From Gammaproteobacteria bacterium (GTDB taxonomy: Bacteria; Pseudomonadota; Gammaproteobacteria; SZUA-229): DNA of 64,000 bases. The stretch spans positions 59,028 through 123,027 of the forward strand of contig JABDRN010000028.1 in NCBI GenBank assembly GCA_013041745.1, written 5' to 3'. The translations under genes were made by a program, and so were the position numbers. Under the pieces are notes generated by a model, which ran no database searches, was not told the origin of the DNA, and saw only the letters and a program-made list of their open reading frames with translations. This document shows, piece by piece, positions 1-64,000 of this stretch. The number at the start of each line of letters is the position of its first letter. The stretch's first letter is position 1.

Positions 1-1
1 C

Positions 2-216
2 GGCGCGAACAAATTTAAAACAATTATTAAAGATGGTGCTTTTATAGGTTCTGACACACAGCTGGTTGCGCCGGTTACAGTCGGCGAAAACTCGACTATC
101 GCTGCAGGTTCGACCATTACTAAAGACACAGCTGATGATACTTTGACCTTAAGCCGAACCCCGCAAAAGTCGATAAAAGGCTGGCTTAGGCCTAAAAAGA
201 AAATCGATAAATAGTT
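2..216 (+). CDS. glmU: GlmU (bifunctional GlcNAc-1-P uridyltransferase / GlcN-1-P acetyltransferase), C-terminal fragment; the 5' end lies outside the window
   Basis: Frame 2 translates to a left-handed beta-helix hexapeptide tail (...[16 protein letters not shown]...[11 protein letters not shown]) typical of the GlmU C-terminus. Stop TAG at 214-216. Confidence 0.8.
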
Positions 217-319
217 ATTTATCGGCATAAACCTTGATTATGTTGAAAAAATGACATATTCATAAGTAGTTGCATCATAAATGAGCACAAATAGAACGGA
301 CTCCTAGGTGAGGTGCTTA

Positions 320-1111
320 ATGATGAAACAGATAAAAATATTCATAGTCACATTCCTGCTTACGATAACGTGCATAACTTTTCCGATCACGGCGGGTGCT
401 GACGAGCTCGTCAGCCAGTCCAGCAATATATTTAAATTTCAGCAAAAATTAGCGATGAACGGCAATGTTCATGCACAATATAAGCTGGCCTCAATGTATG
501 AGACGGGTGATGGCGTTACAGCCGATATCAAGCAGGCGAAACATTGGTATAGCCGTGCGGCTGAGGCCGGTTCGAAACCGGCAATGCATCGCAGCACCTA
601 CCTGGAAGCCAAAGAAAAAGGTTTTGATCCGGCCAAAGATGCTGACTGGTTAAACAGCGTTAAAACAGAGGCCGGTGCGCATAAAGCTGAAGCGATGTTC
701 TTATTGGGCCAGCTTTATGGTGAAGGTATTGGCGTAAAAAAAGATCTTTTGAAATCACTGGAGTTGCTCAAGCAGGTAAGGATTCTTGGTGTTGCCAACG
801 TCGATAAGCAGATCGCATTCATCCAGAATGAGATCGACCAGCAAAACAAATCAGAACAGCGTAAAAAGGTCGTGCGTAGCAAAGAAAACTTACGTCTAAA
901 ACAGGCTAGTGAGACACAGTTGGCTACTCAACAGGCCGATACAGAACAACAGGCTAAACAGAAAGCAGAAGCAGAGAAGCTAGCACAGGCTGAAAAGATC
1001 CGGCGCTATGAGAAGGCTATGATGCAACTGAAGATGGAGCAGCAGCTCATAGATAGGCAGCAGGAGTGGGCATCAGGGGGTGATGTTGCTTCAGCGGATG
1101 ATGAGATCTAG
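320..1111 (+). CDS. Secreted Sel1-repeat (TPR-like) protein with a Q/K/E-rich coiled-coil C-terminal tail
   Basis: Signal peptide (MMKQIKIFIVTFLLTITCITFPITAGA). Two or three Sel1 motifs (YKLASMYETGDGVTADIKQAKHWYSRAAEAG; MFLLGQLYGEGIGVKKDLLKSLELLKQ). SD GGTGAGGTG 7 nt before ATG at 320. The ORF-track GTG at 308 is less likely. Confidence 0.65.
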   Translation: MMKQIKIFIVTFLLTITCITFPITAGADELVSQSSNIFKFQQKLAMNGNVHAQYKLASMYETGDGVTADIKQAKHWYSRAAEAGSKPAMHRSTYLEAKEKGFDPAKDADWLNSVKTEAGAHKAEAMFLLGQLYGEGIGVKKDLLKSLELLKQVRILGVANVDKQIAFIQNEIDQQNKSEQRKKVVRSKENLRLKQASETQLATQQADTEQQAKQKAEAEKLAQAEKIRRYEKAMMQLKMEQQLIDRQQEWASGGDVASADDEI

Positions 1112-1135
1112 ATAAGCAGTACTGCTTCATAGTAA

Positions 1136-1169
1136 GCCTCGGCATGTAGAGTTGTAGCCGGAGCTTTTT
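1136..1169 (+). terminator. Putative intrinsic terminator after the Sel1 gene
   Basis: Imperfect GC-rich hairpin (gcCTCGGC...GCCGGAGc) followed by TTTTTT at 1164-1169. Confidence 0.4.
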
Positions 1170-1211
1170 TCGCATGGTTTAATTATACTGATTATATTCA
1201 AATTATTTTTG

Positions 1212-1240
1212 TTATAGCGCACTGCAATGGTGCGCTATAA
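1212..1240. promoter_or_regulatory. Perfect 11-7-11 inverted repeat TTATAGCGCAC-tgcaatg-GTGCGCTATAA; candidate operator upstream of the large ORF
   Basis: Exact reverse-complement arms read directly from the sequence. The core GCGCAC-N7-GTGCGC is shared with the NtrC-type dyads at 47724 and 50170. Confidence 0.4.
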
Positions 1241-1397
1241 TTGTTCTGGTCACACAAGGCATTGTTTTTATTGGTTATAAGCATTTAAGGATATGGTTAT
1301 ATAAAAACAATTCGATTGGATATCTTGGCTCTACATCTCTAAAATTAACATCCCGCAAGTTTTTTGCTGCCGCTGAGGTTTAGTTTTGTCCACTGTT

Positions 1398-4300
1398 ATG
1401 AACTCAAAAGAGAAATTCTCCTTTCCAGAAAGAAGGGCTATCGATAAACGCCAGATCACATTACAGCATATCTGTTTACAATTAGCCTCACTGGGCCATC
1501 GATGCCAGTTGAGTTCTGATCGAGGTTATCTTGCTGTTGCTGATAGCCTGTTAAAAAATTATTCAGCCCAGCGACAACTGCTGGCAGAATACCGTTGTCC
1601 GGCAGATCAGCGCATACAGAATTTTTTAAATGCTTATCTGAAACGCAATGGTATCGATATTGATATTAAGTTACCAGGAGAAACTTTTAACCTGAATGAA
1701 AAAGGTATCGCTCGTGAATTATCGATCCCATACAACGGCAATACCTATAAGTCAGACTTACTAGAATCATACCGTCTGATTCAGGGCGTGCTGCATAATC
1801 CAAGGAATGATCGTCGGACCACCTCGGGAGTCTTTCATGTCGTAGAAGGCGGCTTACCGATACCAGCAGATAAAAAAGCTGTACCGGTAGATGTTTATGC
1901 AAACTTATTACAGGTCGCGCTTGATCCGCCCAATGACTTGATGGGGCTGCCTATTGCCAGTGATAATGAAGAGCCGGTTGATATGTGGGTGACTTTATTA
2001 TTAAGACCTATCGTGCGACCTGAAGTTGAGGGTGTATTGCCTCAGAAGAGTCTGGAAACACGGTTTTTTGCACCAGGATCACTGGTGTCGAACCTCGACT
2101 TTGTTGAAACGATTTTTGGTAATGGCGGTGATCCGTTTTTACCAGAGAATGATGCGGCGCTGGATATTGACCACTGGACGGGGCATAGCGGCTGCGTCAT
2201 CCTGGCACCGCACCTGAATAAACTGAGTAAGAAATTACTGGGCCTGCCTCACTATGATGATGCAACAGAGCGCCAACGTGAGGATGGCATGTGCTGGAAA
2301 GATGAAAATGAACTGTATAACGATGGCGGCGCTTTCAAGGTCGTTTGTCGTGATATGTCGGGGGTCATCGTTACTATCATCGCTGATAACTACTTTGGTT
2401 ACAGTAAGAAAGAAGTTAAATCACAGATCAGTTATTCAGCTAACCTTTTTGGTGGTGTTGAAGAAGAGCATGCTGGCGGTGCCGTTGCTTTTCCACGTTT
2501 CAATCTAGGTAATTATTACTTGCCCAAGATCGAAGATGATATGCGGGACCATACCTTCCAGCGCTTATGCAAACAATTAGAAGGCGGAATAACGGTGATG
2601 CCTGAAGGTTATGCCATTGATAATACCTTCTCAGATATCTATTACATTCCTGAATATGCACATATCGACATGGAGCAGCAGAAGATAAGCTGGTCAACCA
2701 ATGGCAGAGAACAACAGATAAAATTACGGGTTAAATATACCTATATCTATCCCAGTGGTTTTAAAGTGCATATGCAGAAGCATCCACAGGCACCTAGCTG
2801 GCGTCTGATCGGCACTCTCGGTGAAGGCACGCACTGTCATAAGCCCAGCACGGTATCAGGTGGCGGTAAATCTGAAATTTCCAAATCGATCCAGGATTCG
2901 ATGATATCTGGCCCGGTGTTTGTTGGTGATTTTGAAAAAGACCTCGACAAAGTCGAAGCGATCTTTAACTACGATTATTCGAACCGGCGACGCGACAGCT
3001 CAAAAAACGATGACAGGAATGTGCTCACCAGTAAGCGTAGTCTTGGCTCGGTGATCAGGTTGTTGACACCTTCGGCTGAAACTTATACCGATGAGTACAA
3101 CGAGTGGTTAGAGAGTATCCCTCAGCACATACTGGCCCTGGTTTATTTGATCAAGCGATTTTATAAGACAGAGTGGGGCGATAACTGGCGCGAGCATTTC
3201 TCTGTGGATGAAGTTAACGGTTACCCGGCTCATGAACTTAAATATGATGGCCGAAAGATGATTACCAGTTATCTGCGTGTCGGTATACGTGAAGATGGTA
3301 CCTGGCGAATATATAAACTACGACAGGATTTTGTTGCTGCGACTAAAGTACAGACCGAAGATGATATTTCGGCTTCGACTGTAATCCCTGTGAGTTATGT
3401 CGAAGGTAAATTGAATAAACGATATGAAAGCTCTGGCGTCAAGATAGTCAAGAACTGCGAAAATCGCCTGTTTCAGCGTCCGGATGATGCAGTCGTTCGA
3501 GGTCTTGATACACAGACAGAAAAAGATCTGTCTGAGCAGGGTAACTTTATTTCGAATTTTCAACCGCTCAGAGCTGATGATGCCCGTGAATTAGTTGAAG
3601 ATGTGATCAACTTTCAGAAGTATTCGCTGCCGATGCAGTCTCTGATTCGTCTCGCTGCTACGGCTGAAGACGAGTACTTTGTATCATCAGCACACCCGCG
3701 TCTTGTCGATGGAAATCCAACTAAGAATATGCGCTACTTGCAAAAGCGTCCAGACCTTGCGAACCCCAGAAGTCTGTACCTTGCACAAACAGGAACTCGT
3801 CTGTCGAGAGGTTTATCGCTTGATGAGCCAGTGTACTTCCCTGTCAATGCTGTATTACAGGGGCGGCGTAATAACCCTGAAGAAAAAAAAGCAGGTATCA
3901 GACCGCTGGCAGTTTATAACCCGATTCATTACCAGGAGTTACCTGAACTGTTTATGGATCTGATCTGCAGCCTGACAGGAAAATCGCCATCAACGACGGG
4001 TGCTGGTTCCGAAGGCGCGCTGACCAAGGGACCATTTAATGCGCTATCAACGACTGCTGATCTAAATAATGCACTGGTTTCATTTATCCTGTGTGATTAT
4101 GCCGGTTATTCTTCTGCTGCTGGGTATATTGGTACCAACCGCCGCATAGACCATGATATCAGCATGCTCATACCGGAGATCTGGTGTCGTTTACCGATCA
4201 GGCAACGTGATCCCAAATACCTGATCGAGAAAGGCTTTCTCGAAAAAATTGATGACTTTGAATATGACGGTAAAAAGATTCATGCCAGTCGCCTGGGCTA

Positions 4301-4847
4301 TCGAATGACAGAGAAGTTTGTGCATGCATTTTTCGGAAAGGTATTTGATAGTCCGACCATCGTATTTGACGAAGAGATGCTGCGCCCGGAAACGCAGGGT
4401 ATGGACGCTTATGTAGACGGTATCAATAATATCGTTGAAGCACAGCAGAAAGTGTCGCGAGCTTATATCGAAGATGGTTCTATCAATGATGCGTGCCCGC
4501 CTTTGCAGGCAGTGCTGCGTATAATGGCTGAAGGCAGCTATGAAGGAAAAACGATCGATGATCCGAGTATCCGTGAGATGTTCACCAGGGATTACCTGTT
4601 AAACAGCGACTGGTATAAGGAGCGTTTAATTATTAAGCAACAGCGCGATGCGTCTTTGTGGCAGATGAACCATGACTACATCGAACAGAAGATGGATGAG
4701 ATAAACGAGTCTGTAACTGACATGTGGGCAGAACTGCAAGGTCAGTTGGAAAACGCTGAGCAAATGCGTGAGTGGGTAAACAGCGATAGTTACCTGGAGC
4801 GTTTACAAGGTACACTGGGTGCTGACTGGATACATAGAGGTGCATAA
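1398..4847 (+). CDS. Large (about 1150 aa) conserved hypothetical cytoplasmic protein with no family recognised
   Basis: Single uninterrupted 3.4 kb ORF with coding-like composition, no TM segments and no motif I can assign. ATG at 1398 is preferred over TTG at 1386. A strong terminator follows. Confidence 0.6.
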   Translation: MNSKEKFSFPERRAIDKRQITLQHICLQLASLGHRCQLSSDRGYLAVADSLLKNYSAQRQLLAEYRCPADQRIQNFLNAYLKRNGIDIDIKLPGETFNLNEKGIARELSIPYNGNTYKSDLLESYRLIQGVLHNPRNDRRTTSGVFHVVEGGLPIPADKKAVPVDVYANLLQVALDPPNDLMGLPIASDNEEPVDMWVTLLLRPIVRPEVEGVLPQKSLETRFFAPGSLVSNLDFVETIFGNGGDPFLPENDAALDIDHWTGHSGCVILAPHLNKLSKKLLGLPHYDDATERQREDGMCWKDENELYNDGGAFKVVCRDMSGVIVTIIADNYFGYSKKEVKSQISYSANLFGGVEEEHAGGAVAFPRFNLGNYYLPKIEDDMRDHTFQRLCKQLEGGITVMPEGYAIDNTFSDIYYIPEYAHIDMEQQKISWSTNGREQQIKLRVKYTYIYPSGFKVHMQKHPQAPSWRLIGTLGEGTHCHKPSTVSGGGKSEISKSIQDSMISGPVFVGDFEKDLDKVEAIFNYDYSNRRRDSSKNDDRNVLTSKRSLGSVIRLLTPSAETYTDEYNEWLESIPQHILALVYLIKRFYKTEWGDNWREHFSVDEVNGYPAHELKYDGRKMITSYLRVGIREDGTWRIYKLRQDFVAATKVQTEDDISASTVIPVSYVEGKLNKRYESSGVKIVKNCENRLFQRPDDAVVRGLDTQTEKDLSEQGNFISNFQPLRADDARELVEDVINFQKYSLPMQSLIRLAATAEDEYFVSSAHPRLVDGNPTKNMRYLQKRPDLANPRSLYLAQTGTRLSRGLSLDEPVYFPVNAVLQGRRNNPEEKKAGIRPLAVYNPIHYQELPELFMDLICSLTGKSPSTTGAGSEGALTKGPFNALSTTADLNNALVSFILCDYAGYSSAAGYIGTNRRIDHDISMLIPEIWCRLPIRQRDPKYLIEKGFLEKIDDFEYDGKKIHASRLGYRMTEKFVHAFFGKVFDSPTIVFDEEMLRPETQGMDAYVDGINNIVEAQQKVSRAYIEDGSINDACPPLQAVLRIMAEGSYEGKTIDDPSIREMFTRDYLLNSDWYKERLIIKQQRDASLWQMNHDYIEQKMDEINESVTDMWAELQGQLENAEQMREWVNSDSYLERLQGTLGADWIHRGA

Positions 4848-4882
4848 GTACTAAGTTAATTTGCACATTTAATTTGTAACTA

Positions 4883-4935
4883 AAAAAACAAACCCGTGCC
4901 GTTCTTATTTAAGTCCGGCACGGGTTTGTTTTTTG
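4883..4935. terminator. Bidirectional rho-independent terminator
   Basis: A7 run, then AAACCCGTGCCG ... CGGCACGGGTTT (12-bp stem), then T8. It lies between convergent genes. Confidence 0.8.
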
Positions 4936-4962
4936 TTACTGCTAGATTAGATTTTTACAATG

Positions 4963-5286
4963 CTATGCCATGCTGCCAAAAGATTTGTCAACGGCGCCGG
5001 CGGGTACCTTTAAACCGGCTAGTCGACAACCTTGAGCAACGGGACCTCCAGGGATGATCTGATATAGGTATTTCATGCCGCCACGCGAGTGAAATTTTTC
5101 CTCCAGTGCATCCTTGATCTGCCGTAGATTAGGAAATTCAACCTTATGGTAATACTCCTGAAGGGCGCGAATCAGGTCCCAGTGATCTTCGGTTAATTCA
5201 ACGCCATCACTTTTGGCAGTCTCTTGTGCTTTTTCCATGTCCCAGTCGTCAGGTGCATTTGGGAATGATTCAGATGTCACAGTCAT
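4963..5286 (-). CDS. TusE/DsrC-family sulfur-relay-like protein, divergent paralog lacking the penultimate C-terminal Cys
   Basis: Homologous to the ORF at 18476-18814 (TEDHWDLIRALQEYY... vs TQEHWDIINEAREYF...). It retains a single Cys in ...QGCRLAGLKVP but ends ...GAVDKSFGSMA instead of ...PKPTGCV. Confidence 0.6.
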   Translation of the reverse strand: MTVTSESFPNAPDDWDMEKAQETAKSDGVELTEDHWDLIRALQEYYHKVEFPNLRQIKDALEEKFHSRGGMKYLYQIIPGGPVAQGCRLAGLKVPAGAVDKSFGSMA

Positions 5287-5336
5287 AGTTATCTCCAGTT
5301 TTTGATCAATGCCTAATTTAAAGATTCTAGTTAAGG

Positions 5337-5897
5337 TTAAGGAAAAGTAGATGTGGTGATGTCTTTAAAGTTCTGTTGCCCCATAACCACCCAGCGGGGC
5401 GTTGCACTCCCTGTGCCGGCATCGCTCAGATGAGGGTGCTCGTATTTTACCTGGTTGATGATGTCTTCCTGTGAAGGTTCAACGTCAACGATAAAAATAT
5501 GCTTGCCTTCGTCCAGATCTTTTTGAAAACGACGGAAGTCTTTATGAGGAGTTTGTATGCCATAAAAACCGCCACTCCATGTAATGAAGCCGAACATGAC
5601 GATTGCCAGGAAATAAAATGGTATCCAGGTATAGGTCTCGGGAAGTTTTGACAGATATCCGATGATGAGTACCAATGCAGCAGCAGCGGTACCAAAGAGT
5701 AAACCTAGAATCGTGCCACGTACCACGTCTTTCTTTAAGACTGATTCGATATTATGTAGATGTGCATGTTTATCTACAGCCGCATCATCATTACTTAAAA
5801 CATGAATCTGAGGTTTATTTATTCCTCTCTGTTCCAGCTCTTCTTCTATGCGTTCGAGATCATCAAGGTCATCACTAATAAAATAATGTCGTTTCAT
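5337..5897 (-). CDS. Hypothetical membrane protein (2 TM)
   Basis: ORF with an acidic N-terminus and two hydrophobic helices (ILGLLFGTAAAALVLIIGYL; WIPFYFLAIVMFGFITW). No family recognised. Confidence 0.45.
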   Translation of the reverse strand: MKRHYFISDDLDDLERIEEELEQRGINKPQIHVLSNDDAAVDKHAHLHNIESVLKKDVVRGTILGLLFGTAAAALVLIIGYLSKLPETYTWIPFYFLAIVMFGFITWSGGFYGIQTPHKDFRRFQKDLDEGKHIFIVDVEPSQEDIINQVKYEHPHLSDAGTGSATPRWVVMGQQNFKDITTSTFP

Positions 5898-6422
5898 AAC
5901 AATTCTCCATAGTTTGATACTGCATGGTTAACATTGGTTTAGTTGCTCAAGGATATGTTAAGTTCATCAAATACTCCTTAACGCACTAAGCGTATTAAGG
6001 TGTAGTTAACATAAAGACGAACTGGTTTATACAGGTTCAGCCCCCGCTGATACAAGTTATTGATATCTAGTTGAATATTAGGGCGCCACCAAAAATGAAT
6101 GTCAAGTCGATAAGAGCAGAATATTTGTCAAGAAATTACTGGTTGGGAAAGAGCGTATTTGCTAAGCGTCTGATTTAATTATTAATATATGAAGTAATGA
6201 TAAAAGGTATGATCGATAATAAGACAATTATTAATTGATAGCGGTCTGAAATCTGCAGCCTTGGCGAAATAATGCATAATTTTTCCAGGATAAATAAATG
6301 AACCTGGCCTCATCATGTCAAGAACAATATTTACAGATCTGTTACTGGTGTGGTGCTTATTGAATGATACTATCTTCAAAGAATAATGGAAAAATGTTTT
6401 GAAAAAGAAGAAGAATAAAAAA

Positions 6423-7856
6423 ATGAACCTGCGATGGCGGCGCACCAAGATTATCGCCACTATTGGGCCAGCATCTGATTCAGTTAAAAATATCACTGCT
6501 CTGATAAAGTCTGGAGTAAATGTATTTCGGTTGAACATGTCCCATGGAGACCATGATTATCATAAAAAGATTTTCAGCAGGATACGTTCGTGTTCGAATA
6601 AAACGGGAACATACGGTGCTATCCTGATGGATCTGTGTGGACCTAAAATTCGAGTAGGTAAGTTCGAAGAAGGCAGTATCCAGCTAAAGAAAAATGACAG
6701 TGTAGTGGTCCGTTGTGGAAGTGGTATCGGGCGTGATGGCATTATCATCTCTCAATACCAGCAGCTTTATAAAGATGTAAAAAAAGGTGAAAGAATATTG
6801 CTCGATGACGGCAATTTGGAATGTAGAGTCGTAAGTGTCAATGGAAAAGATGTCCATTGTAAGGTGGTCTATGGCGGTGAGCTAAAAAATAATAAAGGCT
6901 TAAACTTGCCCGATACGATGATTTCAGCAACTAGTTTTACTGCAAAAGACAAGATGGACGTAAAGCTGGCGATGGAACTGGGCGCAGATTTTGTTGCCTT
7001 GAGTTTCGTGCGTACCGCCAGGGATATCAAGGGATTGATTAAATATATGGCTCGTGTGGATAAAGTAATACCGGTTATCGCAAAAATAGAAAAACCAGAA
7101 GCTGTAGTCAATATCGATGAGATTATAAAATCTTCATATGGAATAATGATCGCGCGTGGAGACCTGGGTATCGAGTTGCCAGCAGAAGAAGTTCCTTTGA
7201 TACAGAAAGTCGTTACCGATAAAGCGAGAGCAAACAACCGTCCTGTTATTGTGGCTACACAGATGATGGAGTCGATGATTACAAACGCAAGACCGACGAG
7301 AGCAGAAGTTGGAGACGTTGCGAATGCCGCAATGACCAGCGTTGACGCAGTGATGCTTTCTGCAGAAACAGCGGCGGGTAAATACCCCGTTAAAGCTGTC
7401 GGCATGATGGATTGTATACTGCGGGAGATAGAGAACCACCAGTGGAGCTCAGGAAGTTTTGGTGATGACTCCGGCGGCAATCTCGATCGACCTTCATCAC
7501 GACGTGCTATCGCGCATGCCGCTAATTCTTTGGCACACGACCTTAAACTACAGGGAGTGCTAGTGCCTACGGATAGTGGTCATACAGCCGCTGTACTGTC
7601 TGCGAGTCGCCCGTCATCACCATTGCTAGGCTTGTCGACGAGTATGGAAACCTGTCAGAAGTTATCACTTCACTGGGGCATCATTCCGTTTCTTATAAAT
7701 AAAGAGGAATCTCAGAACTGGAAGCTTCTCAGTCAGGATATTTGTAATCGATGTAAACTAACCAGGGCCGGTAACAGGGTGCTACTTGTTTCCGGCTTTA
7801 ATGATGATGAGTTACTCAATGAACCAGTCATGAAGATAATCAATGTAATAAATTGA
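6423..7856 (+). CDS. pyk: Pyruvate kinase
   Basis: N-terminus MNLRWRRTKIIATIGPASD...NVFRLNMSHG matches the PykA-type RRTKIV(T/A)T(L/I)GPA motif. The full-length barrel, lid and C-terminal domains are present. The ORF-track start at 6399 adds a poly-K leader and is unlikely. Confidence 0.85.
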   Translation: MNLRWRRTKIIATIGPASDSVKNITALIKSGVNVFRLNMSHGDHDYHKKIFSRIRSCSNKTGTYGAILMDLCGPKIRVGKFEEGSIQLKKNDSVVVRCGSGIGRDGIIISQYQQLYKDVKKGERILLDDGNLECRVVSVNGKDVHCKVVYGGELKNNKGLNLPDTMISATSFTAKDKMDVKLAMELGADFVALSFVRTARDIKGLIKYMARVDKVIPVIAKIEKPEAVVNIDEIIKSSYGIMIARGDLGIELPAEEVPLIQKVVTDKARANNRPVIVATQMMESMITNARPTRAEVGDVANAAMTSVDAVMLSAETAAGKYPVKAVGMMDCILREIENHQWSSGSFGDDSGGNLDRPSSRRAIAHAANSLAHDLKLQGVLVPTDSGHTAAVLSASRPSSPLLGLSTSMETCQKLSLHWGIIPFLINKEESQNWKLLSQDICNRCKLTRAGNRVLLVSGFNDDELLNEPVMKIINVIN

Positions 7857-7905
7857 GTTGGCAGAGCGGGTATATTGATAATTTAGCAAGTAGAACTGGA
7901 TGGTT

Positions 7906-8211
7906 TTATCGCTTATATGGTGCTGATGCATATGGCTGCTTCATATAATATGGGGTGTTTATAGTATTACGTCGAGGGTTGACGCCCTGGTTGAAGCTGC
8001 GGATATTATAATTGTCTATGTTGCGCTGTATAGGATAATACTGATATCGTCGGTGTTGGGCTCGCCAGATATTCTGCTCACGATTGTAATTGAAATGGTT
8101 TAGCCATCCCGGTGGTCCGCCAGCAGGGCAAAAAGGGATCTCCGGGAAAGCATAACTATCGATTGGCAGCATACTGACAAAGATAACTAAAATAGTTTTT
8201 GCAGGTGTCAT
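7906..8211 (-). CDS. Small secreted hypothetical protein (Y/N/R-rich)
   Basis: ORF with an N-terminal signal peptide. Composition is low-complexity and there is no homology I can name. Confidence 0.3.
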   Translation of the reverse strand: MTPAKTILVIFVSMLPIDSYAFPEIPFCPAGGPPGWLNHFNYNREQNIWRAQHRRYQYYPIQRNIDNYNIRSFNQGVNPRRNTINTPYYMKQPYASAPYKR

Positions 8212-8319
8212 GATATCGGGTTATTCATATAATAAAGACGTCTATTATAAGTAATGTTAGAGTTAAAGTATGTATATCAGTGTTTGGCGGTCGCCGCTTC
8301 GTAATAACAAGAGTGAAAG

Positions 8320-8895
8320 ATGAAAAATAAAGTTTCTGCATATTTGTTTGCTGTAAGTATGATAATTACCACGCTTGCTGAAGCAGCTGCTAGTGAGGTC
8401 AAGGTGCACAAGAATGAGGATACCGGACTATTGACCTGGACTATGAGCGATAAAGGTTTTCAGGTAGAGCTGATACAGCTGTTACCTGATTTCATCCGTG
8501 CAATCTATGCCAAGCATAATTTTCCAAAAGAAGAGATAGAACGCGCCGCTTCATATTGTATTTTTGGTACGATTTTAAAAAATACATCTGATCAACAGAT
8601 GAGTTATCGTGTTGCAGACTGGCGTTACATGACCTCCGACGGCAAGGAGCACCCGGTTAAAACAAAGACACAGTGGCTCGATGAATGGCGTAAGGCAGGT
8701 GTAACTTTTTCCTGGACATTACTGCCGGATGCGGGAGATTTTTCTGTTGGTGACTGGCAGCAAGGGTTTACTACTATAAAATTACCGCGTAATACAGAGT
8801 TCGATATTATTTTTAAATGGCGGCTTGATGGCGTCGAACATGCAGGCGTATTGGAGAATATAAAATGTGCACCAGAGTCCTTACCGCAAATGTAA
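8320..8895 (+). CDS. Secreted hypothetical protein
   Basis: Signal peptide MKNKVSAYLFAVSMIITTLAEAAA. Followed directly by a TlpA-like thioredoxin gene. Confidence 0.45.
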   Translation: MKNKVSAYLFAVSMIITTLAEAAASEVKVHKNEDTGLLTWTMSDKGFQVELIQLLPDFIRAIYAKHNFPKEEIERAASYCIFGTILKNTSDQQMSYRVADWRYMTSDGKEHPVKTKTQWLDEWRKAGVTFSWTLLPDAGDFSVGDWQQGFTTIKLPRNTEFDIIFKWRLDGVEHAGVLENIKCAPESLPQM

Positions 8896-8941
8896 TAATA
8901 TGCTGAATAAATCTCAAAATGAATGACACTCGCAGAATAAT

Positions 8942-9469
8942 ATGAAATATATAATTTTTATAGTTGGTTTTATCAGTACATTTGTAGCTTATGCAGACTG
9001 GCAGCAGCCCGAACTAAGCCATAACCTTACCGTATTAAAAAAAGCTATACCGGCGAAGGATTTTGAGTTACAGGATATGGATGAAGAAACAATCAGGTTA
9101 TCGGACTATAAAGGAAAAGTAGTCTTATTAAATTTCTGGGCGACCTGGTGTCCGCCATGTATCAGAGAGATGCCATCGATGGAGAGGTTGCACCAGCAGG
9201 TGGGTGCTGAGGGTTTTAAAGTCATCGCTATAAACCAGATGGAAGATGCTGACCAGGTCTTTGCATTTACCGGTCAGCTAGAGGTAGATCCTACGTTTGA
9301 GATCCTGTTCGATACAACAAGCAGCGTTTCCCGTGATTATGCCGTGCGCGGTCTACCGACGACTTACTTGATCGATAAAGAGGGCAGGATTCGTTACCGT
9401 GCAGTTGGCGGGCGTGAGTTTGACCACCCAGAAGTTATAAAAACTATTGAGCAGTTGATGGCAGAATAG
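8942..9469 (+). CDS. TlpA/ResA-like periplasmic thiol:disulfide oxidoreductase (thioredoxin fold)
   Basis: Signal peptide plus an NFWATWCPPC active-site motif. Confidence 0.75.
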   Translation: MKYIIFIVGFISTFVAYADWQQPELSHNLTVLKKAIPAKDFELQDMDEETIRLSDYKGKVVLLNFWATWCPPCIREMPSMERLHQQVGAEGFKVIAINQMEDADQVFAFTGQLEVDPTFEILFDTTSSVSRDYAVRGLPTTYLIDKEGRIRYRAVGGREFDHPEVIKTIEQLMAE

Positions 9470-9470
9470 T

Positions 9471-9812
9471 CTATTTTACAAGCTTGATTGTGCTCTGAGA
9501 TGTCTGCCGACTGATGCAGATAACGACTTCGCAGTATTCATTAGTTTCATCCACTGGTGTAGGGTCATCAGCGCAATTACAGCCGGCAATTATACCGTTA
9601 TAAAACAGCCCTGCTTTTATGGTGATACTGCTTTCATCGTGATCAGTGTTCAGCACCATTACCGTCAGTTTATCACTTAGCGCATAACTGCTATTCTGCA
9701 GTCCTTGCTGTAAAGGCAGCAAGTTGGCATCAAGAGAAAGCATCTCCTGTTTAAAGGTGGCATCAAAAGAGTCAGTACCCCATGCCTTTAATGATAAAGG
9801 TAAATCAAACAT
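9471..9812 (-). CDS. Hypothetical protein
   Basis: ORF only, no recognised motif. Overlaps the GNAT gene start by 8 nt, suggesting an operon. Confidence 0.4.
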   Translation of the reverse strand: MFDLPLSLKAWGTDSFDATFKQEMLSLDANLLPLQQGLQNSSYALSDKLTVMVLNTDHDESSITIKAGLFYNGIIAGCNCADDPTPVDETNEYCEVVICISRQTSQSTIKLVK

Positions 9813-10269
9813 TCAGGTTTACCTGCATGACAATGACCTCATGATTTTGATACTGGCGTTGTTCGAGTATCGACCAGCCTAGTTTTAAATAAAAGCCGGT
9901 CTTATCTGGGGTATAAAGATATAGTCTGCCTATATGTGCTGCTTGCGCCTGTGCCATAACATGTAACACGAGTTTGCGCCCGATACCCTGTTTACGATAT
10001 TCGGGCCTGACGAAGACACTTGCTAGCCAGGGTTTTAACTGCGGCTCGGTTTTCATGTCCTGATCAACGATGGCAGCAGAGCCTAGCAGAACGTCATCTT
10101 TTGCGACGAAAGTACTTGGGATCAATTCATCACTAAGATGAGGTTGCATCCTTAATATCCTCGCAGTGAGATCTTCTCCAGGGTTCAGGTGAGACCACTC
10201 ATCCTGGTGCCATGAGGCTAATGTTGAAAGGTTTTCTGGTTCATCTTTCAAGTTGACTATTTTGATCAT
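9805..10269 (-). CDS. GNAT family N-acetyltransferase
   Basis: Acetyl-CoA binding motif QGIGRKLVLHVMAQAQ and the size fit the GNAT fold. Confidence 0.7.
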   Translation of the reverse strand: MIKIVNLKDEPENLSTLASWHQDEWSHLNPGEDLTARILRMQPHLSDELIPSTFVAKDDVLLGSAAIVDQDMKTEPQLKPWLASVFVRPEYRKQGIGRKLVLHVMAQAQAAHIGRLYLYTPDKTGFYLKLGWSILEQRQYQNHEVIVMQVNLNV

Positions 10270-10503
10270 AGCAGAATGGCACCATAGGTTATCGCGTGGT
10301 TATCGATAAATATACGCTAAAATTTTCTTGCTGATAAGTGCTGCTTTGCCTGATATTTTGTATTTTTTGCGGGAGATTGTTTATTTCAATAACAGGGCGC
10401 AAAGGCTGCTAAAACCGGCCCTTTTTGAGAGAGACTCTTTTAAATCTATAGAGGAAAACTCGATTTAATTTATTTTTTTCACTTTCGTTCATTATACGTT
10501 GCA

Positions 10504-10896
10504 CTACTCACTGATATCATCAATATCCTGGTAAACCTCATTTGTAAAACGAGGTGTGCAAATCGCCAGGAATACCAAATCCTCGCTGCCGACATTCGTG
10601 ATTCGCTGCCCACACATCGGCGGGATCAGCACGGTGTCGCCAGCTTTTACTTCTTGCGGTTCATGTTCATCAAGCTCGATAAGGCCCTTGCCAGAGATAA
10701 TGCTATAGCGTTCTGTGGTTCCAACTAGACGATGCCATCTCGTCGTTACGCCGGGTCTGACCCGTGCCCTGGCAATCGATACCTCGGGATCATAATCTGA
10801 ATTGGAGAGTTCAGTAATATAACATCGCTCTTCAGTGAAGTACTCTTCATCCGGCCTGTATTTTTTTATTAAAGGTTTCATCATGATAATTATCAA
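10504..10896 (-). CDS. Cupin-domain protein
   Basis: Cupin-like beta-barrel motifs (GVTTRWHRLVGTTERYSIISGKG...GDTVLIPP). The start may be a few codons downstream (MKPLIKK). Confidence 0.55.
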   Translation of the reverse strand: MIIIMMKPLIKKYRPDEEYFTEERCYITELSNSDYDPEVSIARARVRPGVTTRWHRLVGTTERYSIISGKGLIELDEHEPQEVKAGDTVLIPPMCGQRITNVGSEDLVFLAICTPRFTNEVYQDIDDISE

Positions 10897-11031
10897 GTAT
10901 TGAGAATATAAAAAGCGAAGATAAACGCATGCTGTTGGTTTTAGATAGTTATGTTGATTTACATCAAGACTCTATCACTATTCACTAATATACTACCGGG
11001 ACAAATTTAGAGGTGATTAAAATGAATATAT

Positions 11032-11163
11032 TTAGTGAATTATTCAATGACCTGACAGGATGGTTAACCGTTGGCATCATTCTTTTTATGCTGTTGATGA
11101 TGGCTTTTCTGTTCAGTATGTTTGTTAATAAATCAGCTGGCAGCGGTAAATAAAAAAGACTTA
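11032..11163 (+). CDS. Small (43 aa) single-TM membrane protein, not in the ORF track
   Basis: ATG preceded by a strong SD (AGAGGTGATTAAA-ATG). Translates to MNIFSELFNDLTGWLTVGIILFMLLMMAFLFSMFVNKSAGSGK*. Confidence 0.45.
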
Positions 11164-11559
11164 CCTGCTGGTTTGCGAATGGAATTCATAACTATACCAG
11201 TTGATATCAGCGCCGGTCAGTAATGGTAACGATATTAACGCTACCATACCAAATATCGCCATAATGATGGCACCAAGAAATGCGCTACCAAAGCCCTTGA
11301 CTTCAAAACCGGGTACCAGTACGGCGGAGAGCATTATCATCAATGCATTGATGACTAAAGCGAACAGGCCAAAGGTTAAAATTGATAGCGGCGCAGTCAA
11401 AAACCAGAGTATGGGGCGAATAAACGCATTGATCAGGCCTAGTACGACGGCGGCGAGGAGAAACGCGATGCTGTTATCAGCTTTTATTCCAGGTACGATT
11501 AGGGTGGCAAAGCCAAGGCCAACGGCAGTGCCCAGCCATGTGATAAGTAATTCGGTCAT
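11161..11559 (-). CDS. DUF360 / phage-holin-4-like small membrane protein
   Basis: About 130 aa, four hydrophobic helices, glycine-rich (GLGFATLIVPGIK...), typical of the YvlD/DUF360 family. Confidence 0.5.
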   Translation of the reverse strand: MTELLITWLGTAVGLGFATLIVPGIKADNSIAFLLAAVVLGLINAFIRPILWFLTAPLSILTFGLFALVINALMIMLSAVLVPGFEVKGFGSAFLGAIIMAIFGMVALISLPLLTGADINWYSYEFHSQTSR

Positions 11560-11617
11560 CGTCTTTTATTTTCGTCTAGTGTCTTGACTGTATGTAGTCA
11601 CAAGTCTTTTTTCACAA

Positions 11618-12175
11618 TTAATGTGAGAACGGATTCTGTGTCTTATCAACAGAAAATCCATCATCGATGCTCTCTTCCGTAGGATCAGTTTTATTCTTCT
11701 CATTCGATGTTTTAGCTTTTGCTGTACAGCATCCGGCGATCTCTTTTAGCGCAGTTACTTCATCGACCTGTGTAAATGCAAACGAACGTAAGTAAGGTTT
11801 ATAGCCGACGGCGTTATCTATAGTGAGCGATGTAGTCACACGGAGATACGATGTGCTGCCAGCATCGAGCAAGAGAGTGATCGGAGATAGCTCGCTATAG
11901 TCTCTATCTGCCTGAAATTCGAATGTGTGTTCTCCGGGCGCAAGGGATAAGCGTGAATTGATACCATTCCTGGCGTATAGTTTTAACTCACCATCAACGT
12001 TGATGCCCGGTGAATACAGAGCATTGCTCATCACTGGTGGACGATAGATATATATCAAAGCCTGGTTCTGATCAGCAGTTGCTGGTAAGAATACTGCCGT
12101 TTCCGTATATGTACTGCAAGCAGTACACAGAAAAATGCTAACTATAGAAATTATTTTTAAAAGTAATTTATTCAA
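11618..12175 (-). CDS. Lipoprotein (DUF2846-like)
   Basis: Lipobox ...FLCTAC|S; periplasmic beta-rich domain. Confidence 0.5.
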   Translation of the reverse strand: MNKLLLKIISIVSIFLCTACSTYTETAVFLPATADQNQALIYIYRPPVMSNALYSPGINVDGELKLYARNGINSRLSLAPGEHTFEFQADRDYSELSPITLLLDAGSTSYLRVTTSLTIDNAVGYKPYLRSFAFTQVDEVTALKEIAGCCTAKAKTSNEKNKTDPTEESIDDGFSVDKTQNPFSH

Positions 12176-13676
12176 AGCTTAATTTGTAGCCTGCATCATC
12201 TAGATAATCAACCTCTTTACTCAGATCTGCCAGGGTCATATTATGTTCATCGAGCCATCCCTCAGGAAAGCGTAGATGTATTTTTTTATTGCTTACCGTT
12301 AAATCGATTTCAGGTATCTGCTGGTCGGTTCTGCCGCGGTGTAGTAATACGGCTATGCGTAATATTACACACATCTGTTTTCCTGGCTTCACAAATGGTT
12401 TCATCAGCTGCTTGAAAGCATCGACTCTCAGCTTGCTACGGTGTGACAGGACAAGCGCAGCGAGCAATGCCTGCTCCTGGCGAGAAAAGCCTTGTAGGTC
12501 AGCATTTTGTAATATGTAGGCACCGTGCTTGTGGTAATTATTGTGAGATACCTGCAGGCCGATCTCGTGAAGCATAGATGCCCATTTTAGTAACGGCGCA
12601 AGCTGCTCGGTATCAATTGCCCACTGCTTACAGGCGGCATGGCACAGGGTTTGCACGGTATTGGTTATTCGCTGTGCCTGCTCGACATCGACACCCCAGC
12701 GAGACATAGCAGCTTCGACGGTAGCGTCTCTTACGTCCTGATGGGTTATCCGACCGACAAGATCATAGAGCAGACCTTCCCTCATGCTTTGATCTGAGAC
12801 CAGCATATGATCTATATTCAGAGTATTGAAAATTGCCAGTAAAACGGAGAGGCCGCCAGCAATAACGGGTCTGCGACTATCGCTTAGACCAGTGAGTTTT
12901 AGTTTATCGACATGTCCTGCATCGATGACTGTATCACGTAGTTTCAGCAGTGCTTTGTAACTGATGCCTTCAAGGCACCAGCCTTCCTGATGGACGATGT
13001 TTCCGATGGACTTTATAGTACCAGAGCAACCTATCGCCTCTTCCCATCTTCCTGCCTTGAAGTCAGGTGCCTGTGGAAACAGGGTCAGAGCTGCTTCAAG
13101 CTCTGCAGCGTTCATTGCCTGTTTGGTGATATTACCGTTATTAAAAAAACGTCTGCTAGAGCTGACGCAACCGGTATAGAGACTTTCCCTGCGCAACGGT
13201 GTCATGCCATGACCGATAATAAACTCTGTACTGCCACCACCGATATCGACAACCAGTCGCTTGCCCTCCTTGGTTGCCAGGCCATGCGCTACACCGAGAT
13301 AGATCAAGCGCGCTTCTTCACGGCCCTCTATGATTTCGATAGAATGATTTAATATATCTTCAGCCTTTTCAACGAATGAGCGTGAATTTTTTGCTACTCG
13401 CAAAGTGTTTGTGCCGGCAACGCGAATGGCTGAGTGCGGCAGGTCGCGTATGCGTTGAGAAAAAGTTTCGAGGCATTCAAATGCCCTCTTTTGAGCTGGC
13501 TCACTTATATTGCCTTTTTCATCGAGGCCGCCACCGAGGCGAACACTCTCCCGCAAGCGGTCGATTACCGACAATGTGCCGGATTCTTCAAGGCGGGCTA
13601 CAATCATATGGAAGCTGTTTGAGCCGAGGTCGATTGCCGCTACTATCTCCGGCAAGTTTTGTTTTATTGTGGACAT
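12168..13676 (-). CDS. Ppx/GppA family exopolyphosphatase / guanosine pentaphosphate phosphohydrolase
   Basis: N-terminal AAIDLGSNSFHMIVAR... actin-like ATPase motifs of Ppx/GppA; about 500 aa. Confidence 0.85.
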   Translation of the reverse strand: MSTIKQNLPEIVAAIDLGSNSFHMIVARLEESGTLSVIDRLRESVRLGGGLDEKGNISEPAQKRAFECLETFSQRIRDLPHSAIRVAGTNTLRVAKNSRSFVEKAEDILNHSIEIIEGREEARLIYLGVAHGLATKEGKRLVVDIGGGSTEFIIGHGMTPLRRESLYTGCVSSSRRFFNNGNITKQAMNAAELEAALTLFPQAPDFKAGRWEEAIGCSGTIKSIGNIVHQEGWCLEGISYKALLKLRDTVIDAGHVDKLKLTGLSDSRRPVIAGGLSVLLAIFNTLNIDHMLVSDQSMREGLLYDLVGRITHQDVRDATVEAAMSRWGVDVEQAQRITNTVQTLCHAACKQWAIDTEQLAPLLKWASMLHEIGLQVSHNNYHKHGAYILQNADLQGFSRQEQALLAALVLSHRSKLRVDAFKQLMKPFVKPGKQMCVILRIAVLLHRGRTDQQIPEIDLTVSNKKIHLRFPEGWLDEHNMTLADLSKEVDYLDDAGYKLSFE

Positions 13677-13747
13677 TTAATCTTTCTGTGAATTGCACCG
13701 TGCTAGCTTATATAATGACATCTTACAGTAAAAAATATTGAGTGTAA

Positions 13748-14917
13748 TTGATAATTCACGTGTGTATTACCGATACTAATTATTATTTAAACAAGCTAAA
13801 AGCGTTTGCTTTTATATCGTCATTTGCTTTATCGGTGACCGCCAATGCAGAGGCAGATATCGAGCCAGTAGAGCCAGAGGCAACAAAGTCTGAGCAGGTA
13901 AAAACGAGTAATGCTGTGCCAGAATCAGGCGAAGAAACGCCTGATCTCGAAACGACGATCGAAGAAGCCATCGAAGAATATGAAATCTATAAAAAACTTA
14001 ATCCAGAAAATCCATGCGACCGTGGACTTGACACATATAACTATGAGAAAAGCTGGTATGACGAAACCCAGGTATATGTAAACTCGGCCTTCTGTGAACC
14101 GGCACTATGGTTCGATAACTTTTTTGGCAGTGATCGTGTCTTCAATGAAGGTGCCGCGGGCACCTATATCCGCTGGCGGAATGATTTCACATATGATGAG
14201 GAAGATTACTTTGATTTTAAAACAAACCTGAGTTTCAGTATTGAGCTCCCCGGCCTGGAAAATCGTCTTCGATTGACTTTTGAAAGTGATGAAGATGAAG
14301 CACTGCGTGATATTGCACCGGGCCAGGAGTCGACGACCAATACACTGGGGTTGCAATTGGATGTCAAAGAAAATGATCGCTCGAAGTTTAATGTCAGCAT
14401 CAGCCTGAGTCCGAGGATCCGGTTTCGTTATCGCTATACCTATCCTGTAGCGAAGTCGATCACCTTACGTCTGACGCAGGAAGTGCAGCGTGAAAAAGCT
14501 GTCCACAGTGCACGTACCCTGTTCGATTTTGAAAAGCTTTTCAAGAACCAGCTGTTCTTTCGATCTTCGAGTGAAGGCAAGTTATCTGAAGAGTTTGATG
14601 GCGTCGACTGGCTGCAGGCGTTCGTACTGTATCAGCGGATAAACAAGAAAACATCGTTATCTTACGAGACCAGTGCAAACGGCATCACAGAACCTATGAC
14701 ACTGGCCACCAACTACCGGGTAGGCATTCGTTTCAGAAAAAACTTTCACCGCAAATGGCTGTTCTATGAGATAGCGCCTGAAGTAACCTGGCCGGTAACG
14801 CTTGATGAAGAGCGGCTGGAGGTGGCAGGGAACAGACGATCTAAATGGTTGATATTTTTCCGCCTGGAAGTTCATTTTGGTAACGCCTCCAAGAGGCGCT
14901 ATGAGGACTACTACTAG
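13748..14917 (+). CDS. Secreted or outer-membrane hypothetical protein with an acidic N-terminal region
   Basis: Signal-like segment KLKAFAFISSFALSVTANA, a beta-rich body and a C-terminal aromatic ...EDYY typical of OM barrels. Start uncertain. Confidence 0.45.
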   Translation: MIIHVCITDTNYYLNKLKAFAFISSFALSVTANAEADIEPVEPEATKSEQVKTSNAVPESGEETPDLETTIEEAIEEYEIYKKLNPENPCDRGLDTYNYEKSWYDETQVYVNSAFCEPALWFDNFFGSDRVFNEGAAGTYIRWRNDFTYDEEDYFDFKTNLSFSIELPGLENRLRLTFESDEDEALRDIAPGQESTTNTLGLQLDVKENDRSKFNVSISLSPRIRFRYRYTYPVAKSITLRLTQEVQREKAVHSARTLFDFEKLFKNQLFFRSSSEGKLSEEFDGVDWLQAFVLYQRINKKTSLSYETSANGITEPMTLATNYRVGIRFRKNFHRKWLFYEIAPEVTWPVTLDEERLEVAGNRRSKWLIFFRLEVHFGNASKRRYEDYY

Positions 14918-14942
14918 CCTATATGACCACGCTCGAGAGTCT

Positions 14943-17066
14943 TCAGGCTGGTAACGTTGCTGCCTGTACGCAACGCAGCACATGGTAGTCAAACATACCG
15001 TCCAGCGCGTCGTATACCGGTTTTAATTTTCTGCTGCCGTCATCGACGCTCAGCAGTGTTTCATGGATGATGCTGATGTCTCGCGGTTTGATATCGATAA
15101 CTTCTTCCAGGTTTAATTCTCCCTGTTCGATACAGTTTGCCAGGTGAGCGTAAACGGTTGTGGGTTTGATCTTACGTGTGTTGGCGATGGTGTCTATGTC
15201 CTGGCCGCTGCGAAACAGCATCAGGGTCTCATTGACCGTTTCTGAATTGCTGGTTTTAATTCCCTCCTGATGCTGCTGTATGACCTTGAGAAAAGCATCG
15301 GCATATTTTTTCAGCTTGGTCTCACCGACACCGCTTAGCCGCAGAAACTGAACATGATCCTGTGGCTGCCGTTGCATCATCTCGGAAAGGGTTGCATCAT
15401 GGAAGATAACGAATGGCGGAACATTGTTCTCATCGGCAAGTCTTTTTCTACAGTCGCGCAGTGCTTGCCACAAGGCGTAGTTTTCTGAATCATCATTAAC
15501 GAACGGTTTACGGCCTTTACCTGAGGCTCTAGCTGTCTTGCTCTCTTTGCGTAATAAGAGTGTCTGATCACCTCTTAGGATCGGGCGGCACTGTTCGGCC
15601 AGGAGAAGACTGCCATGGCCCTCGATATCGACCGCGAGCAGGTTACGACTGATCAGCTGACGGTAAATAGTACGCCACTGTCTGGCATCAAGCTCCTTGC
15701 CCAGGCCATAGATATTTAATGAATCATGACCAAATTGCTTGATACGCTCATTCGCCTTGCCGGTCAGCACGTCAACCAGGTAGTTGACGCCGAAACGTTG
15801 GCCGGTCCGGTGCACGCATGATAAGGCCTTTTGCGCTGCCAGGGTTGCATCCCATGTGTCGGCCGGTGACAGACAGTTATCACAGTTACCACAGGCATGA
15901 TCCAGCTTTTCACCAAAATACTCCAGTAGTGACTGGCGGCGACAGGTGGTTATCTCGGTAAAGCCAAGCATGGTTTCAAGTTTTTGCTGTTCTACACGTT
16001 TGTACTGTTCTGCAGCCGAAGAGGACGCCATCATCTGCCTGAGCGTGATCACATCCTGTAAGCCGTAGGCCATCCAGGCGTCCGCCGGCTGGCCATCTCT
16101 ACCTGCCCTACCGGTTTCCTGGTAATAGGCTTCCATGCTTTTAGGCAGGTTAAGGTGGGCAACAAAACGTACATCAGGCTTATCGATACCCATACCAAAA
16201 GCGATGGTGGCGACGATGATGATAGCGTCTTCGTTGAGAAAACGCTGCTGATTGGCCTGTCTTTCAGCTGGCGGCAGTCCTGCGTGGTATGGCAGGGCTG
16301 TTAAGCCTTTATCTGTCAACCATGCGGCAGTGTTCTCTACTTTCTTGCGCGACAGGCAATAGACTATACCTGAATCATTCTCGTGTTCGTTTTGAATAAA
16401 TCGTAGTAATGCGCTGCGTGCGTTACTCTGTGATTCAGTGATGCGATAACAGATATTGGGCCGGTCAAAACTGGAGATGAAGTCACGCGCATGCTCCAGT
16501 TGAAGTCGTTGTTTAATCTCTTTGCGGGTGGCCTGGTCGGCGGTCGCGGTCAGTGCTATCCGCGGTATCTCAGGAAACTGTTCATGCAGCAGTGACAGCC
16601 GTATATAGTCTGGCCGGAAGTCATGTCCCCATTGCGAGACACAGTGTGCTTCATCGATAGCAAAAAGTGAGATCCTTGTCTGTTTTAATAGCTCGATAAA
16701 GCCGTTCGTGTTGAGTCGCTCCGGGGCAACATACAGCATGTCAAGATCGCCATTAACCAGGTCAGTCTCCGTCTTCTGTGTTGTCTCGGCGTCCAGCGTA
16801 GAGTTTAGGAATGCTGCATTGATGCCCAGTTGCTGCAAAGCGATAACCTGGTCATGCATCAGCGCGATAAGTGGCGATATTATTATGCCGGTGCCACTAC
16901 GACATAATGAAGGAATCTGGTAACAGAGTGATTTTCCACCGCCGGTTGGCATTAGAACAACAGCATCATCACCCTTGATCAAGGTTTTTATTATCTCGCC
17001 CTGTTGCAGGCGAAACTCAGAATAGCCGAAGGTATGTTGCAGGTAGTCGAGAGCAGTATCTTCCAT
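14943..17066 (-). CDS. recQ: ATP-dependent DNA helicase RecQ
   Basis: [26 protein letters not shown]..., DEAH box ([17 protein letters not shown]), the Zn-binding Cys cluster, and RQC and HRDC regions. The start is placed at an internal Met matching the RecQ N-terminus; the ORF-track start at 17192 overlaps the upstream gene. Confidence 0.9.
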
Positions 17067-17133
17067 GACTGTTACTCCAATTATTAAGTGATATGTCAGG
17101 GTTGACCCCCATTCTACCATGGACCTCTCATGG

Positions 17134-18312
17134 TTAGGCTTCGTCAGGCAGCACGAATGAAGAGGCGCCTTCGATAGCTTCCTCCTCTTCACTTTCTTCG
17201 GCGATCAAGCTCAGGCCGCCGTGTGTATCACTACTATCGGAAGCTGTATCACCTTTTTCTGCAAGCTCGATCTTTAGACGTAAATTATTTTCTGCATCTG
17301 CATTTTTAAGTGCTTCTTCCAGGCTGATTTTTCCATCCTTATATAATTGATATAAGGCCATATCAAATGTCTGCATACCCATAGGTTCAGACTTTTCCAT
17401 GACTTCCTTGATCTCGAGGATTTCGCCTTCCTTTACAAGATCGGCGATACGTGGCGAGTTCAGCAGTATCTCGATGGCGGCACAGCGTTTACCATCCACA
17501 GTAGGGATAAGCCTCTGTGAAACAAATGCCTGCAGATTGATGGAAAGGTCACTCAGTAGAGACTGGCGTTTTTCTTCTGGAAAAAAATTAATGATACGGT
17601 CGAGTGCCTGATTGGCATTGTTTGCATGTAGCGTTGAGATTGCCAGGTGGCCCGTTTCAGCGAAAGCTAATGCGTGTTCCATGGTTTCACGGTCTCGGAT
17701 CTCGCCGATGAGTATGACATCAGGTGCCTGTCTCAGGGTGTTCTTTAGTGCATCTTCAAAACTGTCTGTATCCATACCGACTTCACGCTGGTTGATGATA
17801 CAGCCCTTGTGTTGATGAACGAACTCGATCGGATCTTCGATGGTGATGATATGCCCCTTGGAGTTGCTGTTACGGTGGTCGATCAGGGCGGCAAGCGAGG
17901 TGGATTTTCCTGAACCCGTTCCGCCGACAAATAGTATCAGTCCGCGTTTCAGCATGATGACCTTCTTTAATACGTCAGGCAGGCCAAGCTGTTTTATGTC
18001 TGGTATCTCGGTTACGATATTTCGTATCACCATCGAAACTTCGTTGCGTTGTTTGAATATATTGACACGAAAACGTCCAATATCAGGCAGTGATAATGCG
18101 AGGTTCATCTCGGGTTTATTCTTGAACTCGAGCTTCTGTTTGTCTGACATTAATTCATTGGCGAGGCTTTCTACCCAGCCAACGGGAGCAGGGTCTTTAC
18201 CGAGTGGTGTTAGCATACCGCTGAATTTTGCACTCGGACGTGCACCTGTGGAAAGATAAAGGTCAGAACCATCTTTTTCTGCGAGGACTTTTAAATAGGG
18301 GGCTACTTTCAT
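17134..18312 (-). CDS. PilT/PilU-family type IV pilus retraction ATPase with an acidic C-terminal tail
   Basis: Walker [10 protein letters not shown], PilT-family core, and a C-terminal E/D/S-rich extension. Confidence 0.8.
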
Positions 18313-18410
18313 ACTTTTATGAGATAGATTTCGTTGATGTCGATAAAGTATATGGTGGATCGGAAATTAATCTATGAATCGGCAGGAAAGTTTTAAAATT
18401 TAAGATGAAC

Positions 18411-18440
18411 AGTAAAAAAGCCGCGATGAAATCGCGGCTT
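18411..18440. terminator. Bidirectional intrinsic terminator, downstream of the tusE-like gene
   Basis: A6, then AGCCGCGA-tgaaa-TCGCGGCT (8-bp stem), then T4. Confidence 0.65.
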
Positions 18441-18475
18441 TTCTGTAAGTAATACTTTAAAAAAAGATCTAGTGC

Positions 18476-18814
18476 TTAGCTACAGCCTTTAGGCCTAGGC
18501 AGACCAGCAATCTTGTTTGCGCACTTGATCAGACCTGTCGGGAATAAAGAATAAATATATTTTTGATCGCTACGATCTTTGCCATATTTTTTCTTCATGA
18601 TCTTTGAGAATGCGCGAGGTTCACAGACACTGCCGTTCTCCTGGAAATATTCACGTGCTTCGTTGATGATGTCCCAGTGTTCCTGAGTTAATCCATCAGT
18701 AATCTTTTCGTTTTTGGCGATTTCTTCTGCGAGCTCTTCGCTCCATTCATCGAGATTTTCTAACCAGCCAGCTTCGCTGAGCTGGATAATTTGACCGTTT
18801 ACTTCTGCTTGCAT
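18476..18814 (-). CDS. TusE/DsrC-family sulfur transfer protein (canonical, with both C-terminal Cys)
   Basis: C-terminus ...LFPTGLIKCANKIAGLPRPKGCS with a CysB...CysA(penultimate) arrangement. Confidence 0.8.
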   Translation of the reverse strand: MQAEVNGQIIQLSEAGWLENLDEWSEELAEEIAKNEKITDGLTQEHWDIINEAREYFQENGSVCEPRAFSKIMKKKYGKDRSDQKYIYSLFPTGLIKCANKIAGLPRPKGCS

Positions 18815-18956
18815 GGGATGTACCTGTAAATAATAAAAAATAATAACCTAGTAATTAGGTCAAGTATTATATAGAAAAACTACAGGATTATAAACACCAT
18901 AGTATATAAGGATTTAATTAAATTATATATTGTTGATTTTATTGGCAATATCTCAC

Positions 18957-19505
18957 TCAACGTACGAGCTGCTTGTTTACTTCATCACGTTTTTCCTTAC
19001 CTTCCAGCAGTTCTATCAGGGTGAGAGTGAAGTCCATCGCGGTTCCAGGGCCTCGAGAAGTCACGATTTTTCCATCGACTTCGACTGCGTTCTGGGTGAT
19101 TTTTATTGCCTCATTGTCGGCTGCCTGTAATGCTCCAGGGTAGCTGGTAGCTGTCTTTCCATCCAGTATGCCGGCTTTTGCCAGTGCTTTTGGCGCAGCG
19201 CAGATCGCAGCGAGATATTTATTATCTTCTGCGTGCTTTTTTAATAATAGCTGCAGCTGATCGTTATCACGCAGGTGGTCGGCGCCTGGCAGGCCACCCG
19301 GTAAGACGATGAGGTCGTAGCTTTCATCCATCACCTTGTCGATACTGGTATCGGGGATGATCGTTATTCCCCTGGACGCTTTTACCGGCATCTCATCGAG
19401 GCCACAGGTGGTGACCGAGACTCCAGCGCGGACTAACAGGTCTGTGATGGTGATAGCTTCGAGCTCTTCACAGCCTTGAGCAAGCGGCACTAGTACATGC
19501 GACAT
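18957..19505 (-). CDS. DJ-1/PfpI (YajL/ThiJ-like) family protein
   Basis: Nucleophile-elbow motif AAICAAP and overall DJ-1 fold signature. Confidence 0.75.
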   Translation of the reverse strand: MSHVLVPLAQGCEELEAITITDLLVRAGVSVTTCGLDEMPVKASRGITIIPDTSIDKVMDESYDLIVLPGGLPGADHLRDNDQLQLLLKKHAEDNKYLAAICAAPKALAKAGILDGKTATSYPGALQAADNEAIKITQNAVEVDGKIVTSRGPGTAMDFTLTLIELLEGKEKRDEVNKQLVR

Positions 19506-20322
19506 GTCGATTCTCCGGGTGATTGTTCTTTCTTTGATTAGCAGTGCGAACCAGTTCTGAGACCGGTATCAGTTTGATGTCATGCTGGTTTAATTCGTTC
19601 AGATGAGCCTTTAAAAACTTAATGGTCTGTGGATAAGGGTGAGCGATAGCCAGGGCGTACCCGCGCTGATTTACTTTCTTGATGAACAGGTCAAATTGCT
19701 GGCGTAATGTGCCGATATTATGGTCCGGGTCAAGAAAAAAATCACGTGACAGTACCGGGACATTGTTTTCAATGGCAATTTTATCGGCGATCGATTTGCT
19801 GGTTGTTTTACTGTCGATAAAATACAGGCCGCCCATACGTGATAGTTCATCCATCAGCCAGGCCATATGTCCGGGGTGCCTGGTCAACAGGCTGCCCATG
19901 TGGTTATTCACGCCTCGCACATAAGGTACAGAGTTCAGGTTTAAACGTAGCTCTTCTCTGAATTCGTTCCTGGTCATGTGAAGGTCGAGTGTGCCGGGCG
20001 AATGCTGATGATGTTCGACGGACTGCATTGGCAGGTGCAACATGACTTCTTTATTTTTTTTAGCGGCCAGCCTGGCAAGCTTTTTGGCATAGGTCGTCTT
20101 TGGCAGTATAGCGATGGTCAATGTCGCCGGCAGGTTGATAACATCGCGGCCATATTCAAGGTTATTGCCGACATCATCTATTATTATGCTGGCGAATTTG
20201 TCAGCCTGTAGTGGTGGTAGATGGAAAACAAAAAGGAGCAACGCGAAAGCTATCAATCGCCGTTGTTTTCTCACCGATACCCTGTAAGTATGGATTAGTT
20301 TTAAAAATGAGTCGTCTAACAT
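19468..20322 (-). CDS. YibQ-like divergent polysaccharide deacetylase
   Basis: Signal/TM N-terminus; position immediately downstream of envC-ctp as in enterobacteria. Overlap with the DJ-1 gene start suggests the true start is downstream. Confidence 0.55.
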   Translation of the reverse strand: MLDDSFLKLIHTYRVSVRKQRRLIAFALLLFVFHLPPLQADKFASIIIDDVGNNLEYGRDVINLPATLTIAILPKTTYAKKLARLAAKKNKEVMLHLPMQSVEHHQHSPGTLDLHMTRNEFREELRLNLNSVPYVRGVNNHMGSLLTRHPGHMAWLMDELSRMGGLYFIDSKTTSKSIADKIAIENNVPVLSRDFFLDPDHNIGTLRQQFDLFIKKVNQRGYALAIAHPYPQTIKFLKAHLNELNQHDIKLIPVSELVRTANQRKNNHPENRHVACTSAACSRL

Positions 20323-20355
20323 CCATGTTAAATATAGCCGGTAAAATCGTATTGA

Positions 20356-21690
20356 TCACGATTTACTTAAAATATTTAGACCCTTTAATAGCAGCAGCGC
20401 TTCGAATAGCTGGAAATCATCAGAGGCTTTTATCTTTTCCTCTTTTTCTTCGCCTTTCTTACCTTCCTCTACAGCTTTCTTGATGGCTTCCTGAGATTTT
20501 GTCGGATTGCTGATACTGCCGCTCAGGTCAGATTCCTTGATGCGAAGCGAGGTACCGTCTTCTTTCGAATCTTCGATCTCATAACTGTCGAGAATAATAT
20601 CCGGAGTGATACCTTCCCCCTGTATCGAGCGGCCGCTGGGTGTGAAGTATCGTGCGGTAGTAATCTTAACGGCACCACCACTGCGTAACTCCTGGATAGT
20701 CTGCACCGAACCTTTACCAAATGATTTGCTGCCCATAACAACAGCGCGTTTGTGGTCCTGTAATGCGCCGGCAACGATCTCAGAAGCTGAAGCCGAGCCG
20801 CCATTGATCAGAACCACTAGGGGGGAGCCATTCATGATATCGCCTGGCTTGGCATTAAATTCAAAGTCGGAGTTGGCTATGCGGCCTTCTGTGTATACCA
20901 GTTTTCCTTCATCGATGAATGCATCTGAAACGTCAGCTGCAGCGCTCAGTACACCGCCTGGATTGTTGCGTAGATCAAGAACCAGGCCTTTCAGCTCGTT
21001 CTTGTTCTCTTTCTTCAAGTTGCTTAATTCGTTTACCAGGTCACGTGCGGTTTTTGACTGGAAATTACTGATACGGATGTAACCGTAATCAGGCTCCAGG
21101 ATACGGCTCTTGACACTTTTCACCGAGATGATGTCACGAGTAACGGTAAATGGCAGTGGTTTGTCAGCGCCTTCTCTAATAACGGTTAATTTGATGTCGG
21201 TACCCGGTTCACCACGCATGATCTTAACGGCGTCGTTCAAAGTCATGCCTTTGACAGATTTATCATTCAGGCGGATGATCAGATCGCCAGCTTCAAGGCC
21301 GGCGCGATATGCCGGGGTATCGTCGATGGGCGAGATGACTTTGACAAAACCATCTTCCATGCCAACCTGGATACCAAGACCGCCAAATTTGCCGGTGGTG
21401 CCGATTTTTAACTCTTTATACTCTTCATTGTTCAGATAGGTGGAATGAGGGTCGAGACCAGTCAGCATACCGCGGATAGCATGCTCTAGCAGGGTCTTGT
21501 CGTCGACTTCTTCGACATAGTCACTTTTGACACGTGCGAAGATATCTGAAAAATTACGTAATTCGTTAAGCGGCAGACCGACGGACTCATCTGCGTTTTT
21601 CTCAGCCAGCACACTGCTGGTAATTGAAACAGAAACACCAACAAAAATACCAAAGACCAGCACGAGAACGGTCTTATATTGATTACTCAT
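20356..21690 (-). CDS. Carboxy-terminal processing peptidase (S41, Ctp/Prc-like) with PDZ domain
   Basis: PDZ (GDLIIRLNDKSVKGMTLNDAVKIMRGEPGTDIKL) plus an S41 catalytic region (GSASASEIVAGALQD). Confidence 0.85.
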   Translation of the reverse strand: MSNQYKTVLVLVFGIFVGVSVSITSSVLAEKNADESVGLPLNELRNFSDIFARVKSDYVEEVDDKTLLEHAIRGMLTGLDPHSTYLNNEEYKELKIGTTGKFGGLGIQVGMEDGFVKVISPIDDTPAYRAGLEAGDLIIRLNDKSVKGMTLNDAVKIMRGEPGTDIKLTVIREGADKPLPFTVTRDIISVKSVKSRILEPDYGYIRISNFQSKTARDLVNELSNLKKENKNELKGLVLDLRNNPGGVLSAAADVSDAFIDEGKLVYTEGRIANSDFEFNAKPGDIMNGSPLVVLINGGSASASEIVAGALQDHKRAVVMGSKSFGKGSVQTIQELRSGGAVKITTARYFTPSGRSIQGEGITPDIILDSYEIEDSKEDGTSLRIKESDLSGSISNPTKSQEAIKKAVEEGKKGEEKEEKIKASDDFQLFEALLLLKGLNILSKS

Positions 21691-21817
21691 AAATAACTCC
21701 GGTAGAAACCACTTCGAATGTGTATTGACCTGTATTTGAAGGGGGCTCAGTATAAATCTTTAATTAAGGTAAATAATAGTGGTTAGAGCGTATTAATGCC
21801 AGTATGTTCCGCCATTA

Positions 21818-23029
21818 TTATATCCTAGGGCTCTTGGCGGAGGCATGTTTTGCCTTGCTCGAGCACCACTTAGTGGGGTTGATCGGTTTGCCGCGAGCGC
21901 GGATTTCGAAGTAGACCCCGCTCGTTGGCTGGCCACCGCTGTCGCCAGCTGTTGCGATGACTTCTCCCGCCTGCACCCAGTCCCCTGTCTGTTTGAATAA
22001 CGACTCATTGTGGCCGTACAGGCTCATATAGCCATCACCGTGATCCACTATGGTGATAAAGCCAAAACCCTGTAACCAGTCGGAAAAAGCAACACGACCA
22101 TGGCTGACAACACGTACGGGTGTTCCTAGCTCGGCTTTTATCAGGACACCATTCCATTTAAGGTCGCCATAGTTTTTAGACTGGCCGAAGCGATTGAGGA
22201 AACGGCCGCTGACCGGCCACGGCAACTTTCCCTTCTGAGAGTCGAATGGCCGGTTTTCTGAAGGGCTGGTAGGTATATCGGCAAGTAGTTCACCGAGAGA
22301 CTTAAGAAGGTTTTCAATTCGGCCGCGACTGGTCTCAAGATTGGTTAAGGTGCTTTCCTGATTCTTGATCTTTTTGCTGAGCTCGGACAGTAGTTGTTTG
22401 CGCTGAAAGCGCTGTTTCTGACGCTGACGCTTTTTTTCCTTCTGCTCTTTAAACAGGGCGTTTTTTGCCGCTATTGTCTGCTTGAGCGCGGCTTCGGTCA
22501 CTTTCTTTTGCTGAAAAGTATCCAGGAATATATCGATCTGCTGCTGCCGGGCACGGTTCAGATAGTTAAAATAGACATGTGCGCGTCCGGCTTTGGCTGG
22601 ATCCTGTTGATTTAACAGCATTTTCAGGTTTTGCTGATTTCCCATGCTGTATGCTGCACGAGTCTGTTCTGATAGCGCGGTTCGTTGATGGCCTAGCTGC
22701 CGGTTTAGCTGGTCGAGCTCATCATTGAGCTTTTTTTCCTGTTTGCGGTTCTGATAGACTTCGTTTTGCAGATTTTTGAGTTTCTTCGAGGTTTTGCTGA
22801 TTTCCACTTCCAGAGTTTTGAGTTCTGTGACGACATGACTGCGTTGTTTTTTGCTGCCTTTTAGATGCTGCTGGACCTTGGCTATGCTTTGCTGCAGTTT
22901 CTCGAGCTTGTCCTGATAATGCGTCATATCTTCTTTTTTTGACGCATAAACCTGGTATGAAGTGAAAAAAAGACTTAAAAACAATAATATAGAATATATT
23001 GCACGATAATCCGCGATAGTAATAAACAT
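21818..23029 (-). CDS. envC: EnvC-like murein hydrolase activator (coiled coil plus M23/LytM domain)
   Basis: Long N-terminal coiled coil and a C-terminal LytM domain (GFITIVDHGDGYMSLYGHN...GVYFEIRARGKPINP). Confidence 0.8.
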   Translation of the reverse strand: MFITIADYRAIYSILLFLSLFFTSYQVYASKKEDMTHYQDKLEKLQQSIAKVQQHLKGSKKQRSHVVTELKTLEVEISKTSKKLKNLQNEVYQNRKQEKKLNDELDQLNRQLGHQRTALSEQTRAAYSMGNQQNLKMLLNQQDPAKAGRAHVYFNYLNRARQQQIDIFLDTFQQKKVTEAALKQTIAAKNALFKEQKEKKRQRQKQRFQRKQLLSELSKKIKNQESTLTNLETSRGRIENLLKSLGELLADIPTSPSENRPFDSQKGKLPWPVSGRFLNRFGQSKNYGDLKWNGVLIKAELGTPVRVVSHGRVAFSDWLQGFGFITIVDHGDGYMSLYGHNESLFKQTGDWVQAGEVIATAGDSGGQPTSGVYFEIRARGKPINPTKWCSSKAKHASAKSPRI

Positions 23030-23192
23030 ATAGACTTGGCGATTTCGTTATTATTTGGCTTGGATTCAGAACGTGAGTAAGTAATATTTACTCAAATTTC
23101 AGGATTTTGCTATTTCAATTCAAAAAAAAGTGTATTAATGTATGCTTTATTAATTATATTATTAAGCAACTCTTTAGTTTCGAGGTTACACC

Positions 23193-23522
23193 ATGGTAAT
23201 AAGTCCTAACGATCCTGATTTAATGACTCGTGAAGAAGATATCAGCCGGGCATCACGCTCTTTAAAAGCGATGTCTCATCCACTACGTTTAAAGATTCTG
23301 TGCACTTTAGGTGACCAGGAAGTTAGTGTACAGGATATCGTTGATGCAGTGGGTACTTCACAGAGCAATATATCTCAGCATCTTGCGATTTTACGAGACA
23401 AGGGCATACTGGCTTCCAGGAAAGATGCAAATAAGGTGTTTTATCGCGTCGGAGATACTCGAACGCTTCGTCTTATCGGTATGATGCAGGAAGTATTCTG
23501 TTCAACAGGTCCCGGGCATTAG
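23193..23522 (+). CDS. ArsR/SmtB-family transcriptional regulator with two Cys at SqrR/BigR-like positions
   Basis: wHTH (VQDIVDAVGTSQSNISQHLAILRDKGIL); Cys in alpha2 (ILCTLGD) and near the C-terminus (VFCSTG). Confidence 0.7.
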   Translation: MVISPNDPDLMTREEDISRASRSLKAMSHPLRLKILCTLGDQEVSVQDIVDAVGTSQSNISQHLAILRDKGILASRKDANKVFYRVGDTRTLRLIGMMQEVFCSTGPGH

Positions 23523-23601
23523 ACTGATACTGTAAGCTTTTCTCACTTCAAAAATGCGTTTATACCAAAGCCTGTGCTGTAATACCTCAGCAAGGTCTCC
23601 C

Positions 23602-23625
23602 GTATAACGCTTTCTCGCGTTATAC
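23602..23625. promoter_or_regulatory. 9-6-9 inverted repeat GTATAACGC-tttctc-GCGTTATAC; candidate ArsR-family operator upstream of the rhodanese gene
   Basis: Perfect dyad about 45 nt upstream of the 23668 start. Confidence 0.4.
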
Positions 23626-23667
23626 TTCACGTTTACCTGTTCAATCTATTAAAAGGTCGCTGTTTCT

Positions 23668-24099
23668 ATGGAGCAACTCTCCGAATTTGTACTAAATAAT
23701 CTCCTGTTGTTTGCTGCACTTGTGGTGGTGCTGGTCATGCTGATCAAGGCGGAATTAGAGCATCAGGCCAATAAAGGATCATATCTGTCGCCATCAATGG
23801 CGACACGACTGATAAATAACCATAGCGATGCATTGATACTTGATGTCAGAACCGCTGCTGATTATAAAAATGGCCATATTAAAGGTGCGAAGAATATACC
23901 TCTCGGCGACTTTGCCGGCAGTGTTGATAAATTAGCAGCCGATAAAGATAAGCCTGTTCTGGTCTACTGTAACTCTGGTAATACGGTTACGCGAGCTATC
24001 AAGCTATTGAAAAAAGCAGGTTTTCAACAGGTAAATAATCTCGACGGCGGTATCGCGGCATGGAAAGAAGCCAATATGCCGTTATCGAAAAAAAAATAA
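23668..24099 (+). CDS. Membrane-anchored single-domain rhodanese (YibN-like sulfurtransferase)
   Basis: N-terminal TM, active-site loop VYCNSGNTVTRA, and the synteny yibN-secB-gpsA. Confidence 0.75.
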   Translation: MEQLSEFVLNNLLLFAALVVVLVMLIKAELEHQANKGSYLSPSMATRLINNHSDALILDVRTAADYKNGHIKGAKNIPLGDFAGSVDKLAADKDKPVLVYCNSGNTVTRAIKLLKKAGFQQVNNLDGGIAAWKEANMPLSKKK

Positions 24100-24132
24100 T
24101 ACTAAGTTATCAATAATTCAGGAAGTTAATTC

Positions 24133-24591
24133 ATGAGCGAAGAAAATCAGCAGTTTGCGATTCAAAAAATATATCTAAAAGACGTTTCATTCGAGTCGCC
24201 CAATTCCCCGCAGTCATTCACCAGTGACAAACAGCCGCAGATAAATGTACAGATCAACAGCTCCAACCAGAGTGTTGCCGAAGATACATATGAAGTCGTT
24301 CTGGAGATAACAGTAACAGCAAAACACGATGACAAAACGGCCTTTTTAGCCGAGGTCAAACAGGCGGGCATCTTTACCATTACTGGTTTTCCACAGGAAA
24401 ACCTGGGTGGCATGATCGGTGCTTTCTGCCCCGAGACTTTATTCCCGTATGCCAGGGAATCGGTTTCTGAGCTGGTTTCAAAAGGCGGTTTCCCGCAGTT
24501 GCTGCTGGCACCGGTTAACTTCAATGCGCTGTATGCGCAGCAGGTGCAACAACAGGCTGCAGAGCCGACACAGGAAGATACCGCACATTAA
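24133..24591 (+). CDS. secB: Protein-export chaperone SecB
   Basis: MSEENQQFAIQKIYLKDVSFESPNSP... colinear with E. coli SecB. Confidence 0.9.
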   Translation: MSEENQQFAIQKIYLKDVSFESPNSPQSFTSDKQPQINVQINSSNQSVAEDTYEVVLEITVTAKHDDKTAFLAEVKQAGIFTITGFPQENLGGMIGAFCPETLFPYARESVSELVSKGGFPQLLLAPVNFNALYAQQVQQQAAEPTQEDTAH

Positions 24592-24605
24592 TCGGATGTT
24601 TGCAT

Positions 24606-25622
24606 ATGACCGTCGTTGATAAGGCACATCCCATCGCTGTTCTCGGTGCGGGATCATGGGGGACTGCGCTGGCAATTCACCTGGCAGACTCCGGGCATGA
24701 TGTGCTGCTATGGGGCAATGATAAGCAGCATATGCAAACGCTTCACGAGCAGCGATGTAATCAGCAGTACTTGCCTGATGTGCCGTTCCCGGAGCTATTA
24801 CAGACAACGGATGATCTGAAAAGCGCGCTGTCTTCACCGGCCTGGGTGTTGATAGCGATTCCGAGTCACGCATACCGATCATTTCTACACGAAAATTCGG
24901 CCCTGTTTAAAGCAGATGTCGGTATCGCCTGGGCCAGCAAAGGCCTGGAACATGGCAGTGGAAAACTCATCCACCAGGTAGTTGCAGAAGAATTGCCGCA
25001 ATGTAATAAAACAGCTGTCATGTCTGGCCCTACTTTTGCTGGTGAGGTGGCACGTAACCTGCCAACCTCGATAACCGTTGCATCAGAATCTGAAGAGTTT
25101 TCCCTACAGGTAAGTGATGACCTGCATAGCGGGCGTTTTCGCGTGTACCTCAGCTCAGATATGGTAGGGGTTGAGCTTGGCGGTTCGATGAAAAATGTTC
25201 TGGCGATTGCCGCAGGTGCAGCCGATGGCCTGGGTTTTGGTGCAAATACCCGGGCGGCCCTGATCACACGCGGTCTGGCGGAGATGATGCGCCTGGGTGA
25301 GGCCATGGGAGGCAAAAGAGAAACCTTCATGGGGCTGGCAGGTATGGGAGATCTGATACTGACCTGTACCGATAACCAGTCACGCAACCGCCGTACCGGC
25401 CTGCTGCTGGCGCAGGGTAGAACGCTGGAACAGGTTCACCAGGAGATCGGCCAGGCCATCGAAGGCATAAAAACCGCCAGAGAAGTAGTCCAACTGGCGC
25501 GTCAACATGATGTGGAAGTGCCTATCAGTGAGCAGGTTTATCGTGTGCTGTACGAAGGTTGCCCCATCGATGAAGCTGTACATACGCTGTTGAGCAGAAA
25601 ATCAACAAAGGAAACCATCTAG
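24606..25622 (+). CDS. gpsA: NAD(P)H-dependent glycerol-3-phosphate dehydrogenase
   Basis: IAVLGAGSWGTALA Rossmann motif and GpsA motifs throughout. The start could also be 24600. Confidence 0.9.
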   Translation: MTVVDKAHPIAVLGAGSWGTALAIHLADSGHDVLLWGNDKQHMQTLHEQRCNQQYLPDVPFPELLQTTDDLKSALSSPAWVLIAIPSHAYRSFLHENSALFKADVGIAWASKGLEHGSGKLIHQVVAEELPQCNKTAVMSGPTFAGEVARNLPTSITVASESEEFSLQVSDDLHSGRFRVYLSSDMVGVELGGSMKNVLAIAAGAADGLGFGANTRAALITRGLAEMMRLGEAMGGKRETFMGLAGMGDLILTCTDNQSRNRRTGLLLAQGRTLEQVHQEIGQAIEGIKTAREVVQLARQHDVEVPISEQVYRVLYEGCPIDEAVHTLLSRKSTKETI

Positions 25623-25634
25623 CACACTGGCTAT

Positions 25635-26090
25635 TCATCGAAAGTGGATGAACTGGTTCTGTCTCAAACCTTCGTAGGTGACAATGGCGACCGTATTCGA
25701 CAGGTTCAGACTGCGGCTATGCTCCAGCATGGGTAAACGCAGGACATGATCCGCTTCCACAGAGCATAGATAATCATTCGGCAGGCCCCTGGTCTCGGGC
25801 CCAAATACGAGATAATCTCCTGCTTTGAATGTCGCCTGGTGATAATGTCTGCGACCTTTTGTCGACAGAGCATAGATCTCGTTGTCTGGCTGCAGCTCCT
25901 CGATCGATGAATATGTTTTGACATCGGCCCATTCATGATAGTCCAGACCTGCGCGCCTGAGCTGTTTGTCATCCAGCTTAAAACCCAATGGCTCAATCAG
26001 ATGTAAGTTACAACCGGTGTTAGCGCACAGGCGAATGATGTTGCCGGTATTCGGCGGAATTTCTGGCTGGTAGAGTACGATATTGAACAT
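25635..26090 (-). CDS. trmL: tRNA (cytidine/uridine-2'-O)-methyltransferase TrmL (SpoU family)
   Basis: MFNIVLYQPEIPPNTGNIIRLCANTG... SPOUT motifs; about 150 aa. Confidence 0.85.
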   Translation of the reverse strand: MFNIVLYQPEIPPNTGNIIRLCANTGCNLHLIEPLGFKLDDKQLRRAGLDYHEWADVKTYSSIEELQPDNEIYALSTKGRRHYHQATFKAGDYLVFGPETRGLPNDYLCSVEADHVLRLPMLEHSRSLNLSNTVAIVTYEGLRQNQFIHFR

Positions 26091-26172
26091 TTCACTATTT
26101 AAACACGCATTTATCGTGTTACATCACAAATAATCACACTTAATCAAGATTTTAGTGGTCGTTGCATAGAAC

Positions 26173-26188
26173 ATGGCAACATTTCTGC
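26173..26188 (+). promoter_or_regulatory. Sigma54-like -24/-12 element TGGCAACatttcTGCT upstream of the sigma54 activator gene
   Basis: GG-N10-GC spacing is correct; about 35-45 nt upstream of the start. Confidence 0.35.
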
Positions 26189-26220
26189 TATATAAGGTGT
26201 TGTTATGCATCTAATGATTT

Positions 26221-27675
26221 TTGGGGAAATCGATGCCGGAAAATGAACAACAAAATAGTTCGGCTAATACCGATACGTCAGCAGTTAAAACCAGCCTGTT
26301 ACTGGTCGATGATGATCCACTGATACTGGAAGGCCTGGGTTTTATGTTGCGCAAGCAATATAAGATGATTACGGCTGACTCAAGACCGCAGGCACTGGAA
26401 AAAGTGCATCAGGCGGATGCACTGCCTAGCCTGGCGTTAATCGATCTGGGTTTGCCGCCTTACCCGCATAAACCCGATGAAGGTTTTGCCCTGATCCGTG
26501 AACTGCTCTCATTGCAGCCTAATATGAAAGTGCTGGTCTTATCCGGGCAGGATAATGATGTCAATATTCAGCATGCTTTAACAATCGGTGCGGTCGACTT
26601 TATAGCAAAACCTGCGGAGCCAGACCTGCTGCTTGCCAGGCTGCAGCACCATCAGCGCCTGCATGAGGTAGACCAGCGTAGAGATGCTCAGAAAACGGTT
26701 TCGATCATCGGCGACAGTGTCGCCATGCAGATGGTGAACGACCAGATATCACAGTTTGCCGATTCTCCATTTCCAGTGCTGATAGAAGGCCCTTCTGGAA
26801 CCGGTAAAGAGCTCGTCGCAAGGGCGCTGCATGAAAACAGTATCCGCAGTTCAGAACCCTACCTGGCAATCAATTGTGCGGCAATTGCGCCAGACCTGCT
26901 GGAAGCGCAACTGTTCGGTCATGCAAAGGGCGCTTTTACCGGCGCCACACAGGAACATAAAGGCTTCTTTATCGAGGCAGGGAAAGGTACATTGCTGCTC
27001 GATGAAATCGGCGAACTGCCTTTGGCCCTGCAGGGCAAGCTATTGCGTGTCATCGAGAGTGGTGAGTTTTATCGTATCGGCGAGACCCGTGAGTATCATT
27101 CACAGGCAAGGATAATCGCTGCGACCAATAAGGTATTGCAGGAAGAGGTGAGGAATGATCGCTTCAGAAACGATTTATATCATCGCTTGAGTATCCTGAA
27201 TATTCAGTTGCCGGCTTTAAACATGAGGGGAGATGATGTCTTCCTGTTGTTGAATTCGTTCATGGAGTCTTATGCTGACACCGTCCCGCCGTTTGTTCTT
27301 GATGATGGTGCACGCGAGCTATGGCAGCAGTATGATTACCCTGGCAATGTTCGTGAGCTGAGAAACATCGTCATCAGGCTTGGTACGAAATATCCTGGAA
27401 AGAGCGTAGACAAGGTTCAGCTCAGCGCTGAACTGGAAACACAGCTGTCGGCCAACTCGCTTGCGGAAAGCGCGACTTCGGTCAGTGATGAGATGATCGC
27501 TCAGCAGATCAGAGCAGACGAATTCGATCTTGATGGTTTGCTGAGTGAGATAGAGAGCCGCAGTATACGTATCGCGCTTGAGCTCAATGACAACAATGTC
27601 AGTAAGGCGGCAAAGGCATTGAAGATAAACAGGACAACGTTATACAGCCGAGTACAAAAACTGGGGTCGGAATAG
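26221..27675 (+). CDS. Sigma54-dependent response regulator (receiver + AAA+ + Fis HTH), PilR-like
   Basis: Receiver (LLVDDDPLILEGLG), AAA+ ([21 protein letters not shown] motif), C-terminal HTH. Confidence 0.85.
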   Translation: MGKSMPENEQQNSSANTDTSAVKTSLLLVDDDPLILEGLGFMLRKQYKMITADSRPQALEKVHQADALPSLALIDLGLPPYPHKPDEGFALIRELLSLQPNMKVLVLSGQDNDVNIQHALTIGAVDFIAKPAEPDLLLARLQHHQRLHEVDQRRDAQKTVSIIGDSVAMQMVNDQISQFADSPFPVLIEGPSGTGKELVARALHENSIRSSEPYLAINCAAIAPDLLEAQLFGHAKGAFTGATQEHKGFFIEAGKGTLLLDEIGELPLALQGKLLRVIESGEFYRIGETREYHSQARIIAATNKVLQEEVRNDRFRNDLYHRLSILNIQLPALNMRGDDVFLLLNSFMESYADTVPPFVLDDGARELWQQYDYPGNVRELRNIVIRLGTKYPGKSVDKVQLSAELETQLSANSLAESATSVSDEMIAQQIRADEFDLDGLLSEIESRSIRIALELNDNNVSKAAKALKINRTTLYSRVQKLGSE

Positions 27676-29037
27676 ATGTATCAGGAGCACTTTGGCCTGA
27701 GCCGTCCACCTTTCAAGATCACGCCGGATACCAGCCTGTTCTTCGAAGGAAATCAGCGTGGTGCGGCGCTGGATGCATTGATGTATGCCATCACCAGCGG
27801 TGAAGGCATCATCAAGGTCGTCGGTGAAGTCGGCAGTGGTAAAACGATGTTATGCCGCATGCTCGAGGTGCGTTTATCAAATGATGTCGACGTAATCTAT
27901 ATCGCAAATCCCAGCCTGTCTCCAGATAATATATTGCATGTCATCGCACACGAATTGCATCTCGATGTTAATAATGAGATGAGCAAGGTCGATGTCATGC
28001 AGCGCATACAGACGCACCTGCTAAAAAAACATGCCGATAACCGGCAGGTGGTGCTGTTCGTTGAAGAAGCGCAGAGTATGCCGATCGAAACACTGGAAGA
28101 GATACGATTATTGAGTAATCTGGAGACAGATCATAATAAATTATTACAGATGGTCCTGTTCGGCCAGCCAGAACTTGATGAAAAGCTTTCACAACCGCAT
28201 ATAAGACAGTTGAAAGAGCGAATCACACACAGTTTTTATCTGGCGCCTTTCCCACCTGACGATACCCTGCATTACCTCAACTTCAGGCTGCGTGCCGTCG
28301 GTTATAAGGGGCCGGATATTTTCAATAAAAAAACTGCCGGCGTGGTGAAAAAATATTCCGCTGGCCTGACCCGGCGTATCAATATCCTGGCAGACAAATC
28401 TATGCTGGCAGCATTTTCAGAAGGCAGCCACACCGTTACTGCAACACATGTTAAATCAGCCGCAGAGGATAGTGAGTTCAAAAACTCGATAAACAGTAAA
28501 AAAATACTGATATCGGCGTTGGCTTTAGTATTACTCGCGGTTGTTCTGTTTGCTGGCATCTATATCGGCAGACAGGAATGGTCGCAGCGAGACCTGGAAA
28601 AAGCACAGGATGCACCTGTTGTCGAGCAGAAGAAAATTCCGTCGCTGTCACTAGCGCCTCAGGCTGGCCCCCAGCCAGCTGCGGAGGAAGTAAGTAGCAT
28701 TCCAGCTGGCAAGATCCGCGAACGCCTGGCAGAGACAAGGCAGTGGTTCAGCACGGCTGCGGATAATAATTTTAGTATCCAGCTATTTATGGCCAGGACC
28801 AGCGACGCGGATAAAGTCGAGGCATTTCTTCTCGATGCGCCTGAAACACTTGATTTAACAAAGATTTACATCTATGAAACTGTTATAAACGGACGTTCAT
28901 GGTATAGCGTCTTATACAATGAATTCATCACTCAGGATGATGCCATAGAAAAACTCGATACATTACCGGCTTCTTTGAAAGCGAGTGACCCCTATCTGCG
29001 TCGTGTCAGCGCGCTGAAAAAAGATGTTGCCCGATAA
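27676..29037 (+). CDS. ExeA/MshM-like AAA ATPase with a C-terminal SPOR-like domain
   Basis: Walker A GEVGSGKTMLCR; C-terminal FSIQLFMARTSDADKVEAF... peptidoglycan-binding-like region. Confidence 0.7.
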   Translation: MYQEHFGLSRPPFKITPDTSLFFEGNQRGAALDALMYAITSGEGIIKVVGEVGSGKTMLCRMLEVRLSNDVDVIYIANPSLSPDNILHVIAHELHLDVNNEMSKVDVMQRIQTHLLKKHADNRQVVLFVEEAQSMPIETLEEIRLLSNLETDHNKLLQMVLFGQPELDEKLSQPHIRQLKERITHSFYLAPFPPDDTLHYLNFRLRAVGYKGPDIFNKKTAGVVKKYSAGLTRRINILADKSMLAAFSEGSHTVTATHVKSAAEDSEFKNSINSKKILISALALVLLAVVLFAGIYIGRQEWSQRDLEKAQDAPVVEQKKIPSLSLAPQAGPQPAAEEVSSIPAGKIRERLAETRQWFSTAADNNFSIQLFMARTSDADKVEAFLLDAPETLDLTKIYIYETVINGRSWYSVLYNEFITQDDAIEKLDTLPASLKASDPYLRRVSALKKDVAR

Positions 29038-29104
29038 AAAAGACAGCGCCAATAATAGTTACAACGATGACAAGGGAAAGTCGTTTTGATCGGCTAGTTG
29101 AACA

Positions 29105-30802
29105 ATGATAATAAATAAAATTAAAAAAAGCATATCGCAGGTATTAATGATTGGTGTCGTTATGACCTCAATCGTTTCCTGTGGAGCAACGAACCCGCCG
29201 ACGATTTCACAAGGACATCTCAAATCGACGTCAGAAAGTGAAGCGGCGGATAAAGCATCGATACCGCAGCCGGTAACAAAGGTTCCGGCTCTACCTAGGC
29301 CTGGCAAACGCGAGAAACTTGAGACCTATACTGTAGTCGTCAACCAGGTGCCGATTCGTGAACTGCTTTTTTCTATGGCAAGAGATGCAGATCTAAACCT
29401 CGATATCGACAGTGATATCTCAGGCAAGATCACCATGAATGCGATCGACCAGACACTGCCGAAGATACTGGACCGTATCGAGTCACAGGCAGATATCACC
29501 TATTTTCTTGAAGGTGATACCTTAAAAGTAAAAGCAGATAAACCATATCTTCATGTCTACCATGTTAACTATCTGAATATCAGCCGTGAGAGCGGCGGCA
29601 AAGTCAGTGTCTCTACTGAGATAGGTGCAACCAGTTCAGGCATAAACACTACCGGCAGTGGAGGCGGTGGCGCCAGCCAGGGTGGTTCCAGTAGTGGTCA
29701 GAACAAGGCTAATTCGGATATAGAGAACGAGAGCATCAATGAGTTCTGGACCACGATAACGCTGAATATTGGCGGTATCCTGGGCCAGGAGATAAAAGCC
29801 AGTTCTGGTGCACGCCTGTTGACGGGTAATGATATTATCGTTAACCGCGAGAGCGGCATCATCGCAGTGCGTGCGACATCAAAACAACACAAAGCTATTC
29901 GCGGCTTTATCGATAAGGTCGTTGGTAGCGCTCAGCGACAGGTGCTGATCGAAGCAACGATTGCCGAAGTACAGTTAAGCGACAACTACCAGGCCGGAAT
30001 AGACTGGTCTCTGGTAAGTGAAACGGCTACCGTAGGCGGAAATACAGTGCTGACAAAAGGTGGTATACAGGATGTCATCGGCGGTAACCTGGGATCTTCT
30101 CCGTTCTTCCAGCTGGCGACCTCGGGCACGATAAATGGAAACCCGTTGAATATTACCTTGAAAGCGCTGGAAACCTTTGGTGATGTAAAAGTTTTATCCA
30201 GCCCTAAAGTCATGACCCTGAACAACCAGACAGCTATCCTGAAGGTTGTCGATAACGAGGTATTCTTTACCACGAATGTCGAGGTTGATTCCGGTTCGGT
30301 TAACCAGAACTCGCAGATCATCATTGATACCGATGTCAATACCGTGCCGGTTGGTATCGTCATGTCGGTAACGCCTTATATCGATGAAGTGGAAACAGTG
30401 ACCCTTAATATCCGTCCAACGATATCAAGGATCATCGATTTCGTTGATGACCCTAACCCGTTGCTGGCAGATGCAGGTGTGGTCAGCCAGATACCGGTAT
30501 TGCAGGTGCGTGAGATTGAGACCATGCTGAAGGTTGACGACAGCGAGACTGCTGTTATCGGCGGTCTCATGCAGGACCAGATAAACAAGGAAAATCGCGG
30601 TGTGCCTGTCCTGTCCAGTATCCCGTTGCTAGGTGCCTTATTCTCTTATACTGAAGAAAAGTATGTGAAGTCAGAACTGGTCATCTTTATCCGCCCGGTG
30701 ATAATTGAAGACGCGAGCCTGGATGGTGACTTATCTGATTATAAAAAATACTTACTGGAAGATATTCGTCAGGAAACAGCGGATAAGTTAGCAGAGCAAT
30801 AG
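29105..30802 (+). CDS. Secretin (MshL/PilQ/GspD family), lipoprotein-type N-terminus
   Basis: Lipobox (IVSCGA) and a C-terminal secretin domain (VPVLSSIPLLGALFSYTEEKYVKSELVIFIRP). Confidence 0.8.
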   Translation: MIINKIKKSISQVLMIGVVMTSIVSCGATNPPTISQGHLKSTSESEAADKASIPQPVTKVPALPRPGKREKLETYTVVVNQVPIRELLFSMARDADLNLDIDSDISGKITMNAIDQTLPKILDRIESQADITYFLEGDTLKVKADKPYLHVYHVNYLNISRESGGKVSVSTEIGATSSGINTTGSGGGGASQGGSSSGQNKANSDIENESINEFWTTITLNIGGILGQEIKASSGARLLTGNDIIVNRESGIIAVRATSKQHKAIRGFIDKVVGSAQRQVLIEATIAEVQLSDNYQAGIDWSLVSETATVGGNTVLTKGGIQDVIGGNLGSSPFFQLATSGTINGNPLNITLKALETFGDVKVLSSPKVMTLNNQTAILKVVDNEVFFTTNVEVDSGSVNQNSQIIIDTDVNTVPVGIVMSVTPYIDEVETVTLNIRPTISRIIDFVDDPNPLLADAGVVSQIPVLQVREIETMLKVDDSETAVIGGLMQDQINKENRGVPVLSSIPLLGALFSYTEEKYVKSELVIFIRPVIIEDASLDGDLSDYKKYLLEDIRQETADKLAEQ

Positions 30803-30819
30803 GGTCATAGGTAAGAATT

Positions 30820-32118
30820 ATGAGTTTATTGCTAGATGCCTTAAAAAAAGCTGCCGATGACAAGCAGAGAATAGCGCAGGACCGGTTAGCAGAAGAGCCT
30901 CTAGATATGGAAGCAAGCGAGGAAGGATCTGAGCTGAGCTTGCAGGCCGGTGATGGTGGCGTGCAGAATTCAGAGCCGGAGGAAGAGTTAACACTTGATC
31001 TAATCGATAAAGATATTACTGAGTCGCCGTCTAATATGGCAGAGCCAGGTACGGCTGATGAGAATCTAGATGATGGCTCATTACAGCTACAACAGCCTGA
31101 TGATCCAGGCTCGCGTCAGCAGAAGACGTATACGGTTTCAGACGAGGCGCTGTCCATGCTCATCTACAAGACAAACCGTGATGTTAAGCAGGGAAAACGC
31201 CTGGCGATTGCTAGTGTAATGATATTCAGTCTGGCGGTGCTCACTTTAGGAGCGGTCTACTATTACATGGATATGCAGTCAGAGATTGCAAACCTGGAGA
31301 GAAAACACCAGATCGCCATGCAGTCGATGCAGTCGAAAACTAATAGAGAAAAAGCACCGCAACAGTCCGAGATAATACGTAACCTGGTGAGTGAGTCAGA
31401 CCTCGAAGACAAGGTGCGTTATGCGAAGAAGCAGATGACCGAAAAGCCTGCTCAAAAGCAGGCTGTTCAATCACAATCTGTAGCCTCCCGAAATAGCAGG
31501 AATGAAGCCGGAGTGGTTTCATTTCAGAAAACTAATAAGACCGATCCGATTGCCGAGAGGCTGGAACAGGCCTGGCAGGCATATGATGATGGCCGCTATG
31601 ACAGTGCTAAGAGCCTGTATGCTGAAGTACTGCGCAGCGAGCAGAACAACAGGGATGCTTTACTTGGTCTTGGTGCCATCGCTGTTATAGAAAAAGACTA
31701 TCTGTCTGCACGAAAAATCTACATATCCCTGTTAAAGCAGGATCCGCGTGATCCGATAGCAATCGCTGCTATCGCCAGCATGCAGAGTGACGCGGCATCA
31801 TTACAGGAAGAGGCGCTATTTCTGCAGAATATGTTACAGAAAAATCCTGATGCCGCCCCTCTGAACTTTGCTCTGGGAAATGTCTATGCACAGCAGCAGA
31901 AGTGGAAACCTGCTCAGCAGTCATATTTTAATGCCTGGCAGCAGGATATTGAAAATGCCGATTATATCTTCAACCTTGCTGTCAGTCTCGATCAGCTGGG
32001 TAAGCAAGAGCAGGCGATCAGTTTCTATAGGGACAGCCTGGTCAAGTCGAGCAATAAACAGGTCAGTTTTTCACGTGAAGCCGTGCAAAAACGGATCACA
32101 GAATTATCCGGGTTATAG
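30820..32118 (+). CDS. TPR-repeat pilus biogenesis protein (MshN-like)
   Basis: Acidic N-terminus, one TM, C-terminal TPR repeats. Confidence 0.55.
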   Translation: MSLLLDALKKAADDKQRIAQDRLAEEPLDMEASEEGSELSLQAGDGGVQNSEPEEELTLDLIDKDITESPSNMAEPGTADENLDDGSLQLQQPDDPGSRQQKTYTVSDEALSMLIYKTNRDVKQGKRLAIASVMIFSLAVLTLGAVYYYMDMQSEIANLERKHQIAMQSMQSKTNREKAPQQSEIIRNLVSESDLEDKVRYAKKQMTEKPAQKQAVQSQSVASRNSRNEAGVVSFQKTNKTDPIAERLEQAWQAYDDGRYDSAKSLYAEVLRSEQNNRDALLGLGAIAVIEKDYLSARKIYISLLKQDPRDPIAIAAIASMQSDAASLQEEALFLQNMLQKNPDAAPLNFALGNVYAQQQKWKPAQQSYFNAWQQDIENADYIFNLAVSLDQLGKQEQAISFYRDSLVKSSNKQVSFSREAVQKRITELSGL

Positions 32119-32122
32119 ATTA

Positions 32123-33838
32123 ATGAATGCACCCAACCTCATTGATGTTAAACGTAAGCTCGGGCAACAGTTGCTGGAGAAAGGGCTGATCACTATCGAT
32201 CAGCTAGACATCGGCCTGACTGAGCAGAAGAAAAACGGCCGACTGCTCGGTGAGGTGCTGGTCGGATTAGGCTTCGTATCCGAATCTATCATGCGTGATG
32301 TCCTGAGCCAGGTGCTTGGTATCGCCAGTGTTGAACTCGCCAGTGTCGTTCCTGACATGGTCGCGCTTGACCTGATCAACAAGGAGGCCGCTGAAAGGTA
32401 CACAGTCGTGCCTGTCAGCTTCGATAGCGAGATCCAGCGCTTGAAAGTGGCGATGAAGAACGCTTCGGACCTGACCGTTCTGGATCGTCTGCACGCACTC
32501 GTCGGCAGGAAGATCGAGCTCGAGCCCATGGTCGCAGGTGAAGGCGAGATCAAAAAAGCGATCGACCAGTTTTATGGTTATGAGCTGTCAGTTGATGGCA
32601 TCCTGCGTGAGATCGAGACCGGTGAGATTGATTATCGCAGCCTCGATGCAACAGAAGATGAATATAGCCAGCCCCTGGTAAGGCTGGTCGATGCGATACT
32701 GGCCGATGCGGTAAAACGAGAAGCATCGGACATCCACTTCGAGCCTGAAGAAGGCTTCCTGCGATTGAGATATCGTATCGATGGCGTATTGCGGCAGATA
32801 CGGAGCCTGCATAAAGATTACTGGTCTGCGATCGTGGTCCGCCTGAAAGTGATGTGCATGATGAACATCGCTGAAACGAGAATCCCTCAGGATGGTCGTT
32901 TGAGCTTGCAGGTACAGGGGCACCGCGTTGATTTCCGTGTATCGGCGCAGCCGACGACGCATGGAGAAAATATCGTATTACGTGTTCTGGATCGTGCCAA
33001 AGGCATCGTGCCGATGGATGATCTCGGTATCCATGAAGACACCCTGAATGAGTTGAAGATGATGATGGCCAGACCGGAAGGCATCATCCTGGTCACCGGC
33101 CCCACAGGTAGCGGTAAGACGACGACTTTATATTCATTATTGAACTATGTGAAATCTGAGCAGGTGAACATCATGACGCTGGAAGACCCGGTGGAATATC
33201 CTATGGATATGATCAGGCAGACCTCGGTCAATGAAGTCGCACGTATGGATTTTGCCAACGGTATCCGCTCGATGATGCGTCAGGATCCGGATATCATCCT
33301 GGTCGGTGAGATCCGTGATGAAGATACGGCTGATATGGCGTTTCGTGCCGCCATGACGGGTCACCAGGTGCTGTCTACTTTACACACCAACTCGGCTATC
33401 GGTACGTTTCCACGGCTACTGGATATCGGGGTGTTGCCTGATATCATGACAGGCAACATCATCGGCGTCATCAGTCAGCGCCTGCTAAGGGTGTTGTGTC
33501 CGCAGTGTAAGGAAGAGAAGCAGCCGAATGAGATCGAGAGCAAACTGCTCGATCTCGAATTTGAAAGCACCGAGCATAAGATTTTTGAACCCGGTGGATG
33601 CAGTCACTGTGACAATACCGGGTACAGGGGACGGCTGGCAATAATCGAGGCACTACGAATAAATGCTGAACTTGATGAGCAGATTGCAAAGCGCGCTACT
33701 CTTGGAGAGCTGAAAGCGACCGCCAAGACGACGGGATATAAGACCCTGGCAGATGATGCGATAAGATGTGTCCTGGAAGGCAAGACATCTCTCACAGAAG
33801 TGTCGCGCGTCATCGATCTGACGCAGCGCTTGATATAA
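32123..33838 (+). CDS. GspE/PilB/MshE-type pilus assembly ATPase
   Basis: N-terminal T2SSE_N domain, Walker A GPTGSGKTTT, Asp and His boxes, and the tetra-Cys Zn motif (CPQC...CSHC). Confidence 0.85.
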   Translation: MNAPNLIDVKRKLGQQLLEKGLITIDQLDIGLTEQKKNGRLLGEVLVGLGFVSESIMRDVLSQVLGIASVELASVVPDMVALDLINKEAAERYTVVPVSFDSEIQRLKVAMKNASDLTVLDRLHALVGRKIELEPMVAGEGEIKKAIDQFYGYELSVDGILREIETGEIDYRSLDATEDEYSQPLVRLVDAILADAVKREASDIHFEPEEGFLRLRYRIDGVLRQIRSLHKDYWSAIVVRLKVMCMMNIAETRIPQDGRLSLQVQGHRVDFRVSAQPTTHGENIVLRVLDRAKGIVPMDDLGIHEDTLNELKMMMARPEGIILVTGPTGSGKTTTLYSLLNYVKSEQVNIMTLEDPVEYPMDMIRQTSVNEVARMDFANGIRSMMRQDPDIILVGEIRDEDTADMAFRAAMTGHQVLSTLHTNSAIGTFPRLLDIGVLPDIMTGNIIGVISQRLLRVLCPQCKEEKQPNEIESKLLDLEFESTEHKIFEPGGCSHCDNTGYRGRLAIIEALRINAELDEQIAKRATLGELKATAKTTGYKTLADDAIRCVLEGKTSLTEVSRVIDLTQRLI

Positions 33839-33858
33839 CGGGATTACAGGTAACGACT

Positions 33859-35067
33859 GTGCCAGATTATAAGTTCAGAACAATTGATGCAGCTGGTAAG
33901 ATCCGCAACGATACCATGGTGGCGAGCAATCCCATGGAGCTCGAAAAGCGCCTCGGCAGTATGGGTTTTGACCTGCTAAGTTACAAGGAGCAGAACAAGG
34001 CTGGCGGTAGCGCATTCAGGTCGAAGAGTATCAGCCGACGCGAACTGATCAATTTTACCTTCCATATAGAGCAGCTAATAAAGTCTGGCGTACCTCTGAT
34101 CGATAGCCTCAAAGATATCCGCGACAGTCTCGAATATAGCCACTTTACAGATATCTTACAGACGGTGATCGACGATATCGAGGGCGGTAAAACCCTGTCG
34201 CTGGCGTTGGCAGAACATCCGGCGATATTTGATAACGTCTATGTCACACTAGTGAGGATAGGTGAAGAGACGGGTCAGTTGGCTGAGGTGCTAAAAGACC
34301 TGGCAGATACAATCCGCTGGCAGGATGAACTGGTATCACAGACAAAAAAAATCATGATCTACCCGGCGATAGTCTCGGTGATCGTGCTGCTGGTGGTGGC
34401 GTTTCTGATGATGTACCTGATGCCGCAGCTACTGCCTTTCATCAAGAATATAGGCTCAGATATCCCGTTACATACGCAGATACTGATCGATCTTTCACAT
34501 ATCTTTGTTGAATACTGGTACCTCATTTTCAGTGCACCGTTCGTTATCTATTTCTGCTTGAAATTTGTAGCAAGGAAAAACCAGAATTTCAAATATTATC
34601 TAGATGGCGTGAAATTGAAGATCTGGATATTCGGGCCGTTGATGACAAAGATTAAACTTGCACGTTTTGCAAACTACTTTGCGATGATGTACAGCTCAGG
34701 TATCACCGTACTGGATTCGCTCAAGATATCAGAACAAATGGTCGATAACCTGGTGCTTGAAGATTCGATCGACAAGGCGAGGACCAGCATATCTGAAGGA
34801 GTCATGATCAGTAAAAGTTTTGAGGCCGTCGGTGTTTTCCCGTCGATGATCGTGCGCATGTTAAAGGTGGGAGAGGATACCGGTGCGATGGATGATGCAT
34901 TGCTCAATGTCAGCTACTTCTATAACCGTGAGGTAAAGGAGTCGATCGATAAGATAGAGCCAACGATATTGCCGATACTAACGGTCATCCTCGGCGGTAT
35001 CATGATGTGGATAATGATGGCGGTATTGGGACCTGTATACGATGCGGTCTCCGGAGTGAAGCTCTGA
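33859..35067 (+). CDS. GspF/PilC/MshG-type inner-membrane platform protein
   Basis: Two GspF repeats and 3 TM. Start placed at GTG 33859 (uncertain; ATG at 33916 is the alternative). Confidence 0.75.
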   Translation: MPDYKFRTIDAAGKIRNDTMVASNPMELEKRLGSMGFDLLSYKEQNKAGGSAFRSKSISRRELINFTFHIEQLIKSGVPLIDSLKDIRDSLEYSHFTDILQTVIDDIEGGKTLSLALAEHPAIFDNVYVTLVRIGEETGQLAEVLKDLADTIRWQDELVSQTKKIMIYPAIVSVIVLLVVAFLMMYLMPQLLPFIKNIGSDIPLHTQILIDLSHIFVEYWYLIFSAPFVIYFCLKFVARKNQNFKYYLDGVKLKIWIFGPLMTKIKLARFANYFAMMYSSGITVLDSLKISEQMVDNLVLEDSIDKARTSISEGVMISKSFEAVGVFPSMIVRMLKVGEDTGAMDDALLNVSYFYNREVKESIDKIEPTILPILTVILGGIMMWIMMAVLGPVYDAVSGVKL

Positions 35068-35069
35068 TC

Positions 35070-36641
35070 ATGAAACGTTTATTTTATTTTACCGGATACC
35101 GCCTCAGCGTGATGCACTGGAAGGGCAAGCAGCTGCTGGGATCGAGTTCTTTCGAGCCGACAGAAGCTGGTCTGGAGAAGTTTCGGGCTTATCTCTCCAG
35201 TACTGAAAAGATAGCCAGCAAATTTCTTGTCGACGTCATCGAAGAAGATTTCAGGAGTGAGAAAATTCCACATGTCGGTGCTCGTGATAGGCGCGCCGTG
35301 ATAAACCGCCTGCTCGACCGCTTCTACCGGTCGAGTAAACAGTATTGTTATAGCACGGTTATCGGCCGCGAAAAAAGTGGCAGAAAAGATGACATCGTAC
35401 TGCTGGGAGCGATGACCAACCCGCATCTTATCCAGCCGTGGTTGACCATTATCGATGAGTGCGAGGTCCCCCTTTCTGGCATATGGACGCTGCCGCTGAT
35501 AAGTAAAAAACTCTTAAAAACGATAAGGGCTTCATCCGGCGTCGTACTGCTGGTCAGCCAGCAGGTAAACAGCAATGTCAGGCAGACGCTATTCAGAGAC
35601 GGCAAACTGATATCCAGCCGTCAGTCTATTATCAACCAGGGCATCAATGATATATCAGGTATCGGAGAACTGGCGGCTCCCGAGGTACAGCGCACCATCG
35701 AGTTCCTTCGCGCCCAGGGCCTGATCGGTCTTGATGAGTTGATCAACCTGCATATCCTGGGAAGTGATGAGCAACTGGCTTCGTTACAGCAGTATTTCAG
35801 GGCAGGTGAACAGCAGAGTGTCTCGATCCACCCGATCGCAGAGATTCATAAGAAACTAGGTTTGAAAGACGTTGGCGAAAAATTTTCTGATGGTATATTT
35901 GCCTGGTATTGTGTAGCGCAGGACATCACTAGCAGTCACTATGGTGAGACACATGAGTTCAATCGTTATCATAATAGGCTTGCTGCTGCTGCGTTATATG
36001 TAGCAAGCCTGGCCGTTCTTATTTCTGGCGCCCTGTTAACACAGTCGAATGTATCCGATGCATTGGAGTATGAGAGATCGATCACCCTGTTAAAGCAGCA
36101 AGAAAACAGTTATAAGGAGCTGTACTCCAAAAAATTCGAAGAGTTTGAAGAAGTTTTCCAGAACGCGGGGGTAATGAACTCGGCGGTTGAACTTGCAGAG
36201 CAGATTAAACGCAACAGCGCCACATCGCCGCTGGACTTCCTCATCGCCCTTAGTGAGATTGTCAGTAATGATATGTCGACGAATATCTATATCGACAAGA
36301 TAGAGTGGTCGGCCATCAATGTCGATGAAAGAGACGGCAGTGTTTCAAAAGCCAACTTTAGCGGAAAGCAATCGGTAAAACATGGTGCGATAGTTACCGG
36401 CCGCATCGACATACCGGAGAATAATTATCGTGATTCTGTCGATCAGATACAGCGGATTATTGACTTGTTGCAGGCCAGTTCGCGTATAGAGAAAGTAGAA
36501 GCATTAAAGATGCCGGTCGACCTGCGCTCCGAAAGTAAATTTTCTACGGAGTCAGGTGTAGAGATCAGGCGGCGAACCAGTCTCGAGACGACCGGTGTTT
36601 TTTCTTTGAGAATAACGATGAAGGCACCGGACCATGTTTAG
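35070..36641 (+). CDS. MshI-like (PilM-PilN fusion) pilus assembly protein
   Basis: Cytoplasmic actin-like N-terminus, one TM (AAAALYVASLAVLISGALL), periplasmic C-terminus. ATG at 35070 is placed 2 nt after the upstream stop. Confidence 0.55.
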   Translation: MKRLFYFTGYRLSVMHWKGKQLLGSSSFEPTEAGLEKFRAYLSSTEKIASKFLVDVIEEDFRSEKIPHVGARDRRAVINRLLDRFYRSSKQYCYSTVIGREKSGRKDDIVLLGAMTNPHLIQPWLTIIDECEVPLSGIWTLPLISKKLLKTIRASSGVVLLVSQQVNSNVRQTLFRDGKLISSRQSIINQGINDISGIGELAAPEVQRTIEFLRAQGLIGLDELINLHILGSDEQLASLQQYFRAGEQQSVSIHPIAEIHKKLGLKDVGEKFSDGIFAWYCVAQDITSSHYGETHEFNRYHNRLAAAALYVASLAVLISGALLTQSNVSDALEYERSITLLKQQENSYKELYSKKFEEFEEVFQNAGVMNSAVELAEQIKRNSATSPLDFLIALSEIVSNDMSTNIYIDKIEWSAINVDERDGSVSKANFSGKQSVKHGAIVTGRIDIPENNYRDSVDQIQRIIDLLQASSRIEKVEALKMPVDLRSESKFSTESGVEIRRRTSLETTGVFSLRITMKAPDHV

Positions 36642-37263
36642 TCAGATAACACCAACCCTCATGCGAGCTATCGGTGTATTCGTTGTGATACTGGTGGTTA
36701 GCGTCATCGTCATCTCGATCTCTTATGTCTATTTGGACGATGTGTTCAATGACCAGCAAGCAGCCAAGCGGGCCATGCGTGTCTGGCAGACCAAGATTAA
36801 CAGCTCGGTCGAGAACAATCAGATCATAGATGAGTTCGAGAGTAACTTTTTAAAGCTGGTAAACCAGGGAGTGGTCGGTGCCGAGGACAGGCTTAGCTGG
36901 TTTGAGACGATCCAGAATACGACGAAAAAACGCGGTATGCCATCAGTTAAATACAGTATCTCGACACAGGCAGCGCTCGATGAAGGCAACCTAAAAGTAG
37001 ACTATCGGGGTATCGATGTCTTCAAAAGCCTGATGACGCTGGATATCAAGATGGCTCATGAAGGTGACCTGTTCGCATTACTAAACGATCTGGAGAAAGC
37101 AGATGGACTGTTCGCAGTCGACCGTTGTGACATAGAAAAGATAAGCAAAACAACCGTTGATACAGAGAATGCCATGAAAGCATACTGTGAGCTCGGCTGG
37201 TACACCTTCCGAGGATCGCGGGCAAATGCCAGGGCAAGTGGTGGTCGAAGAAATGAGAGCTAA
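36634..37263 (+). CDS. PilO/MshJ-like pilus assembly protein
   Basis: N-terminal TM and a coiled/periplasmic domain; overlaps the upstream stop by 8 nt. Confidence 0.5.
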   Translation: MFSQITPTLMRAIGVFVVILVVSVIVISISYVYLDDVFNDQQAAKRAMRVWQTKINSSVENNQIIDEFESNFLKLVNQGVVGAEDRLSWFETIQNTTKKRGMPSVKYSISTQAALDEGNLKVDYRGIDVFKSLMTLDIKMAHEGDLFALLNDLEKADGLFAVDRCDIEKISKTTVDTENAMKAYCELGWYTFRGSRANARASGGRRNES

Positions 37264-37645
37264 TAAAATTTTCCTCTGTCTAATATCGATTTTTTTTAGT
37301 GGTGTGTCATCGGCTGAATATAATGCCGATGACTTGAACAAGCTGTTCACTGATAAAAATCAGCGCGCGCGGATCGATGCGGCTCGATCAGGCTTGACTG
37401 GTTCTGCTAAACAAACAGACAAGGTCAAAGTGGATGGATATGTTACGCGAAGCGATGGAAAAAGTGTGGTATGGATTAATGGCCAGAGCACGCTTGATAG
37501 CTCGAGGGTCGGGAATATTCGAGTCCACCAGTCTTCGATGCATAAGGATAAAAAAGTCGGTATAAGTATCGACGGTGAAAGCAGGCGTCTCAGACCAGGG
37601 GAAACCTGGAGCAAGAGTACGGGTAAAATCGTTGATTCTCAATGA
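37253..37645 (+). CDS. MshK-like small periplasmic pilus assembly protein
   Basis: Signal peptide MRANKIFLCLISIFFSGVSSA; about 130 aa. Start placed at the in-frame ATG 37253. Confidence 0.5.
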   Translation: MRANKIFLCLISIFFSGVSSAEYNADDLNKLFTDKNQRARIDAARSGLTGSAKQTDKVKVDGYVTRSDGKSVVWINGQSTLDSSRVGNIRVHQSSMHKDKKVGISIDGESRRLRPGETWSKSTGKIVDSQ

Positions 37646-39131
37646 TAGACAAATCTACCGCTCACGTCAGAATGGTGTTGCACTACTGGTGCTTGCTATC
37701 CTGATTGCATTTACGGTCACTGCTTACTACTTCTCTAATATATCACTATTACAGGTTGAGCTTGAAAATGACAAACAGACCCGCACTGCTCTGGCCAAGG
37801 CCAGACAGGCATTGCTGTCTTATGCGGTCACTCACTGGCAGAGTAATGACCGCTTGAGCTTGATCGGACAGCTTCCCTGCCCCGACTCAAATAATGCGAC
37901 GCCAGAGGGCGAGCAGAATGCACCTTGTGGTGCAGCATACGCAAATGCTATCGGCTACTTTCCCTGGCGGACGCTAAATATAGATGCTTTGTATTCGGGT
38001 GATGGTGAATGCCTGTTATATGCAGTATCACCGGCTTATAAATCAGCGCCTGTGGCAGCTATTAATCCTGATAGCTTCGGCCAGTTTCAGATCGTCGATT
38101 CCGCTGGTGCCGTTGTCCTGGGTAATATACCGGAAGACAGGCCCGTCGCTATTATTTTTGCAGCGGGCAAAGCTTTAGGCGGGCAGGCTAGAAATCATGT
38201 GAATAACAGTTTATGCGGACTGGACTATGGAAATATAGCGGCTTATCTGGATGACGATGGCACCACGGATAATGCAGCGATCGATATAGCCGTCAATAAT
38301 GTCATCGATCGATTCGTACATAAGTATGATGGATCAGAACAGGGCGCTAATCCGTTGAATGACAGCCTGGTAACCGTCACCCATGAAGATCTCTGGCAGG
38401 TACTGGATAGTTCTATAACAAGTGCTGATTTCAACATAGCGATGAAAAATCTCACAGAAGCTGTTGCCATGTGCTTCGCAGCATACGGATTAAATAACAT
38501 AGATAATAATCTGCCGATGCCTGCAGCTCTTGATCTGAATGGTGGTGAATACAGGCGAAATACCGATTATGATGATAGCGCTAATTTTACTACGGCCTTT
38601 GCCGGACGCCTGCCATATAATGTCTCTAGTGCCAATGCCGTCAGTGGTGTCGTTGGTACACCAAATATCTATAGTAATGCATTTTGTGATGCGATCGATT
38701 TACCGAGCACCATAGCTATCAATGAGAATATCAACTTCTCTAATGATGCAGGCAGTGATAATGGCGAGTACTTTGATCTGTGGCAGAACTGGAAGGATCA
38801 TTTTTTCTATGCTGTATCTAATCGCTTTAAACCTGATGGTGGCGGTTCTGCAGCAGCATGTGATCCGGGTGGTAGTGACTGCGTCGATGTCAGCGGTACA
38901 AAATATGCAGCAATCATCTTTTTCTCCGGGCTGAAACAAGTGGGGCAGAGCCGTTATGCTCCGCCGTTTGAGGCTGATGAAAAAAATGTTATTAGCAACT
39001 ACCTGGAAAATGGTAATCCGGCAGATTTTCCTGATAATTCAGGCACTGGCGACTACGATATAGTCGGTGGTGCCAGTAATGATGTTATGTTCTGCATCAG
39101 AGAAGATATGAGTGTGGTCGAATGTCTTTAA
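37632..39131 (+). CDS. GspK-like large minor (pseudo)pilin; start uncertain
   Basis: N-terminus ...RQNGVALLVLAILIAF resembles the GspK-type prepilin segment lacking the Glu+5; large periplasmic domain. No in-frame ATG, so TTG 37632 or GTG 37575. Confidence 0.45.
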   Translation: MILNDRQIYRSRQNGVALLVLAILIAFTVTAYYFSNISLLQVELENDKQTRTALAKARQALLSYAVTHWQSNDRLSLIGQLPCPDSNNATPEGEQNAPCGAAYANAIGYFPWRTLNIDALYSGDGECLLYAVSPAYKSAPVAAINPDSFGQFQIVDSAGAVVLGNIPEDRPVAIIFAAGKALGGQARNHVNNSLCGLDYGNIAAYLDDDGTTDNAAIDIAVNNVIDRFVHKYDGSEQGANPLNDSLVTVTHEDLWQVLDSSITSADFNIAMKNLTEAVAMCFAAYGLNNIDNNLPMPAALDLNGGEYRRNTDYDDSANFTTAFAGRLPYNVSSANAVSGVVGTPNIYSNAFCDAIDLPSTIAINENINFSNDAGSDNGEYFDLWQNWKDHFFYAVSNRFKPDGGGSAAACDPGGSDCVDVSGTKYAAIIFFSGLKQVGQSRYAPPFEADEKNVISNYLENGNPADFPDNSGTGDYDIVGGASNDVMFCIREDMSVVECL

Positions 39132-39925
39132 AAACACATGAACAAAATGGCTTTACCTTGATAGAGATAGCGGTCGTACTCGTTATCGTCGGCGTGCTCG
39201 TGGGCAGTTTTATCGGTTCGGTCTCCAGCAGGATAGAGACCACACGGCGAGATGATACCAAACAGCAGCTCGAGGAGATAAAAGAGGCGATAATCGGGCA
39301 TGCAATCACACACGGTAGGCTGCCATGCCCGACAACGACCACCGGCCTGGGCCGCGAACAGCCAGGCCCCGGCGTCTGTACCTGGCAACACGGTTTTGTT
39401 CCAGGGGTGACGCTCGGCCTGAGCGGTAATTACAACAGGGACGGCCTGTTGACAGACAGCTGGGGCAACCCGATAAGGTATACCGTAGCTACATCAAACG
39501 GCAGTGCACTGACGAGGTCACCTGGGGCGGGCGGCATGGTTGATGTCGGCATGGCTGCACTGGCGCCGGCACTGATCGTATGCGATGGCGATAGTACTGT
39601 GATTGACGACTGTGCCGGCGCCCCTGCTCCTGCAAAATTGACCGATGAGGCACCATTCATAATCCTGTCTCTGGGAAAAGATGGCAGTGGTTTTGTTACT
39701 AATGTGGCACCAAATTCTGACCAGGGTGAAAACGCGGGAGAGGTTGCAGTAGCAGCAAATGCTGCGGGAGAGAATGTTGCTTATACTGTTGCTGGAAACC
39801 GTGTCTTCGTCAGTAAAGCATATAGTGATGAAGTGTCAGCAGCGGGCCGTTTTGATGATATTATCGTCTGGGAGTCTAAGTACGTGCTTTATAGCCGTAT
39901 GATGAATGCTGGTCAATTACCATAA
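39122..39925 (+). CDS. Type IV pilin-like protein (N-methylation motif)
   Basis: N-terminus MSLKTHEQNG|FTLIEIAVVLVIVGVLVG. Confidence 0.7.
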   Translation: MSLKTHEQNGFTLIEIAVVLVIVGVLVGSFIGSVSSRIETTRRDDTKQQLEEIKEAIIGHAITHGRLPCPTTTTGLGREQPGPGVCTWQHGFVPGVTLGLSGNYNRDGLLTDSWGNPIRYTVATSNGSALTRSPGAGGMVDVGMAALAPALIVCDGDSTVIDDCAGAPAPAKLTDEAPFIILSLGKDGSGFVTNVAPNSDQGENAGEVAVAANAAGENVAYTVAGNRVFVSKAYSDEVSAAGRFDDIIVWESKYVLYSRMMNAGQLP

Positions 39926-40045
39926 TTATGGTTATCCATTAATTGTCTATGTTGCTTTAGGTCGACTGCTCTTTATAGTTTGTTTCGTTTAATAGCATAG
40001 CTATATTGCAACGGGCATACCTGCAAATAGTCGACTACTTACCTT

Positions 40046-41737
40046 TCATGGATCTTGATTGGATTCTTTCATCACAAACCTAACTTCGCCATCTTCATTA
40101 TTACCTATCGACAGTTCATAGCCATGTGTCCTGGCAAGCTCATAAGATTGATACATACCAATACCAAAGCCGTCGTTAGATGAAACTACCTCCTTGAATA
40201 GTTGGTGATATATAGCTGGCTCGATAGCACTGCCTGTATCGGTAATACTTAGCTGTAATTGATGCCTTTCACATGAGAGCTGTACAACAATACTAAGTTT
40301 GGGTTCACGCAATCTTTTATTTCTCGCGTTGTCCAGCAGGTTTTCAACTACTGTGGTGAAGATGTCGACAGGAATCTCCATATCTTTATCTATATCGATG
40401 GAGAATTCGATATGTCTGCCGGTATAACGTAGCTGCAGCTGGTTCCACCAGTGCAGCAGAGAACCGCTCTGCGCCTGTCTGACCGATTCCGGCGATGGTG
40501 CCCGAAGTTTCTCCAGGGTCGTATTCAATCTCTGGGTCAATAGCGGCATCTGTTTTCTCAGGACATCTATTCTTTCCTGAATCGTTGCATCCTCATCGCT
40601 TATTATCTGCGACATCGTCTGAGTCGACTGCAGTATATTCTTCACGTCATGCGTCAACTTGGAACCGGTTTCATAAATTGCCTGCATATGCGCCTGTTTG
40701 AGCATCTGTTGTTCCTGCAGTTTGGCGCGGTAATAAAAAGTCAGTACGTTGAGCAGCAGTTTGCTGTGTAGCAGTAACGATGGACCGACAGGTGTATATG
40801 TATATATGGTCAACCTCAACTTATCATCGTTTATGCTTACCTGGTTGGATGACTCTTCACCTTCGAGTCCGTCGGTAGAAGCTGTATTCCATCTGACGCC
40901 GCAGATCCAGTGCTGGCGCATAAGGTAATGCAGGCTTGCGCTAAGGAAGTTTTCCGGGCGAAGGCCGGTGTTGGCTTCAAGCGTGGATACATGGGTGAAC
41001 CACTGTTCGAACGGGCCGCCGATATTAAGTACATACTTTTCCAGCAGTTGGGCCAGGCCGGTAAAGCCGGCGCGCGGCGCCCAGAGAAAAGCAGTCAACA
41101 GTAAGAACAAGCTCAGTATGATGGCGCTGGTTGCTAATGATTCGAGATATGGTTTTTCAGCCGTCAGGCTGATCAAGACGCTGCCCATGCATAAAAAGAC
41201 AGTGAGTATCACGACGAGAAAACCACGGATGAAATCGACCTGGTTTGATGTGCTGTCTGTTACCGGGTATAGCAGCAGCAGTAATGGAAGCAGCATTAAC
41301 GCGGTGCTGAACATCGGCTGTATCGACGAAGACAATGCCGTGAGATTAAATAGTTCTGGCGTCAAATACAGTATCAGCTCGATAAAGAGCGTGATCACGG
41401 CAAGGCCATAGGCCGCACGGGCCAGTCCACGGGCGAATATACGGCCGGTCAAAAGCGTCAGCAGTAGCAGGGTCCAGAAAGCGTTCAACCAGGGGTTGAA
41501 GAAATAGATATAAGCGGCGATCAATATGGTCAGGATAAAAAGCTGTATTACACTGAATGAGGACTGCTGCTTGATGACCGGCTGCCACAGCAGGAAGAAA
41601 CCGAAATGCACGAAGAGAAAGCTTTGTGTAAGTGCGGTGTCGCCGTTTCCAAGGTGGATTGCAGCGAGCAGGCTGAATATCATCAGCCCTAATAAACGAT
41701 GTTCATTATCGAGCAAAAACTGGCTGTTTGGGGGCAT
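40046..41737 (-). CDS. Multi-TM sensor histidine kinase (PilS-like)
   Basis: About six N-terminal TM helices; HisKA (LTHDVKNILQS) and HATPase_c (GFGIGMYQSYELARTHGYELS...). Confidence 0.75.
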   Translation of the reverse strand: MPPNSQFLLDNEHRLLGLMIFSLLAAIHLGNGDTALTQSFLFVHFGFFLLWQPVIKQQSSFSVIQLFILTILIAAYIYFFNPWLNAFWTLLLLTLLTGRIFARGLARAAYGLAVITLFIELILYLTPELFNLTALSSSIQPMFSTALMLLPLLLLLYPVTDSTSNQVDFIRGFLVVILTVFLCMGSVLISLTAEKPYLESLATSAIILSLFLLLTAFLWAPRAGFTGLAQLLEKYVLNIGGPFEQWFTHVSTLEANTGLRPENFLSASLHYLMRQHWICGVRWNTASTDGLEGEESSNQVSINDDKLRLTIYTYTPVGPSLLLHSKLLLNVLTFYYRAKLQEQQMLKQAHMQAIYETGSKLTHDVKNILQSTQTMSQIISDEDATIQERIDVLRKQMPLLTQRLNTTLEKLRAPSPESVRQAQSGSLLHWWNQLQLRYTGRHIEFSIDIDKDMEIPVDIFTTVVENLLDNARNKRLREPKLSIVVQLSCERHQLQLSITDTGSAIEPAIYHQLFKEVVSSNDGFGIGMYQSYELARTHGYELSIGNNEDGEVRFVMKESNQDP

Positions 41738-41843
41738 ATTGATTATTATTTTGTTGCTTTCATGTGATTGTAGAACAAGCTTTTAACCTTTGTATCAATA
41801 GCCGCTATAATCGGAGTGATTCAGACCATATAAAACCGACAAT

Positions 41844-42614
41844 ATGTTTTCTCAGGTTCTTACCATCGCACGTTTCACCATCATCGAGTCATTGAGAAAT
41901 CGGCTGTTACTACTATCGTTTCTGGTGATCGGCATCAGCTTTGGCCTGGTGGAATTTATCGGTGACCTGGCTATTACCGAACACCGGGTTACACAGGTGG
42001 CTATCCTTGCTGCTTTTTTAAGGATGAGCGCAGTGGTGATCACTACCTTGTTTGTCGTTTCCAGTACGGTTCGAGAGCTACATGACAAAACACTGGAGAT
42101 GATCCTGGCGATGCCGATCCGCCGAGGCAGCTATTATCTTGGCAAGATGATCGGCTATTTCTATATCGCTGCATTAGTGGCTATTATTTTTGCCGTCCTG
42201 CTGTTGTTATATGCCGATCCTGAACAGATAGTGATATGGACCATATCGCTGTTCTTTGAACTTGTGCTGGTAGTCGCATTAAGCCTGGTCATGCTGTTCA
42301 CTTTCAACCAGGTGCCATCAGCATTGGCAGCGGTGTTTATCATTTACGGTGCATCACGTATCGTTACCTCGATTTTCCTGATGGCCAAGTACCCTATCAT
42401 TGCCCATACTTCGATCGCCCAGCAATTTATGGATAGCTTCATCGAGCTGCTCACATGGTTATTACCTGACTTGCACCGCTATACACAAACCGCCTGGCTG
42501 ACCTATAACACTGCTGACTGGAGTACGCTGTTGCCATTGCTTGGACAGACCGTTATCTACCTGATGTTCCTGTCATTTATCGCGTTGTTCGATTTCTACA
42601 GAAAGAATTTTTAG
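41844..42614 (+). CDS. ABC-2 family transporter permease
   Basis: Six TM, ABC-2/NosY-like topology. Confidence 0.6.
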   Translation: MFSQVLTIARFTIIESLRNRLLLLSFLVIGISFGLVEFIGDLAITEHRVTQVAILAAFLRMSAVVITTLFVVSSTVRELHDKTLEMILAMPIRRGSYYLGKMIGYFYIAALVAIIFAVLLLLYADPEQIVIWTISLFFELVLVVALSLVMLFTFNQVPSALAAVFIIYGASRIVTSIFLMAKYPIIAHTSIAQQFMDSFIELLTWLLPDLHRYTQTAWLTYNTADWSTLLPLLGQTVIYLMFLSFIALFDFYRKNF

Positions 42615-42622
42615 ATGAGCTA

Positions 42623-43372
42623 ATGCACTATAACCATTTCTTACATAAAGACAGGCCGTTAAGTGATGTCCCTCGGTCGGTTAAGAGATTGCTCTTGCTC
42701 ACACTGCTGATGCAGTTGACATGGCATAGTTTCCAGGAGCCGGTTGTGGCAAAGGCAAAAGACCTTGCGCCGCCGCTGTCGACGCGAACCTACGTCATGA
42801 GCTCGATGGGCGAGCCGATAGCAGCAGCAAAATTTCTTAACCTTTGGCTTCAGGCTTTTGACAATCAGCCCGGTGCCAGTATTCCGTTTTACAAGTTAAA
42901 CTACCCGCGGTTGACACAATGGCTGGATACTATCTTAGAGCTGGATCCAGAGGGGCATTACCCTATGCTGGTTGCGGCGAGGGTGTATGGCAGTGTTCAG
43001 AATCCGGAAAAACAACGAATAATGACGGATTACGTTTTCTACAAGTTTAACGAGAATCCAAATAAGTACTGGCGCTGGCTGGCGCACGTTATCATCACAG
43101 CCAAACATGAACTAAAAGATTATGATCTCGCCCTGAAATATGCCAATGCACTGGCGGAGAAAGCGACAGGTAAGAATGTCCCGTATTGGGCAAAGGATAT
43201 GAAGATCATCGTGCTCGAGGACATGGGTGAAGTAGAAGCCGCGAAGATCCTGGTCGGTGCCCTGATAGAGAGTAATGAGATTACAGACCCTTACGAATTG
43301 AATTTTTTGACCAATAAGATTAAAGTTTTAGAAGAAAAAGCGTTAAAAAAGCGACAAAGTGTTGAAAAATAG
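42623..43372 (+). CDS. Hypothetical protein (possibly TPR-like, helical)
   Basis: ORF only. Confidence 0.4.
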   Translation: MHYNHFLHKDRPLSDVPRSVKRLLLLTLLMQLTWHSFQEPVVAKAKDLAPPLSTRTYVMSSMGEPIAAAKFLNLWLQAFDNQPGASIPFYKLNYPRLTQWLDTILELDPEGHYPMLVAARVYGSVQNPEKQRIMTDYVFYKFNENPNKYWRWLAHVIITAKHELKDYDLALKYANALAEKATGKNVPYWAKDMKIIVLEDMGEVEAAKILVGALIESNEITDPYELNFLTNKIKVLEEKALKKRQSVEK

Positions 43373-43437
43373 ACAGAAATATAGCCACTAAGCTGGAAAA
43401 TTTACTGCAAATCCTTGTTTTATGAGCTATATAATGT

Positions 43438-43453
43438 TGGTATGGTAATTGCT
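43438..43453 (+). promoter_or_regulatory. Sigma54 promoter TGGTATGgtaaTTGCT upstream of the major pilin gene
   Basis: GG-N10-GC with TTGCT at -12; about 55 nt upstream of ATG 43521. Confidence 0.5.
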
Positions 43454-43520
43454 CTATCAATAATAAGAACAATAAATAATAACGCAATTTTAGACTGAGA
43501 TTAAATTCATGAGTAAAGTA

Positions 43521-44237
43521 ATGAAACAAAAAGGTTTTACGCTGATAGAGATTGCTATCGTTTTAGTCATCATCGGGTTGTTGCTCGGTGGTGTATTGAA
43601 AGGTCAGGAGCTTATCAATACTGCCAGGGTCCGTGCGTTGAATAATACGGTTGATGGTATTACTGCTGCCTGGTTCAGCTTTCAGGATCGCTATCGCGCA
43701 TTTCCTGGCGATTATACTCAGGCAACCGTAAATTTACCCAATAATGCTGGCCTGATTGTCGATGGTGATGGTAATGGACGTGTCGGTATCACCGGTGCAA
43801 ACACAGATTCACCTGCAGAGCGGGCGAATGTCTGGGTACAGCTTCAGGCAGCCGGTTATATCACAGGAAATTTTGATGCAGATGTAGCCAATGTCGCTAC
43901 TGCTCCAGAGTACGGCTGTTCGGTCGAGACCTGTCCAGATAATGGTTTCGGTGCCGGTATGAACCTGACTTTCGGTAATCAGATCCGGGGTGGTGCTGCA
44001 GCCCAGGATGAGCATGAGTTGATCACAGGTCGCGGTATTCCTGTAGAAGTGATAGCAGAGTTAGACCGAAAAGTTGATGATGGTGAGCCCGAAACCGGTG
44101 CCATGCAGCTGGGTGCTGGTGGCGTTGGCTGGGTAGCCGCTGAGTCTGATAACTGTCAACGTAATAATGCTGGTGTCAGCGTGTACGAACTGCAGGCGCC
44201 AAGTTCTAACTGTGCTGCCGTGTTTAGAAACTTTTAA
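43521..44237 (+). CDS. Type IV major pilin (MshA-like)
   Basis: MKQKG|FTLIEIAIVLVIIGLLLGG. The start is placed at the internal Met, giving a canonical 5-aa leader. Confidence 0.75.
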   Translation: MKQKGFTLIEIAIVLVIIGLLLGGVLKGQELINTARVRALNNTVDGITAAWFSFQDRYRAFPGDYTQATVNLPNNAGLIVDGDGNGRVGITGANTDSPAERANVWVQLQAAGYITGNFDADVANVATAPEYGCSVETCPDNGFGAGMNLTFGNQIRGGAAAQDEHELITGRGIPVEVIAELDRKVDDGEPETGAMQLGAGGVGWVAAESDNCQRNNAGVSVYELQAPSSNCAAVFRNF

Positions 44238-44275
44238 TTTAAAATATTATTATATTTAATAAAGGTATAATATTA

Positions 44276-44301
44276 AAAAGAGCCCAACGGGCTCTTTTTT
44301 T
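44276..44301 (+). terminator. Intrinsic terminator after the pilin gene
   Basis: GAGCCC-aac-GGGCTC followed by T7. Confidence 0.7.
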
Positions 44302-44312
44302 GTGTGCTGAAT

Positions 44313-45038
44313 ATGACGATAAAATGTGAACAAGTGGTTAAAAGCTATGCCGATAAAATCGTGCTGGATGGCATTGAGCTTGAGATAAAACAGGGAGAAT
44401 TTTCCAGCCTGGTAGGGATGAATGGTTGTGGCAAGTCGACCTTGATCAAGGCGATACTCGATCTTATCGGTATAGATAGCGGTGTGATCAGCATCGATGG
44501 CCGTTCGCATCGGACAGTAAATGCACGAGATAATATAGCATATCTGCCAGACCGGTTTTCGCCGCCGGTGCACCTGCGAGGTCAGGACTTTATCCAGTAT
44601 ATGCTGCGTCTGCATGGCAGTGACAGTAATAAGCAACAGATCGAAGAAATACTTGATGGCCTGGAGCTGGATAAGACAGTGATGCAGGAATCGGTGAATA
44701 AACTGTCTAAAGGGATGACCCAGAAACTGGGCCTGGCCTCTTGCCTGTTGAGCGGTAAATCTTTATTGATCCTCGATGAACCGATGAGCGGGCTTGATCC
44801 GCGCGCGCGTTTTCTGTTCAAGCAGCAGCTTGCGCAGTTGAAACAGCAGGGCGCAACCGTGTTCTTTAGCTCTCATGTGCTGGCCGATGTGGAAGAGATG
44901 GCTGATTCGATGGCAGTGCTCCACGATAGCAGGATATATTTTTCTGGAACACCAGATGATTTCAAGCGGCAATATCAGGCGGAGAATGTTGAGCAGGCTT
45001 ATATGAACTGTATCGAAGATAAACAAGCCTTCAGTTAG
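44313..45038 (+). CDS. ABC transporter ATP-binding protein
   Basis: Walker A GMNGCGKST, signature LSKGMTQK, Walker B LILDEPMSGLD. Confidence 0.8.
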   Translation: MTIKCEQVVKSYADKIVLDGIELEIKQGEFSSLVGMNGCGKSTLIKAILDLIGIDSGVISIDGRSHRTVNARDNIAYLPDRFSPPVHLRGQDFIQYMLRLHGSDSNKQQIEEILDGLELDKTVMQESVNKLSKGMTQKLGLASCLLSGKSLLILDEPMSGLDPRARFLFKQQLAQLKQQGATVFFSSHVLADVEEMADSMAVLHDSRIYFSGTPDDFKRQYQAENVEQAYMNCIEDKQAFS

Positions 45039-45089
45039 ACCAACCGATAGTCGAGCTTGCGCGATGCTATGTTCCTGACGTTTGCTGAC

Positions 45090-46502
45090 TTAAAGCTCGA
45101 GCTCCTTGATCTTTCTGGTCAGGGTGTTGCGTCCCCAGCCAAGTAATTTGGCAGCATCATTTTTTTTACCTTTGGTTTTTTGCAGTGCGGCTTCTATCAG
45201 TATCCCTTCCACCTGCGCGATAATCTTCGAAGCGATATTGGTTTCTCCCGATAGTAACTGTTGTTGCGCGGTGGTCGAAAGTATCTGCTTCCAGTCGCCA
45301 CCATTTTCAGCGTCGCTAATCTGGTCATTACTAAGAAGCTCGGCTGGCAGATCTGACAGGTGTACGGTTTGTCCGGAGGTCATGACTGCCAACCACTTAC
45401 AGGTATTCTCCAGTTGCCGAACATTGCCAGGCCAGTTGAGAGAAGTAAGGTATGCGATTGTTTCATCATCTATCGATTTGGGTTCCGCAGAATCGTCATC
45501 GATGGCCAGCTCTCTTACGGCACGCTGTAAGAACAGATTGAATAATCCCGGGATGTCCTCTTTACGCTCGCGTAGAGGTGGGAGCTGTATTCGGATGACA
45601 TTCAAGCGGTGGTAGAGATCTTCACGGAACAGTCCCTGCTTGACATTCTCTTCCAGATTCTGATGTGTTGCAGCGATAACACGAACATTGACCTTGATCG
45701 GGGTATGCCCGCCGACTCGATAGAAAACACCATCGGCCAGTACGCGTAACAGGCGAGTCTGCAACTCAGCAGGCATATCGCCGATCTCATCGAGAAACAA
45801 TGTGCCGCCATCTGCCTGTTCGAAACGGCCTTTTCGTAATGCCTGTGCACCGGTAAAAGCCCCTTTTTCATGACCGAATAACTCTGACTCTAACAGTTCT
45901 TTAGGTATAGCGGCGGTGTTCAATGCAATAAAAGCGTTATTGGCGCGTGGACTGTGTTTGTGCAGTGACAGTGCGACGAGTTCTTTACCGGTACCGGATT
46001 CGCCCGTAATCAGGACACTGATGACCGACTTTGACAAGCGCCCGATAGTACGAAAAACCTCCTGCATGGCAGGAGCTGCACCTATGATCTCTGGTCCTTC
46101 CTGATTGCTGTAGAGGTCGCTGCTGCTGTCCAGCTTTTTCTTGCACGCACGCTGAGCGACCTCAATGGCATCATCGATATCAAAAGGTTTTGGCAGGTAT
46201 TCAAATGCCCCTCCCTGGTAAGCAGAAACCGCACTATCAAGGTCTGTGTGTGCAGTCATGATAATGACTGGCAGGTCAGGGTGATCTGTCGAAAGCTGGG
46301 ATAATAACTCCAGGCCATCGATACCAGGCATACGTACATCAGTGATGATGGCGTCGGGCGTCTCCTGTTGTAGCCTCTGTAATATGGTATTGGCATTATC
46401 AAAACTGGTCACGATGAAGCCGGCACCTTCGAGTGCTTTCTGTAACACCCATCGAATTGAGTCGTCATCGTCAATGATCCAGATGTGATTCTGTGCAGTC
46501 AT
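45090..46502 (-). CDS. ntrC: Nitrogen regulation protein NR(I), NtrC/GlnG
   Basis: Receiver [14 protein letters not shown], sigma54 AAA+ ([21 protein letters not shown]) and HTH; sits downstream of ntrB and glnA. Confidence 0.9.
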
Positions 46503-47593
46503 TAATCTGCTCCATTATGTATATTTATAGGTAATAAAATCGTAAAAATAGTTTTATCTGGCTGGCTGGTAAACTCGATTAAACCATTGTGTTGCTGTAC
46601 CAGAGATTGTGCTATTGATAAACCGAGGCCTGTGCCTTCGGCATGCCCTGTGATCATGGGCATAAATATTTTTTCATGTAACTCTTCAGGTACGCCGCTG
46701 CCGTTGTCTTCGATTTCTATCTTTGCGACAAGGGCGTGAGTTTGAGTCCCGATCGTACAGTTCCGCTGTGCTCGTGTCCGATAGATGATCTTGCCATCAG
46801 AAGAGCCATCAGTGTTAGAGGTGATCGCTTTAACTGCGTTCCGCGTAATATTGAGTATCACCTGAATTATCATAGACTCATCAGCGTTCAACTCAGGGAT
46901 ACTGGGGTCGTAGTCTGCAACGACAGATACCTCATCATTCTCAGCGAGAACAAGTTTTCTGACGTGTTCCAGAATTTTATGAATATTGGTATCACTTTTC
47001 GTGGGAATATCTTTAGGGCCGACCATCCGGTCCAGCAGGTTTTTTAAGCGGTCGGCCTCATTGATAATGATCTGGGTAAACTGTTTGTTATCTTCATCGG
47101 TCAGCTCTCTTTCAAGCAGTTGGGCAGCACCTCGAATACCACCCAGAGGATTCTTGATCTCATGAGCCAGTCCGCGTAACAGGGATTTGCTGGCTTCATA
47201 CTGGCTGAGGATGCTGTCCTCATGTGAATGCTTATGCTGTGAATTTATGCGTATGAACTCTAGTAATAAATATTTACCTTCGCTCATATATTCTATCGGA
47301 GAAACGGAATAGTCTACCTCTATTGTCTTCTGGTTATGTAACAGCAGCTCACTTTCATAAACCGTATAAGGGTGGTTGGAAATCACCGACCGCTCCAGGC
47401 GGTCAAAAAACTCATATTCTTCGATGACCAGCTCACGTATATTTTTTTCCATCGCACGGTTGTTACTGACGTGGAAGAGCATCTCGGCTGCAGGATTAAT
47501 GCAGACGATCCGTAGGTCCTCGCCGATGACAATAACAGCAGAGTGCAGGTTATCGATGATTGTTTGTGGCGATTTATATTCTGTAGAAACCAT
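46502..47593 (-). CDS. ntrB: Nitrogen regulation sensor kinase NR(II), NtrB/GlnL
   Basis: PAS N-terminus, H-box HEIKNPLGGIRGAAQLL and HATPase_c. Stop overlaps the ntrC start. Confidence 0.9.
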   Translation of the reverse strand: MVSTEYKSPQTIIDNLHSAVIVIGEDLRIVCINPAAEMLFHVSNNRAMEKNIRELVIEEYEFFDRLERSVISNHPYTVYESELLLHNQKTIEVDYSVSPIEYMSEGKYLLLEFIRINSQHKHSHEDSILSQYEASKSLLRGLAHEIKNPLGGIRGAAQLLERELTDEDNKQFTQIIINEADRLKNLLDRMVGPKDIPTKSDTNIHKILEHVRKLVLAENDEVSVVADYDPSIPELNADESMIIQVILNITRNAVKAITSNTDGSSDGKIIYRTRAQRNCTIGTQTHALVAKIEIEDNGSGVPEELHEKIFMPMITGHAEGTGLGLSIAQSLVQQHNGLIEFTSQPDKTIFTILLPINIHNGAD

Positions 47594-47723
47594 AATGTAT
47601 GTGATGCAATAACCGAACCAATTTTCAGAAAAGAATAAAAATATTTTATATTCTTATTTTTCAATGTGTTAGTGTGTCGATAAGGTGTCGAACTAACAGA
47701 TCAAATGGAAAGGCACATTCTAG

Positions 47724-47742
47724 CGCACCAACATGGTGCATG
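47724..47742. promoter_or_regulatory. NtrC-type dyad GCGCACCAacaTGGTGCATGC upstream of ntrB
   Basis: Matches the TGCACCA-N3-TGGTGCA consensus. Position is analogous to the NtrC-repressed glnL promoter in E. coli. Confidence 0.5.
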
Positions 47743-47781
47743 CCAGTGATTCTACAGTTTTGCTGATTTTCAGGCTGCGGA

Positions 47782-48327
47782 TTAGCGGGCCTGTCTTCTT
47801 ACCACAGTGTTTTTTATATGAATTGTAACGGGCTTGGTTCGCTTGATGATCTTGCCCTTTTTATTGCGGATCTGCGCCTGCAGGGTGTGTTGACCACGAT
47901 CAGAGCGGCCTATCTGTAATAACAGGCTCTGGCTGTTCTTTACGATTGGTTTACCATCCATCAACAGCCAGGTGGTATGGCCTTCTTCGGTACTCAGCGC
48001 CGGGGTCAGTTTGAGAGAGACCATCAGGTCAGGCTCGTTCCATATCGTCTGGTCGTTTACGGGTGCGCTGATACTGAATTTTGTGTATTTTGTCTCTGCT
48101 GCTTTTTCTTCTTTGACAACTTCTTCCTTTGGCGGTACCTTGAGCGGATCAACGACAGTTATCGCAGGAGGGGTAAACTGTTCTGAGTTTTCAAATGGCT
48201 TATCAGAATAGATGACGTTGCCTTCTTCATCCAGGCCTTTGTATAGTCCGGCGCTGATGCTTGATGCGTAAAAAATGGCGGTGATCAGGAAATATTTAAA
48301 CAGGGGAGTTCTCATGGCATCAAGCAT
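47782..48327 (-). CDS. DUF4124-like secreted protein between glnA and ntrB
   Basis: Signal peptide with a conserved LYKGLDEEGNVIYSDKP motif. Confidence 0.5.
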   Translation of the reverse strand: MLDAMRTPLFKYFLITAIFYASSISAGLYKGLDEEGNVIYSDKPFENSEQFTPPAITVVDPLKVPPKEEVVKEEKAAETKYTKFSISAPVNDQTIWNEPDLMVSLKLTPALSTEEGHTTWLLMDGKPIVKNSQSLLLQIGRSDRGQHTLQAQIRNKKGKIIKRTKPVTIHIKNTVVRRQAR

Positions 48328-48350
48328 AGCTTTCTATCGCTGTCACTGCA

Positions 48351-48383
48351 ATAAAAAAGCCCCGCATAAGTATGCGGGGCTTT
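48351..48383. terminator. Bidirectional intrinsic terminator downstream of glnA
   Basis: A6, then GCCCCGCA-taagta-TGCGGGGC, then T5. Confidence 0.8.
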
Positions 48384-48429
48384 TTGCTGTCAGACTGATA
48401 ACACCCCCGTTTCCGAGGGAGTGATTGAT

Positions 48430-49839
48430 TTACACGCTGTAGTACATATCGAACTCACAAGGATGTACCGATGCGCGGTAACGCTGGACTTCTTCGCTCT
48501 TCAAGTCAATGAAACCGTCGATCATGTCATCATCGAAGACACCGCCTTCGGTCAGGAATGCGCGATCTTCGTCCAGTGCTTTTAAAGCTTCATCAAATGA
48601 GAAAGCAACCTGTGGGATTTTGGCTTCTTCTTCTGGTGGCAGGTCATACAGGTCTTTGTCTGCAGCCGCACCTGGATCGATCTTGTTCCTGATACCGTCA
48701 AGGCCGGCCATCAGCATCGCTGCGAAACACAGGTATGGGTTAGCTGTATTATCACCGAAACGCACCTCGATACGGCGTGCTTTAGGGCTGGATACGTGAG
48801 GGATACGGATAGAGGCAGAACGGTTACGAGCAGAATATGCCAGCATAACAGGCGCTTCAAAACCGGGTACCAGGCGTTTGTAACTGTTGGTCGAAGCATT
48901 AGCGAATGCATTCAGCGCTTTGGCATGTTTGATGATGCCGCCGATGTAATACAGTGCTGTCTGAGACAGGCCGCCGTAGAGGTCACCAGAGAATGTATTT
49001 TCTCCGTCTTTGAAGATCGACTGGTGAACGTGCATACCGTTACCGTTATCACCGACCATCGGTTTTGGCATGAAAGTCGCGGTCTTTCCGTATGCATGCG
49101 CCACGTTGTGTACGACATATTTGTAGATCTGAACTTCGTCAGCTTTACGCACCATGGTGTTGAACAGCGCGCCGATCTCACACTGGCCTGCTGTTCCCAC
49201 TTCATGGTGGTGTACTTCTGTTTTACATCCCATGTCTTCCATAACCAGGCACATAGAAGATCGCAGGTCCTGCAATGAGTCTATCGGAGGAACCGGGAAG
49301 TAACCGCCTTTGACACCAGGACGGTGGCCCATGTTGTTGCCGTCGTAATCTTTACCAGTGTTCCAGGCGGCTTCTTCGGATTCGATCTTATAGAACACAC
49401 CGCCCATCTCGTCGCCCCACTGGACACCGTCGAAAACAAAGAACTCGTTTTCAGGACCGAAGTAAGCCGCATCGCCGATGCCGGTAGACTTCAGGTAAGC
49501 TTCAGCACGTTTCGCGATAGAGCGTGGGTCGCGGTTGTAGCCGGTCATGTCAGTCGGTTCGATGATATCGCATGTGATATTCATGGTGACTTCTTCACAG
49601 AACGGGTCGATAACCTGGGAATCACAGTCTGGCATCAGGATCATGTCAGATGCGTTAATACCTTTCCAGCCCTGAATTGACGAGCCGTCGAACATCTTGC
49701 CTTCGGTCAGACTGTCTTCATCAACGGTGTGTGACGGTACAGAAACGTGCTGTTCTTTACCCTGGGTATCAGTAAAACGAAAATCGACGAATTTAACGTC
49801 TTTTTCCTTAATCATATTTATAACGTCAGTTGCAGACAT
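48430..49839 (-). CDS. glnA: Glutamine synthetase type I
   Basis: Full-length GSI with conserved motifs including the adenylylation-site region (NLYDLPPEE). Confidence 0.95.
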
Positions 49840-49966
49840 TTTTAGAGCCTCTAGATAGTATTGATAAGTATTCCGCGCAGAGTACTAAATTTGCCTATAG
49901 GGTCGCTGTGCGGCATGTTTTGTTTTATGTTTATCCGGAGACTGGCAGAGATCCGGCCCGGATAAA

Positions 49967-50059
49967 AGGACCTTTAATCAACCCTGTTTTTTCTGGTGGC
50001 GACCGTCGACAGATAGCAGCGAGTCGTCGATCAGCAACAGGGCTCATCAAAGGTCCTTT
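49967..50059. repeat. About 93-bp imperfect inverted-repeat element in the glnA upstream region
   Basis: AAAGGACCTTTAATCAACCCTG at 49967-49988 and CAGGGCTCATCAAAGGTCCTTT at 50038-50059. Arms match 19 of 22. Each end is itself an 11-bp palindrome AAAGGWCCTTT. Confidence 0.45.
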
Positions 50060-50169
50060 GTTAACAAGGGGTGATTTTGCACGAAAGCGTTCAATAATGG
50101 AAACCCCATATTAAGTGCCATCGTGCGATGTAACTAAAAAAAGTAACAGGCAGATGGCACAGACTTTCA

Positions 50170-50190
50170 TGCGCACCAATGTGGTGCGCA
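50170..50190. promoter_or_regulatory. NtrC-type dyad TGCGCACCAatgTGGTGCGCA (glnA upstream activating site)
   Basis: Perfect 9-3-9 palindrome matching the NtrC consensus. About 330 bp upstream of the glnA start and abutting the CDF stop codon. Confidence 0.55.
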
Positions 50191-51333
50191 TCAGTAAAAT
50201 TGTAGCTTGCACTCACCGACCGATCCGACTTGTTTCGTTGCCTCATAAAATTCTTTCTGCAAAGAAGGCACGTCTTCGATCTTGTTGAGAAATTTATATG
50301 GTAAGCCGGCTTCGACGCTGATATGCCCATCCAGGTAGTGCAGGGTTATGTCATCAATATTTTTCAAGGTCTCATGTTTTGACCATTCCTGGTTCAGCGC
50401 CAGCAGTAATTCACTGCGAAGCGGTAAGTTTTTACAGCTTGCCGCACTCTCATCGTCTTCCGGATCAATATGGACAGTGACATCGTTGACTTCATCAAAC
50501 TTCTCTATTAATGCGGTCTCGACGCTCTCAGAGATATGGTGACCTTCCGAAACACTCAGTTTGGGCGATACCTGTATATGTACATCAACCAATGCATTGT
50601 GTCCCATACGGCGGCTGCGTAATAGATGCAATTCACGGACATCATCGATATCCAGAATAGTGTTTTTTATCTGTTCGACCATCTCTGGTTCCAGTGCTGT
50701 ATCGACCAGCTCCTGTACACTCTGCCGGCTCAGGTCGAGCCCGATCTTGCCGATCATCAGGGCGACAATAATTGCAGCGATGGCATCGACCAGCGGATAA
50801 CCGATAAAGGTGGCGCCGATACCGAAGAGTACGACGATCGAGGAAACTGCATCACTGCGGTGATGCCAGGCATTTGCCTCGAGTAACGGCGATCGGATCT
50901 TATGCGCGACGGCACGTGTCGCATGATACAGGGCTTCATTGCTAAGGATAGAAATAGCAGCAATAATCAGGGTGAAAGATGCTGGTATGGCGATATCTTC
51001 CGGATTTTCCAGACGCAGTATGGCGTCATAAGCGATGCCACCGGCAACACCCATCAACAAGATGCCGAGCGCCACGGTGGCGAGCGTTTCATAACGGCCA
51101 TGACCATAAGGGTGGTCTTCGTCTGCGTCTTCACCGGCATGCTTGGCAGCGACCAGTACCATGGCATCGCTGGCAAGGTCAGAGAGCGAGTGGATGCCAT
51201 CAGCGAGCAGGGCCTGCGACTGCCCCATGATACCGCCAACTGTTTTGATCACGGCGAGGAACAGGTTTACGGCTACGCCCCAGAGGGTGATACGGTTGGT
51301 TTCCTTTTTGCGCTGCTCGATAGAAATTTCCAT
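50191..51333 (-). CDS. Cation diffusion facilitator (CDF) transporter with an extra C-terminal domain of about 80 aa
   Basis: Six TM with the metal-site motif HSLSDLASD...; the cytoplasmic CTD is followed by an additional Cys-containing tail. Confidence 0.75.
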   Translation of the reverse strand: MEISIEQRKKETNRITLWGVAVNLFLAVIKTVGGIMGQSQALLADGIHSLSDLASDAMVLVAAKHAGEDADEDHPYGHGRYETLATVALGILLMGVAGGIAYDAILRLENPEDIAIPASFTLIIAAISILSNEALYHATRAVAHKIRSPLLEANAWHHRSDAVSSIVVLFGIGATFIGYPLVDAIAAIIVALMIGKIGLDLSRQSVQELVDTALEPEMVEQIKNTILDIDDVRELHLLRSRRMGHNALVDVHIQVSPKLSVSEGHHISESVETALIEKFDEVNDVTVHIDPEDDESAASCKNLPLRSELLLALNQEWSKHETLKNIDDITLHYLDGHISVEAGLPYKFLNKIEDVPSLQKEFYEATKQVGSVGECKLQFY

Positions 51334-51372
51334 GGCCTTATTTTGATTGCCGGGGATTGATGGTGCAAGTAC

Positions 51373-51891
51373 TTATTGAGGTTTTATCTTTTTCAGACCG
51401 TTATTCAGAGCATCTTCAATATATCCGCCATATAGGTCTAATGTATTTATACCCAGAATACGTTGCGATACTTCGTTGCCATCGCCGTCGAAAAATAAAA
51501 TAGTCGGTGTCAGTACAACGTCTATATCTCTGGCAAAAACATCGGGAGTCGTATTATTACCGGAAAAATCGATTATCGTCTGATAACTGTCGAGATCGAT
51601 CTTACGTATCAGTACGATCCCGGAATAATAATCATTGCGCAACATAGGCTTGATGAACTCTTCTTCCAGCAGATCGCAATAACCGCAGTAACTGGCGGAG
51701 ACTTCCAGCATGATTATTTTGTTTTCTTCGCGAGCCACTTTTGCCAGGCTCGAAAAATCTGTTGCATACTGGATGACCACATGAGGCAATATATCTTCCT
51801 CATCTTCCAGTTCATAGGCATCATACGTTTCGTTGGCCGATGACATTGATGGATATATTTGCAACAGCAAGATGAAAATAAGGTGTTTCAT
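51373..51891 (-). CDS. Periplasmic thioredoxin-fold protein
   Basis: Signal peptide; CGYC active-site motif. Confidence 0.6.
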   Translation of the reverse strand: MKHLIFILLLQIYPSMSSANETYDAYELEDEEDILPHVVIQYATDFSSLAKVAREENKIIMLEVSASYCGYCDLLEEEFIKPMLRNDYYSGIVLIRKIDLDSYQTIIDFSGNNTTPDVFARDIDVVLTPTILFFDGDGNEVSQRILGINTLDLYGGYIEDALNNGLKKIKPQ

Positions 51892-51921
51892 GGTGAAGAT
51901 ATTGCTACCTGGAGATGTATA

Positions 51922-52488
51922 TTATGAGTCAAACTCATCGTTATTGTTGAAGTTTCTAAATGCAGATTCATCCTCGAATTCTACCATCTCGGGCTGTTGT
52001 GATTTTACCCATTGCATCAGTCGTAACTGACCATCGATGAGAGCTTGCCCGATAGATCGATGCAGGTTTTTATGCAGCATCATGACCAGCTGCAATCTAT
52101 TATTCGAAGTGGCGATATGAAGATGGGTTTCTGGCTTGCTGCGGCTGAATTTATCAATTATGTCCGTTGGTAAACAAGGGGTGTCGCAGGCAACGATTAG
52201 CACCCTGTCGTGCAGGGCATGAGGCAATGCAGCATAGATACCCGCCAGTGGTCCAAGATATTGCTCAGTCTCATCAGCGATAACTGTCTCAGAGTATCGT
52301 TGATATTGCTTGGTATTACGATTCGCGCTTATCACGATGTCATCGACCTGGGGTATAATTTTTTCGATGACATGTTCGATGAGAGGTTTACCTCTGTACT
52401 CGAGCAGCCCCTTATCTACACCACCGACACGTTTGCCTTCTCCTCCGGCAAGGATGATGCCGCTGACCTGCTCAGCGATCTTGTTCAT
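51922..52488 (-). CDS. mobA: Molybdenum cofactor guanylyltransferase MobA
   Basis: MNKIAEQVSGIILAGGEGKRVGGVDKGLL... matches the MobA N-terminus. Start placed at the internal Met. Confidence 0.8.
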   Translation of the reverse strand: MNKIAEQVSGIILAGGEGKRVGGVDKGLLEYRGKPLIEHVIEKIIPQVDDIVISANRNTKQYQRYSETVIADETEQYLGPLAGIYAALPHALHDRVLIVACDTPCLPTDIIDKFSRSKPETHLHIATSNNRLQLVMMLHKNLHRSIGQALIDGQLRLMQWVKSQQPEMVEFEDESAFRNFNNNDEFDS

Positions 52489-52863
52489 GAGAATAAACAG
52501 GTGATATTGCCTGATAACATAACGGTACTGCAAAGTTTCCACGTCATCTCGGTTTTGTCCACTGGTAATGGCGGGCTATGTTTCATAAGGCAGTATAAGG
52601 TTGCGTTAGATCAGGATAAATTCTAACAAGGTATCATATCTCAAGCCTTGATCGTTTTGTGATAATTATAAGGTGCCTTCCATGGCGTGTGAGGAGTCTC
52701 GTCCTTGTATGATTCAAACTCTGTAATGTGATTCAGTTGAGCACCAAAACTACTGGTAGCAGGCGCTTCACCTAAATGAGTTTACAGGGTGTTCAGACAT
52801 AGTCATGTGCAACATGCATGCCAGCGATAAAACCGGTATCTGCAGTCGATTACAAGGTGAAGT

Positions 52864-52880
52864 TGCACAGTTAGGGTGCA
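52864..52880. promoter_or_regulatory. NtrC-like dyad TGCACagttagGGTGCA upstream of the ANTAR regulator gene
   Basis: TGCAC-N6-GGTGCA spacing matches NtrC sites. Additional GTGCAA half-sites occur at 52806, 52877 and 52918. Confidence 0.4.
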
Positions 52881-52973
52881 AAATCGGTGTCGATATGAGT
52901 TATTCAGGTGCAATGCTGTTCCCTAAAATGGTTTTCTCTGGCTATAACAGGCATATACAGTACCTATATCATT

Positions 52974-52989
52974 TGGCATGACTATTGCT
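52974..52989 (+). promoter_or_regulatory. Sigma54 promoter TGGCATGactaTTGCT driving the ANTAR regulator
   Basis: Near-consensus -24 GG and -12 TTGC with correct spacing. It overlaps the ORF-track ATG at 52978, which argues for a downstream start. Confidence 0.6.
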
Positions 52990-53025
52990 ATTTGTTACAT
53001 GTATGAAAACCAAGAAGATTTGTAT

Positions 53026-53598
53026 ATGGACCTGATCCTTGTTGCCGACAACCTGGATAGCGCTCAGCCATTATTGAGAGTTGCATCAAAGTCTGGCTAT
53101 CGAATAGTGAAGTTGATCGAAGTGGATGCTGATGCCAGCAGGTATGTGGAATCATTGCGCCCTGACGCCCTGATAGTGCTCAGTGATGAAATAGACCGGC
53201 TAGTGTTACGGCAGATGAAAGCTATCACCGCAAAACAACCCTTACCGATGGTTGTTTTTACCCGTGATTCTAATCCCGATTCTATCGATGCCGCTGTAAA
53301 AGCCGGTGCTAGTACTTATGTAGTTGACTGTAATGATCCTGAGAGGCTGGGCTCTCTGCTGGGTGTGGCCAGGTCGAGGTTCGATGAGCAGCAACGCTTA
53401 CAGAAAGAGCTGCTGCAGACAAAGATCGCACTGTCCGACCGGAAGAATGTAGAAAGAGCAAAAGGTATCATCATGAAAACCAAGAGCGTAAGTGAAGACC
53501 AGGCTTATAACGCGATGCGAAAACTGGCGATGAACCATAATAAACGCATAGGTGAAATAGCTGAGCAGATAATCTCAGCGTCTGAAGTCCTGGTCTAA
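53026..53598 (+). CDS. NasT/AmiR-like response regulator with C-terminal ANTAR RNA-binding antitermination domain
   Basis: Receiver-like N-terminus (MDLILVADN...) and ANTAR (LSDRKNVERAKGIIMKTKSVSEDQAYNAMRKLAMNHNKRIGEIAEQII). Confidence 0.8.
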   Translation: MDLILVADNLDSAQPLLRVASKSGYRIVKLIEVDADASRYVESLRPDALIVLSDEIDRLVLRQMKAITAKQPLPMVVFTRDSNPDSIDAAVKAGASTYVVDCNDPERLGSLLGVARSRFDEQQRLQKELLQTKIALSDRKNVERAKGIIMKTKSVSEDQAYNAMRKLAMNHNKRIGEIAEQIISASEVLV

Positions 53599-53697
53599 TA
53601 GACGTTATTAAAGTTCAGTCATCAGCTGGATTGATCTATGTTCTCCTGACCCATCATGACAGCGTAAAATATATAACATAAGTCTTTCAGGTGAAAA

Positions 53698-54669
53698 ATG
53701 GGATGGCTAGATAAATCAATCAGTAAACAGCGTAGTTTTATAGAAGGTTTATTACTTGATCCTTTGAGCAAGCTTGCCGATATATGTGTTGACAGCTGGA
53801 GTGACAGGAAAAAGCTGGATCAGAGTCTGAAAGCCTATCTGCAGGCGAAAACAGATCACCGCTGTTCTTTATTGTATGCGATAGACATAAAGGGCCTGCA
53901 GTACAGCAGTAATATCTCAAAAGATATGGTCGATGAAGCCATCATCGGTCAGGACCTGTCGCACAGGCCTTATCTAAAAAGCATCGATAATGGCAGTGAA
54001 ACACAGTTGTTGCTTAGTGATGTCTACATCGATAAGCAGACCCGCAAGCCCTGTATAACAGTGCTACATGAGGTCAGGTCGAATCATGAGGTCATCGGCT
54101 ATATCGCTGCTGATTTCGGACTGAAAGATCTGCCGTTAAAAAACGTTAATGAGTTACAGTCATATGAATGGCGCCAGATAAAAGGCGATCCTTCCATACG
54201 TGGTACGATGTTTCAGCAGACGCGGGTCCGCAGTTCGATGGATCAGCATATCGATGAAGTGCTCGATGTGGTCGAGTCCCTGATGACAGAGCAGGGGGTG
54301 TTTCACGTAAAGCTGCATTTCTCCAGTTCACGAGCGACACTATGGTCATACAGTGATCCTTATCGATATCGTCTGCATGTATTGGACGAGATAATTAATC
54401 CTAAAGTTTGTCTCGTCTATGAAAAAGTGCCTTACCCTGAGCAGGCCCTGGTCACGGCCGGTATGGTGCACAACGTGTTAAAAGCTTTCAAGCTTTTGAG
54501 GGATGCTGATGAAACTATCTACCTGCGGGCCGCGTCATTGAATATAATGAACGGGCTGGTCGGACTCAACTTCTCCTGCGACGGCTCTCATTATATGCCA
54601 GCCAATGAATTTCTCGAAAAAGACCTGAGGTTCTGGTTTGGCGAAGAAACTATCTGTGTCAATGCCTAG
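53698..54669 (+). CDS. Cytoplasmic Cache/PAS-like sensor protein; putative ligand-sensing partner of the ANTAR regulator
   Basis: No TM. Cache-like motif RPYLKSI...LLLSDVYIDKQTRKPCITVLHEV...EVIGYIAADFGL. Sits where nasS would be but is unrelated to NrtA-type binding proteins. Confidence 0.5.
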   Translation: MGWLDKSISKQRSFIEGLLLDPLSKLADICVDSWSDRKKLDQSLKAYLQAKTDHRCSLLYAIDIKGLQYSSNISKDMVDEAIIGQDLSHRPYLKSIDNGSETQLLLSDVYIDKQTRKPCITVLHEVRSNHEVIGYIAADFGLKDLPLKNVNELQSYEWRQIKGDPSIRGTMFQQTRVRSSMDQHIDEVLDVVESLMTEQGVFHVKLHFSSSRATLWSYSDPYRYRLHVLDEIINPKVCLVYEKVPYPEQALVTAGMVHNVLKAFKLLRDADETIYLRAASLNIMNGLVGLNFSCDGSHYMPANEFLEKDLRFWFGEETICVNA

Positions 54670-54684
54670 ATATTAATGATAGAT

Positions 54685-54709
54685 AAAAAAAGGCAGCCTG
54701 TCGGCTGCC
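54685..54709 (-). terminator. Intrinsic terminator (minus-strand orientation) after the PhoX-like gene
   Basis: GGCAGCC-tgtc-GGCTGCC with the T-run on the minus strand (A7 on the plus strand). Confidence 0.6.
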
Positions 54710-54779
54710 CCACTAAGTTCATGACAGAGGTGTCGGACCTCACGGTGAATGTGTCACCATCATGATCAAGGCACGGGTC

Positions 54780-56117
54780 TTAGTCGTTGTCTTTCCAGTG
54801 GCCCTTGCCTTTACGTGTTATCGCCCACGTGGCATCGCCATCATCAGCTGCTGAGTGCTGTACGTTGACATACAGGGTTTTGTCATCAGTCGGGCTGAAG
54901 TAGATGCCGGTACCTTCTGCACCCGGGTCGGTCAGAGAAGCGAATAAGTCAACGTCTTTAGATGCTCCATACTCGTTAGTTTTTGTAGAAGCGAACCAGA
55001 TGTCAGATGGTTTGTTATCTTCGATCATGATCAGGTCACCGTTTGGTGCTTCTGCCAGGTTGTCGACGCTGTCGAAACCAGTCTGGTGGCCTTCCTGACC
55101 GGGCTTGCCTATTTCAACAGGAGCGTTAACGCCAGCTTTAACGAAGTTAGTGACTTGCATTGACTGAAGATCAACAGCGATCACACGGCCTTCGTAGTAC
55201 TCTTTGCCGTATTCGTCACGAGGGCCTTCAGTGATAGCAACGTACAGATTGCCGTCGATGATTTCCAGGTCTTCAGGACGCTGGTAGCTTGCGCCGCCAG
55301 CCAGAGTGCCGGCGCGACGAGCATCAGTAGCGTCGATAGGGCCCAGCCATTCGCCCTGTCCAGTATTATCGGCACGATGCTCATTGTTAAGAGGGGTTTT
55401 AATGCCCAGAACGTACAGATCACCAGAAGACAGGTCACCGTAATTGTGAGGAACGAACTTGTAAATGCCGCCACCACATGGAATGCCCAGGTCACAGCCT
55501 GAAGTACGGCCGCGGTGCTCATCTACTACATAAACGTTACCATCAATGTCGAAATCGATGCCTTCGTGCGCCAGGCGGCCAACAGCAGGACGATCATGAA
55601 TTACTGCAGCAGTAGTCAGGTCAGCATCCAGTTCGATTTCGAAAAAACGCCCGCCCGTTGTTTCTTCAGCGAATACAACTGTGCCCCATGGGGACCAGCG
55701 AATACCGTCCAGGGCATTATATGAAGGGTCCTGAGCCAGGATGGAAGTTGCACCGGTTTCCAGGTCAACAACAGTAACTGTGCCGCCTTCTGGCTGGTTG
55801 GCCGGGAAGCGCAGTTCATGAGTGCGATACATAAAACGACCAGCCATCGGGCCAGTTTCATTGACAACGTTCATGTCATGCCAGTCGTCGCGGCCACCGT
55901 CATAGATGTTCAGGTCTGCTTCATCAGAAACCACAGTCTGTTTGAAGCCTTTAGGCAGTTTCCATGGCGCAGTCGGATCCCAGTTAGCTGCGTTAGCAGA
56001 TTCTTCGAGTGGTTTGAAGCTGAAGCTGTTGTTTTTTTTATCATCATCTGCCTGTACTGTGCCAGAGATGGTTAACGCTGCAGTGATAGCAGAAGCCAGT
56101 AAGTGATTTTTGTTCAT
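54780..56117 (-). CDS. Secreted DUF839/PhoX-family beta-propeller (phosphatase-like) protein
   Basis: Signal peptide MNKNHLLASAITAALTISGTVQA after SD AAGGAAAAA; DUF839-like motifs (SPWGTVVFAEE, NGDLIMIEDN). Confidence 0.5.
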   Translation of the reverse strand: MNKNHLLASAITAALTISGTVQADDDKKNNSFSFKPLEESANAANWDPTAPWKLPKGFKQTVVSDEADLNIYDGGRDDWHDMNVVNETGPMAGRFMYRTHELRFPANQPEGGTVTVVDLETGATSILAQDPSYNALDGIRWSPWGTVVFAEETTGGRFFEIELDADLTTAAVIHDRPAVGRLAHEGIDFDIDGNVYVVDEHRGRTSGCDLGIPCGGGIYKFVPHNYGDLSSGDLYVLGIKTPLNNEHRADNTGQGEWLGPIDATDARRAGTLAGGASYQRPEDLEIIDGNLYVAITEGPRDEYGKEYYEGRVIAVDLQSMQVTNFVKAGVNAPVEIGKPGQEGHQTGFDSVDNLAEAPNGDLIMIEDNKPSDIWFASTKTNEYGASKDVDLFASLTDPGAEGTGIYFSPTDDKTLYVNVQHSAADDGDATWAITRKGKGHWKDND

Positions 56118-56440
56118 TAAATTTTTCCTTAAGCAAGGTTGAAAATATTTATAACCAGGAGTCAATGTGGTTATGTCGTTCTCAGTCATTCCTGAGAGCG
56201 GATATATTCATCGAGTTGTGTGAAAGATTTATTAAACAAAATTGACGGTTTTATGAATATATATGTCGTATGACAGATATGCAGTTATTGTTACAACATT
56301 ATTACTAAAAATTTTTGTAACCGATGCAGACGAACTGGTTTGGTGCGGATGGAATCTTTATGGGCTTCTATGGTGCAATAGTTGCCTGGAATGAGTAAAA
56401 GTTATTATTAAATCTTACGTATATTAACGACTTGAAAAAC

Positions 56441-56456
56441 TGGCACGTTCTATGCT
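56441..56456 (+). promoter_or_regulatory. Sigma54-like promoter TGGCACGttctaTGCT of the flavo-heme operon
   Basis: Consensus -24 TGGCACG; the -12 is TGCT (one mismatch) with correct spacing. About 20 nt upstream of ANTAR hairpin P1. Confidence 0.45.
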
Positions 56457-56474
56457 TATGCATTAATAAGTGAG

Positions 56475-56546
56475 CTGGTCAATGGCGGCCAGTCTGAATA
56501 AATACATTTTTTAGATAATTATCTAAGACACAAAGCAATGGTGCTT
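56475..56546 (+). ncRNA. ANTAR-target dual hexaloop hairpins (P1 56475-56492 CUGGUC[AAUGGC]GGCCAG; P2 56533-56546 AAGC[AAUGGU]GCUU) in the operon leader
   Basis: Both loops are hexaloops with A at position 1 and G at position 4, the ANTAR-target signature. P2 overlaps the 5' arm of the terminator. Confidence 0.55.
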
Positions 56547-56586
56547 GTATGCGGATTAGTTTCGTATGCAAGCGCCATTTTTTTTG
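56538..56586 (+). terminator. Leader intrinsic terminator (attenuator) upstream of the flavoprotein gene
   Basis: A 16-bp stem (AUGGUGCUUGUAUGCG / CGUAUGCAAGCGCCAU with 3 G-U pairs), 9-nt loop, then T8. Located 25 nt before the start codon. Confidence 0.7.
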
Positions 56587-56610
56587 TGCCGTTTAAAAGT
56601 CGATAGTTTT

Positions 56611-58629
56611 ATGAGCGCAATGCTAGAAAAGATCGTACCTGTAGCACAGGTCTCATCAGATAACGCAGTTTGTATCGCTGCCGAGACGGCCGCAATCGTC
56701 ATCGTTGGCAGTGGTCCTGTCGGTATGCAGTTTGCCAATGAACTCATGCTACGTAATACCGATGCACCCGTTATCGTTTATGGCAGCGAGCCTGTGCAGC
56801 CATACAACAGGGTAAGGCTCTCAGACTATCTTGCCGGTGAGGTATACCGTGATGCGCTTTCGATCGAGGAGCCTGTTTCAGGTAATGCAAATATCGAGTT
56901 TCGTTATAACTGTGCCGTCGAGTGGATCGATAAGAAAGAAAGGTTTATAACCGATGCCAGTGGCAGGGTGCAGCGATATTCAAAGCTGGTGCTGGTCACA
57001 GGGTCAACACCATTTATACCGATGTTTGGCAACCGCCATTACGAAGGTGTCTATACCTTTCGTACACTGGGCCAGGCGGATGAACTGCTCTCCAGAAAAA
57101 TCCGTACCAGGCATACTGTTGTCATAGGCGGAGGTCTGCTGGGCATTGAAACTGCGCGTGCCATGCAGAAGTATCATACAGATATAACCATCGTCGAACA
57201 TAACAGATGGTTGATGATGCAGCAGCTCGATGAGAAGGGTTCATCATATCTTGAGGACTACATCAAAAAGAACGGGATAAATATAGTACTCGATGACAGT
57301 GTCGTCAGTGTTACGGGAAATGGCCGTGTCGAGGGTGTAACGCTACGTAGCGGTAAAACAATAGAATGCGATACATTAATCGTAGCCGCCGGAGTTCGAC
57401 CGAATATTTCGCTGGCCAGGGATGCCGGACTGGTCTACCACAAAGGCATCCGTATCGATAATCATTTGCAGACCTCAGAGAAGGATATCTTTGCTATCGG
57501 TGAGTGTGCAGAACATGACGAAAATGTTTACGGGCTGGTAAAACCAGGTTTTGATCAGGCGGCTGTTCTTGCGGAGCGTTTGACAGGCGGTGATGCTCAG
57601 TATGTCGGGTCGATAAGTACGACAAAGTTGAAGGTCATGTCACAGGCAGTTTTCAGTGCTGGACGCAATGGTATAGATGAAGAGCCTGGTGCGTCCGTTA
57701 GTGAATATGTTTTCAGCGATAAGGATGCTGGTATATATCGAAAGATTCGCATCTTCGGGAATCGTATCATCGGTGTGATCGCCGTCGGTGAATGGCATGA
57801 GAGTGCTCTTATCAATGAAGCCATACAGGAAAGACGCAAGTTCTGGTTCTGGCACCTGGTCCGTTTCAAAGCCACTGGAAATATCTGGGGTGATGCAGAT
57901 GATATCGATGTATCGACATGGCCAGCGTCTGCGACCGTATGTAACTGTACCGGGGTGACACGAGGCAGATTAAGCAGCGTAGTTAACAGTGGATGTGAGG
58001 ATGTCGCCTGCCTTACCAGGATGACGCGCGCTGGAAGTGTCTGTGGCTCATGCAAACCGTTACTGGCGGAGATGTTAGGTGAGTCAGCTGATATCGAACC
58101 GGTACGGTCATGGCGGGGGCTGCTGGCTTTATCTGCACTGACTGTTGTTATCACAGTGATGTTCGCATTGTTCTGGCCGATACCGTTTGCTGATAGTGTG
58201 CAGTACGAAATACGCTGGGATGAATTATGGCGAGACTCACTGTTCAAGCAGATCAGTGGTTTCAGTATGCTGGGGCTGATCGTAATCGGACTTTTCATCT
58301 CGCTGCGAAAGCGCAGTTCTAAAGTCAGCTTCGGAGATTATGACCTGTGGCGTATATCTCACATCGTGCTCGGTATCGTCGCCCTGGCAGTGCTCATCGC
58401 GCATACCGGTTTTCGTTTAGGCAATGAACTGAATATGCTGCTGATGATTAATTTTTTATTGCTGGCTGCGGCCGGTGCAAGCGCCAGTACTGTCGTGGCA
58501 ACCGAGCATCGCATGGTGCCGGCAGTCGCAAAGAAGAAGCGCAAGATGTGGAACAAGGTGCACCTGTTTCTGTTCTGGTCTCTGCCTGTACTCCTGGGTT
58601 TTCATGTCTTGAAGACATATTACTACTGA
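56611..58629 (+). CDS. NirB-N-terminal-like NAD(P)H flavoprotein (FAD/NAD plus BFD [2Fe-2S]) fused to a C-terminal His-rich 5-TM domain
   Basis: GSGPVG and GGGLLG Rossmann motifs; GECAEHDENVYGLVKPGFDQAAV (compare NirB GECASWNNRVFGLVAPGYKMAQV); BFD-like CNCTGVTRGRL...CGSCKP; then five hydrophobic helices with His residues. No siroheme or 4Fe-4S domain. Start at the internal Met after the terminator. Confidence 0.75.
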   Translation: MSAMLEKIVPVAQVSSDNAVCIAAETAAIVIVGSGPVGMQFANELMLRNTDAPVIVYGSEPVQPYNRVRLSDYLAGEVYRDALSIEEPVSGNANIEFRYNCAVEWIDKKERFITDASGRVQRYSKLVLVTGSTPFIPMFGNRHYEGVYTFRTLGQADELLSRKIRTRHTVVIGGGLLGIETARAMQKYHTDITIVEHNRWLMMQQLDEKGSSYLEDYIKKNGINIVLDDSVVSVTGNGRVEGVTLRSGKTIECDTLIVAAGVRPNISLARDAGLVYHKGIRIDNHLQTSEKDIFAIGECAEHDENVYGLVKPGFDQAAVLAERLTGGDAQYVGSISTTKLKVMSQAVFSAGRNGIDEEPGASVSEYVFSDKDAGIYRKIRIFGNRIIGVIAVGEWHESALINEAIQERRKFWFWHLVRFKATGNIWGDADDIDVSTWPASATVCNCTGVTRGRLSSVVNSGCEDVACLTRMTRAGSVCGSCKPLLAEMLGESADIEPVRSWRGLLALSALTVVITVMFALFWPIPFADSVQYEIRWDELWRDSLFKQISGFSMLGLIVIGLFISLRKRSSKVSFGDYDLWRISHIVLGIVALAVLIAHTGFRLGNELNMLLMINFLLLAAAGASASTVVATEHRMVPAVAKKKRKMWNKVHLFLFWSLPVLLGFHVLKTYYY

Positions 58630-58650
58630 GCATTCAAAACGGACAGGGTT

Positions 58651-60072
58651 ATGAATGTGAGTGAGACGGCACTGAAGTGGATCTTATGGATAGTACTAAC
58701 AACGATAATTGTTATATGGCTAGGTTATTCGATGCTTTCTGAGTCAGCAGATAAAACGATATTTATGCCCGGGCCATTAAGTCCGGGGCATCATCAGCTG
58801 GCAGATGCCTGTGGTGCTTGCCATGCTGATGCTTTTGGCGGCGGAGAAGTGCTGCAGCAGTCCTGTGTTGACTGCCATGGCGAAGACAGGGTGAAGCCTT
58901 TTGATTCTCACCCAGCAAAAAAATTTAAGGATCCACGTAATGTTGAGCTCTTAGAAAATATCGATGCCCTGATGTGTACCAGCTGCCATACAGAACATCG
59001 TCCAGAGATCACGGCAAAAGATGGCGTGACACAGCCGATCGATTTCTGTGTTCACTGTCACCAGGATGTTGCTGAGGAGCGACCGTCACATGAAGGTATG
59101 GCCTTTGATACCTGTAAAGATTCTGGCTGTCACAATTTTCATAATAATCGTGCTCTGTATACCGACTTTCTGATTAAGCATCTCGATGAGCCGCCGACAT
59201 TGAAACAAGTCGTGCTGCCCGCAAAAGAGTATCTCGATGTTATCGATGAAGTCGTCGAGTACCCCCGAGAAAAATATCCACTGACTCAACTCGAAGAAAA
59301 AGATATCGATGCCGTGGAACGGCTGACTGTCAGTCCAGAGATAAAAAAAGACTGGCTCGAAACATCACATGCTAAATCGGGTGTCAATTGTACAGCATGC
59401 CATATAACGGAGGATGGTAGCGGCAGTGAGAAATGGACTGACCATCCTGAGCACCAGGCCTGCTCGAGTTGCCATAGTGTGGAAGTATCGCGTTTTACAG
59501 AGGGTAAGCATGGCATGCGTCTTAAACAGGGACTGTCACCGATGACGCCAGAGAATGCCATGCTGCCGATGAAAGAAGCTGCGCAACATGAAGATCTTAC
59601 CTGCAGCAGCTGCCATGGCGCTCATCGATTCGATGTGGTGTCGGCCGCTGTCGAATCATGCCTTGGCTGTCACGATGATGACCATAGCCTCGCTTACGAG
59701 CAGTCGCCACATTATCAGCTGTGGCAGAAAGAGATAAGCGGTGAAGCTGAAGCTGGCACCGGCGTTTCCTGCGCCAGTTGCCACATGCCACGTATCAGTT
59801 ATGACGTCAGTGAATGGTCAAGTCGCATAATCGTCGACCACAACCAGAGTGCAAACCTGTCGCCCAACAGCAAGATGATCCGTTCCAGTTGCCTGCACTG
59901 TCATGGCCTGGAGTTTACCTTGGAAGCATTGATCGACGTGAATATGATCAACAATAACTTCACTGGAAAGCCCGTTATTAATAGCGAAACGATGGACCTT
60001 GCCGACAGCGAAAACCAGAGACGCCTGAAGGCGGCGGCTGAAGATGAAGATGCTGGCATGTTCGGTTTCTAG
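58651..60072 (+). CDS. Membrane-anchored multiheme cytochrome c (10-11 heme sites); NapC/NrfH-like tetraheme N-module plus an additional multiheme domain
   Basis: N-terminal TM, then CGACH, CVDCH, CTSCH, CVHCH within about 130 aa, then CTACH, CSSCH, CSSCH, CLGCH, CASCH, CLHCH and one CX4CH (CKDSGCH). Confidence 0.8.
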   Translation: MNVSETALKWILWIVLTTIIVIWLGYSMLSESADKTIFMPGPLSPGHHQLADACGACHADAFGGGEVLQQSCVDCHGEDRVKPFDSHPAKKFKDPRNVELLENIDALMCTSCHTEHRPEITAKDGVTQPIDFCVHCHQDVAEERPSHEGMAFDTCKDSGCHNFHNNRALYTDFLIKHLDEPPTLKQVVLPAKEYLDVIDEVVEYPREKYPLTQLEEKDIDAVERLTVSPEIKKDWLETSHAKSGVNCTACHITEDGSGSEKWTDHPEHQACSSCHSVEVSRFTEGKHGMRLKQGLSPMTPENAMLPMKEAAQHEDLTCSSCHGAHRFDVVSAAVESCLGCHDDDHSLAYEQSPHYQLWQKEISGEAEAGTGVSCASCHMPRISYDVSEWSSRIIVDHNQSANLSPNSKMIRSSCLHCHGLEFTLEALIDVNMINNNFTGKPVINSETMDLADSENQRRLKAAAEDEDAGMFGF

Positions 60073-60134
60073 AGAGTAGCAGAAAACTAACCGTTGATTT
60101 TTCAACATAAACAAACTTGACCTTAGAGGTGATT

Positions 60135-60743
60135 ATGAAAAACATGAAACACAATTTGAAACGAAAGCTGATGATTGGCACTGCAGTATCTGCTATCGCA
60201 GCTGCCACGGCTGTCAGTGCCGAGGTCTCTGATGCAAAAGTATCTGTAAAAGCGATGGCAGATGCATTACACCTGGTGATGGATTCCGATCGTTCGGTAT
60301 ATACCAAGAAGATCGTGAACAGGCTGGTGAAAAAAGAGAAAGTGATCAAAGCGTCCGAACACTTCGAAGATGAAAAAGCACTGGTGTTGCCAGCACAGAT
60401 GTTCAGGTTCGGTTCGGAGATGGCGGCAAAGCGAGCAGAGAAACTGGATGATGTTAATTTCAGTTATACCCTGCAGTCGCTATGGCCTATCAATAAACAG
60501 AATGCGCCGAAGACCAATGCAGAAAAAGCAGGTTTGAAATATGTCGCGGAGAACAAGGGTAAAAATTATTACACGACCGAGAAGCTTGGCGGGGTAAATT
60601 ATTTTACCGCAGTTTACGCAGATACGGGTGTCGCACCGGTATGTGTTTCATGTCATAACAAGCACCCGGACACACCGAAAAAAGATTTTAAGATCGGTGA
60701 CGTAATGGGTGGCGTAGTTATCCGTATACCGGTTGAAGGCTAA
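60135..60743 (+). CDS. Periplasmic monoheme c-type protein, DUF3365/Tll0287-like (PAS-like heme c)
   Basis: Signal peptide; single C-terminal CVSCHNKH. SD AGAGGTGATT directly before the ATG. Confidence 0.5.
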   Translation: MKNMKHNLKRKLMIGTAVSAIAAATAVSAEVSDAKVSVKAMADALHLVMDSDRSVYTKKIVNRLVKKEKVIKASEHFEDEKALVLPAQMFRFGSEMAAKRAEKLDDVNFSYTLQSLWPINKQNAPKTNAEKAGLKYVAENKGKNYYTTEKLGGVNYFTAVYADTGVAPVCVSCHNKHPDTPKKDFKIGDVMGGVVIRIPVEG

Positions 60744-60754
60744 TAGATAGCACT

Positions 60755-61156
60755 ATGTTGACCGGACTAGGTAACATTATATCTCTTGCATTCTCTGTTG
60801 TAGTCTTTACCACGGTCATGGTATCAGAGGCGCTGGCGGATAATGCGGATTATATTCAGTCAGGTGATGAAGCACTGCAACAGGGCCGAGGCCTGTGGCT
60901 GGAGAACTGCGAGGGATGTCATGGTTATGGTATCGCAGACGCACCGATACCTATGCAAGCTGGCGACTGGAAGCACCGCGTGATAAAGGAAAGAGAGGTT
61001 CTATATCGTCATGCTATAGAAGGTTTTATCGGTGAGGACTATAGCATGATGCCGGCACGCGGCGGTAATGAAGAATTAAACGACGACCAGGTTAAAGCGG
61101 CGGTGGATTATATGCTGTTCCTGGCAAATTTTTATATCAAACAACAAGACAATTAA
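60755..61156 (+). CDS. Class I cytochrome c (c5-like)
   Basis: Signal peptide, CEGCHGYG, and a distal Met region (DYSMMPARGG). Confidence 0.75.
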   Translation: MLTGLGNIISLAFSVVVFTTVMVSEALADNADYIQSGDEALQQGRGLWLENCEGCHGYGIADAPIPMQAGDWKHRVIKEREVLYRHAIEGFIGEDYSMMPARGGNEELNDDQVKAAVDYMLFLANFYIKQQDN

Positions 61157-61166
61157 CGAGGTGATT

Positions 61167-61592
61167 ATGATAACTCCACAACAGAAAGAACTGGTACAAA
61201 AAACATGGGTGATGGTCGTGCCTATCGCTGATACGGCCGCCGAGCTTTTTTATGGCCGATTATTCGAGCTGGAGCCCGAATACAAGAAGATGTTTAAAAA
61301 CGATATGACAGAGCAGGGTAAAAAGCTGATGAAGACGATCAATATCGCTGTAGAAGCGCTTGATGATGTCGAACCACTGGTCCCGGTGCTAAAAAAGATG
61401 GGTGCTGACCATGCAGGTTATGGCGTAAAAGAGCGTGACTACAACGTCGTCGGTGCAGCCCTGTTATGGACGCTGGAAAAAGGTCTGGGTGACGCCTTTA
61501 CCGATGAGGTCAAAAATGCCTGGGGTGCAGTCTATGAATTACTGGCAAGCGTGATGAAGTCTGGTGCAGCAGAAGCAGAACAGGCAGCATAA
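61167..61592 (+). CDS. Single-domain bacterial globin (Vitreoscilla-Hb / flavohemoglobin N-domain-like)
   Basis: Aligns to VHb: B10 Tyr (FYGRLF), E7 Gln, proximal His (GADHAGYGV), and ...NVVGAALLWTLEKGLGDAFTDEVKNAWGAVYELLASVM. Same GAGGTGATTATG start context as the 60135 gene. Confidence 0.8.
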   Translation: MITPQQKELVQKTWVMVVPIADTAAELFYGRLFELEPEYKKMFKNDMTEQGKKLMKTINIAVEALDDVEPLVPVLKKMGADHAGYGVKERDYNVVGAALLWTLEKGLGDAFTDEVKNAWGAVYELLASVMKSGAAEAEQAA

Positions 61593-61645
61593 GATTTAAG
61601 GTTTACTCCACAGGAACACAGGGACGCAGGGAAGCACTTATTAAC

Positions 61646-61680
61646 AGGGCCAGTGGACATCAGTTCACTGGCCCATTTCT
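61646..61680 (+). terminator. Putative terminator ending the flavo-heme-globin operon
   Basis: GGGCCAGTGGAC-atca-GTTCACTGGCCC followed by ATTTCTGTAT (weak T-run). Confidence 0.45.
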
Positions 61681-61686
61681 GTATAT

Positions 61687-61998
61687 CTAATAATGAACGG
61701 CCAGCCAGATGGTTTCTGTATCCGGGGCGGTCCATGACACCTTGTGTCTTTCATGTGCAGGTATGTTTAGATGATCACCCTGTTTGAGGCTAAACTTCGA
61801 TCCATCCGGGAAGGTTAATTCGGCGGCACCCTGCAACACGATTATCCACTCGTTCTTGTCCTGATCATACCAGCCGCTATCCGGAGAAGTATGCCCTTTT
61901 GAGATGATCCTCTCGATCTTTATGCTTTCACTATCGATGAGCGGATTGAATATTTCCTGGTCCATATTTTCAGGGATGTCATCAAAGATATTATCCAT
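61687..61998 (-). CDS. Cupin-domain protein
   Basis: Two cupin motifs (GHTSPDSGWYDQDKNEWIIVLQG; GDHLNIPAHERHKV). Confidence 0.6.
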   Translation of the reverse strand: MDNIFDDIPENMDQEIFNPLIDSESIKIERIISKGHTSPDSGWYDQDKNEWIIVLQGAAELTFPDGSKFSLKQGDHLNIPAHERHKVSWTAPDTETIWLAVHY

Positions 61999-62210
61999 GA
62001 TCAGTCCTCATGATTAATGTGGAATATCGGCAAGCTGAATTTGAATATATTAGCCAGTTCATGCAGTTTGTCACTCAGCTAGTCGGTCGTTTTTACCTTG
62101 TAGGCAAGAGGTTTGCTCAAGGCTGCTAGCGCTCTTATTCTTGCTGAAAATTAGATCAGTGATTGTCTTAACCATGGCACGCACACCCTAAGCCTTTGAT
62201 GGAACCTGGC

Positions 62211-62465
62211 CTATTTACGGAATTCAGTGATCTTTTCAAGTTCATAGATCGCGTCTGATATCGTCTCAAGCTTGCTCTCGAGTATGGCCTGGGCGTCATA
62301 GAGCCCCCGGTTGTAGAAATACGGGCCTATCTCTTCAGAGAAGAAGTCGAGCAGGAACTGGGCATCGAACTGGCCGATCTCCTGCTCAAGTTCCTCTGTA
62401 AAATAAAGCTGGATCTTCCTGCTGATGATTTCTTTTTCTTCTTTGCTGAATTCTATATCTGACAT
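62211..62465 (-). CDS. Small conserved hypothetical protein (DUF2164-like)
   Basis: 84-aa acidic helical ORF. Confidence 0.4.
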   Translation of the reverse strand: MSDIEFSKEEKEIISRKIQLYFTEELEQEIGQFDAQFLLDFFSEEIGPYFYNRGLYDAQAILESKLETISDAIYELEKITEFRK

Positions 62466-62650
62466 ATTATTTTCCCTGTCTATAATCGACCGGTGCGGCA
62501 GTTGAACGCATGGCAGGCTATTTAACGATAAAAAACTGAGACCAACTACCTTCGCATGAGACGGTTTCTATGTTATTTGTTTCTTACGATTATGGCATAG
62601 TTGCTGGTAAATATTTTTACCCTGAATATCGGTGGCTTGCCACCCTGGGT

Positions 62651-62980
62651 TTAATGCCCGGTAGTATTCGAAAATAAATGTATTACCAGCACACCTGAAA
62701 CGATCAACCCCATACCGATAATCGCAGGCAGGTCCAGCGATTGCTTGTAGTAGAAAAAACCAACGGCCGATATCAACACGATACCGAGCCCGGACCAGAC
62801 TGCATAGGTAATGCCTAGAGGTATCGTCCTTATTACCAGGGTCATAAAGTAGAATGCGACACCATAACCAACGACCACGATCATGCTCGGGATCAAGCGC
62901 GTAAATTCATCAGATGCTTTCAGCGCACTGGTTGCGATAACTTCTGCAACGATGGCAATTGCCAGGAATAAGTACGCCAT
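62651..62980 (-). CDS. SMR-family small multidrug/quaternary-cation efflux protein (EmrE/SugE-like)
   Basis: Four TM with the conserved Glu in TM1 (IVAEVIATSALK); about 109 aa. Confidence 0.8.
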   Translation of the reverse strand: MAYLFLAIAIVAEVIATSALKASDEFTRLIPSMIVVVGYGVAFYFMTLVIRTIPLGITYAVWSGLGIVLISAVGFFYYKQSLDLPAIIGMGLIVSGVLVIHLFSNTTGH

Positions 62981-62987
62981 AGTTACT

Positions 62988-63653
62988 CTATTTGTAATAC
63001 CTGGTAAAAGTAGCTATATCTTCTCGGGAAGTTCGATAACTGTTAACCAGCGCGTCATCGTCACCATAACCCAGAGCCATACCGCATAGCAGTATGGTTT
63101 CCTTCGGGTAATCCAGTTCGATTTTGATGATCTCGGGGTAATCTGCGAGCGATGCCTGCGGACAGGTCGCCAGCCCCTGATCAACCGCGGCCAGCATTAC
63201 TGACTGCAAAAACATACCATAATCTATATATGATCCGGTCTGCATGACAGCATCGATAAAAAACAGCAGCAGGACAGGGGCATCGAAGGCGCGATAATTA
63301 GCGGCCCACTGATCGACCTGGCGTTGCTTGTCTTCGCGCATGATGCCCAGCGTCTTATACATGAGCAGGCCGCAATCTTTTCGACGAGACGCATAAGGCT
63401 CTATCCACTCGTTCGGGTAATACTGGTAGTCAGCTTTGCCCTTATCCCCGGCGCGAAAAGCCTGTTCGATCCTGGACTGGAGCTTGAGCTTTGTTTTGCC
63501 GGTGACCACGGCTACCTGCCAGGGCTGCGTGTTCACACCCGATGGCGCATGGCGTGCCGCGTCTAGTATAGTATCGATTATTTCAGGTTCGACGGTTTTG
63601 TCTAGAAAGGCGCGGGTAGATTTACGTTGTGCTAATGCCGTGATGACATCCAT
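62988..63653 (-). CDS. Nitroreductase-family flavoprotein
   Basis: MDVITALAQRKSTRAFLDK... and the nitroreductase fold. Likely co-transcribed with the SMR gene (7-nt gap). Confidence 0.7.
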   Translation of the reverse strand: MDVITALAQRKSTRAFLDKTVEPEIIDTILDAARHAPSGVNTQPWQVAVVTGKTKLKLQSRIEQAFRAGDKGKADYQYYPNEWIEPYASRRKDCGLLMYKTLGIMREDKQRQVDQWAANYRAFDAPVLLLFFIDAVMQTGSYIDYGMFLQSVMLAAVDQGLATCPQASLADYPEIIKIELDYPKETILLCGMALGYGDDDALVNSYRTSREDIATFTRYYK

Positions 63654-63769
63654 CTGAATGCTCCTCAACCTCTTCAATGTTGCATGATAGCTTACTGTAT
63701 ATAACGCCAGTATCGCTCAGATTTTTTTAAGGATGATACGACGCTACGAGTTGTAGCATATGTTATGTC

Positions 63770-63976
63770 TCATCCATTGCCTTCGTCGTCTGATACCATC
63801 TTGGCGAAGCCGAGTAAAATTCCGATACCGACAGAAAAAAAGCCGACGGCGAACAATATATAAGCCAGCGATGAACGTGTATCAAAATAAAAAATAAAGC
63901 ACGCTATTATCATCGATAATAAGCCTGCCATGATGGTTATATAACTTTTATTGAACATCGGATTTCCAAAAAACAC
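63770..63976 (-). CDS. Small hypothetical membrane protein (2 TM)
   Basis: ORF only; hydrophobic. Confidence 0.3.
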   Translation of the reverse strand: MFFGNPMFNKSYITIMAGLLSMIIACFIFYFDTRSSLAYILFAVGFFSVGIGILLGFAKMVSDDEGNG

Positions 63977-64000
63977 ATAAATCAGGCGTTGAAGAATAAC

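Follow-up and report, generated by a model that had tools for sequence, protein, structure and literature searches.

The locus lies in a metagenome-assembled genome, in the window analysed here (the whole 64,000-nucleotide stretch of DNA, in whose coordinates all positions are given). At its centre is a gene for a fusion protein, followed by a cassette of genes for haem proteins:

56611..58629, plus strand: fusion gene, 672 aa when read from M16, taken from the list of open reading frames and matching NCBI MBT8118745.1 exactly
56695..57834, plus strand: flavoprotein module of the FAD/NAD(H) two-dinucleotide-binding type together with its C-terminal domain, aa 44-423, recognised by Pyr_redox_2, Pyr_redox and Rubredoxin_C and by the NirB and NorW models
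57934..58080, plus strand: BFD-like [2Fe-2S] domain, aa 457-505, assigned by Fer2_BFD (PF04324, E 2.5e-9) and by the invariance of its cysteines
58108..58626, plus strand: C-terminal domain with five transmembrane helices (TMs), a putative dihaem cytochrome b, aa 515-687, delimited by hydropathy, an AlphaFold2 model and conserved histidines
58651..60072, plus strand: membrane-anchored undecahaem cytochrome c, 473 aa, the presumed periplasmic partner, recognised by its haem motifs and adjoining the fusion gene
60117..60743, plus strand: stand-alone periplasmic haem-c protein, Tll0287-like (DUF3365, 'sCache_heme'), carrying a signal peptide (PF11845, E 2e-19)
60755..61156, plus strand: class I monohaem cytochrome c with a signal peptide (PF13442, PF00034), present in 7 of 12 loci
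61161..61592, plus strand: single-domain globin of the flavohaemoglobin type (PF00042; globin domain of NO-inducible flavohaemoprotein, E 7e-23)

Residues of the fusion protein are numbered throughout in a 687-aa frame. This frame is open without interruption from 56566 to 58629 on the plus strand in the ORF listing, and its first ATG, at 56566, is an alternative upstream start. The start at 56611 (M16) is the better choice, because it is that of MBT8118745.1, which NCBI names 'FAD-dependent oxidoreductase', and because the ATG at 56566 falls within the hairpin of an intrinsic terminator (56537-56585).

The N-terminal part of the protein is a flavoprotein. Pyr_redox_2 (PF07992) covers aa 44-326 (E 7e-54), Pyr_redox (PF00070) also matches (E 5e-22), and Rubredoxin_C follows at aa 353-423. 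Among NCBIfam models, NorW matches the flavoprotein module, and NirB (TIGR02374) aligns with an E-value of 1e-104 over model positions 1-468 of 794 only, scoring 351 bits, below the family cutoff of 578. The fusion protein thus lacks the sirohaem half of nitrite reductase; no Pfam match to the NIR_SIR domain (the sirohaem/[4Fe-4S] half) is found. A GxGxxG motif occupies aa 188-193, and Glu211 ends the second Rossmann β-strand, a position that suggests NADH as the electron donor. The GECA motif is present and its Cys314 is invariant. The four cysteines of the BFD-like domain are Cys459, Cys461, Cys493, and Cys496. A Foldseek search of the full-length model against the PDB recovered matches for the flavoprotein half only, the best being putidaredoxin reductase and ferredoxin reductases of the BphA4 type (E about 1e-33, TM-score to the target 0.82-0.89). 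These structural matches are NADH:ferredoxin reductases, enzymes that reduce [2Fe-2S] proteins.

Hydropathy identifies five hydrophobic segments in the C-terminal domain, and AlphaFold2 predicts five long helices, with a pLDDT of 90.5 for the full-length protein and 93.4 for the domain alone. The preliminary description of this stretch of DNA, made from its letters, had proposed just this composition: a NirB-type flavoprotein half and a BFD-like four-cysteine cluster, with five helices in the place of the sirohaem domain. All of these parts are recovered here. It had also pointed to paired histidines, which are indeed found on TM3, where His599 (58360-58362) and His613 (58402-58404) lie within SHIVLGIVALAVLIAHTGF, and on TM5, where His666 (58561-58563) and His680 (58603-58605) lie within VHLFLFWSLPVLLGFHV. 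On both helices the spacing is i/i+14, with 13 residues between the members of each pair. The two His-free helices TM2 and TM4 carry the invariant glycines Gly565 and Gly637. Glycines on the intervening helices together with histidines at i/i+14 on two helices form what we take to be the arrangement seen in cytochrome b of the bc1 and b6f complexes.

The distribution of basic residues, counted from the sequence, is 12 Lys/Arg in the loops TM2-3 and TM4-5 versus 5 on the opposite side. This fits a predicted topology with the N-terminus in the cytoplasm, which would place one His pair near each face of the membrane.

Searches of 18 family members against Pfam returned recurrent matches of the membrane domain to DUF4405 (13 of 18, E < 1), DUF4079 (8 of 18), Ferric_reduct (5 of 18), and Ni_hydr_CYTB (3 of 18), all of them sub-threshold. 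For DUF4405 (PF14358) the scores are 17.9-18.4 bits against a gathering score of 26.7, still below threshold at a best E-value of 0.0014. Ferric_reduct (PF01794) reaches 16.5 bits against a cutoff of 28, also below threshold, and the model has five transmembrane helices, not six; Ni_hydr_CYTB (PF01292) gives a non-significant 13 bits. The recurrent sub-threshold matches are all to haem-b families. Among the 18 members, no significant match to a transporter family recurs, and a profile of the domain finds no match among PDB sequences, even at E 10. For one DUF4405 protein, haem b binding has been demonstrated by experiment (PMC11334425). From the four histidines and these matches we infer that the domain probably binds haem b, as the preliminary description had proposed.

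A word-indexed protein search with the C-terminal domain gave 21 mostly fragmentary matches and missed the query's own cluster, so an exhaustive profile search was used for the family. It yielded 791 cluster representatives, nearly all of them with the domain at the C-terminus of proteins of ~640-690 aa. The hosts include a Planctomycete and Gammaproteobacteria, one of the latter being the sulfur-oxidising symbiont Thiosocius teredinicola, which is in culture. In an alignment of 78 full-length relatives (31-57% identity), His599, His613, His666, His680, the four BFD cysteines, and Cys314 are 100% conserved, while a fifth histidine, His648, is kept in only 35%. Since the mean column identity of the same alignment is 37%, the conservation of the key residues exceeds chance. 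Within the membrane domain, the conserved positions cluster at the His, Gly, RKR, and HTG sites.

These data bear on the possibility that the protein is an assembly or frameshift artefact, in which a truncated nirB has been joined to an unrelated membrane gene, or that its C-terminal part takes no part in redox chemistry and is a His-rich domain for transport or metal binding. The unusual architecture and the origin of the window in a metagenome-assembled genome would speak for an artefact. Hundreds of cluster representatives, however, show the same architecture, as do two complete genomes (CP050848.1 and CP019936.1), and the membrane domain is present, with its four histidines, in all orthologues examined. 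A transporter, in turn, is at odds with the Pfam results for the 18 members. We regard this explanation as hardly credible, and the frameshift or fusion artefact as effectively refuted by the family-wide architecture, the invariant residues, and the complete genomes.

Three relatives, rare variants of the family (P0052, P0117, and P0147), carry a different reductase N-terminal to the same transmembrane domain, composed of a BFD domain and an FNR-like FAD_binding_6/NAD_binding_1 pair, together with EF-hand or cNMP-binding domains. In both loci of this variant that were inspected, a multihaem cytochrome is encoded downstream. Because the reductase module is exchanged while the transmembrane domain and the cytochrome stay, this argues for the membrane domain as the acceptor of electrons from an NAD(P)H-flavin-[2Fe-2S] unit in the cytoplasm.

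The synteny of the fusion gene was established in 12 loci, two of which were reached from the cytochrome instead of the fusion protein; a scan of genome contigs with a single protein as query had found one locus. The undecahaem cytochrome c gene is the next gene in all 12, including those of a Planctomycete and of T. teredinicola, which supports the link to the adjacent cytochromes made in the preliminary description. The Tll0287-like protein, whose family is described in bioRxiv 10.64898/2026.02.01.703092, is encoded in 11 of the 12 cassettes; its only cysteines are those of its CVSCH motif. A globin is found in nine cassettes, in one of which (L011) it is a truncated haemoglobin (PF01152) instead. 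Having no signal peptide, the globin of the present locus is assigned to the cytoplasm. No apbE gene or flavinylated partner occurs in the loci examined.

Conservation across 120 homologues defines eleven haem motifs in the large cytochrome, ten CXXCH and one CX4CH. Outside these motifs there are 13-14 conserved histidines, enough for bis-His ligation of all eleven haems, so that no catalytic haem is evident. The protein matches cytochrome c3 families in Pfam and has more than 2,800 homologues, which current databases label 'NrfA' or 'cytochrome c3 family'. The PGAP/NCBI name of the protein, 'ammonia-forming cytochrome c nitrite reductase', was considered and rejected: a CXXCK motif is absent and the similarity to NrfA is local only. 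The NCBIfam NrfA model, whose cutoff is 595 bits, gives 32.7, and alignments to sequences of NrfA and of octahaem nitrite reductase (TvNiR) from the PDB are weak and confined to the surroundings of individual haem motifs.

Taken together, we consider it likely that the fusion protein is a membrane-bound flavo-iron-sulfur-cytochrome b, which in one polypeptide would carry electrons outward across the membrane to the multihaem cytochrome. The FAD of the NirB/ferredoxin-reductase-like module, at the cytoplasmic face, would be reduced by NADH, the donor proposed from Glu211, and would pass single electrons to the BFD-type [2Fe-2S] cluster. From there, electrons would reach a haem b on the cytoplasmic side, held between His599 of TM3 and His666 of TM5, and then a second haem b on the periplasmic side, between His613 and His680. 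The undecahaem cytochrome c would be the next carrier, followed by the Tll0287-like haem-c protein and the monohaem cytochrome c. Cytoplasmic reducing power would in this way be spent on periplasmic reduction with the quinone pool bypassed, as in NOX or Fre-MsrQ. The same flavoprotein may also serve the co-encoded cytoplasmic globin.

The same chain could run in reverse, with electrons from the periplasm entering at the low-potential multihaem cytochrome and crossing both haems b and then the [2Fe-2S] cluster before they reduce NAD(P)+ or another cytoplasmic acceptor; Hmc and Tmc carry electrons inward in this way. We judge this unlikely. In composition the system formally resembles Hmc and Tmc, which likewise combine a periplasmic multihaem cytochrome of the c3 type with a membrane cytochrome b and an Fe-S/flavin protein in the cytoplasm. 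The undecahaem protein does match cytochrome c3 families, and several hosts are sulfur-oxidising lithotrophs (Thiosocius, Sedimenticolaceae) in need of NAD(P)H. Electrons moving from the positive to the negative side, however, would work against the membrane potential, and a donor for NAD+ must have a very low potential. The NirB and ferredoxin-reductase relatives are moreover all oxidisers of NAD(P)H, and FNR-like heads under EF-hand or cNMP control resemble outward transfer of the NOX type. A class I cytochrome c, typically of high potential, and a globin are likewise poor companions for an NAD+-reducing chain.

The structural neighbours of the membrane domain are CybB, FdnI, hydrogenase cytochrome b, and cytochromes b/b6. 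As all of these are quinone-reactive, the domain might be a quinone-reactive cytochrome b too, and the fusion protein either an NADH:quinone oxidoreductase that contains haem or a quinol dehydrogenase serving the multihaem cytochrome. A ubiquinone cofactor recently reported in MsrQ (PMC12525009) lends this some weight. Against it, the fused NADH-flavin-[2Fe-2S] donor and the multihaem partner found in 12 of 12 loci already make up a full chain without quinone, and no conserved quinone-site motif was identified in the membrane domain, where conservation is concentrated at the sites named above. This role appears improbable to us.

Even less credit can be given to a mainly cytoplasmic function, in which the flavoprotein would reduce the co-encoded globin in a two-protein NO dioxygenase like Flp-Bjgb and the transmembrane domain, with or without haem, would be a tether. 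The recurrence of the globin in 9 of 12 cassettes, with its switch to a truncated haemoglobin, would be in keeping with such a function, as would the case of Bradyrhizobium, where Flp, under NasS-NasT control, is proposed to be the electron donor of the single-domain globin Bjgb (PMC4724949). Yet the globin is missing from three cassettes and the multihaem cytochrome from none, and a tether would leave four invariant histidines at i/i+14 and two invariant glycines unexplained. As an additional activity, reduction of the globin is compatible with outward electron transfer, the reading that we prefer.

Upstream of the fusion gene, several features suggest how the cassette may be controlled:

52978-53598, plus strand: ANTAR response-regulator-like gene (PF03861, E 5e-18)
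53698-54669, plus strand: gene for a 323-aa protein with a weak Cache match only, following the ANTAR gene
56441..56456, plus strand: sigma-54-type -24/-12 promoter-like element TGGCACGTTCTATGCT, a pattern match 170 nt 5' of the start codon
56475..56492, plus strand: conserved leader hairpin with A and G at positions 1 and 4 of its hexaloop AAUGGC, a candidate ANTAR target, from consensus fold and alignment
56537..56585, plus strand: intrinsic terminator in the leader, a 19-bp stem and then a T8 run just 5' of the start codon, with an equivalent in L001

The sigma-54 pattern has three matches in the window versus 0.15 expected, all between 52.8 and 56.5 kb, and a similar element precedes the fusion gene in four other loci (L001, L002, L007, and L012). 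By eye, NtrC-type palindromes 5' of the sigma-54-like promoter amount to half-sites only. The leader has a fold z-score of -5.2. In the consensus fold of three leaders, one of the six pairs of the hairpin is kept through changes on both sides, and the loop reads AAUGGC here, AAAGAC in L001, and GACGCC in L012. A canonical hairpin pair overlapping the terminator was not demonstrated in the leader, and Rfam at E-values up to 1 shows nothing relevant in 52.5-62 kb. The pair formed by the ANTAR gene and the gene for the 323-aa protein (52978..54669) recurs in L001, and L012 has an ANTAR gene too; the two proteins of the pair presumably regulate the leader terminator.

The genes around the cassette add to this picture. 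Near the fusion locus lie glnA-ntrBC, and NrtA-like transporters adjoin the cassette in L001 and L014. The uptake of globins from two different families into the cassette belongs to the same context. Such a nitrogen-related context is found in only part of the gammaproteobacterial loci; genes for ECF sigma factors, MarR regulators, or histidine kinases occur nearby elsewhere. An ANTAR-controlled unit of a flavoprotein and a globin for NO detoxification is known from Bradyrhizobium (PMC4724949). The sigma-54 and ANTAR signals hint at nitrogen oxides, and our best guess is a terminal reaction that reduces or detoxifies a nitrogen oxide species (nitrite, NO, or hydroxylamine).

A bolder scheme, possible though rather doubtful, would make the cassette a nitrite (or hydroxylamine/NO) reductase that is driven by NADH and needs no sirohaem. 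NirB would have had its catalytic half swapped for a transmembrane cytochrome b that exports electrons to an undecahaem cytochrome c of a new family in the periplasm, and the nitrogen species would be reduced outside the cytoplasm. In this lineage, the operon would be switched on by a sigma-54 activator, perhaps under nitrogen limitation, together with an ANTAR antiterminator. The transmembrane domain would be a portable 'electron export plug' used by at least two unrelated NAD(P)H-flavin modules.

The literature searched, outside subscription journals, yielded related systems and no published description of the fusion protein or the cassette. Periplasmic reductases of bacteria are usually fed from the quinone pool, and to our knowledge direct wires from NAD(P)H to the periplasm are few (NOX, Fre-MsrQ, and thiol relays of the DsbD type). 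If the proposed electron transfer is correct, the 791 representatives, with an 11-haem cytochrome family of >2,800 members, would constitute a widespread NAD(P)H-to-periplasm wire of a different design. The labels 'nitrite reductase large subunit' and 'NrfA' would then need correction in nitrogen-cycle metagenomics. The Tll0287-like haem-Cache protein and single-domain globins, for which the reductase partner has been a long-standing question, would gain a defined electron source. With hosts in culture, it could also be tested directly whether modular reductase heads are swapped on one shared transmembrane haem plug.

Among known systems, NirB (TIGR02374) shares the N-terminal 460-500 aa with the fusion protein, comprising the FAD/NAD(H) module with its GECA motif and the [2Fe-2S] domain of the BFD type. 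NirB is soluble and continues with the NIR_SIR half, whereas the fusion protein has five transmembrane helices in its place and is membrane-bound. The unit narK-bjgb-flp-nasC of Bradyrhizobium, controlled by NasS-NasT, likewise co-encodes an NAD(P)H flavoprotein with a single-domain globin and employs an ANTAR regulator, in a setting of nitrate assimilation and NO detoxification (PMC4724949). In contrast to the fusion protein, Flp as described there has neither a membrane haem domain nor a multihaem cytochrome partner, and the protein encoded beside the ANTAR gene at our locus is not NasS-like.

For the membrane domain, the commonest Pfam match is DUF4405 (PF14358), to be compared along with related cytochromes associated with flavinylation or ferrosomes (PepSY_TM, MsrQ, and FezC). 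The hallmark of DUF4405 is four central, highly conserved histidines; the domain studied here has four invariant histidines on TM3 and TM5. The characterised DUF4405 protein, however, is stand-alone, has six transmembrane helices, and is encoded in apbE/flavinylation clusters, while the fusion protein combines five helices with a cytoplasmic flavoprotein. CybB, Ni_hydr_CYTB, FdnI, and the cytochromes b of bc1 and b6f are quinone-reactive subunits; the fusion protein differs from them in its covalently attached NADH-flavin-FeS donor and has no significant sequence similarity to them. Hmc, Tmc, and Nhc of sulfate reducers link periplasm and cytoplasm with the same set of parts. Their protein families are unrelated in sequence as far as tested, and they carry electrons inward to sulfate reduction, whereas with an NADH-type flavoprotein the flow is probably outward.

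With ferric reductases and NOX (PF01794), the fusion protein shares two His pairs, here on TM3 and TM5. The paired histidines of the FRD family are separated by 13 and 12 residues, compared with 13 and 13 in the fusion protein. The order of domains is the opposite of that in NOX, FRE, SpNOX, and Fre-MsrQ, since here the reductase comes first and the transmembrane domain is C-terminal. The fusion protein further departs from NOX and FRE in having five helices instead of six, an additional [2Fe-2S] relay, and, in most members, a reductase of the glutathione-reductase/ferredoxin-reductase fold rather than FNR. Its proposed acceptor is a dedicated multihaem cytochrome c, not O2, Fe(III), or MsrP as for NOX, FRE, and Fre-MsrQ. 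The fusion protein is best read as transmembrane electron transfer of the NOX/MsrQ type in a new form.

The fusion gene joins the flavoprotein half of a NirB-type nitrite reductase to a C-terminal membrane (TM) domain in one frame, whose residue numbering is used throughout:

56566-58629, + strand: uninterrupted open reading frame of the fusion, 687 residues
Residues 44-326: Pyr_redox_2 (Pfam, E 7e-54)
Residues 183-261: Pyr_redox (Pfam)
Residues 353-423: Rubredoxin_C (Pfam)
Residues 457-505: Fer2_BFD (Pfam)
Residues 516-535, 558-583, 592-614, 621-645 and 652-686: five long helices of the AlphaFold2 model

The better start is 56611 (Met16, 672 residues), because the ATG at 56566 falls inside a terminator hairpin (56537-56585) and the shorter product matches, with full identity, NCBI entry MBT8118745.1 ('FAD-dependent oxidoreductase', Gammaproteobacteria MAG). 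The NCBIfam model for NirB, TIGR02374, aligns to the fusion with an E of 1e-104 over model positions 1-468 of 794 only, with a score of 351 bits where the cutoff is 578. The fusion thus keeps the NirB half that carries the flavoprotein and BFD parts and lacks the sirohaem/[4Fe-4S] half. The final ~180 residues contain five hydrophobic segments, and both hydropathy and AlphaFold2 give the five helices that the preliminary description had proposed as a replacement for the sirohaem domain. Its two His-bearing strings are also present (H599 with H613, H666 with H680), and its observation on the fusion is confirmed in all particulars.

The AlphaFold2 model, built from a 79-sequence alignment, has a pLDDT of 90.5 and a pTM of 0.77; the TM domain modelled by itself reaches 93.4 and 0.87. 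The best Foldseek matches of the full-length model are NADH-dependent ferredoxin reductases (E ~1e-33, TM-score to target 0.82-0.89), among them putidaredoxin reductase, BphA4, toluene dioxygenase reductase and rubredoxin reductase. Several such enzymes pass single electrons to small iron-sulfur proteins; the fusion carries its own [2Fe-2S] acceptor, the BFD domain. The acidic residue E211, which ends the second Rossmann β-strand, suggests a preference for NADH, following the general rule for this fold.

An exhaustive search of 1.84 billion cluster representatives, with a profile built on the C-terminal domain (alignment A2), retrieved 791 proteins with E ≤ 1e-3, of which 327 also passed E ≤ 1e-30. 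Among the best 150, roughly half measure 620-720 residues and have the TM domain at the extreme C-terminus, and many shorter ones look like N-terminally truncated fragments. In 78 full-length relatives (31-57% identity to the query), H599, H613, H666 and H680 are 100% conserved, as are the BFD cysteines C459, C461, C493 and C496 and the GECA cysteine C314; a fifth histidine, H648, is only 35% conserved. Further invariant or near-invariant residues of the TM domain are G565 (TM2), K582/R583, W595/R596, G637 (TM4) and P674, together with T614/G615 and G619 of an HTGxRxG motif. The same architecture occurs in the complete genomes of Planctomycetales bacterium ZRK34 (CP050848.1) and Thiosocius teredinicola (CP019936.1). 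The fusion is a conserved family, and its recurrence refutes the reading as an artefact.

The invariant histidines form one pair per helix, on TM3 and TM5, with 13 residues between the two (i, i+14), and each of the two intervening helices bears one invariant Gly. In the bc1/b6f complexes, cytochrome b sandwiches two haems b between His pairs on two helices, and Gly residues on alternate helices permit close haem packing; the TM domain shows the same His-pair/Gly arrangement. Since the flavoprotein must be cytoplasmic, TM1 runs from the inside to the outside. The TM2-TM3 and TM4-TM5 loops, with 12 Lys/Arg residues counted from the sequence against 5 in the acidic or short opposite loops, would then be cytoplasmic and the latter periplasmic, consistent with the positive-inside rule. 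This topology would place H599/H666 near the cytoplasmic face and H613/H680 near the periplasmic face, with one haem per leaflet.

When 18 family members were scanned against Pfam, all TM-domain matches fell below threshold. The recurrent ones are to haem-b families, namely DUF4405 (13/18, best E 0.0014), DUF4079 (8/18), Ferric_reduct (5/18) and Ni_hydr_CYTB (3/18), with sporadic matches to EccD (4/18) and Cation_ATPase_C (3/18). The comparison with DUF4405, cytochrome b561 and ferric-reductase models put forward in the preliminary description yielded recurrent matches, every one of them sub-threshold. A purified DUF4405 protein, with four central His as its hallmark, binds haem b in a pyridine haemochrome assay (PMC11334425). 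The TM-domain profile found no match among PDB sequences. In structural comparison, talin and other cofactor-free helical bundles score as well as cytochromes, so that the fold is compatible with a dihaem cytochrome and non-diagnostic; what argues for two haems is the conserved His/Gly pattern. A transporter identity is refuted. Alternatively, the TM domain might be a quinone-reactive cytochrome b.

For a transmembrane relay, the strongest comparative evidence comes from three family members (P0052, P0117 and P0147) in which another reductase head precedes the same four-His domain. This head combines BFD with FNR-like FAD_binding_6/NAD_binding_1. Ahead of it lie two to three cyclic-nucleotide-binding domains or, alternatively, EF-hand domains. 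This layout, with its calcium or cNMP control, is similar to that of NOX5 with the domain order reversed. In both alternative-head loci looked up (variant genes at L008 6881-9922 and L010 704-3559), the multihaem cytochrome follows. With the head swapped and the cytochrome constant, the invariant unit consists of an NAD(P)H-flavin module, BFD, the four-His TM domain and the multihaem cytochrome c. The flavin module is interchangeable between family members, and the TM domain would relay electrons between a cytoplasmic flavo-Fe-S donor and a periplasmic cytochrome.

In the window, the fusion gene is followed by the other genes of the cassette:

58651-60072, + strand: undecahaem cytochrome c, 473 residues, N-terminal membrane anchor, directly 3' of the fusion
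60117-60743, + strand: stand-alone Tll0287-like (DUF3365) haem-c protein with signal peptide
60755-61156, + strand: class I cytochrome c
61161-61592, + strand: cytoplasmic single-domain globin, flavohaemoglobin type

We compared 12 neighbourhoods, ten reached through members of the fusion family with as little as 31% identity (the window and loci L001, L002, L005, L006, L007, L008/9, L010, L011 and L012) and two, L013 and L014, reached independently from homologues of the multihaem cytochrome. This cytochrome lies directly 3' of the fusion in 12/12, supporting the proposed tie to the periplasmic cytochromes encoded next. The Tll0287-like gene is next in 11/12, a globin is found in 9/12 and a monohaem cytochrome c in 7/12. 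In the distant cassette of L011, a truncated haemoglobin (PF01152, 9104-9460) occupies the position of the flavohaemoglobin-type globin (PF00042), so that two globin families have been recruited independently to one module. The fusion could also act mainly in the cytoplasm as a globin reductase, a role compatible with transmembrane transfer. Just upstream of the cassette, two otherwise unrelated loci carry a metallo-β-lactamase-fold gene (L002 4467-5507; L005 6736-7608).

Among Tll0287-like proteins, stand-alone forms have proposed redox roles and signalling-linked forms are NO sensors; the stand-alone Pseudomonas putida protein closely resembles Tll0287 and has Cys/His axial ligation (bioRxiv 10.64898/2026.02.01.703092). 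The protein of the window has no cysteines beyond its CVSCH motif, which rules out ligation of the P. putida type.

The undecahaem cytochrome is named 'ammonia-forming cytochrome c nitrite reductase subunit c552' by NCBI/PGAP and c552/NrfA by IMG. Its eleven haem-c motifs (ten CXXCH and one CX4CH) are all conserved in 120 homologues, together with 13-14 other His. A motif scan found no CXXCK, the score on the NrfA model is 32.7 bits (cutoff 595), and similarity to NrfA and octahaem nitrite reductase structures is local only, around individual haem motifs; identity as NrfA was accordingly rejected. The protein belongs to a large family of its own (> 2,800 matches; 58-85% identity in the best 120), and no catalytic haem is identifiable from its sequence. 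Given the absent CXXCK and the local similarity, the NrfA label is probably an over-annotation that is spreading into metagenome nitrogen-cycle surveys.

Analysis of the 420 nt upstream of the fusion gene revealed three elements, and further regulatory and nitrogen genes lie nearby:

45090-49839, - strand: glnA-DUF4124-ntrB-ntrC, glutamine synthetase and nitrogen two-component system
53698-54669, + strand: 323-residue protein, no signal peptide, weak sub-threshold dCache_1 (L001 8765-9736)
54780-56189, - strand: PhoX-like β-propeller protein, 469 residues, hydrophobic N-terminus, PF05787 over its C-terminal part
56441-56456, + strand: sigma-54-type -24/-12 element, TGGCACGTTCTATGCT
56475-56492, + strand: conserved hairpin, hexaloop AAUGGC (ANNGNN)
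56537-56585, + strand: strong intrinsic terminator ending ~25 nt before the start codon

In the 64-kb window, the pattern TGGCAYG-N4-WTGCW has three matches where 0.15 would be expected, all within 52.8-56.5 kb: 52808-52823 (-), 52974-52989 (+) and 56441-56456 (+), preceding a mobA-like gene, an ANTAR regulator gene and the fusion operon, respectively. The second overlaps the called start of the ANTAR reading frame, so translation probably begins at a later Met (MDLILVADN...). In L001, L002, L007 and L012, too, such an element stands ahead of the fusion gene. L001 also has the corresponding hairpin and terminator (9913-9932; 9965-10010), and no Rfam family matched the operon leader. The ANTAR response-regulator-like gene and, directly after it, the gene of its 323-residue partner lie just upstream of the operon in the window and L001; L012, too, has an ANTAR gene. 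The PhoX-like gene sits between the regulator pair and the operon, and is not at that position in L001 or L012.

The operons for nitrate assimilation in Klebsiella (NasR) and Azotobacter (NasS-NasT) are controlled by a sigma-54 promoter followed by a leader terminator that an ANTAR protein overrides. The hairpin and terminator are consistent with such antitermination, and the 323-residue protein, which has no NCBIfam match, may be the ligand sensor of the ANTAR protein, in the place of NasS or AmiC. The glnA-ntrC cluster is found some 6 kb ahead of the regulator genes, with the same arrangement in L012. In L001 and L014 the cassette has genes for NrtA-like ABC transporters as neighbours, and L001 further contains an MFS transporter. 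In Bradyrhizobium, an ANTAR-controlled operon encodes the NAD(P)H flavoprotein Flp and the single-domain globin Bjgb, which detoxify NO from nitrate assimilation (PMC4724949). Taken together, these observations point to a nitrogen-oxide-related role in this lineage, a tentative reading, less likely than not, because the Planctomycete and several other loci lack such a nitrogen context.

Elsewhere, the window carries a large type IV pilus/type II secretion-like cluster (24133-39925, + strand) with a secretin, a T2SSE ATPase with MshEN domain, T2SSF, prepilin-type N-methylation proteins and a sigma-54 activator (26221-27675), and a 1153-residue reading frame with no Pfam match (1386-4847, + strand).

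From the architecture, conservation and synteny observed for the cassette, we infer its cofactors, topology, electron direction and substrate. In the reading we favour, NADH would reduce FAD, and electrons would travel by way of the [2Fe-2S] cluster to two haems b in turn, at H599/H666 and H613/H680; the anchored undecahaem cytochrome c would receive them next, followed by the Tll0287-like protein and cytochrome c and finally a periplasmic acceptor. The same wire could run inward, as in Hmc/Tmc-like systems; this is disfavoured by the energetics and by the fact that all relatives of the flavoprotein oxidise NADH. Outward flow would dissipate energy, since it takes electrons from the membrane's negative side and consumes protons on the outside.

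Our literature search, of incomplete coverage, found no description of the fusion or the cassette. The family is widespread, lacks an annotation or carries a wrong one, and can be studied experimentally in the cultured hosts that exist. By analogy, the cassette resembles maintenance or detoxification wires (NOX, Fre-MsrQ) rather than a respiratory coupling site. It would share its working mode, a transmembrane haem relay, with NOX/FRE, Fre-MsrQ, DUF4405 and cytochrome b561-type proteins. Tests of membership in NOX/FRE, Fre-MsrQ, DUF4405 and NirB failed, and sequence similarity to cytochrome b561-type proteins was not significant. With NirB the front half is common and the sirohaem domain is lacking; the TM domain is below threshold for all haem-b Pfam families, has five helices rather than six and, compared with NOX, stands in reversed domain order. 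An extra Fe-S relay and a dedicated multihaem cytochrome partner set the fusion further apart.

Follow-up and report, generated by a model that had tools for sequence, protein, structure and literature searches.

A membrane-anchored eleven-haem cytochrome c encoded in a conserved five-gene redox operon of Proteobacteria

Inspection of the 64-kb stretch of DNA analysed here (the window) raised the question of what kind of cytochrome is encoded at 58651..60072, and between which partners its haems might carry electrons. The gene, here called gene B, stands second in an operon of five genes (A to E) on the + strand, the strand of all the features given below, and its open reading frame specifies 473 amino acids. 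Motif counting found ten CxxCH motifs (at residues 54, 72, 109, 133, 247, 271, 318, 337, 374 and 414) and a single CX4CH (CKDSGCH, residues 155–161); all 22 Cys residues of the protein lie inside these motifs, and CxxCK was absent from its whole length. Across the window, every CxxCH in the reading frame of gene B (10 of 10) falls within 58651–60072, while the remaining five frames contain only seven in about 107,000 codons, which corresponds to some 0.03 expected per random 473 codons. An N-terminal hydrophobic helix was found at about residues 5–29, and the AlphaFold2 (AF2) model placed a helix at residues 5–29 with a pLDDT of 90–98; Trp10 and Trp13 are conserved within it. The model rested on an alignment of 140 sequences (pLDDT 85), an alignment of 28 close homologues having yielded an unusable one (pLDDT 45). 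In 137 homologues, reaching down to 28% identity, all eleven haem motifs were at least 96% conserved, as was each of eleven additional His residues located outside the motifs. The open reading frame, the motif count and the predicted helix thus agree in confirming that gene B encodes a membrane-anchored eleven-haem cytochrome, as a preliminary description of this DNA had proposed.

The haem motifs and the additional His residues are distributed in the same manner, five and five in a head and six and six in a C-terminal domain. The head (residues 47–164) contains four CxxCH motifs plus the CX4CH, and is separated by a linker of about 70 residues from the six-haem domain, which ends in an acidic tail with MFGF as its last residues. 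The dense series of haems after an N-terminal helix was as previously described, but the head holds five haems rather than four, and six follow it, not ‘six or seven’. Eleven additional His residues are not proof of eleven bis-His haems. The equality of the two numbers was downgraded as an argument for a bis-His wire because NrfA shows the same equality while one of its His residues is catalytic. Apparent fusions of B-like domains to an MFS transporter, an HTH domain, SecA and a BFD fragment (P0179, P0126, P0259 and P0232) seem to be chimeric or frameshifted gene calls and were left out.

Cytochrome B belongs to no characterised family. Profile, PDB and Foldseek searches returned no full-length match to a family of known function: Pfam matches were confined to single domains, every NCBIfam score was far under its cut-off, and matches to PDB sequences were local, weak and restricted to the NrfA/ONR/OcwA/IhOCC group. 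The earlier statement that B does not fit NrfA, HAO, MtrA/DmsE or TorC is borne out by these results and by the low Foldseek TM-scores given below. A full-text search of the literature found neither a B-type cytochrome nor the A–E operon described. Current annotations of B read ‘NrfA’ or ‘cytochrome c3 family protein’. The Pfam profile PF14537 (Cytochrom_c3_2) matched B with 57.3 bits (cut-off 25), the best stretch being residues 47–138. Motifs of the CX4CH type are known from tetrahaem cytochrome c3. Judged by this profile and this motif, the head is generically cytochrome-c3-like.

The C-terminal domain has a more specific relationship. In hhalign comparisons, residues 268–419 of B aligned to residues 157–319 of NrfA, the haem 2–5 core, with one haem inserted (that of Cys337; probability 87.7%, E 3.4e-6). 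The module ‘W..H..GV.C..CH(MP)...H...C..CH’, common to the NrfA/ONR/HAO/OcwA group, occurs twice in B. Unlike in NrfA, this core is preceded in B by the fused anchor and five-haem head. The position of NrfA Tyr216 is occupied by an invariant His325, that of NrfA His264 by Ser352, and the alignment stops short of the region of the NrfA catalytic haem 1. Profile alignment thus shows B residues 268–419 to be homologous to the NrfA haem 2–5 core, the catalytic residues of NrfA having no counterpart in it. NrfA family models scored accordingly low (NF008339, 32.7 bits against a cut-off of 595; TIGR03152, 27.8 against 692), and the match to PF02335 spans only profile positions 224–283 of 438. Residues 316–353 of B also aligned to the electron carrier NrfB, over its last two haems (hhalign 92.5%). 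Matches to ONR were local (E ∼2e-5, residues 341–446). The best Foldseek match was the nitrite-reducing HAO of Brocadia (E 2.7e-4), at a TM-score of just 0.29–0.31; comparison with 6t5e gave a TM-score of 0.29–0.31 and an rmsd of 15.5. HAO and the octahaem cytochromes (ONR, Otr, MccA, IhOCC) are built on an eight-haem core that includes a five-coordinate catalytic haem, whereas B has eleven haems and matches none of them over its full length. The DmsE/MtrA decahaem model TIGR03508 scored 36.8 bits (cut-off 192.2), and these decahaem proteins are soluble in the periplasm while B is anchored. Eleven c-type haems are also present in UetJ of Tenderia, a secreted extracellular protein of a porin-cytochrome cluster that was rejected as a counterpart of B on account of its secretion and its different cluster, and in OmhA of Carboxydothermus, for which the PDB profile search gave an E-value of only 0.056. 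UndA of Shewanella is an undecahaem cytochrome too. The anchor and the operon of B are found with none of the three.

The gene immediately upstream, gene A (56611..58629), codes for a protein consisting of an NAD(P)H/FAD module of the NirB/NorW/rubredoxin-reductase type, a BFD-like [2Fe-2S] domain and a five-helix membrane domain. Its open reading frame opens already at 56566, the ATG at that point lying inside the terminator described below. Pfam identified Pyr_redox_2 (184 bits), Rubredoxin_C and Fer2_BFD, and the Cys residues expected to ligate the [2Fe-2S] cluster (459, 461, 493 and 496) are invariant in 77 sequences. The first ∼470 residues match the NirB model TIGR02374 over positions 1–468 of 794 only (351 bits against a cut-off of 578); in A, the membrane domain replaces the sirohaem/4Fe-4S catalytic half of NirB. 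The JGI label of A-type proteins, ‘nitrite reductase (NADH) large subunit’, is probably wrong. The membrane domain matched DUF4405 weakly (17.9 bits, cut-off 26.7), and when used by itself as a query, this domain retrieved nothing but fragments of A-like proteins. His599, His613, His666 and His680, invariant in the same 77 sequences, form two His-X13-His pairs on two transmembrane helices, and positively charged loops fit a topology with the N-terminus in the cytoplasm. Related DUF4405 domains have been found experimentally to be haem-b cytochromes with four central His residues (PMC11334425), and the membrane domain of A is, from its residue pattern, a putative dihaem-b domain. The arrangement of four His on two helices, spaced 13 residues apart within each pair of A, resembles that of NADPH oxidases, ferric reductases, MsrQ-Fre and the DUF4405 cytochromes. 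With these systems A also shares the logic of a cytoplasmic pyridine-nucleotide flavoprotein joined to a membrane domain, with NAD(P)H inside and the acceptor outside. It differs from them in its reversed domain order (the dehydrogenase is N-terminal) and in having a NirB/rubredoxin-reductase-type dehydrogenase plus a [2Fe-2S] cluster in place of an FNR-type one. In none of those systems is the acceptor, as it would be here, an eleven-haem cytochrome c.

Downstream of gene B, gene C (60135..60743) codes for a secreted, stand-alone Cache_haem protein (DUF3365/Tll0287-like), a monohaem cytochrome c with no axial Cys. The Pfam PF11845 profile matched with 70.8 bits (cut-off 24.1), while a PDB search with protein C found no match. 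In 78 orthologues the CxxCH at residues 176–180 is invariant and no other Cys is present. C is the most conserved protein of the module, with identities of 52–87% where those of B are 44–77%. The stand-alone Cache_haem proteins tested so far are Cys-ligated and of the redox type, and Tll0287 and the Pseudomonas putida protein have an axial Cys; C stands alone as they do but lacks that ligand. Cys-less Cache_haem members bind NO tightly. As read from its residues, the ligand set of C resembles that of the NO-binding, signalling-coupled sCache_haem members. Gene D (60755..61156) specifies a secreted class I monohaem cytochrome c with a CxxCH and a conserved Met99, matched by the Pfam families Cytochrome_CBB3 and Cytochrom_C. 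Gene E (61167..61592) specifies a cytoplasmic single-domain globin of the Hmp/Vgb type (Pfam Globin, 61.8 bits), carrying Tyr31 (B10), Gln52 (E7) and His84 (F8); the NCBIfam flavohaemoprotein model was matched over positions 1–136 of 399.

The order A-B-C-(D)-E recurs at some 80 loci in Gamma- and Betaproteobacteria, including otherwise unrelated contexts such as that of Thiosocius (L003), and gene A adjoins gene B throughout; the operon membership foreseen for B is thereby upheld. C and E are nearly universal (E is present in 71 of 81 loci), whereas D is optional, being recovered in 48 of the 81 other loci and absent from ∼40%. No terminator-like site was detected on the + strand between A and E. 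A GC-rich 12-bp hairpin at 61647..61674, after gene E and before a convergent cupin gene, is the probable end of the operon. Relatives were identified in 413 of ∼185,000 species genomes, among them Thiobacillus denitrificans, Sedimenticola, Thiosocius and Halochromatium; most hosts are Proteobacteria that oxidise sulfur or are methylotrophic, and many of these denitrify. Many loci have an ANTAR gene, an NtrB-like nitrate permease, NarK, or NirD or NirB paralogues as neighbours, and in several a true NirB(D) is encoded beside the module.

The region upstream of gene A points to how the operon may be controlled. A match to the sigma-54 -24/-12 promoter pattern, TGGCACGTTCTATGCT, lies at 56441..56456, and a promoter of this type occupies the same place in the leaders of five relatives (L004, L005, L050, L006 and L007). 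The pattern TGGCAY-N5-DTGCW occurs five times in the window, 0.65 occurrences being expected. Between the promoter and the operon there is an intrinsic terminator (56537..56590) composed of a 19-bp stem (56537–56579) and a T8 run; its predicted fold has a free energy of -49.7 kcal/mol (z = -6.5), and stem and T-run are kept in relatives. Two hairpins of the ANTAR-target type, whose hexaloops begin with A and have G as their fourth base, were also found. Hairpin 1 (56474..56493) has a 7-bp stem and the loop AAUGGC; compensatory changes affect six of its seven pairs in nine orthologous leaders, which were sequences selected for forming the hairpin. Hairpin 2 (56533..56546; AAGC-AAUGGU-GCUU) contributes its loop and 3′ arm to the 5′ arm of the terminator, so the two structures would compete, as in an antitermination switch. 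The ANTAR leader motif of Ramesh et al. (2012) reportedly consists of two hairpins with such hexaloops, the second overlapping a terminator. At least one ANTAR-type hairpin was present in 61% of orthologous leaders and 12% of control windows, and two in 26% and 1.1%, respectively; no Rfam family matched within 50000–64000.

A candidate for the cognate regulator, a NasT-like protein with a receiver and an ANTAR RNA-binding domain (Pfam ANTAR, 65 bits; Response_reg, weak), is encoded at 52978..53598. Its true start may be an internal Met codon at ∼53026, because a sigma-54-like motif covers 52974–52989. Next to it, at 53698..54669, lies the gene for a 323-residue cytoplasmic Cache/PAS-like protein (weak dCache_1 match, 25.5 bits against a cut-off of 45), possibly the sensor partner of the regulator, an assignment we make tentatively. 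Of the roughly 80 loci, 30 have an ANTAR gene adjoining the module; conservation of the ANTAR-Cache pair is limited to the closest relatives (L004, L005 and L050). The glnA-ntrBC genes are located 7–11 kb upstream in the window. From these elements the operon would be switched on in the manner of a nitrate-assimilation operon, by a sigma-54 promoter and a NasT/ANTAR antiterminator. A comparable association exists in the NasT-dependent narK-bjgb-flp-nasC operon of Bradyrhizobium, in which a globin and a Nas-type flavoprotein serve NO detoxification during nitrate assimilation (PMC4724949). That NasS-NasT-controlled operon shares with A–E a single-domain globin, a Nas-type FAD/NAD(P)H flavoprotein and co-regulation by an ANTAR antiterminator; it lacks the membrane domain, the multihaem cytochrome and the Cache_haem protein, while A–E has no nitrate reductase gene.

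It seems quite possible, if a little short of probable, that B is the periplasm-facing, anchored electron-accepting subunit of a five-gene redox module, being no quinol dehydrogenase and probably not itself an NrfA-type enzyme. The NirB/Nas-type module of A, with its flavin and [2Fe-2S] cluster, would oxidise NAD(P)H in the cytoplasm, and two b-haems on the His-X13-His helices of A would carry the electrons across the membrane to the five-haem head of B, held beside A by the membrane helix. The eleven haems of B might then deliver them to periplasmic haem proteins: the Cys-less Cache_haem protein C, with its NO-binding-type site, and D where present. Flavoprotein A could plausibly also re-reduce the cytoplasmic globin E, which would act in the manner of an NO dioxygenase. 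The likely job of the module would be the disposal of NO, nitrite or hydroxylamine arising during nitrate assimilation. We infer the binding of haem b by A, the direction of electron flow, the A-B contact, the acceptor and the substrate. A role of B as relay rather than catalyst is favoured because its NrfA-like core is without the NrfA catalytic residues. Eleven haems are nevertheless many for a protein that would do no more than connect A to a soluble partner, which counts against a relay. Nas-type regulation, for its part, suits an assimilatory nitrite reductase as well as it suits detoxification.

B might instead be a catalytic N-oxide reductase in its own right, with the six-haem domain reducing periplasmic nitrite, NO or hydroxylamine, possibly to ammonium for assimilation, and with electrons fed by its own head and A, so that a NirB reductase module would in effect drive an NrfA-like catalytic domain on the other side of the membrane; we rate this as doubtful rather than slight. 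The best PDB sequence matches of B are to ONR, NrfA, OcwA and IhOCC, and since nitrite or NO reduction in vitro is documented for members of this group (PMC9250108), B could be the enzyme. The members of the homologous group all have nitrite or NO reductase activity. The hhalign similarity to the NrfA core (88%), the nitrite-reducing HAO as top Foldseek match, the Nas-type regulation and the derivation of A from the reductase half of NirB are all consistent with it, a multi-electron reaction would suit eleven haems, and the number of His residues would allow for ten distal ligands and a single catalytic His. Set against this are the absence of CxxCK, the replacement of both NrfA residues by His325 and Ser352, a catalytic haem 1 that falls outside the alignment, the low TM-scores and the uniformly sub-threshold family scores. 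Moreover, C and E are both better conserved than B, and a true NirBD is encoded beside the module in several loci. A wider proposal, which we think unlikely, is that A, B and C together form a new NAD(P)H-driven, membrane-spanning NO/nitrite reductase with its catalytic site in C or in the NrfA-derived domain of B, the globin sharing the reductase, and that sulfur-oxidising and methylotrophic Proteobacteria carry it as a standard accessory of their nitrate-assimilation regulon. Such an enzyme would follow NADPH-oxidase logic built from unrelated parts, with a Nas/NirB-type flavo-iron-sulfur reductase joined in A to a dihaem-b conduit.

Electrons could also reach B from elsewhere. In the NapC/NirT/NrfH/CymA proteins, as in B, densely packed haem c motifs facing the periplasm come after an N-terminal membrane helix, and the preliminary description had recognised a NapC/NirT/NrfH-like tetrahaem head, which would make B a quinol dehydrogenase drawing on the quinol pool. 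The resemblance proved superficial, and such a function is most improbable. The head (residues 1–197) gave no match to Cytochrom_NNT (PF03264) even at E ≤ 10, this profile scoring 14.7 bits (cut-off 24.1) solely in the C-terminal half; the family profile of B aligned to Escherichia coli NapC with an hhalign probability of 11%; the first haem motif lies ∼25 residues past the helix, compared with ∼13 in NapC; and the head carries five haems, one of them bound by the c3-type CX4CH. While the NapC-type proteins take electrons from quinol, the strictly co-occurring gene upstream of B codes for a putative transmembrane dihaem-b reductase. With this dedicated protein at hand there would be no need for B to oxidise quinol, and A is more likely than quinol to be the electron donor. 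It is, finally, quite unlikely that the module runs in reverse (from periplasmic cytochromes, for instance those of sulfur oxidation, through B and A to the globin or NAD(P)+) or acts as an NAD(P)H:cytochrome c shunt, through D, to denitrification enzymes or oxidases. The sulfur-oxidising, methylotrophic and often denitrifying hosts would suit such a role, as would D, whose type of class I cytochrome c serves periplasmic reductases as well as cbb3 oxidases. Electrons flowing inward to NAD(P)+ would, however, have to go uphill and against the membrane potential. D is also missing from many loci in which C and E persist, sigma-54 and ANTAR control points to nitrate assimilation rather than respiration, and a non-systematic look at the loci revealed no Fnr/Dnr-type context.

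If B does accept electrons from A as proposed, many sulfur-oxidising, methylotrophic and denitrifying Proteobacteria would export NAD(P)H reducing power to periplasmic haem proteins while bypassing the quinone pool. This export route would be tied to nitrate assimilation, and would add a component to the handling of NO, nitrite and hydroxylamine in the nitrogen cycle. It would also provide a physiological context for the Cys-less stand-alone Cache_haem proteins and for the DUF4405-like cytochromes, both of them poorly understood, and would correct a recurrent misannotation of A as a nitrite reductase large subunit and of B as NrfA or a cytochrome c3 family protein.

The open reading frame at 58651-60072 (+) encodes a 473-residue protein (B) with CxxCH motifs at residues 54, 72, 109, 133, 247, 271, 318, 337, 374 and 414, and a CKDSGCH motif at 155-161; a motif scan thus bore out the ten CxxCH and one CX4CH of the preliminary description. 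All 22 cysteines lie inside haem motifs, and scanning the whole sequence revealed no CxxCK. Across the window, the ten CxxCH motifs in this reading frame all fall inside the B ORF, while the remaining five frames of the 64 kb hold seven altogether; the cluster is therefore far beyond chance. The expected membrane anchor was found as a hydrophobic helix at residues 5-29 of the AF2 model. The protein comprises a head with five haems (residues 47-164), a linker of ∼70 residues, and a C-terminal domain with six haems (residues 240-420). In 137 homologues, with identity down to 28%, the eleven haem motifs were at least 96% conserved, as were exactly eleven further histidines (47, 87, 116, 147, 164, 240, 287, 325, 345, 354 and 397). 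Since NrfA shows the same equality between haems and extra histidines, this does not discriminate between a relay and an enzyme. Residues ∼450-473 (window 59998-60072) form an acidic tail ending in D-D-D-x-x-M-F-G-F, conserved in most gammaproteobacterial homologues; it was present in 20 of the 28 homologues of alignment A1 and absent from most of the others. This tail may act as a peptide that docks a partner; we know of no docking motif like it.

The head had been proposed to be NapC/NrfH-like, which the comparisons did not support: the NapC/NirT profile did not match it even at E≤10, and hhalign of a 140-sequence B profile against E. coli NapC gave 11%. With the same profile, hhalign placed residues 268-419 on positions 157-319 of E. 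coli NrfA at 88% probability, B haems at Cys271, 318, 374 and 414 matching NrfA haems 2, 3, 4 and 5. Relative to NrfA, the Cys337 haem is an insertion, and NrfA haem 1 lies outside the alignment. The catalytic Tyr216 of NrfA aligned to the invariant His325 of B, and His264 to Ser352. Residues 316-353 also resembled the final haem pair of NrfB, an electron carrier (hhalign 92.5%). On these alignments, B is a mosaic with an NrfA-derived core that has lost the known catalytic residues of NrfA; His325 would be well placed to close the former active site.

Pfam yielded only domain-level matches (Cytochrom_c3_2 and a 60-column piece of Cytochrom_C552), and NCBIfam scores were 19–37 bits against cut-offs of 192–692. 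PDB sequence searches returned local matches (E about 1e-5) to ONR, NrfA, OcwA and IhOCC, and the sole structural match of the AF2 model (pLDDT 85.3, pTM 0.85) was the nitrite-reducing HAO of Brocadia (TM 0.29–0.31). None of these searches gave a full-length match to any characterised family, the result that would have counted against the preliminary description, which therefore stands on this point. The B family is discrete, with ∼500 representatives at 50% clustering (158 with E<1e-30), named only ‘cytochrome c3 family protein’, ‘CXXCH cytochrome’ or ‘NrfA’ by the sources.

Gene B belongs to an operon with the order A-B-C-(D)-E in every one of the ∼80 genome loci that were looked at, from among 413 species in which a relative occurs. 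The hosts are Gamma- and Betaproteobacteria, including Thiosocius, Sedimenticola, Halochromatium, Thiogranum, Granulosicoccus, Thiobacillus denitrificans, Sulfuritalea and Methylophilaceae. The module was also seen in one Nitrospirota MAG (L026) and in bins implausibly labelled Halobacteria and Streptomycetaceae (L009, L055), which suggests horizontal transfer or mis-binned contigs. Protein A joins a FAD/NAD module of NirB/NorW type, a BFD [2Fe-2S] domain and a C-terminal five-helix membrane domain; its match to the NirB model ends at position 468 of 794. The invariant pairs His599/His613 and His666/His680 form a signature, shared with MsrQ and DUF4405 cytochromes (PMC11334425), of two putative transmembrane b-haems, and the charged loops are consistent with a cytoplasmic N-terminus. 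Public gene calls start A at ATG 56566, and alignment with relatives at ATG 56611; the latter is probably correct because ATG 56566 lies inside the leader terminator. C (78 of 81 loci), the most strongly conserved of the module's proteins, is secreted and belongs to the Cache_haem (DUF3365) family; its only cysteines are those of its CxxCH. In this family, tight NO binding was found for the Cys-less member tested, and the Cys-ligated member that stands alone acts as a redox protein. Gene D encodes a class I cytochrome c, and E (71 of 81 loci) a cytoplasmic globin of the Hmp/Vgb type that carries Tyr-B10 and Gln-E7. Public databases name A-type proteins P0398-P0479 ‘nitrite reductase (NADH) large subunit’, and some B-type proteins (P0045, P0002) ‘NrfA’ or ‘formate-dependent nitrite reductase cytochrome c552 subunit’; these are probably misannotations, since the defining catalytic parts are missing in both.

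Upstream of A lie a sigma-54 -24/-12 motif kept in relatives (56441-56456), a hairpin with hexaloop AAUGGC (56474-56493), a second with loop AAUGGU (56533-56546), and a 19-bp terminator followed by T8 (56537-56590), the 5′ arm of which is made up of the second hairpin's loop and 3′ arm. The layout of this leader is that of an ANTAR antitermination switch. A..G.. hexaloop hairpins occurred in 42 of 69 orthologous leaders (12% of control windows) and two such hairpins in 18 of 69 (1.1%); covariation of the stem pairs was seen in a set of sequences chosen because they form hairpins. Positions 52978-53598 code for a NasT-like ANTAR regulator, and the module is frequently flanked by genes for ANTAR proteins, NtrB-like nitrate permeases, NarK, NirD and true paralogues of NirB. 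A nitrogen-control locus at 45090-49839 (-) (glnA 48430-49839, ntrB-like 46502-47593, ntrC-like 45090-46502) lies a few kb from the operon. Together, these features suggest control like that of nitrate-assimilation genes, with an antiterminator specific for nitrate/nitrite acting on top of general nitrogen control. The regulator's partner is a 323-aa cytoplasmic protein (53698-54669, +) with a weak Cache/PAS-like match, not an NrtA-like NasS; for a NasT-type regulator, this could be another type of sensor, responding to nitrate, nitrite or NO. This pair is kept only in the closest relatives (L004, L005, L050), where the regulators lie directly 5′ of gene A; here, a PhoX-like secreted protein gene (54780-56189, -) sits between them and the operon. 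The window holds five sigma-54-like motifs against 0.65 expected, the other four at 52974-52989 (+), 52808-52823 (-), 24408-24423 (+) and 12640-12655 (+); one lies where the ANTAR gene is annotated to start, and another faces a MobA-like gene (51922-52542, -). Separately, a cluster at 26221-35067 (+), encoding a sigma-54 activator, an AAA protein, a secretin, a TPR protein, a T2SSE/MshE-type ATPase and a T2SSF protein, and followed by ORFs without Pfam matches as far as 39925, resembles a locus for an MSHA-like pilus or for type II secretion, unrelated to B.

The best-supported reading, which we hold tentatively, is a path from NAD(P)H through A and B to periplasmic haem proteins. A would oxidise NAD(P)H, its two b-haems would carry electrons across the membrane to the anchored B, and B would hand them to C, a putative NO-binding-type site, and to D where present; the cytoplasmic globin E would draw on the same flavoprotein. 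A direct precedent for such a globin–flavoprotein pairing is the NasT-dependent narK-bjgb-flp-nasC operon of Bradyrhizobium, in which a globin and a Nas-type flavoprotein remove the NO that arises in nitrate assimilation (PMC4724949). The motifs, their conservation, the synteny, the leader elements and the NrfA-core homology are observed; cofactor binding by A, the direction of electron flow, the A–B contact and the substrate are what we infer.

That B itself is an enzyme, such as an assimilatory reductase of nitrite, NO or hydroxylamine in the periplasm, is rather unlikely: its relatives, its haem count and the nas-type regulation speak for it, but the NrfA catalytic residues are lost and B is less conserved than C. 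Reverse electron flow or a general respiratory shunt is improbable, fitting poorly with the bioenergetics, the regulation and the optional nature of D. Least probable of all is a quinol dehydrogenase, which the profile tests contradict and which the dedicated partner A also argues against.

Full-text literature searches, of incomplete coverage and so no proof of absence, found no description of the B family or of the operon. Each part of the module is of a known kind; the combination is not. In it, a dihaem-b conduit joined to a Nas/NirB-type reductase stands alongside an anchored undecahaem cytochrome whose core derives from NrfA, a Cys-less Cache_haem protein and a globin, with putative sigma-54 and ANTAR control over the whole.
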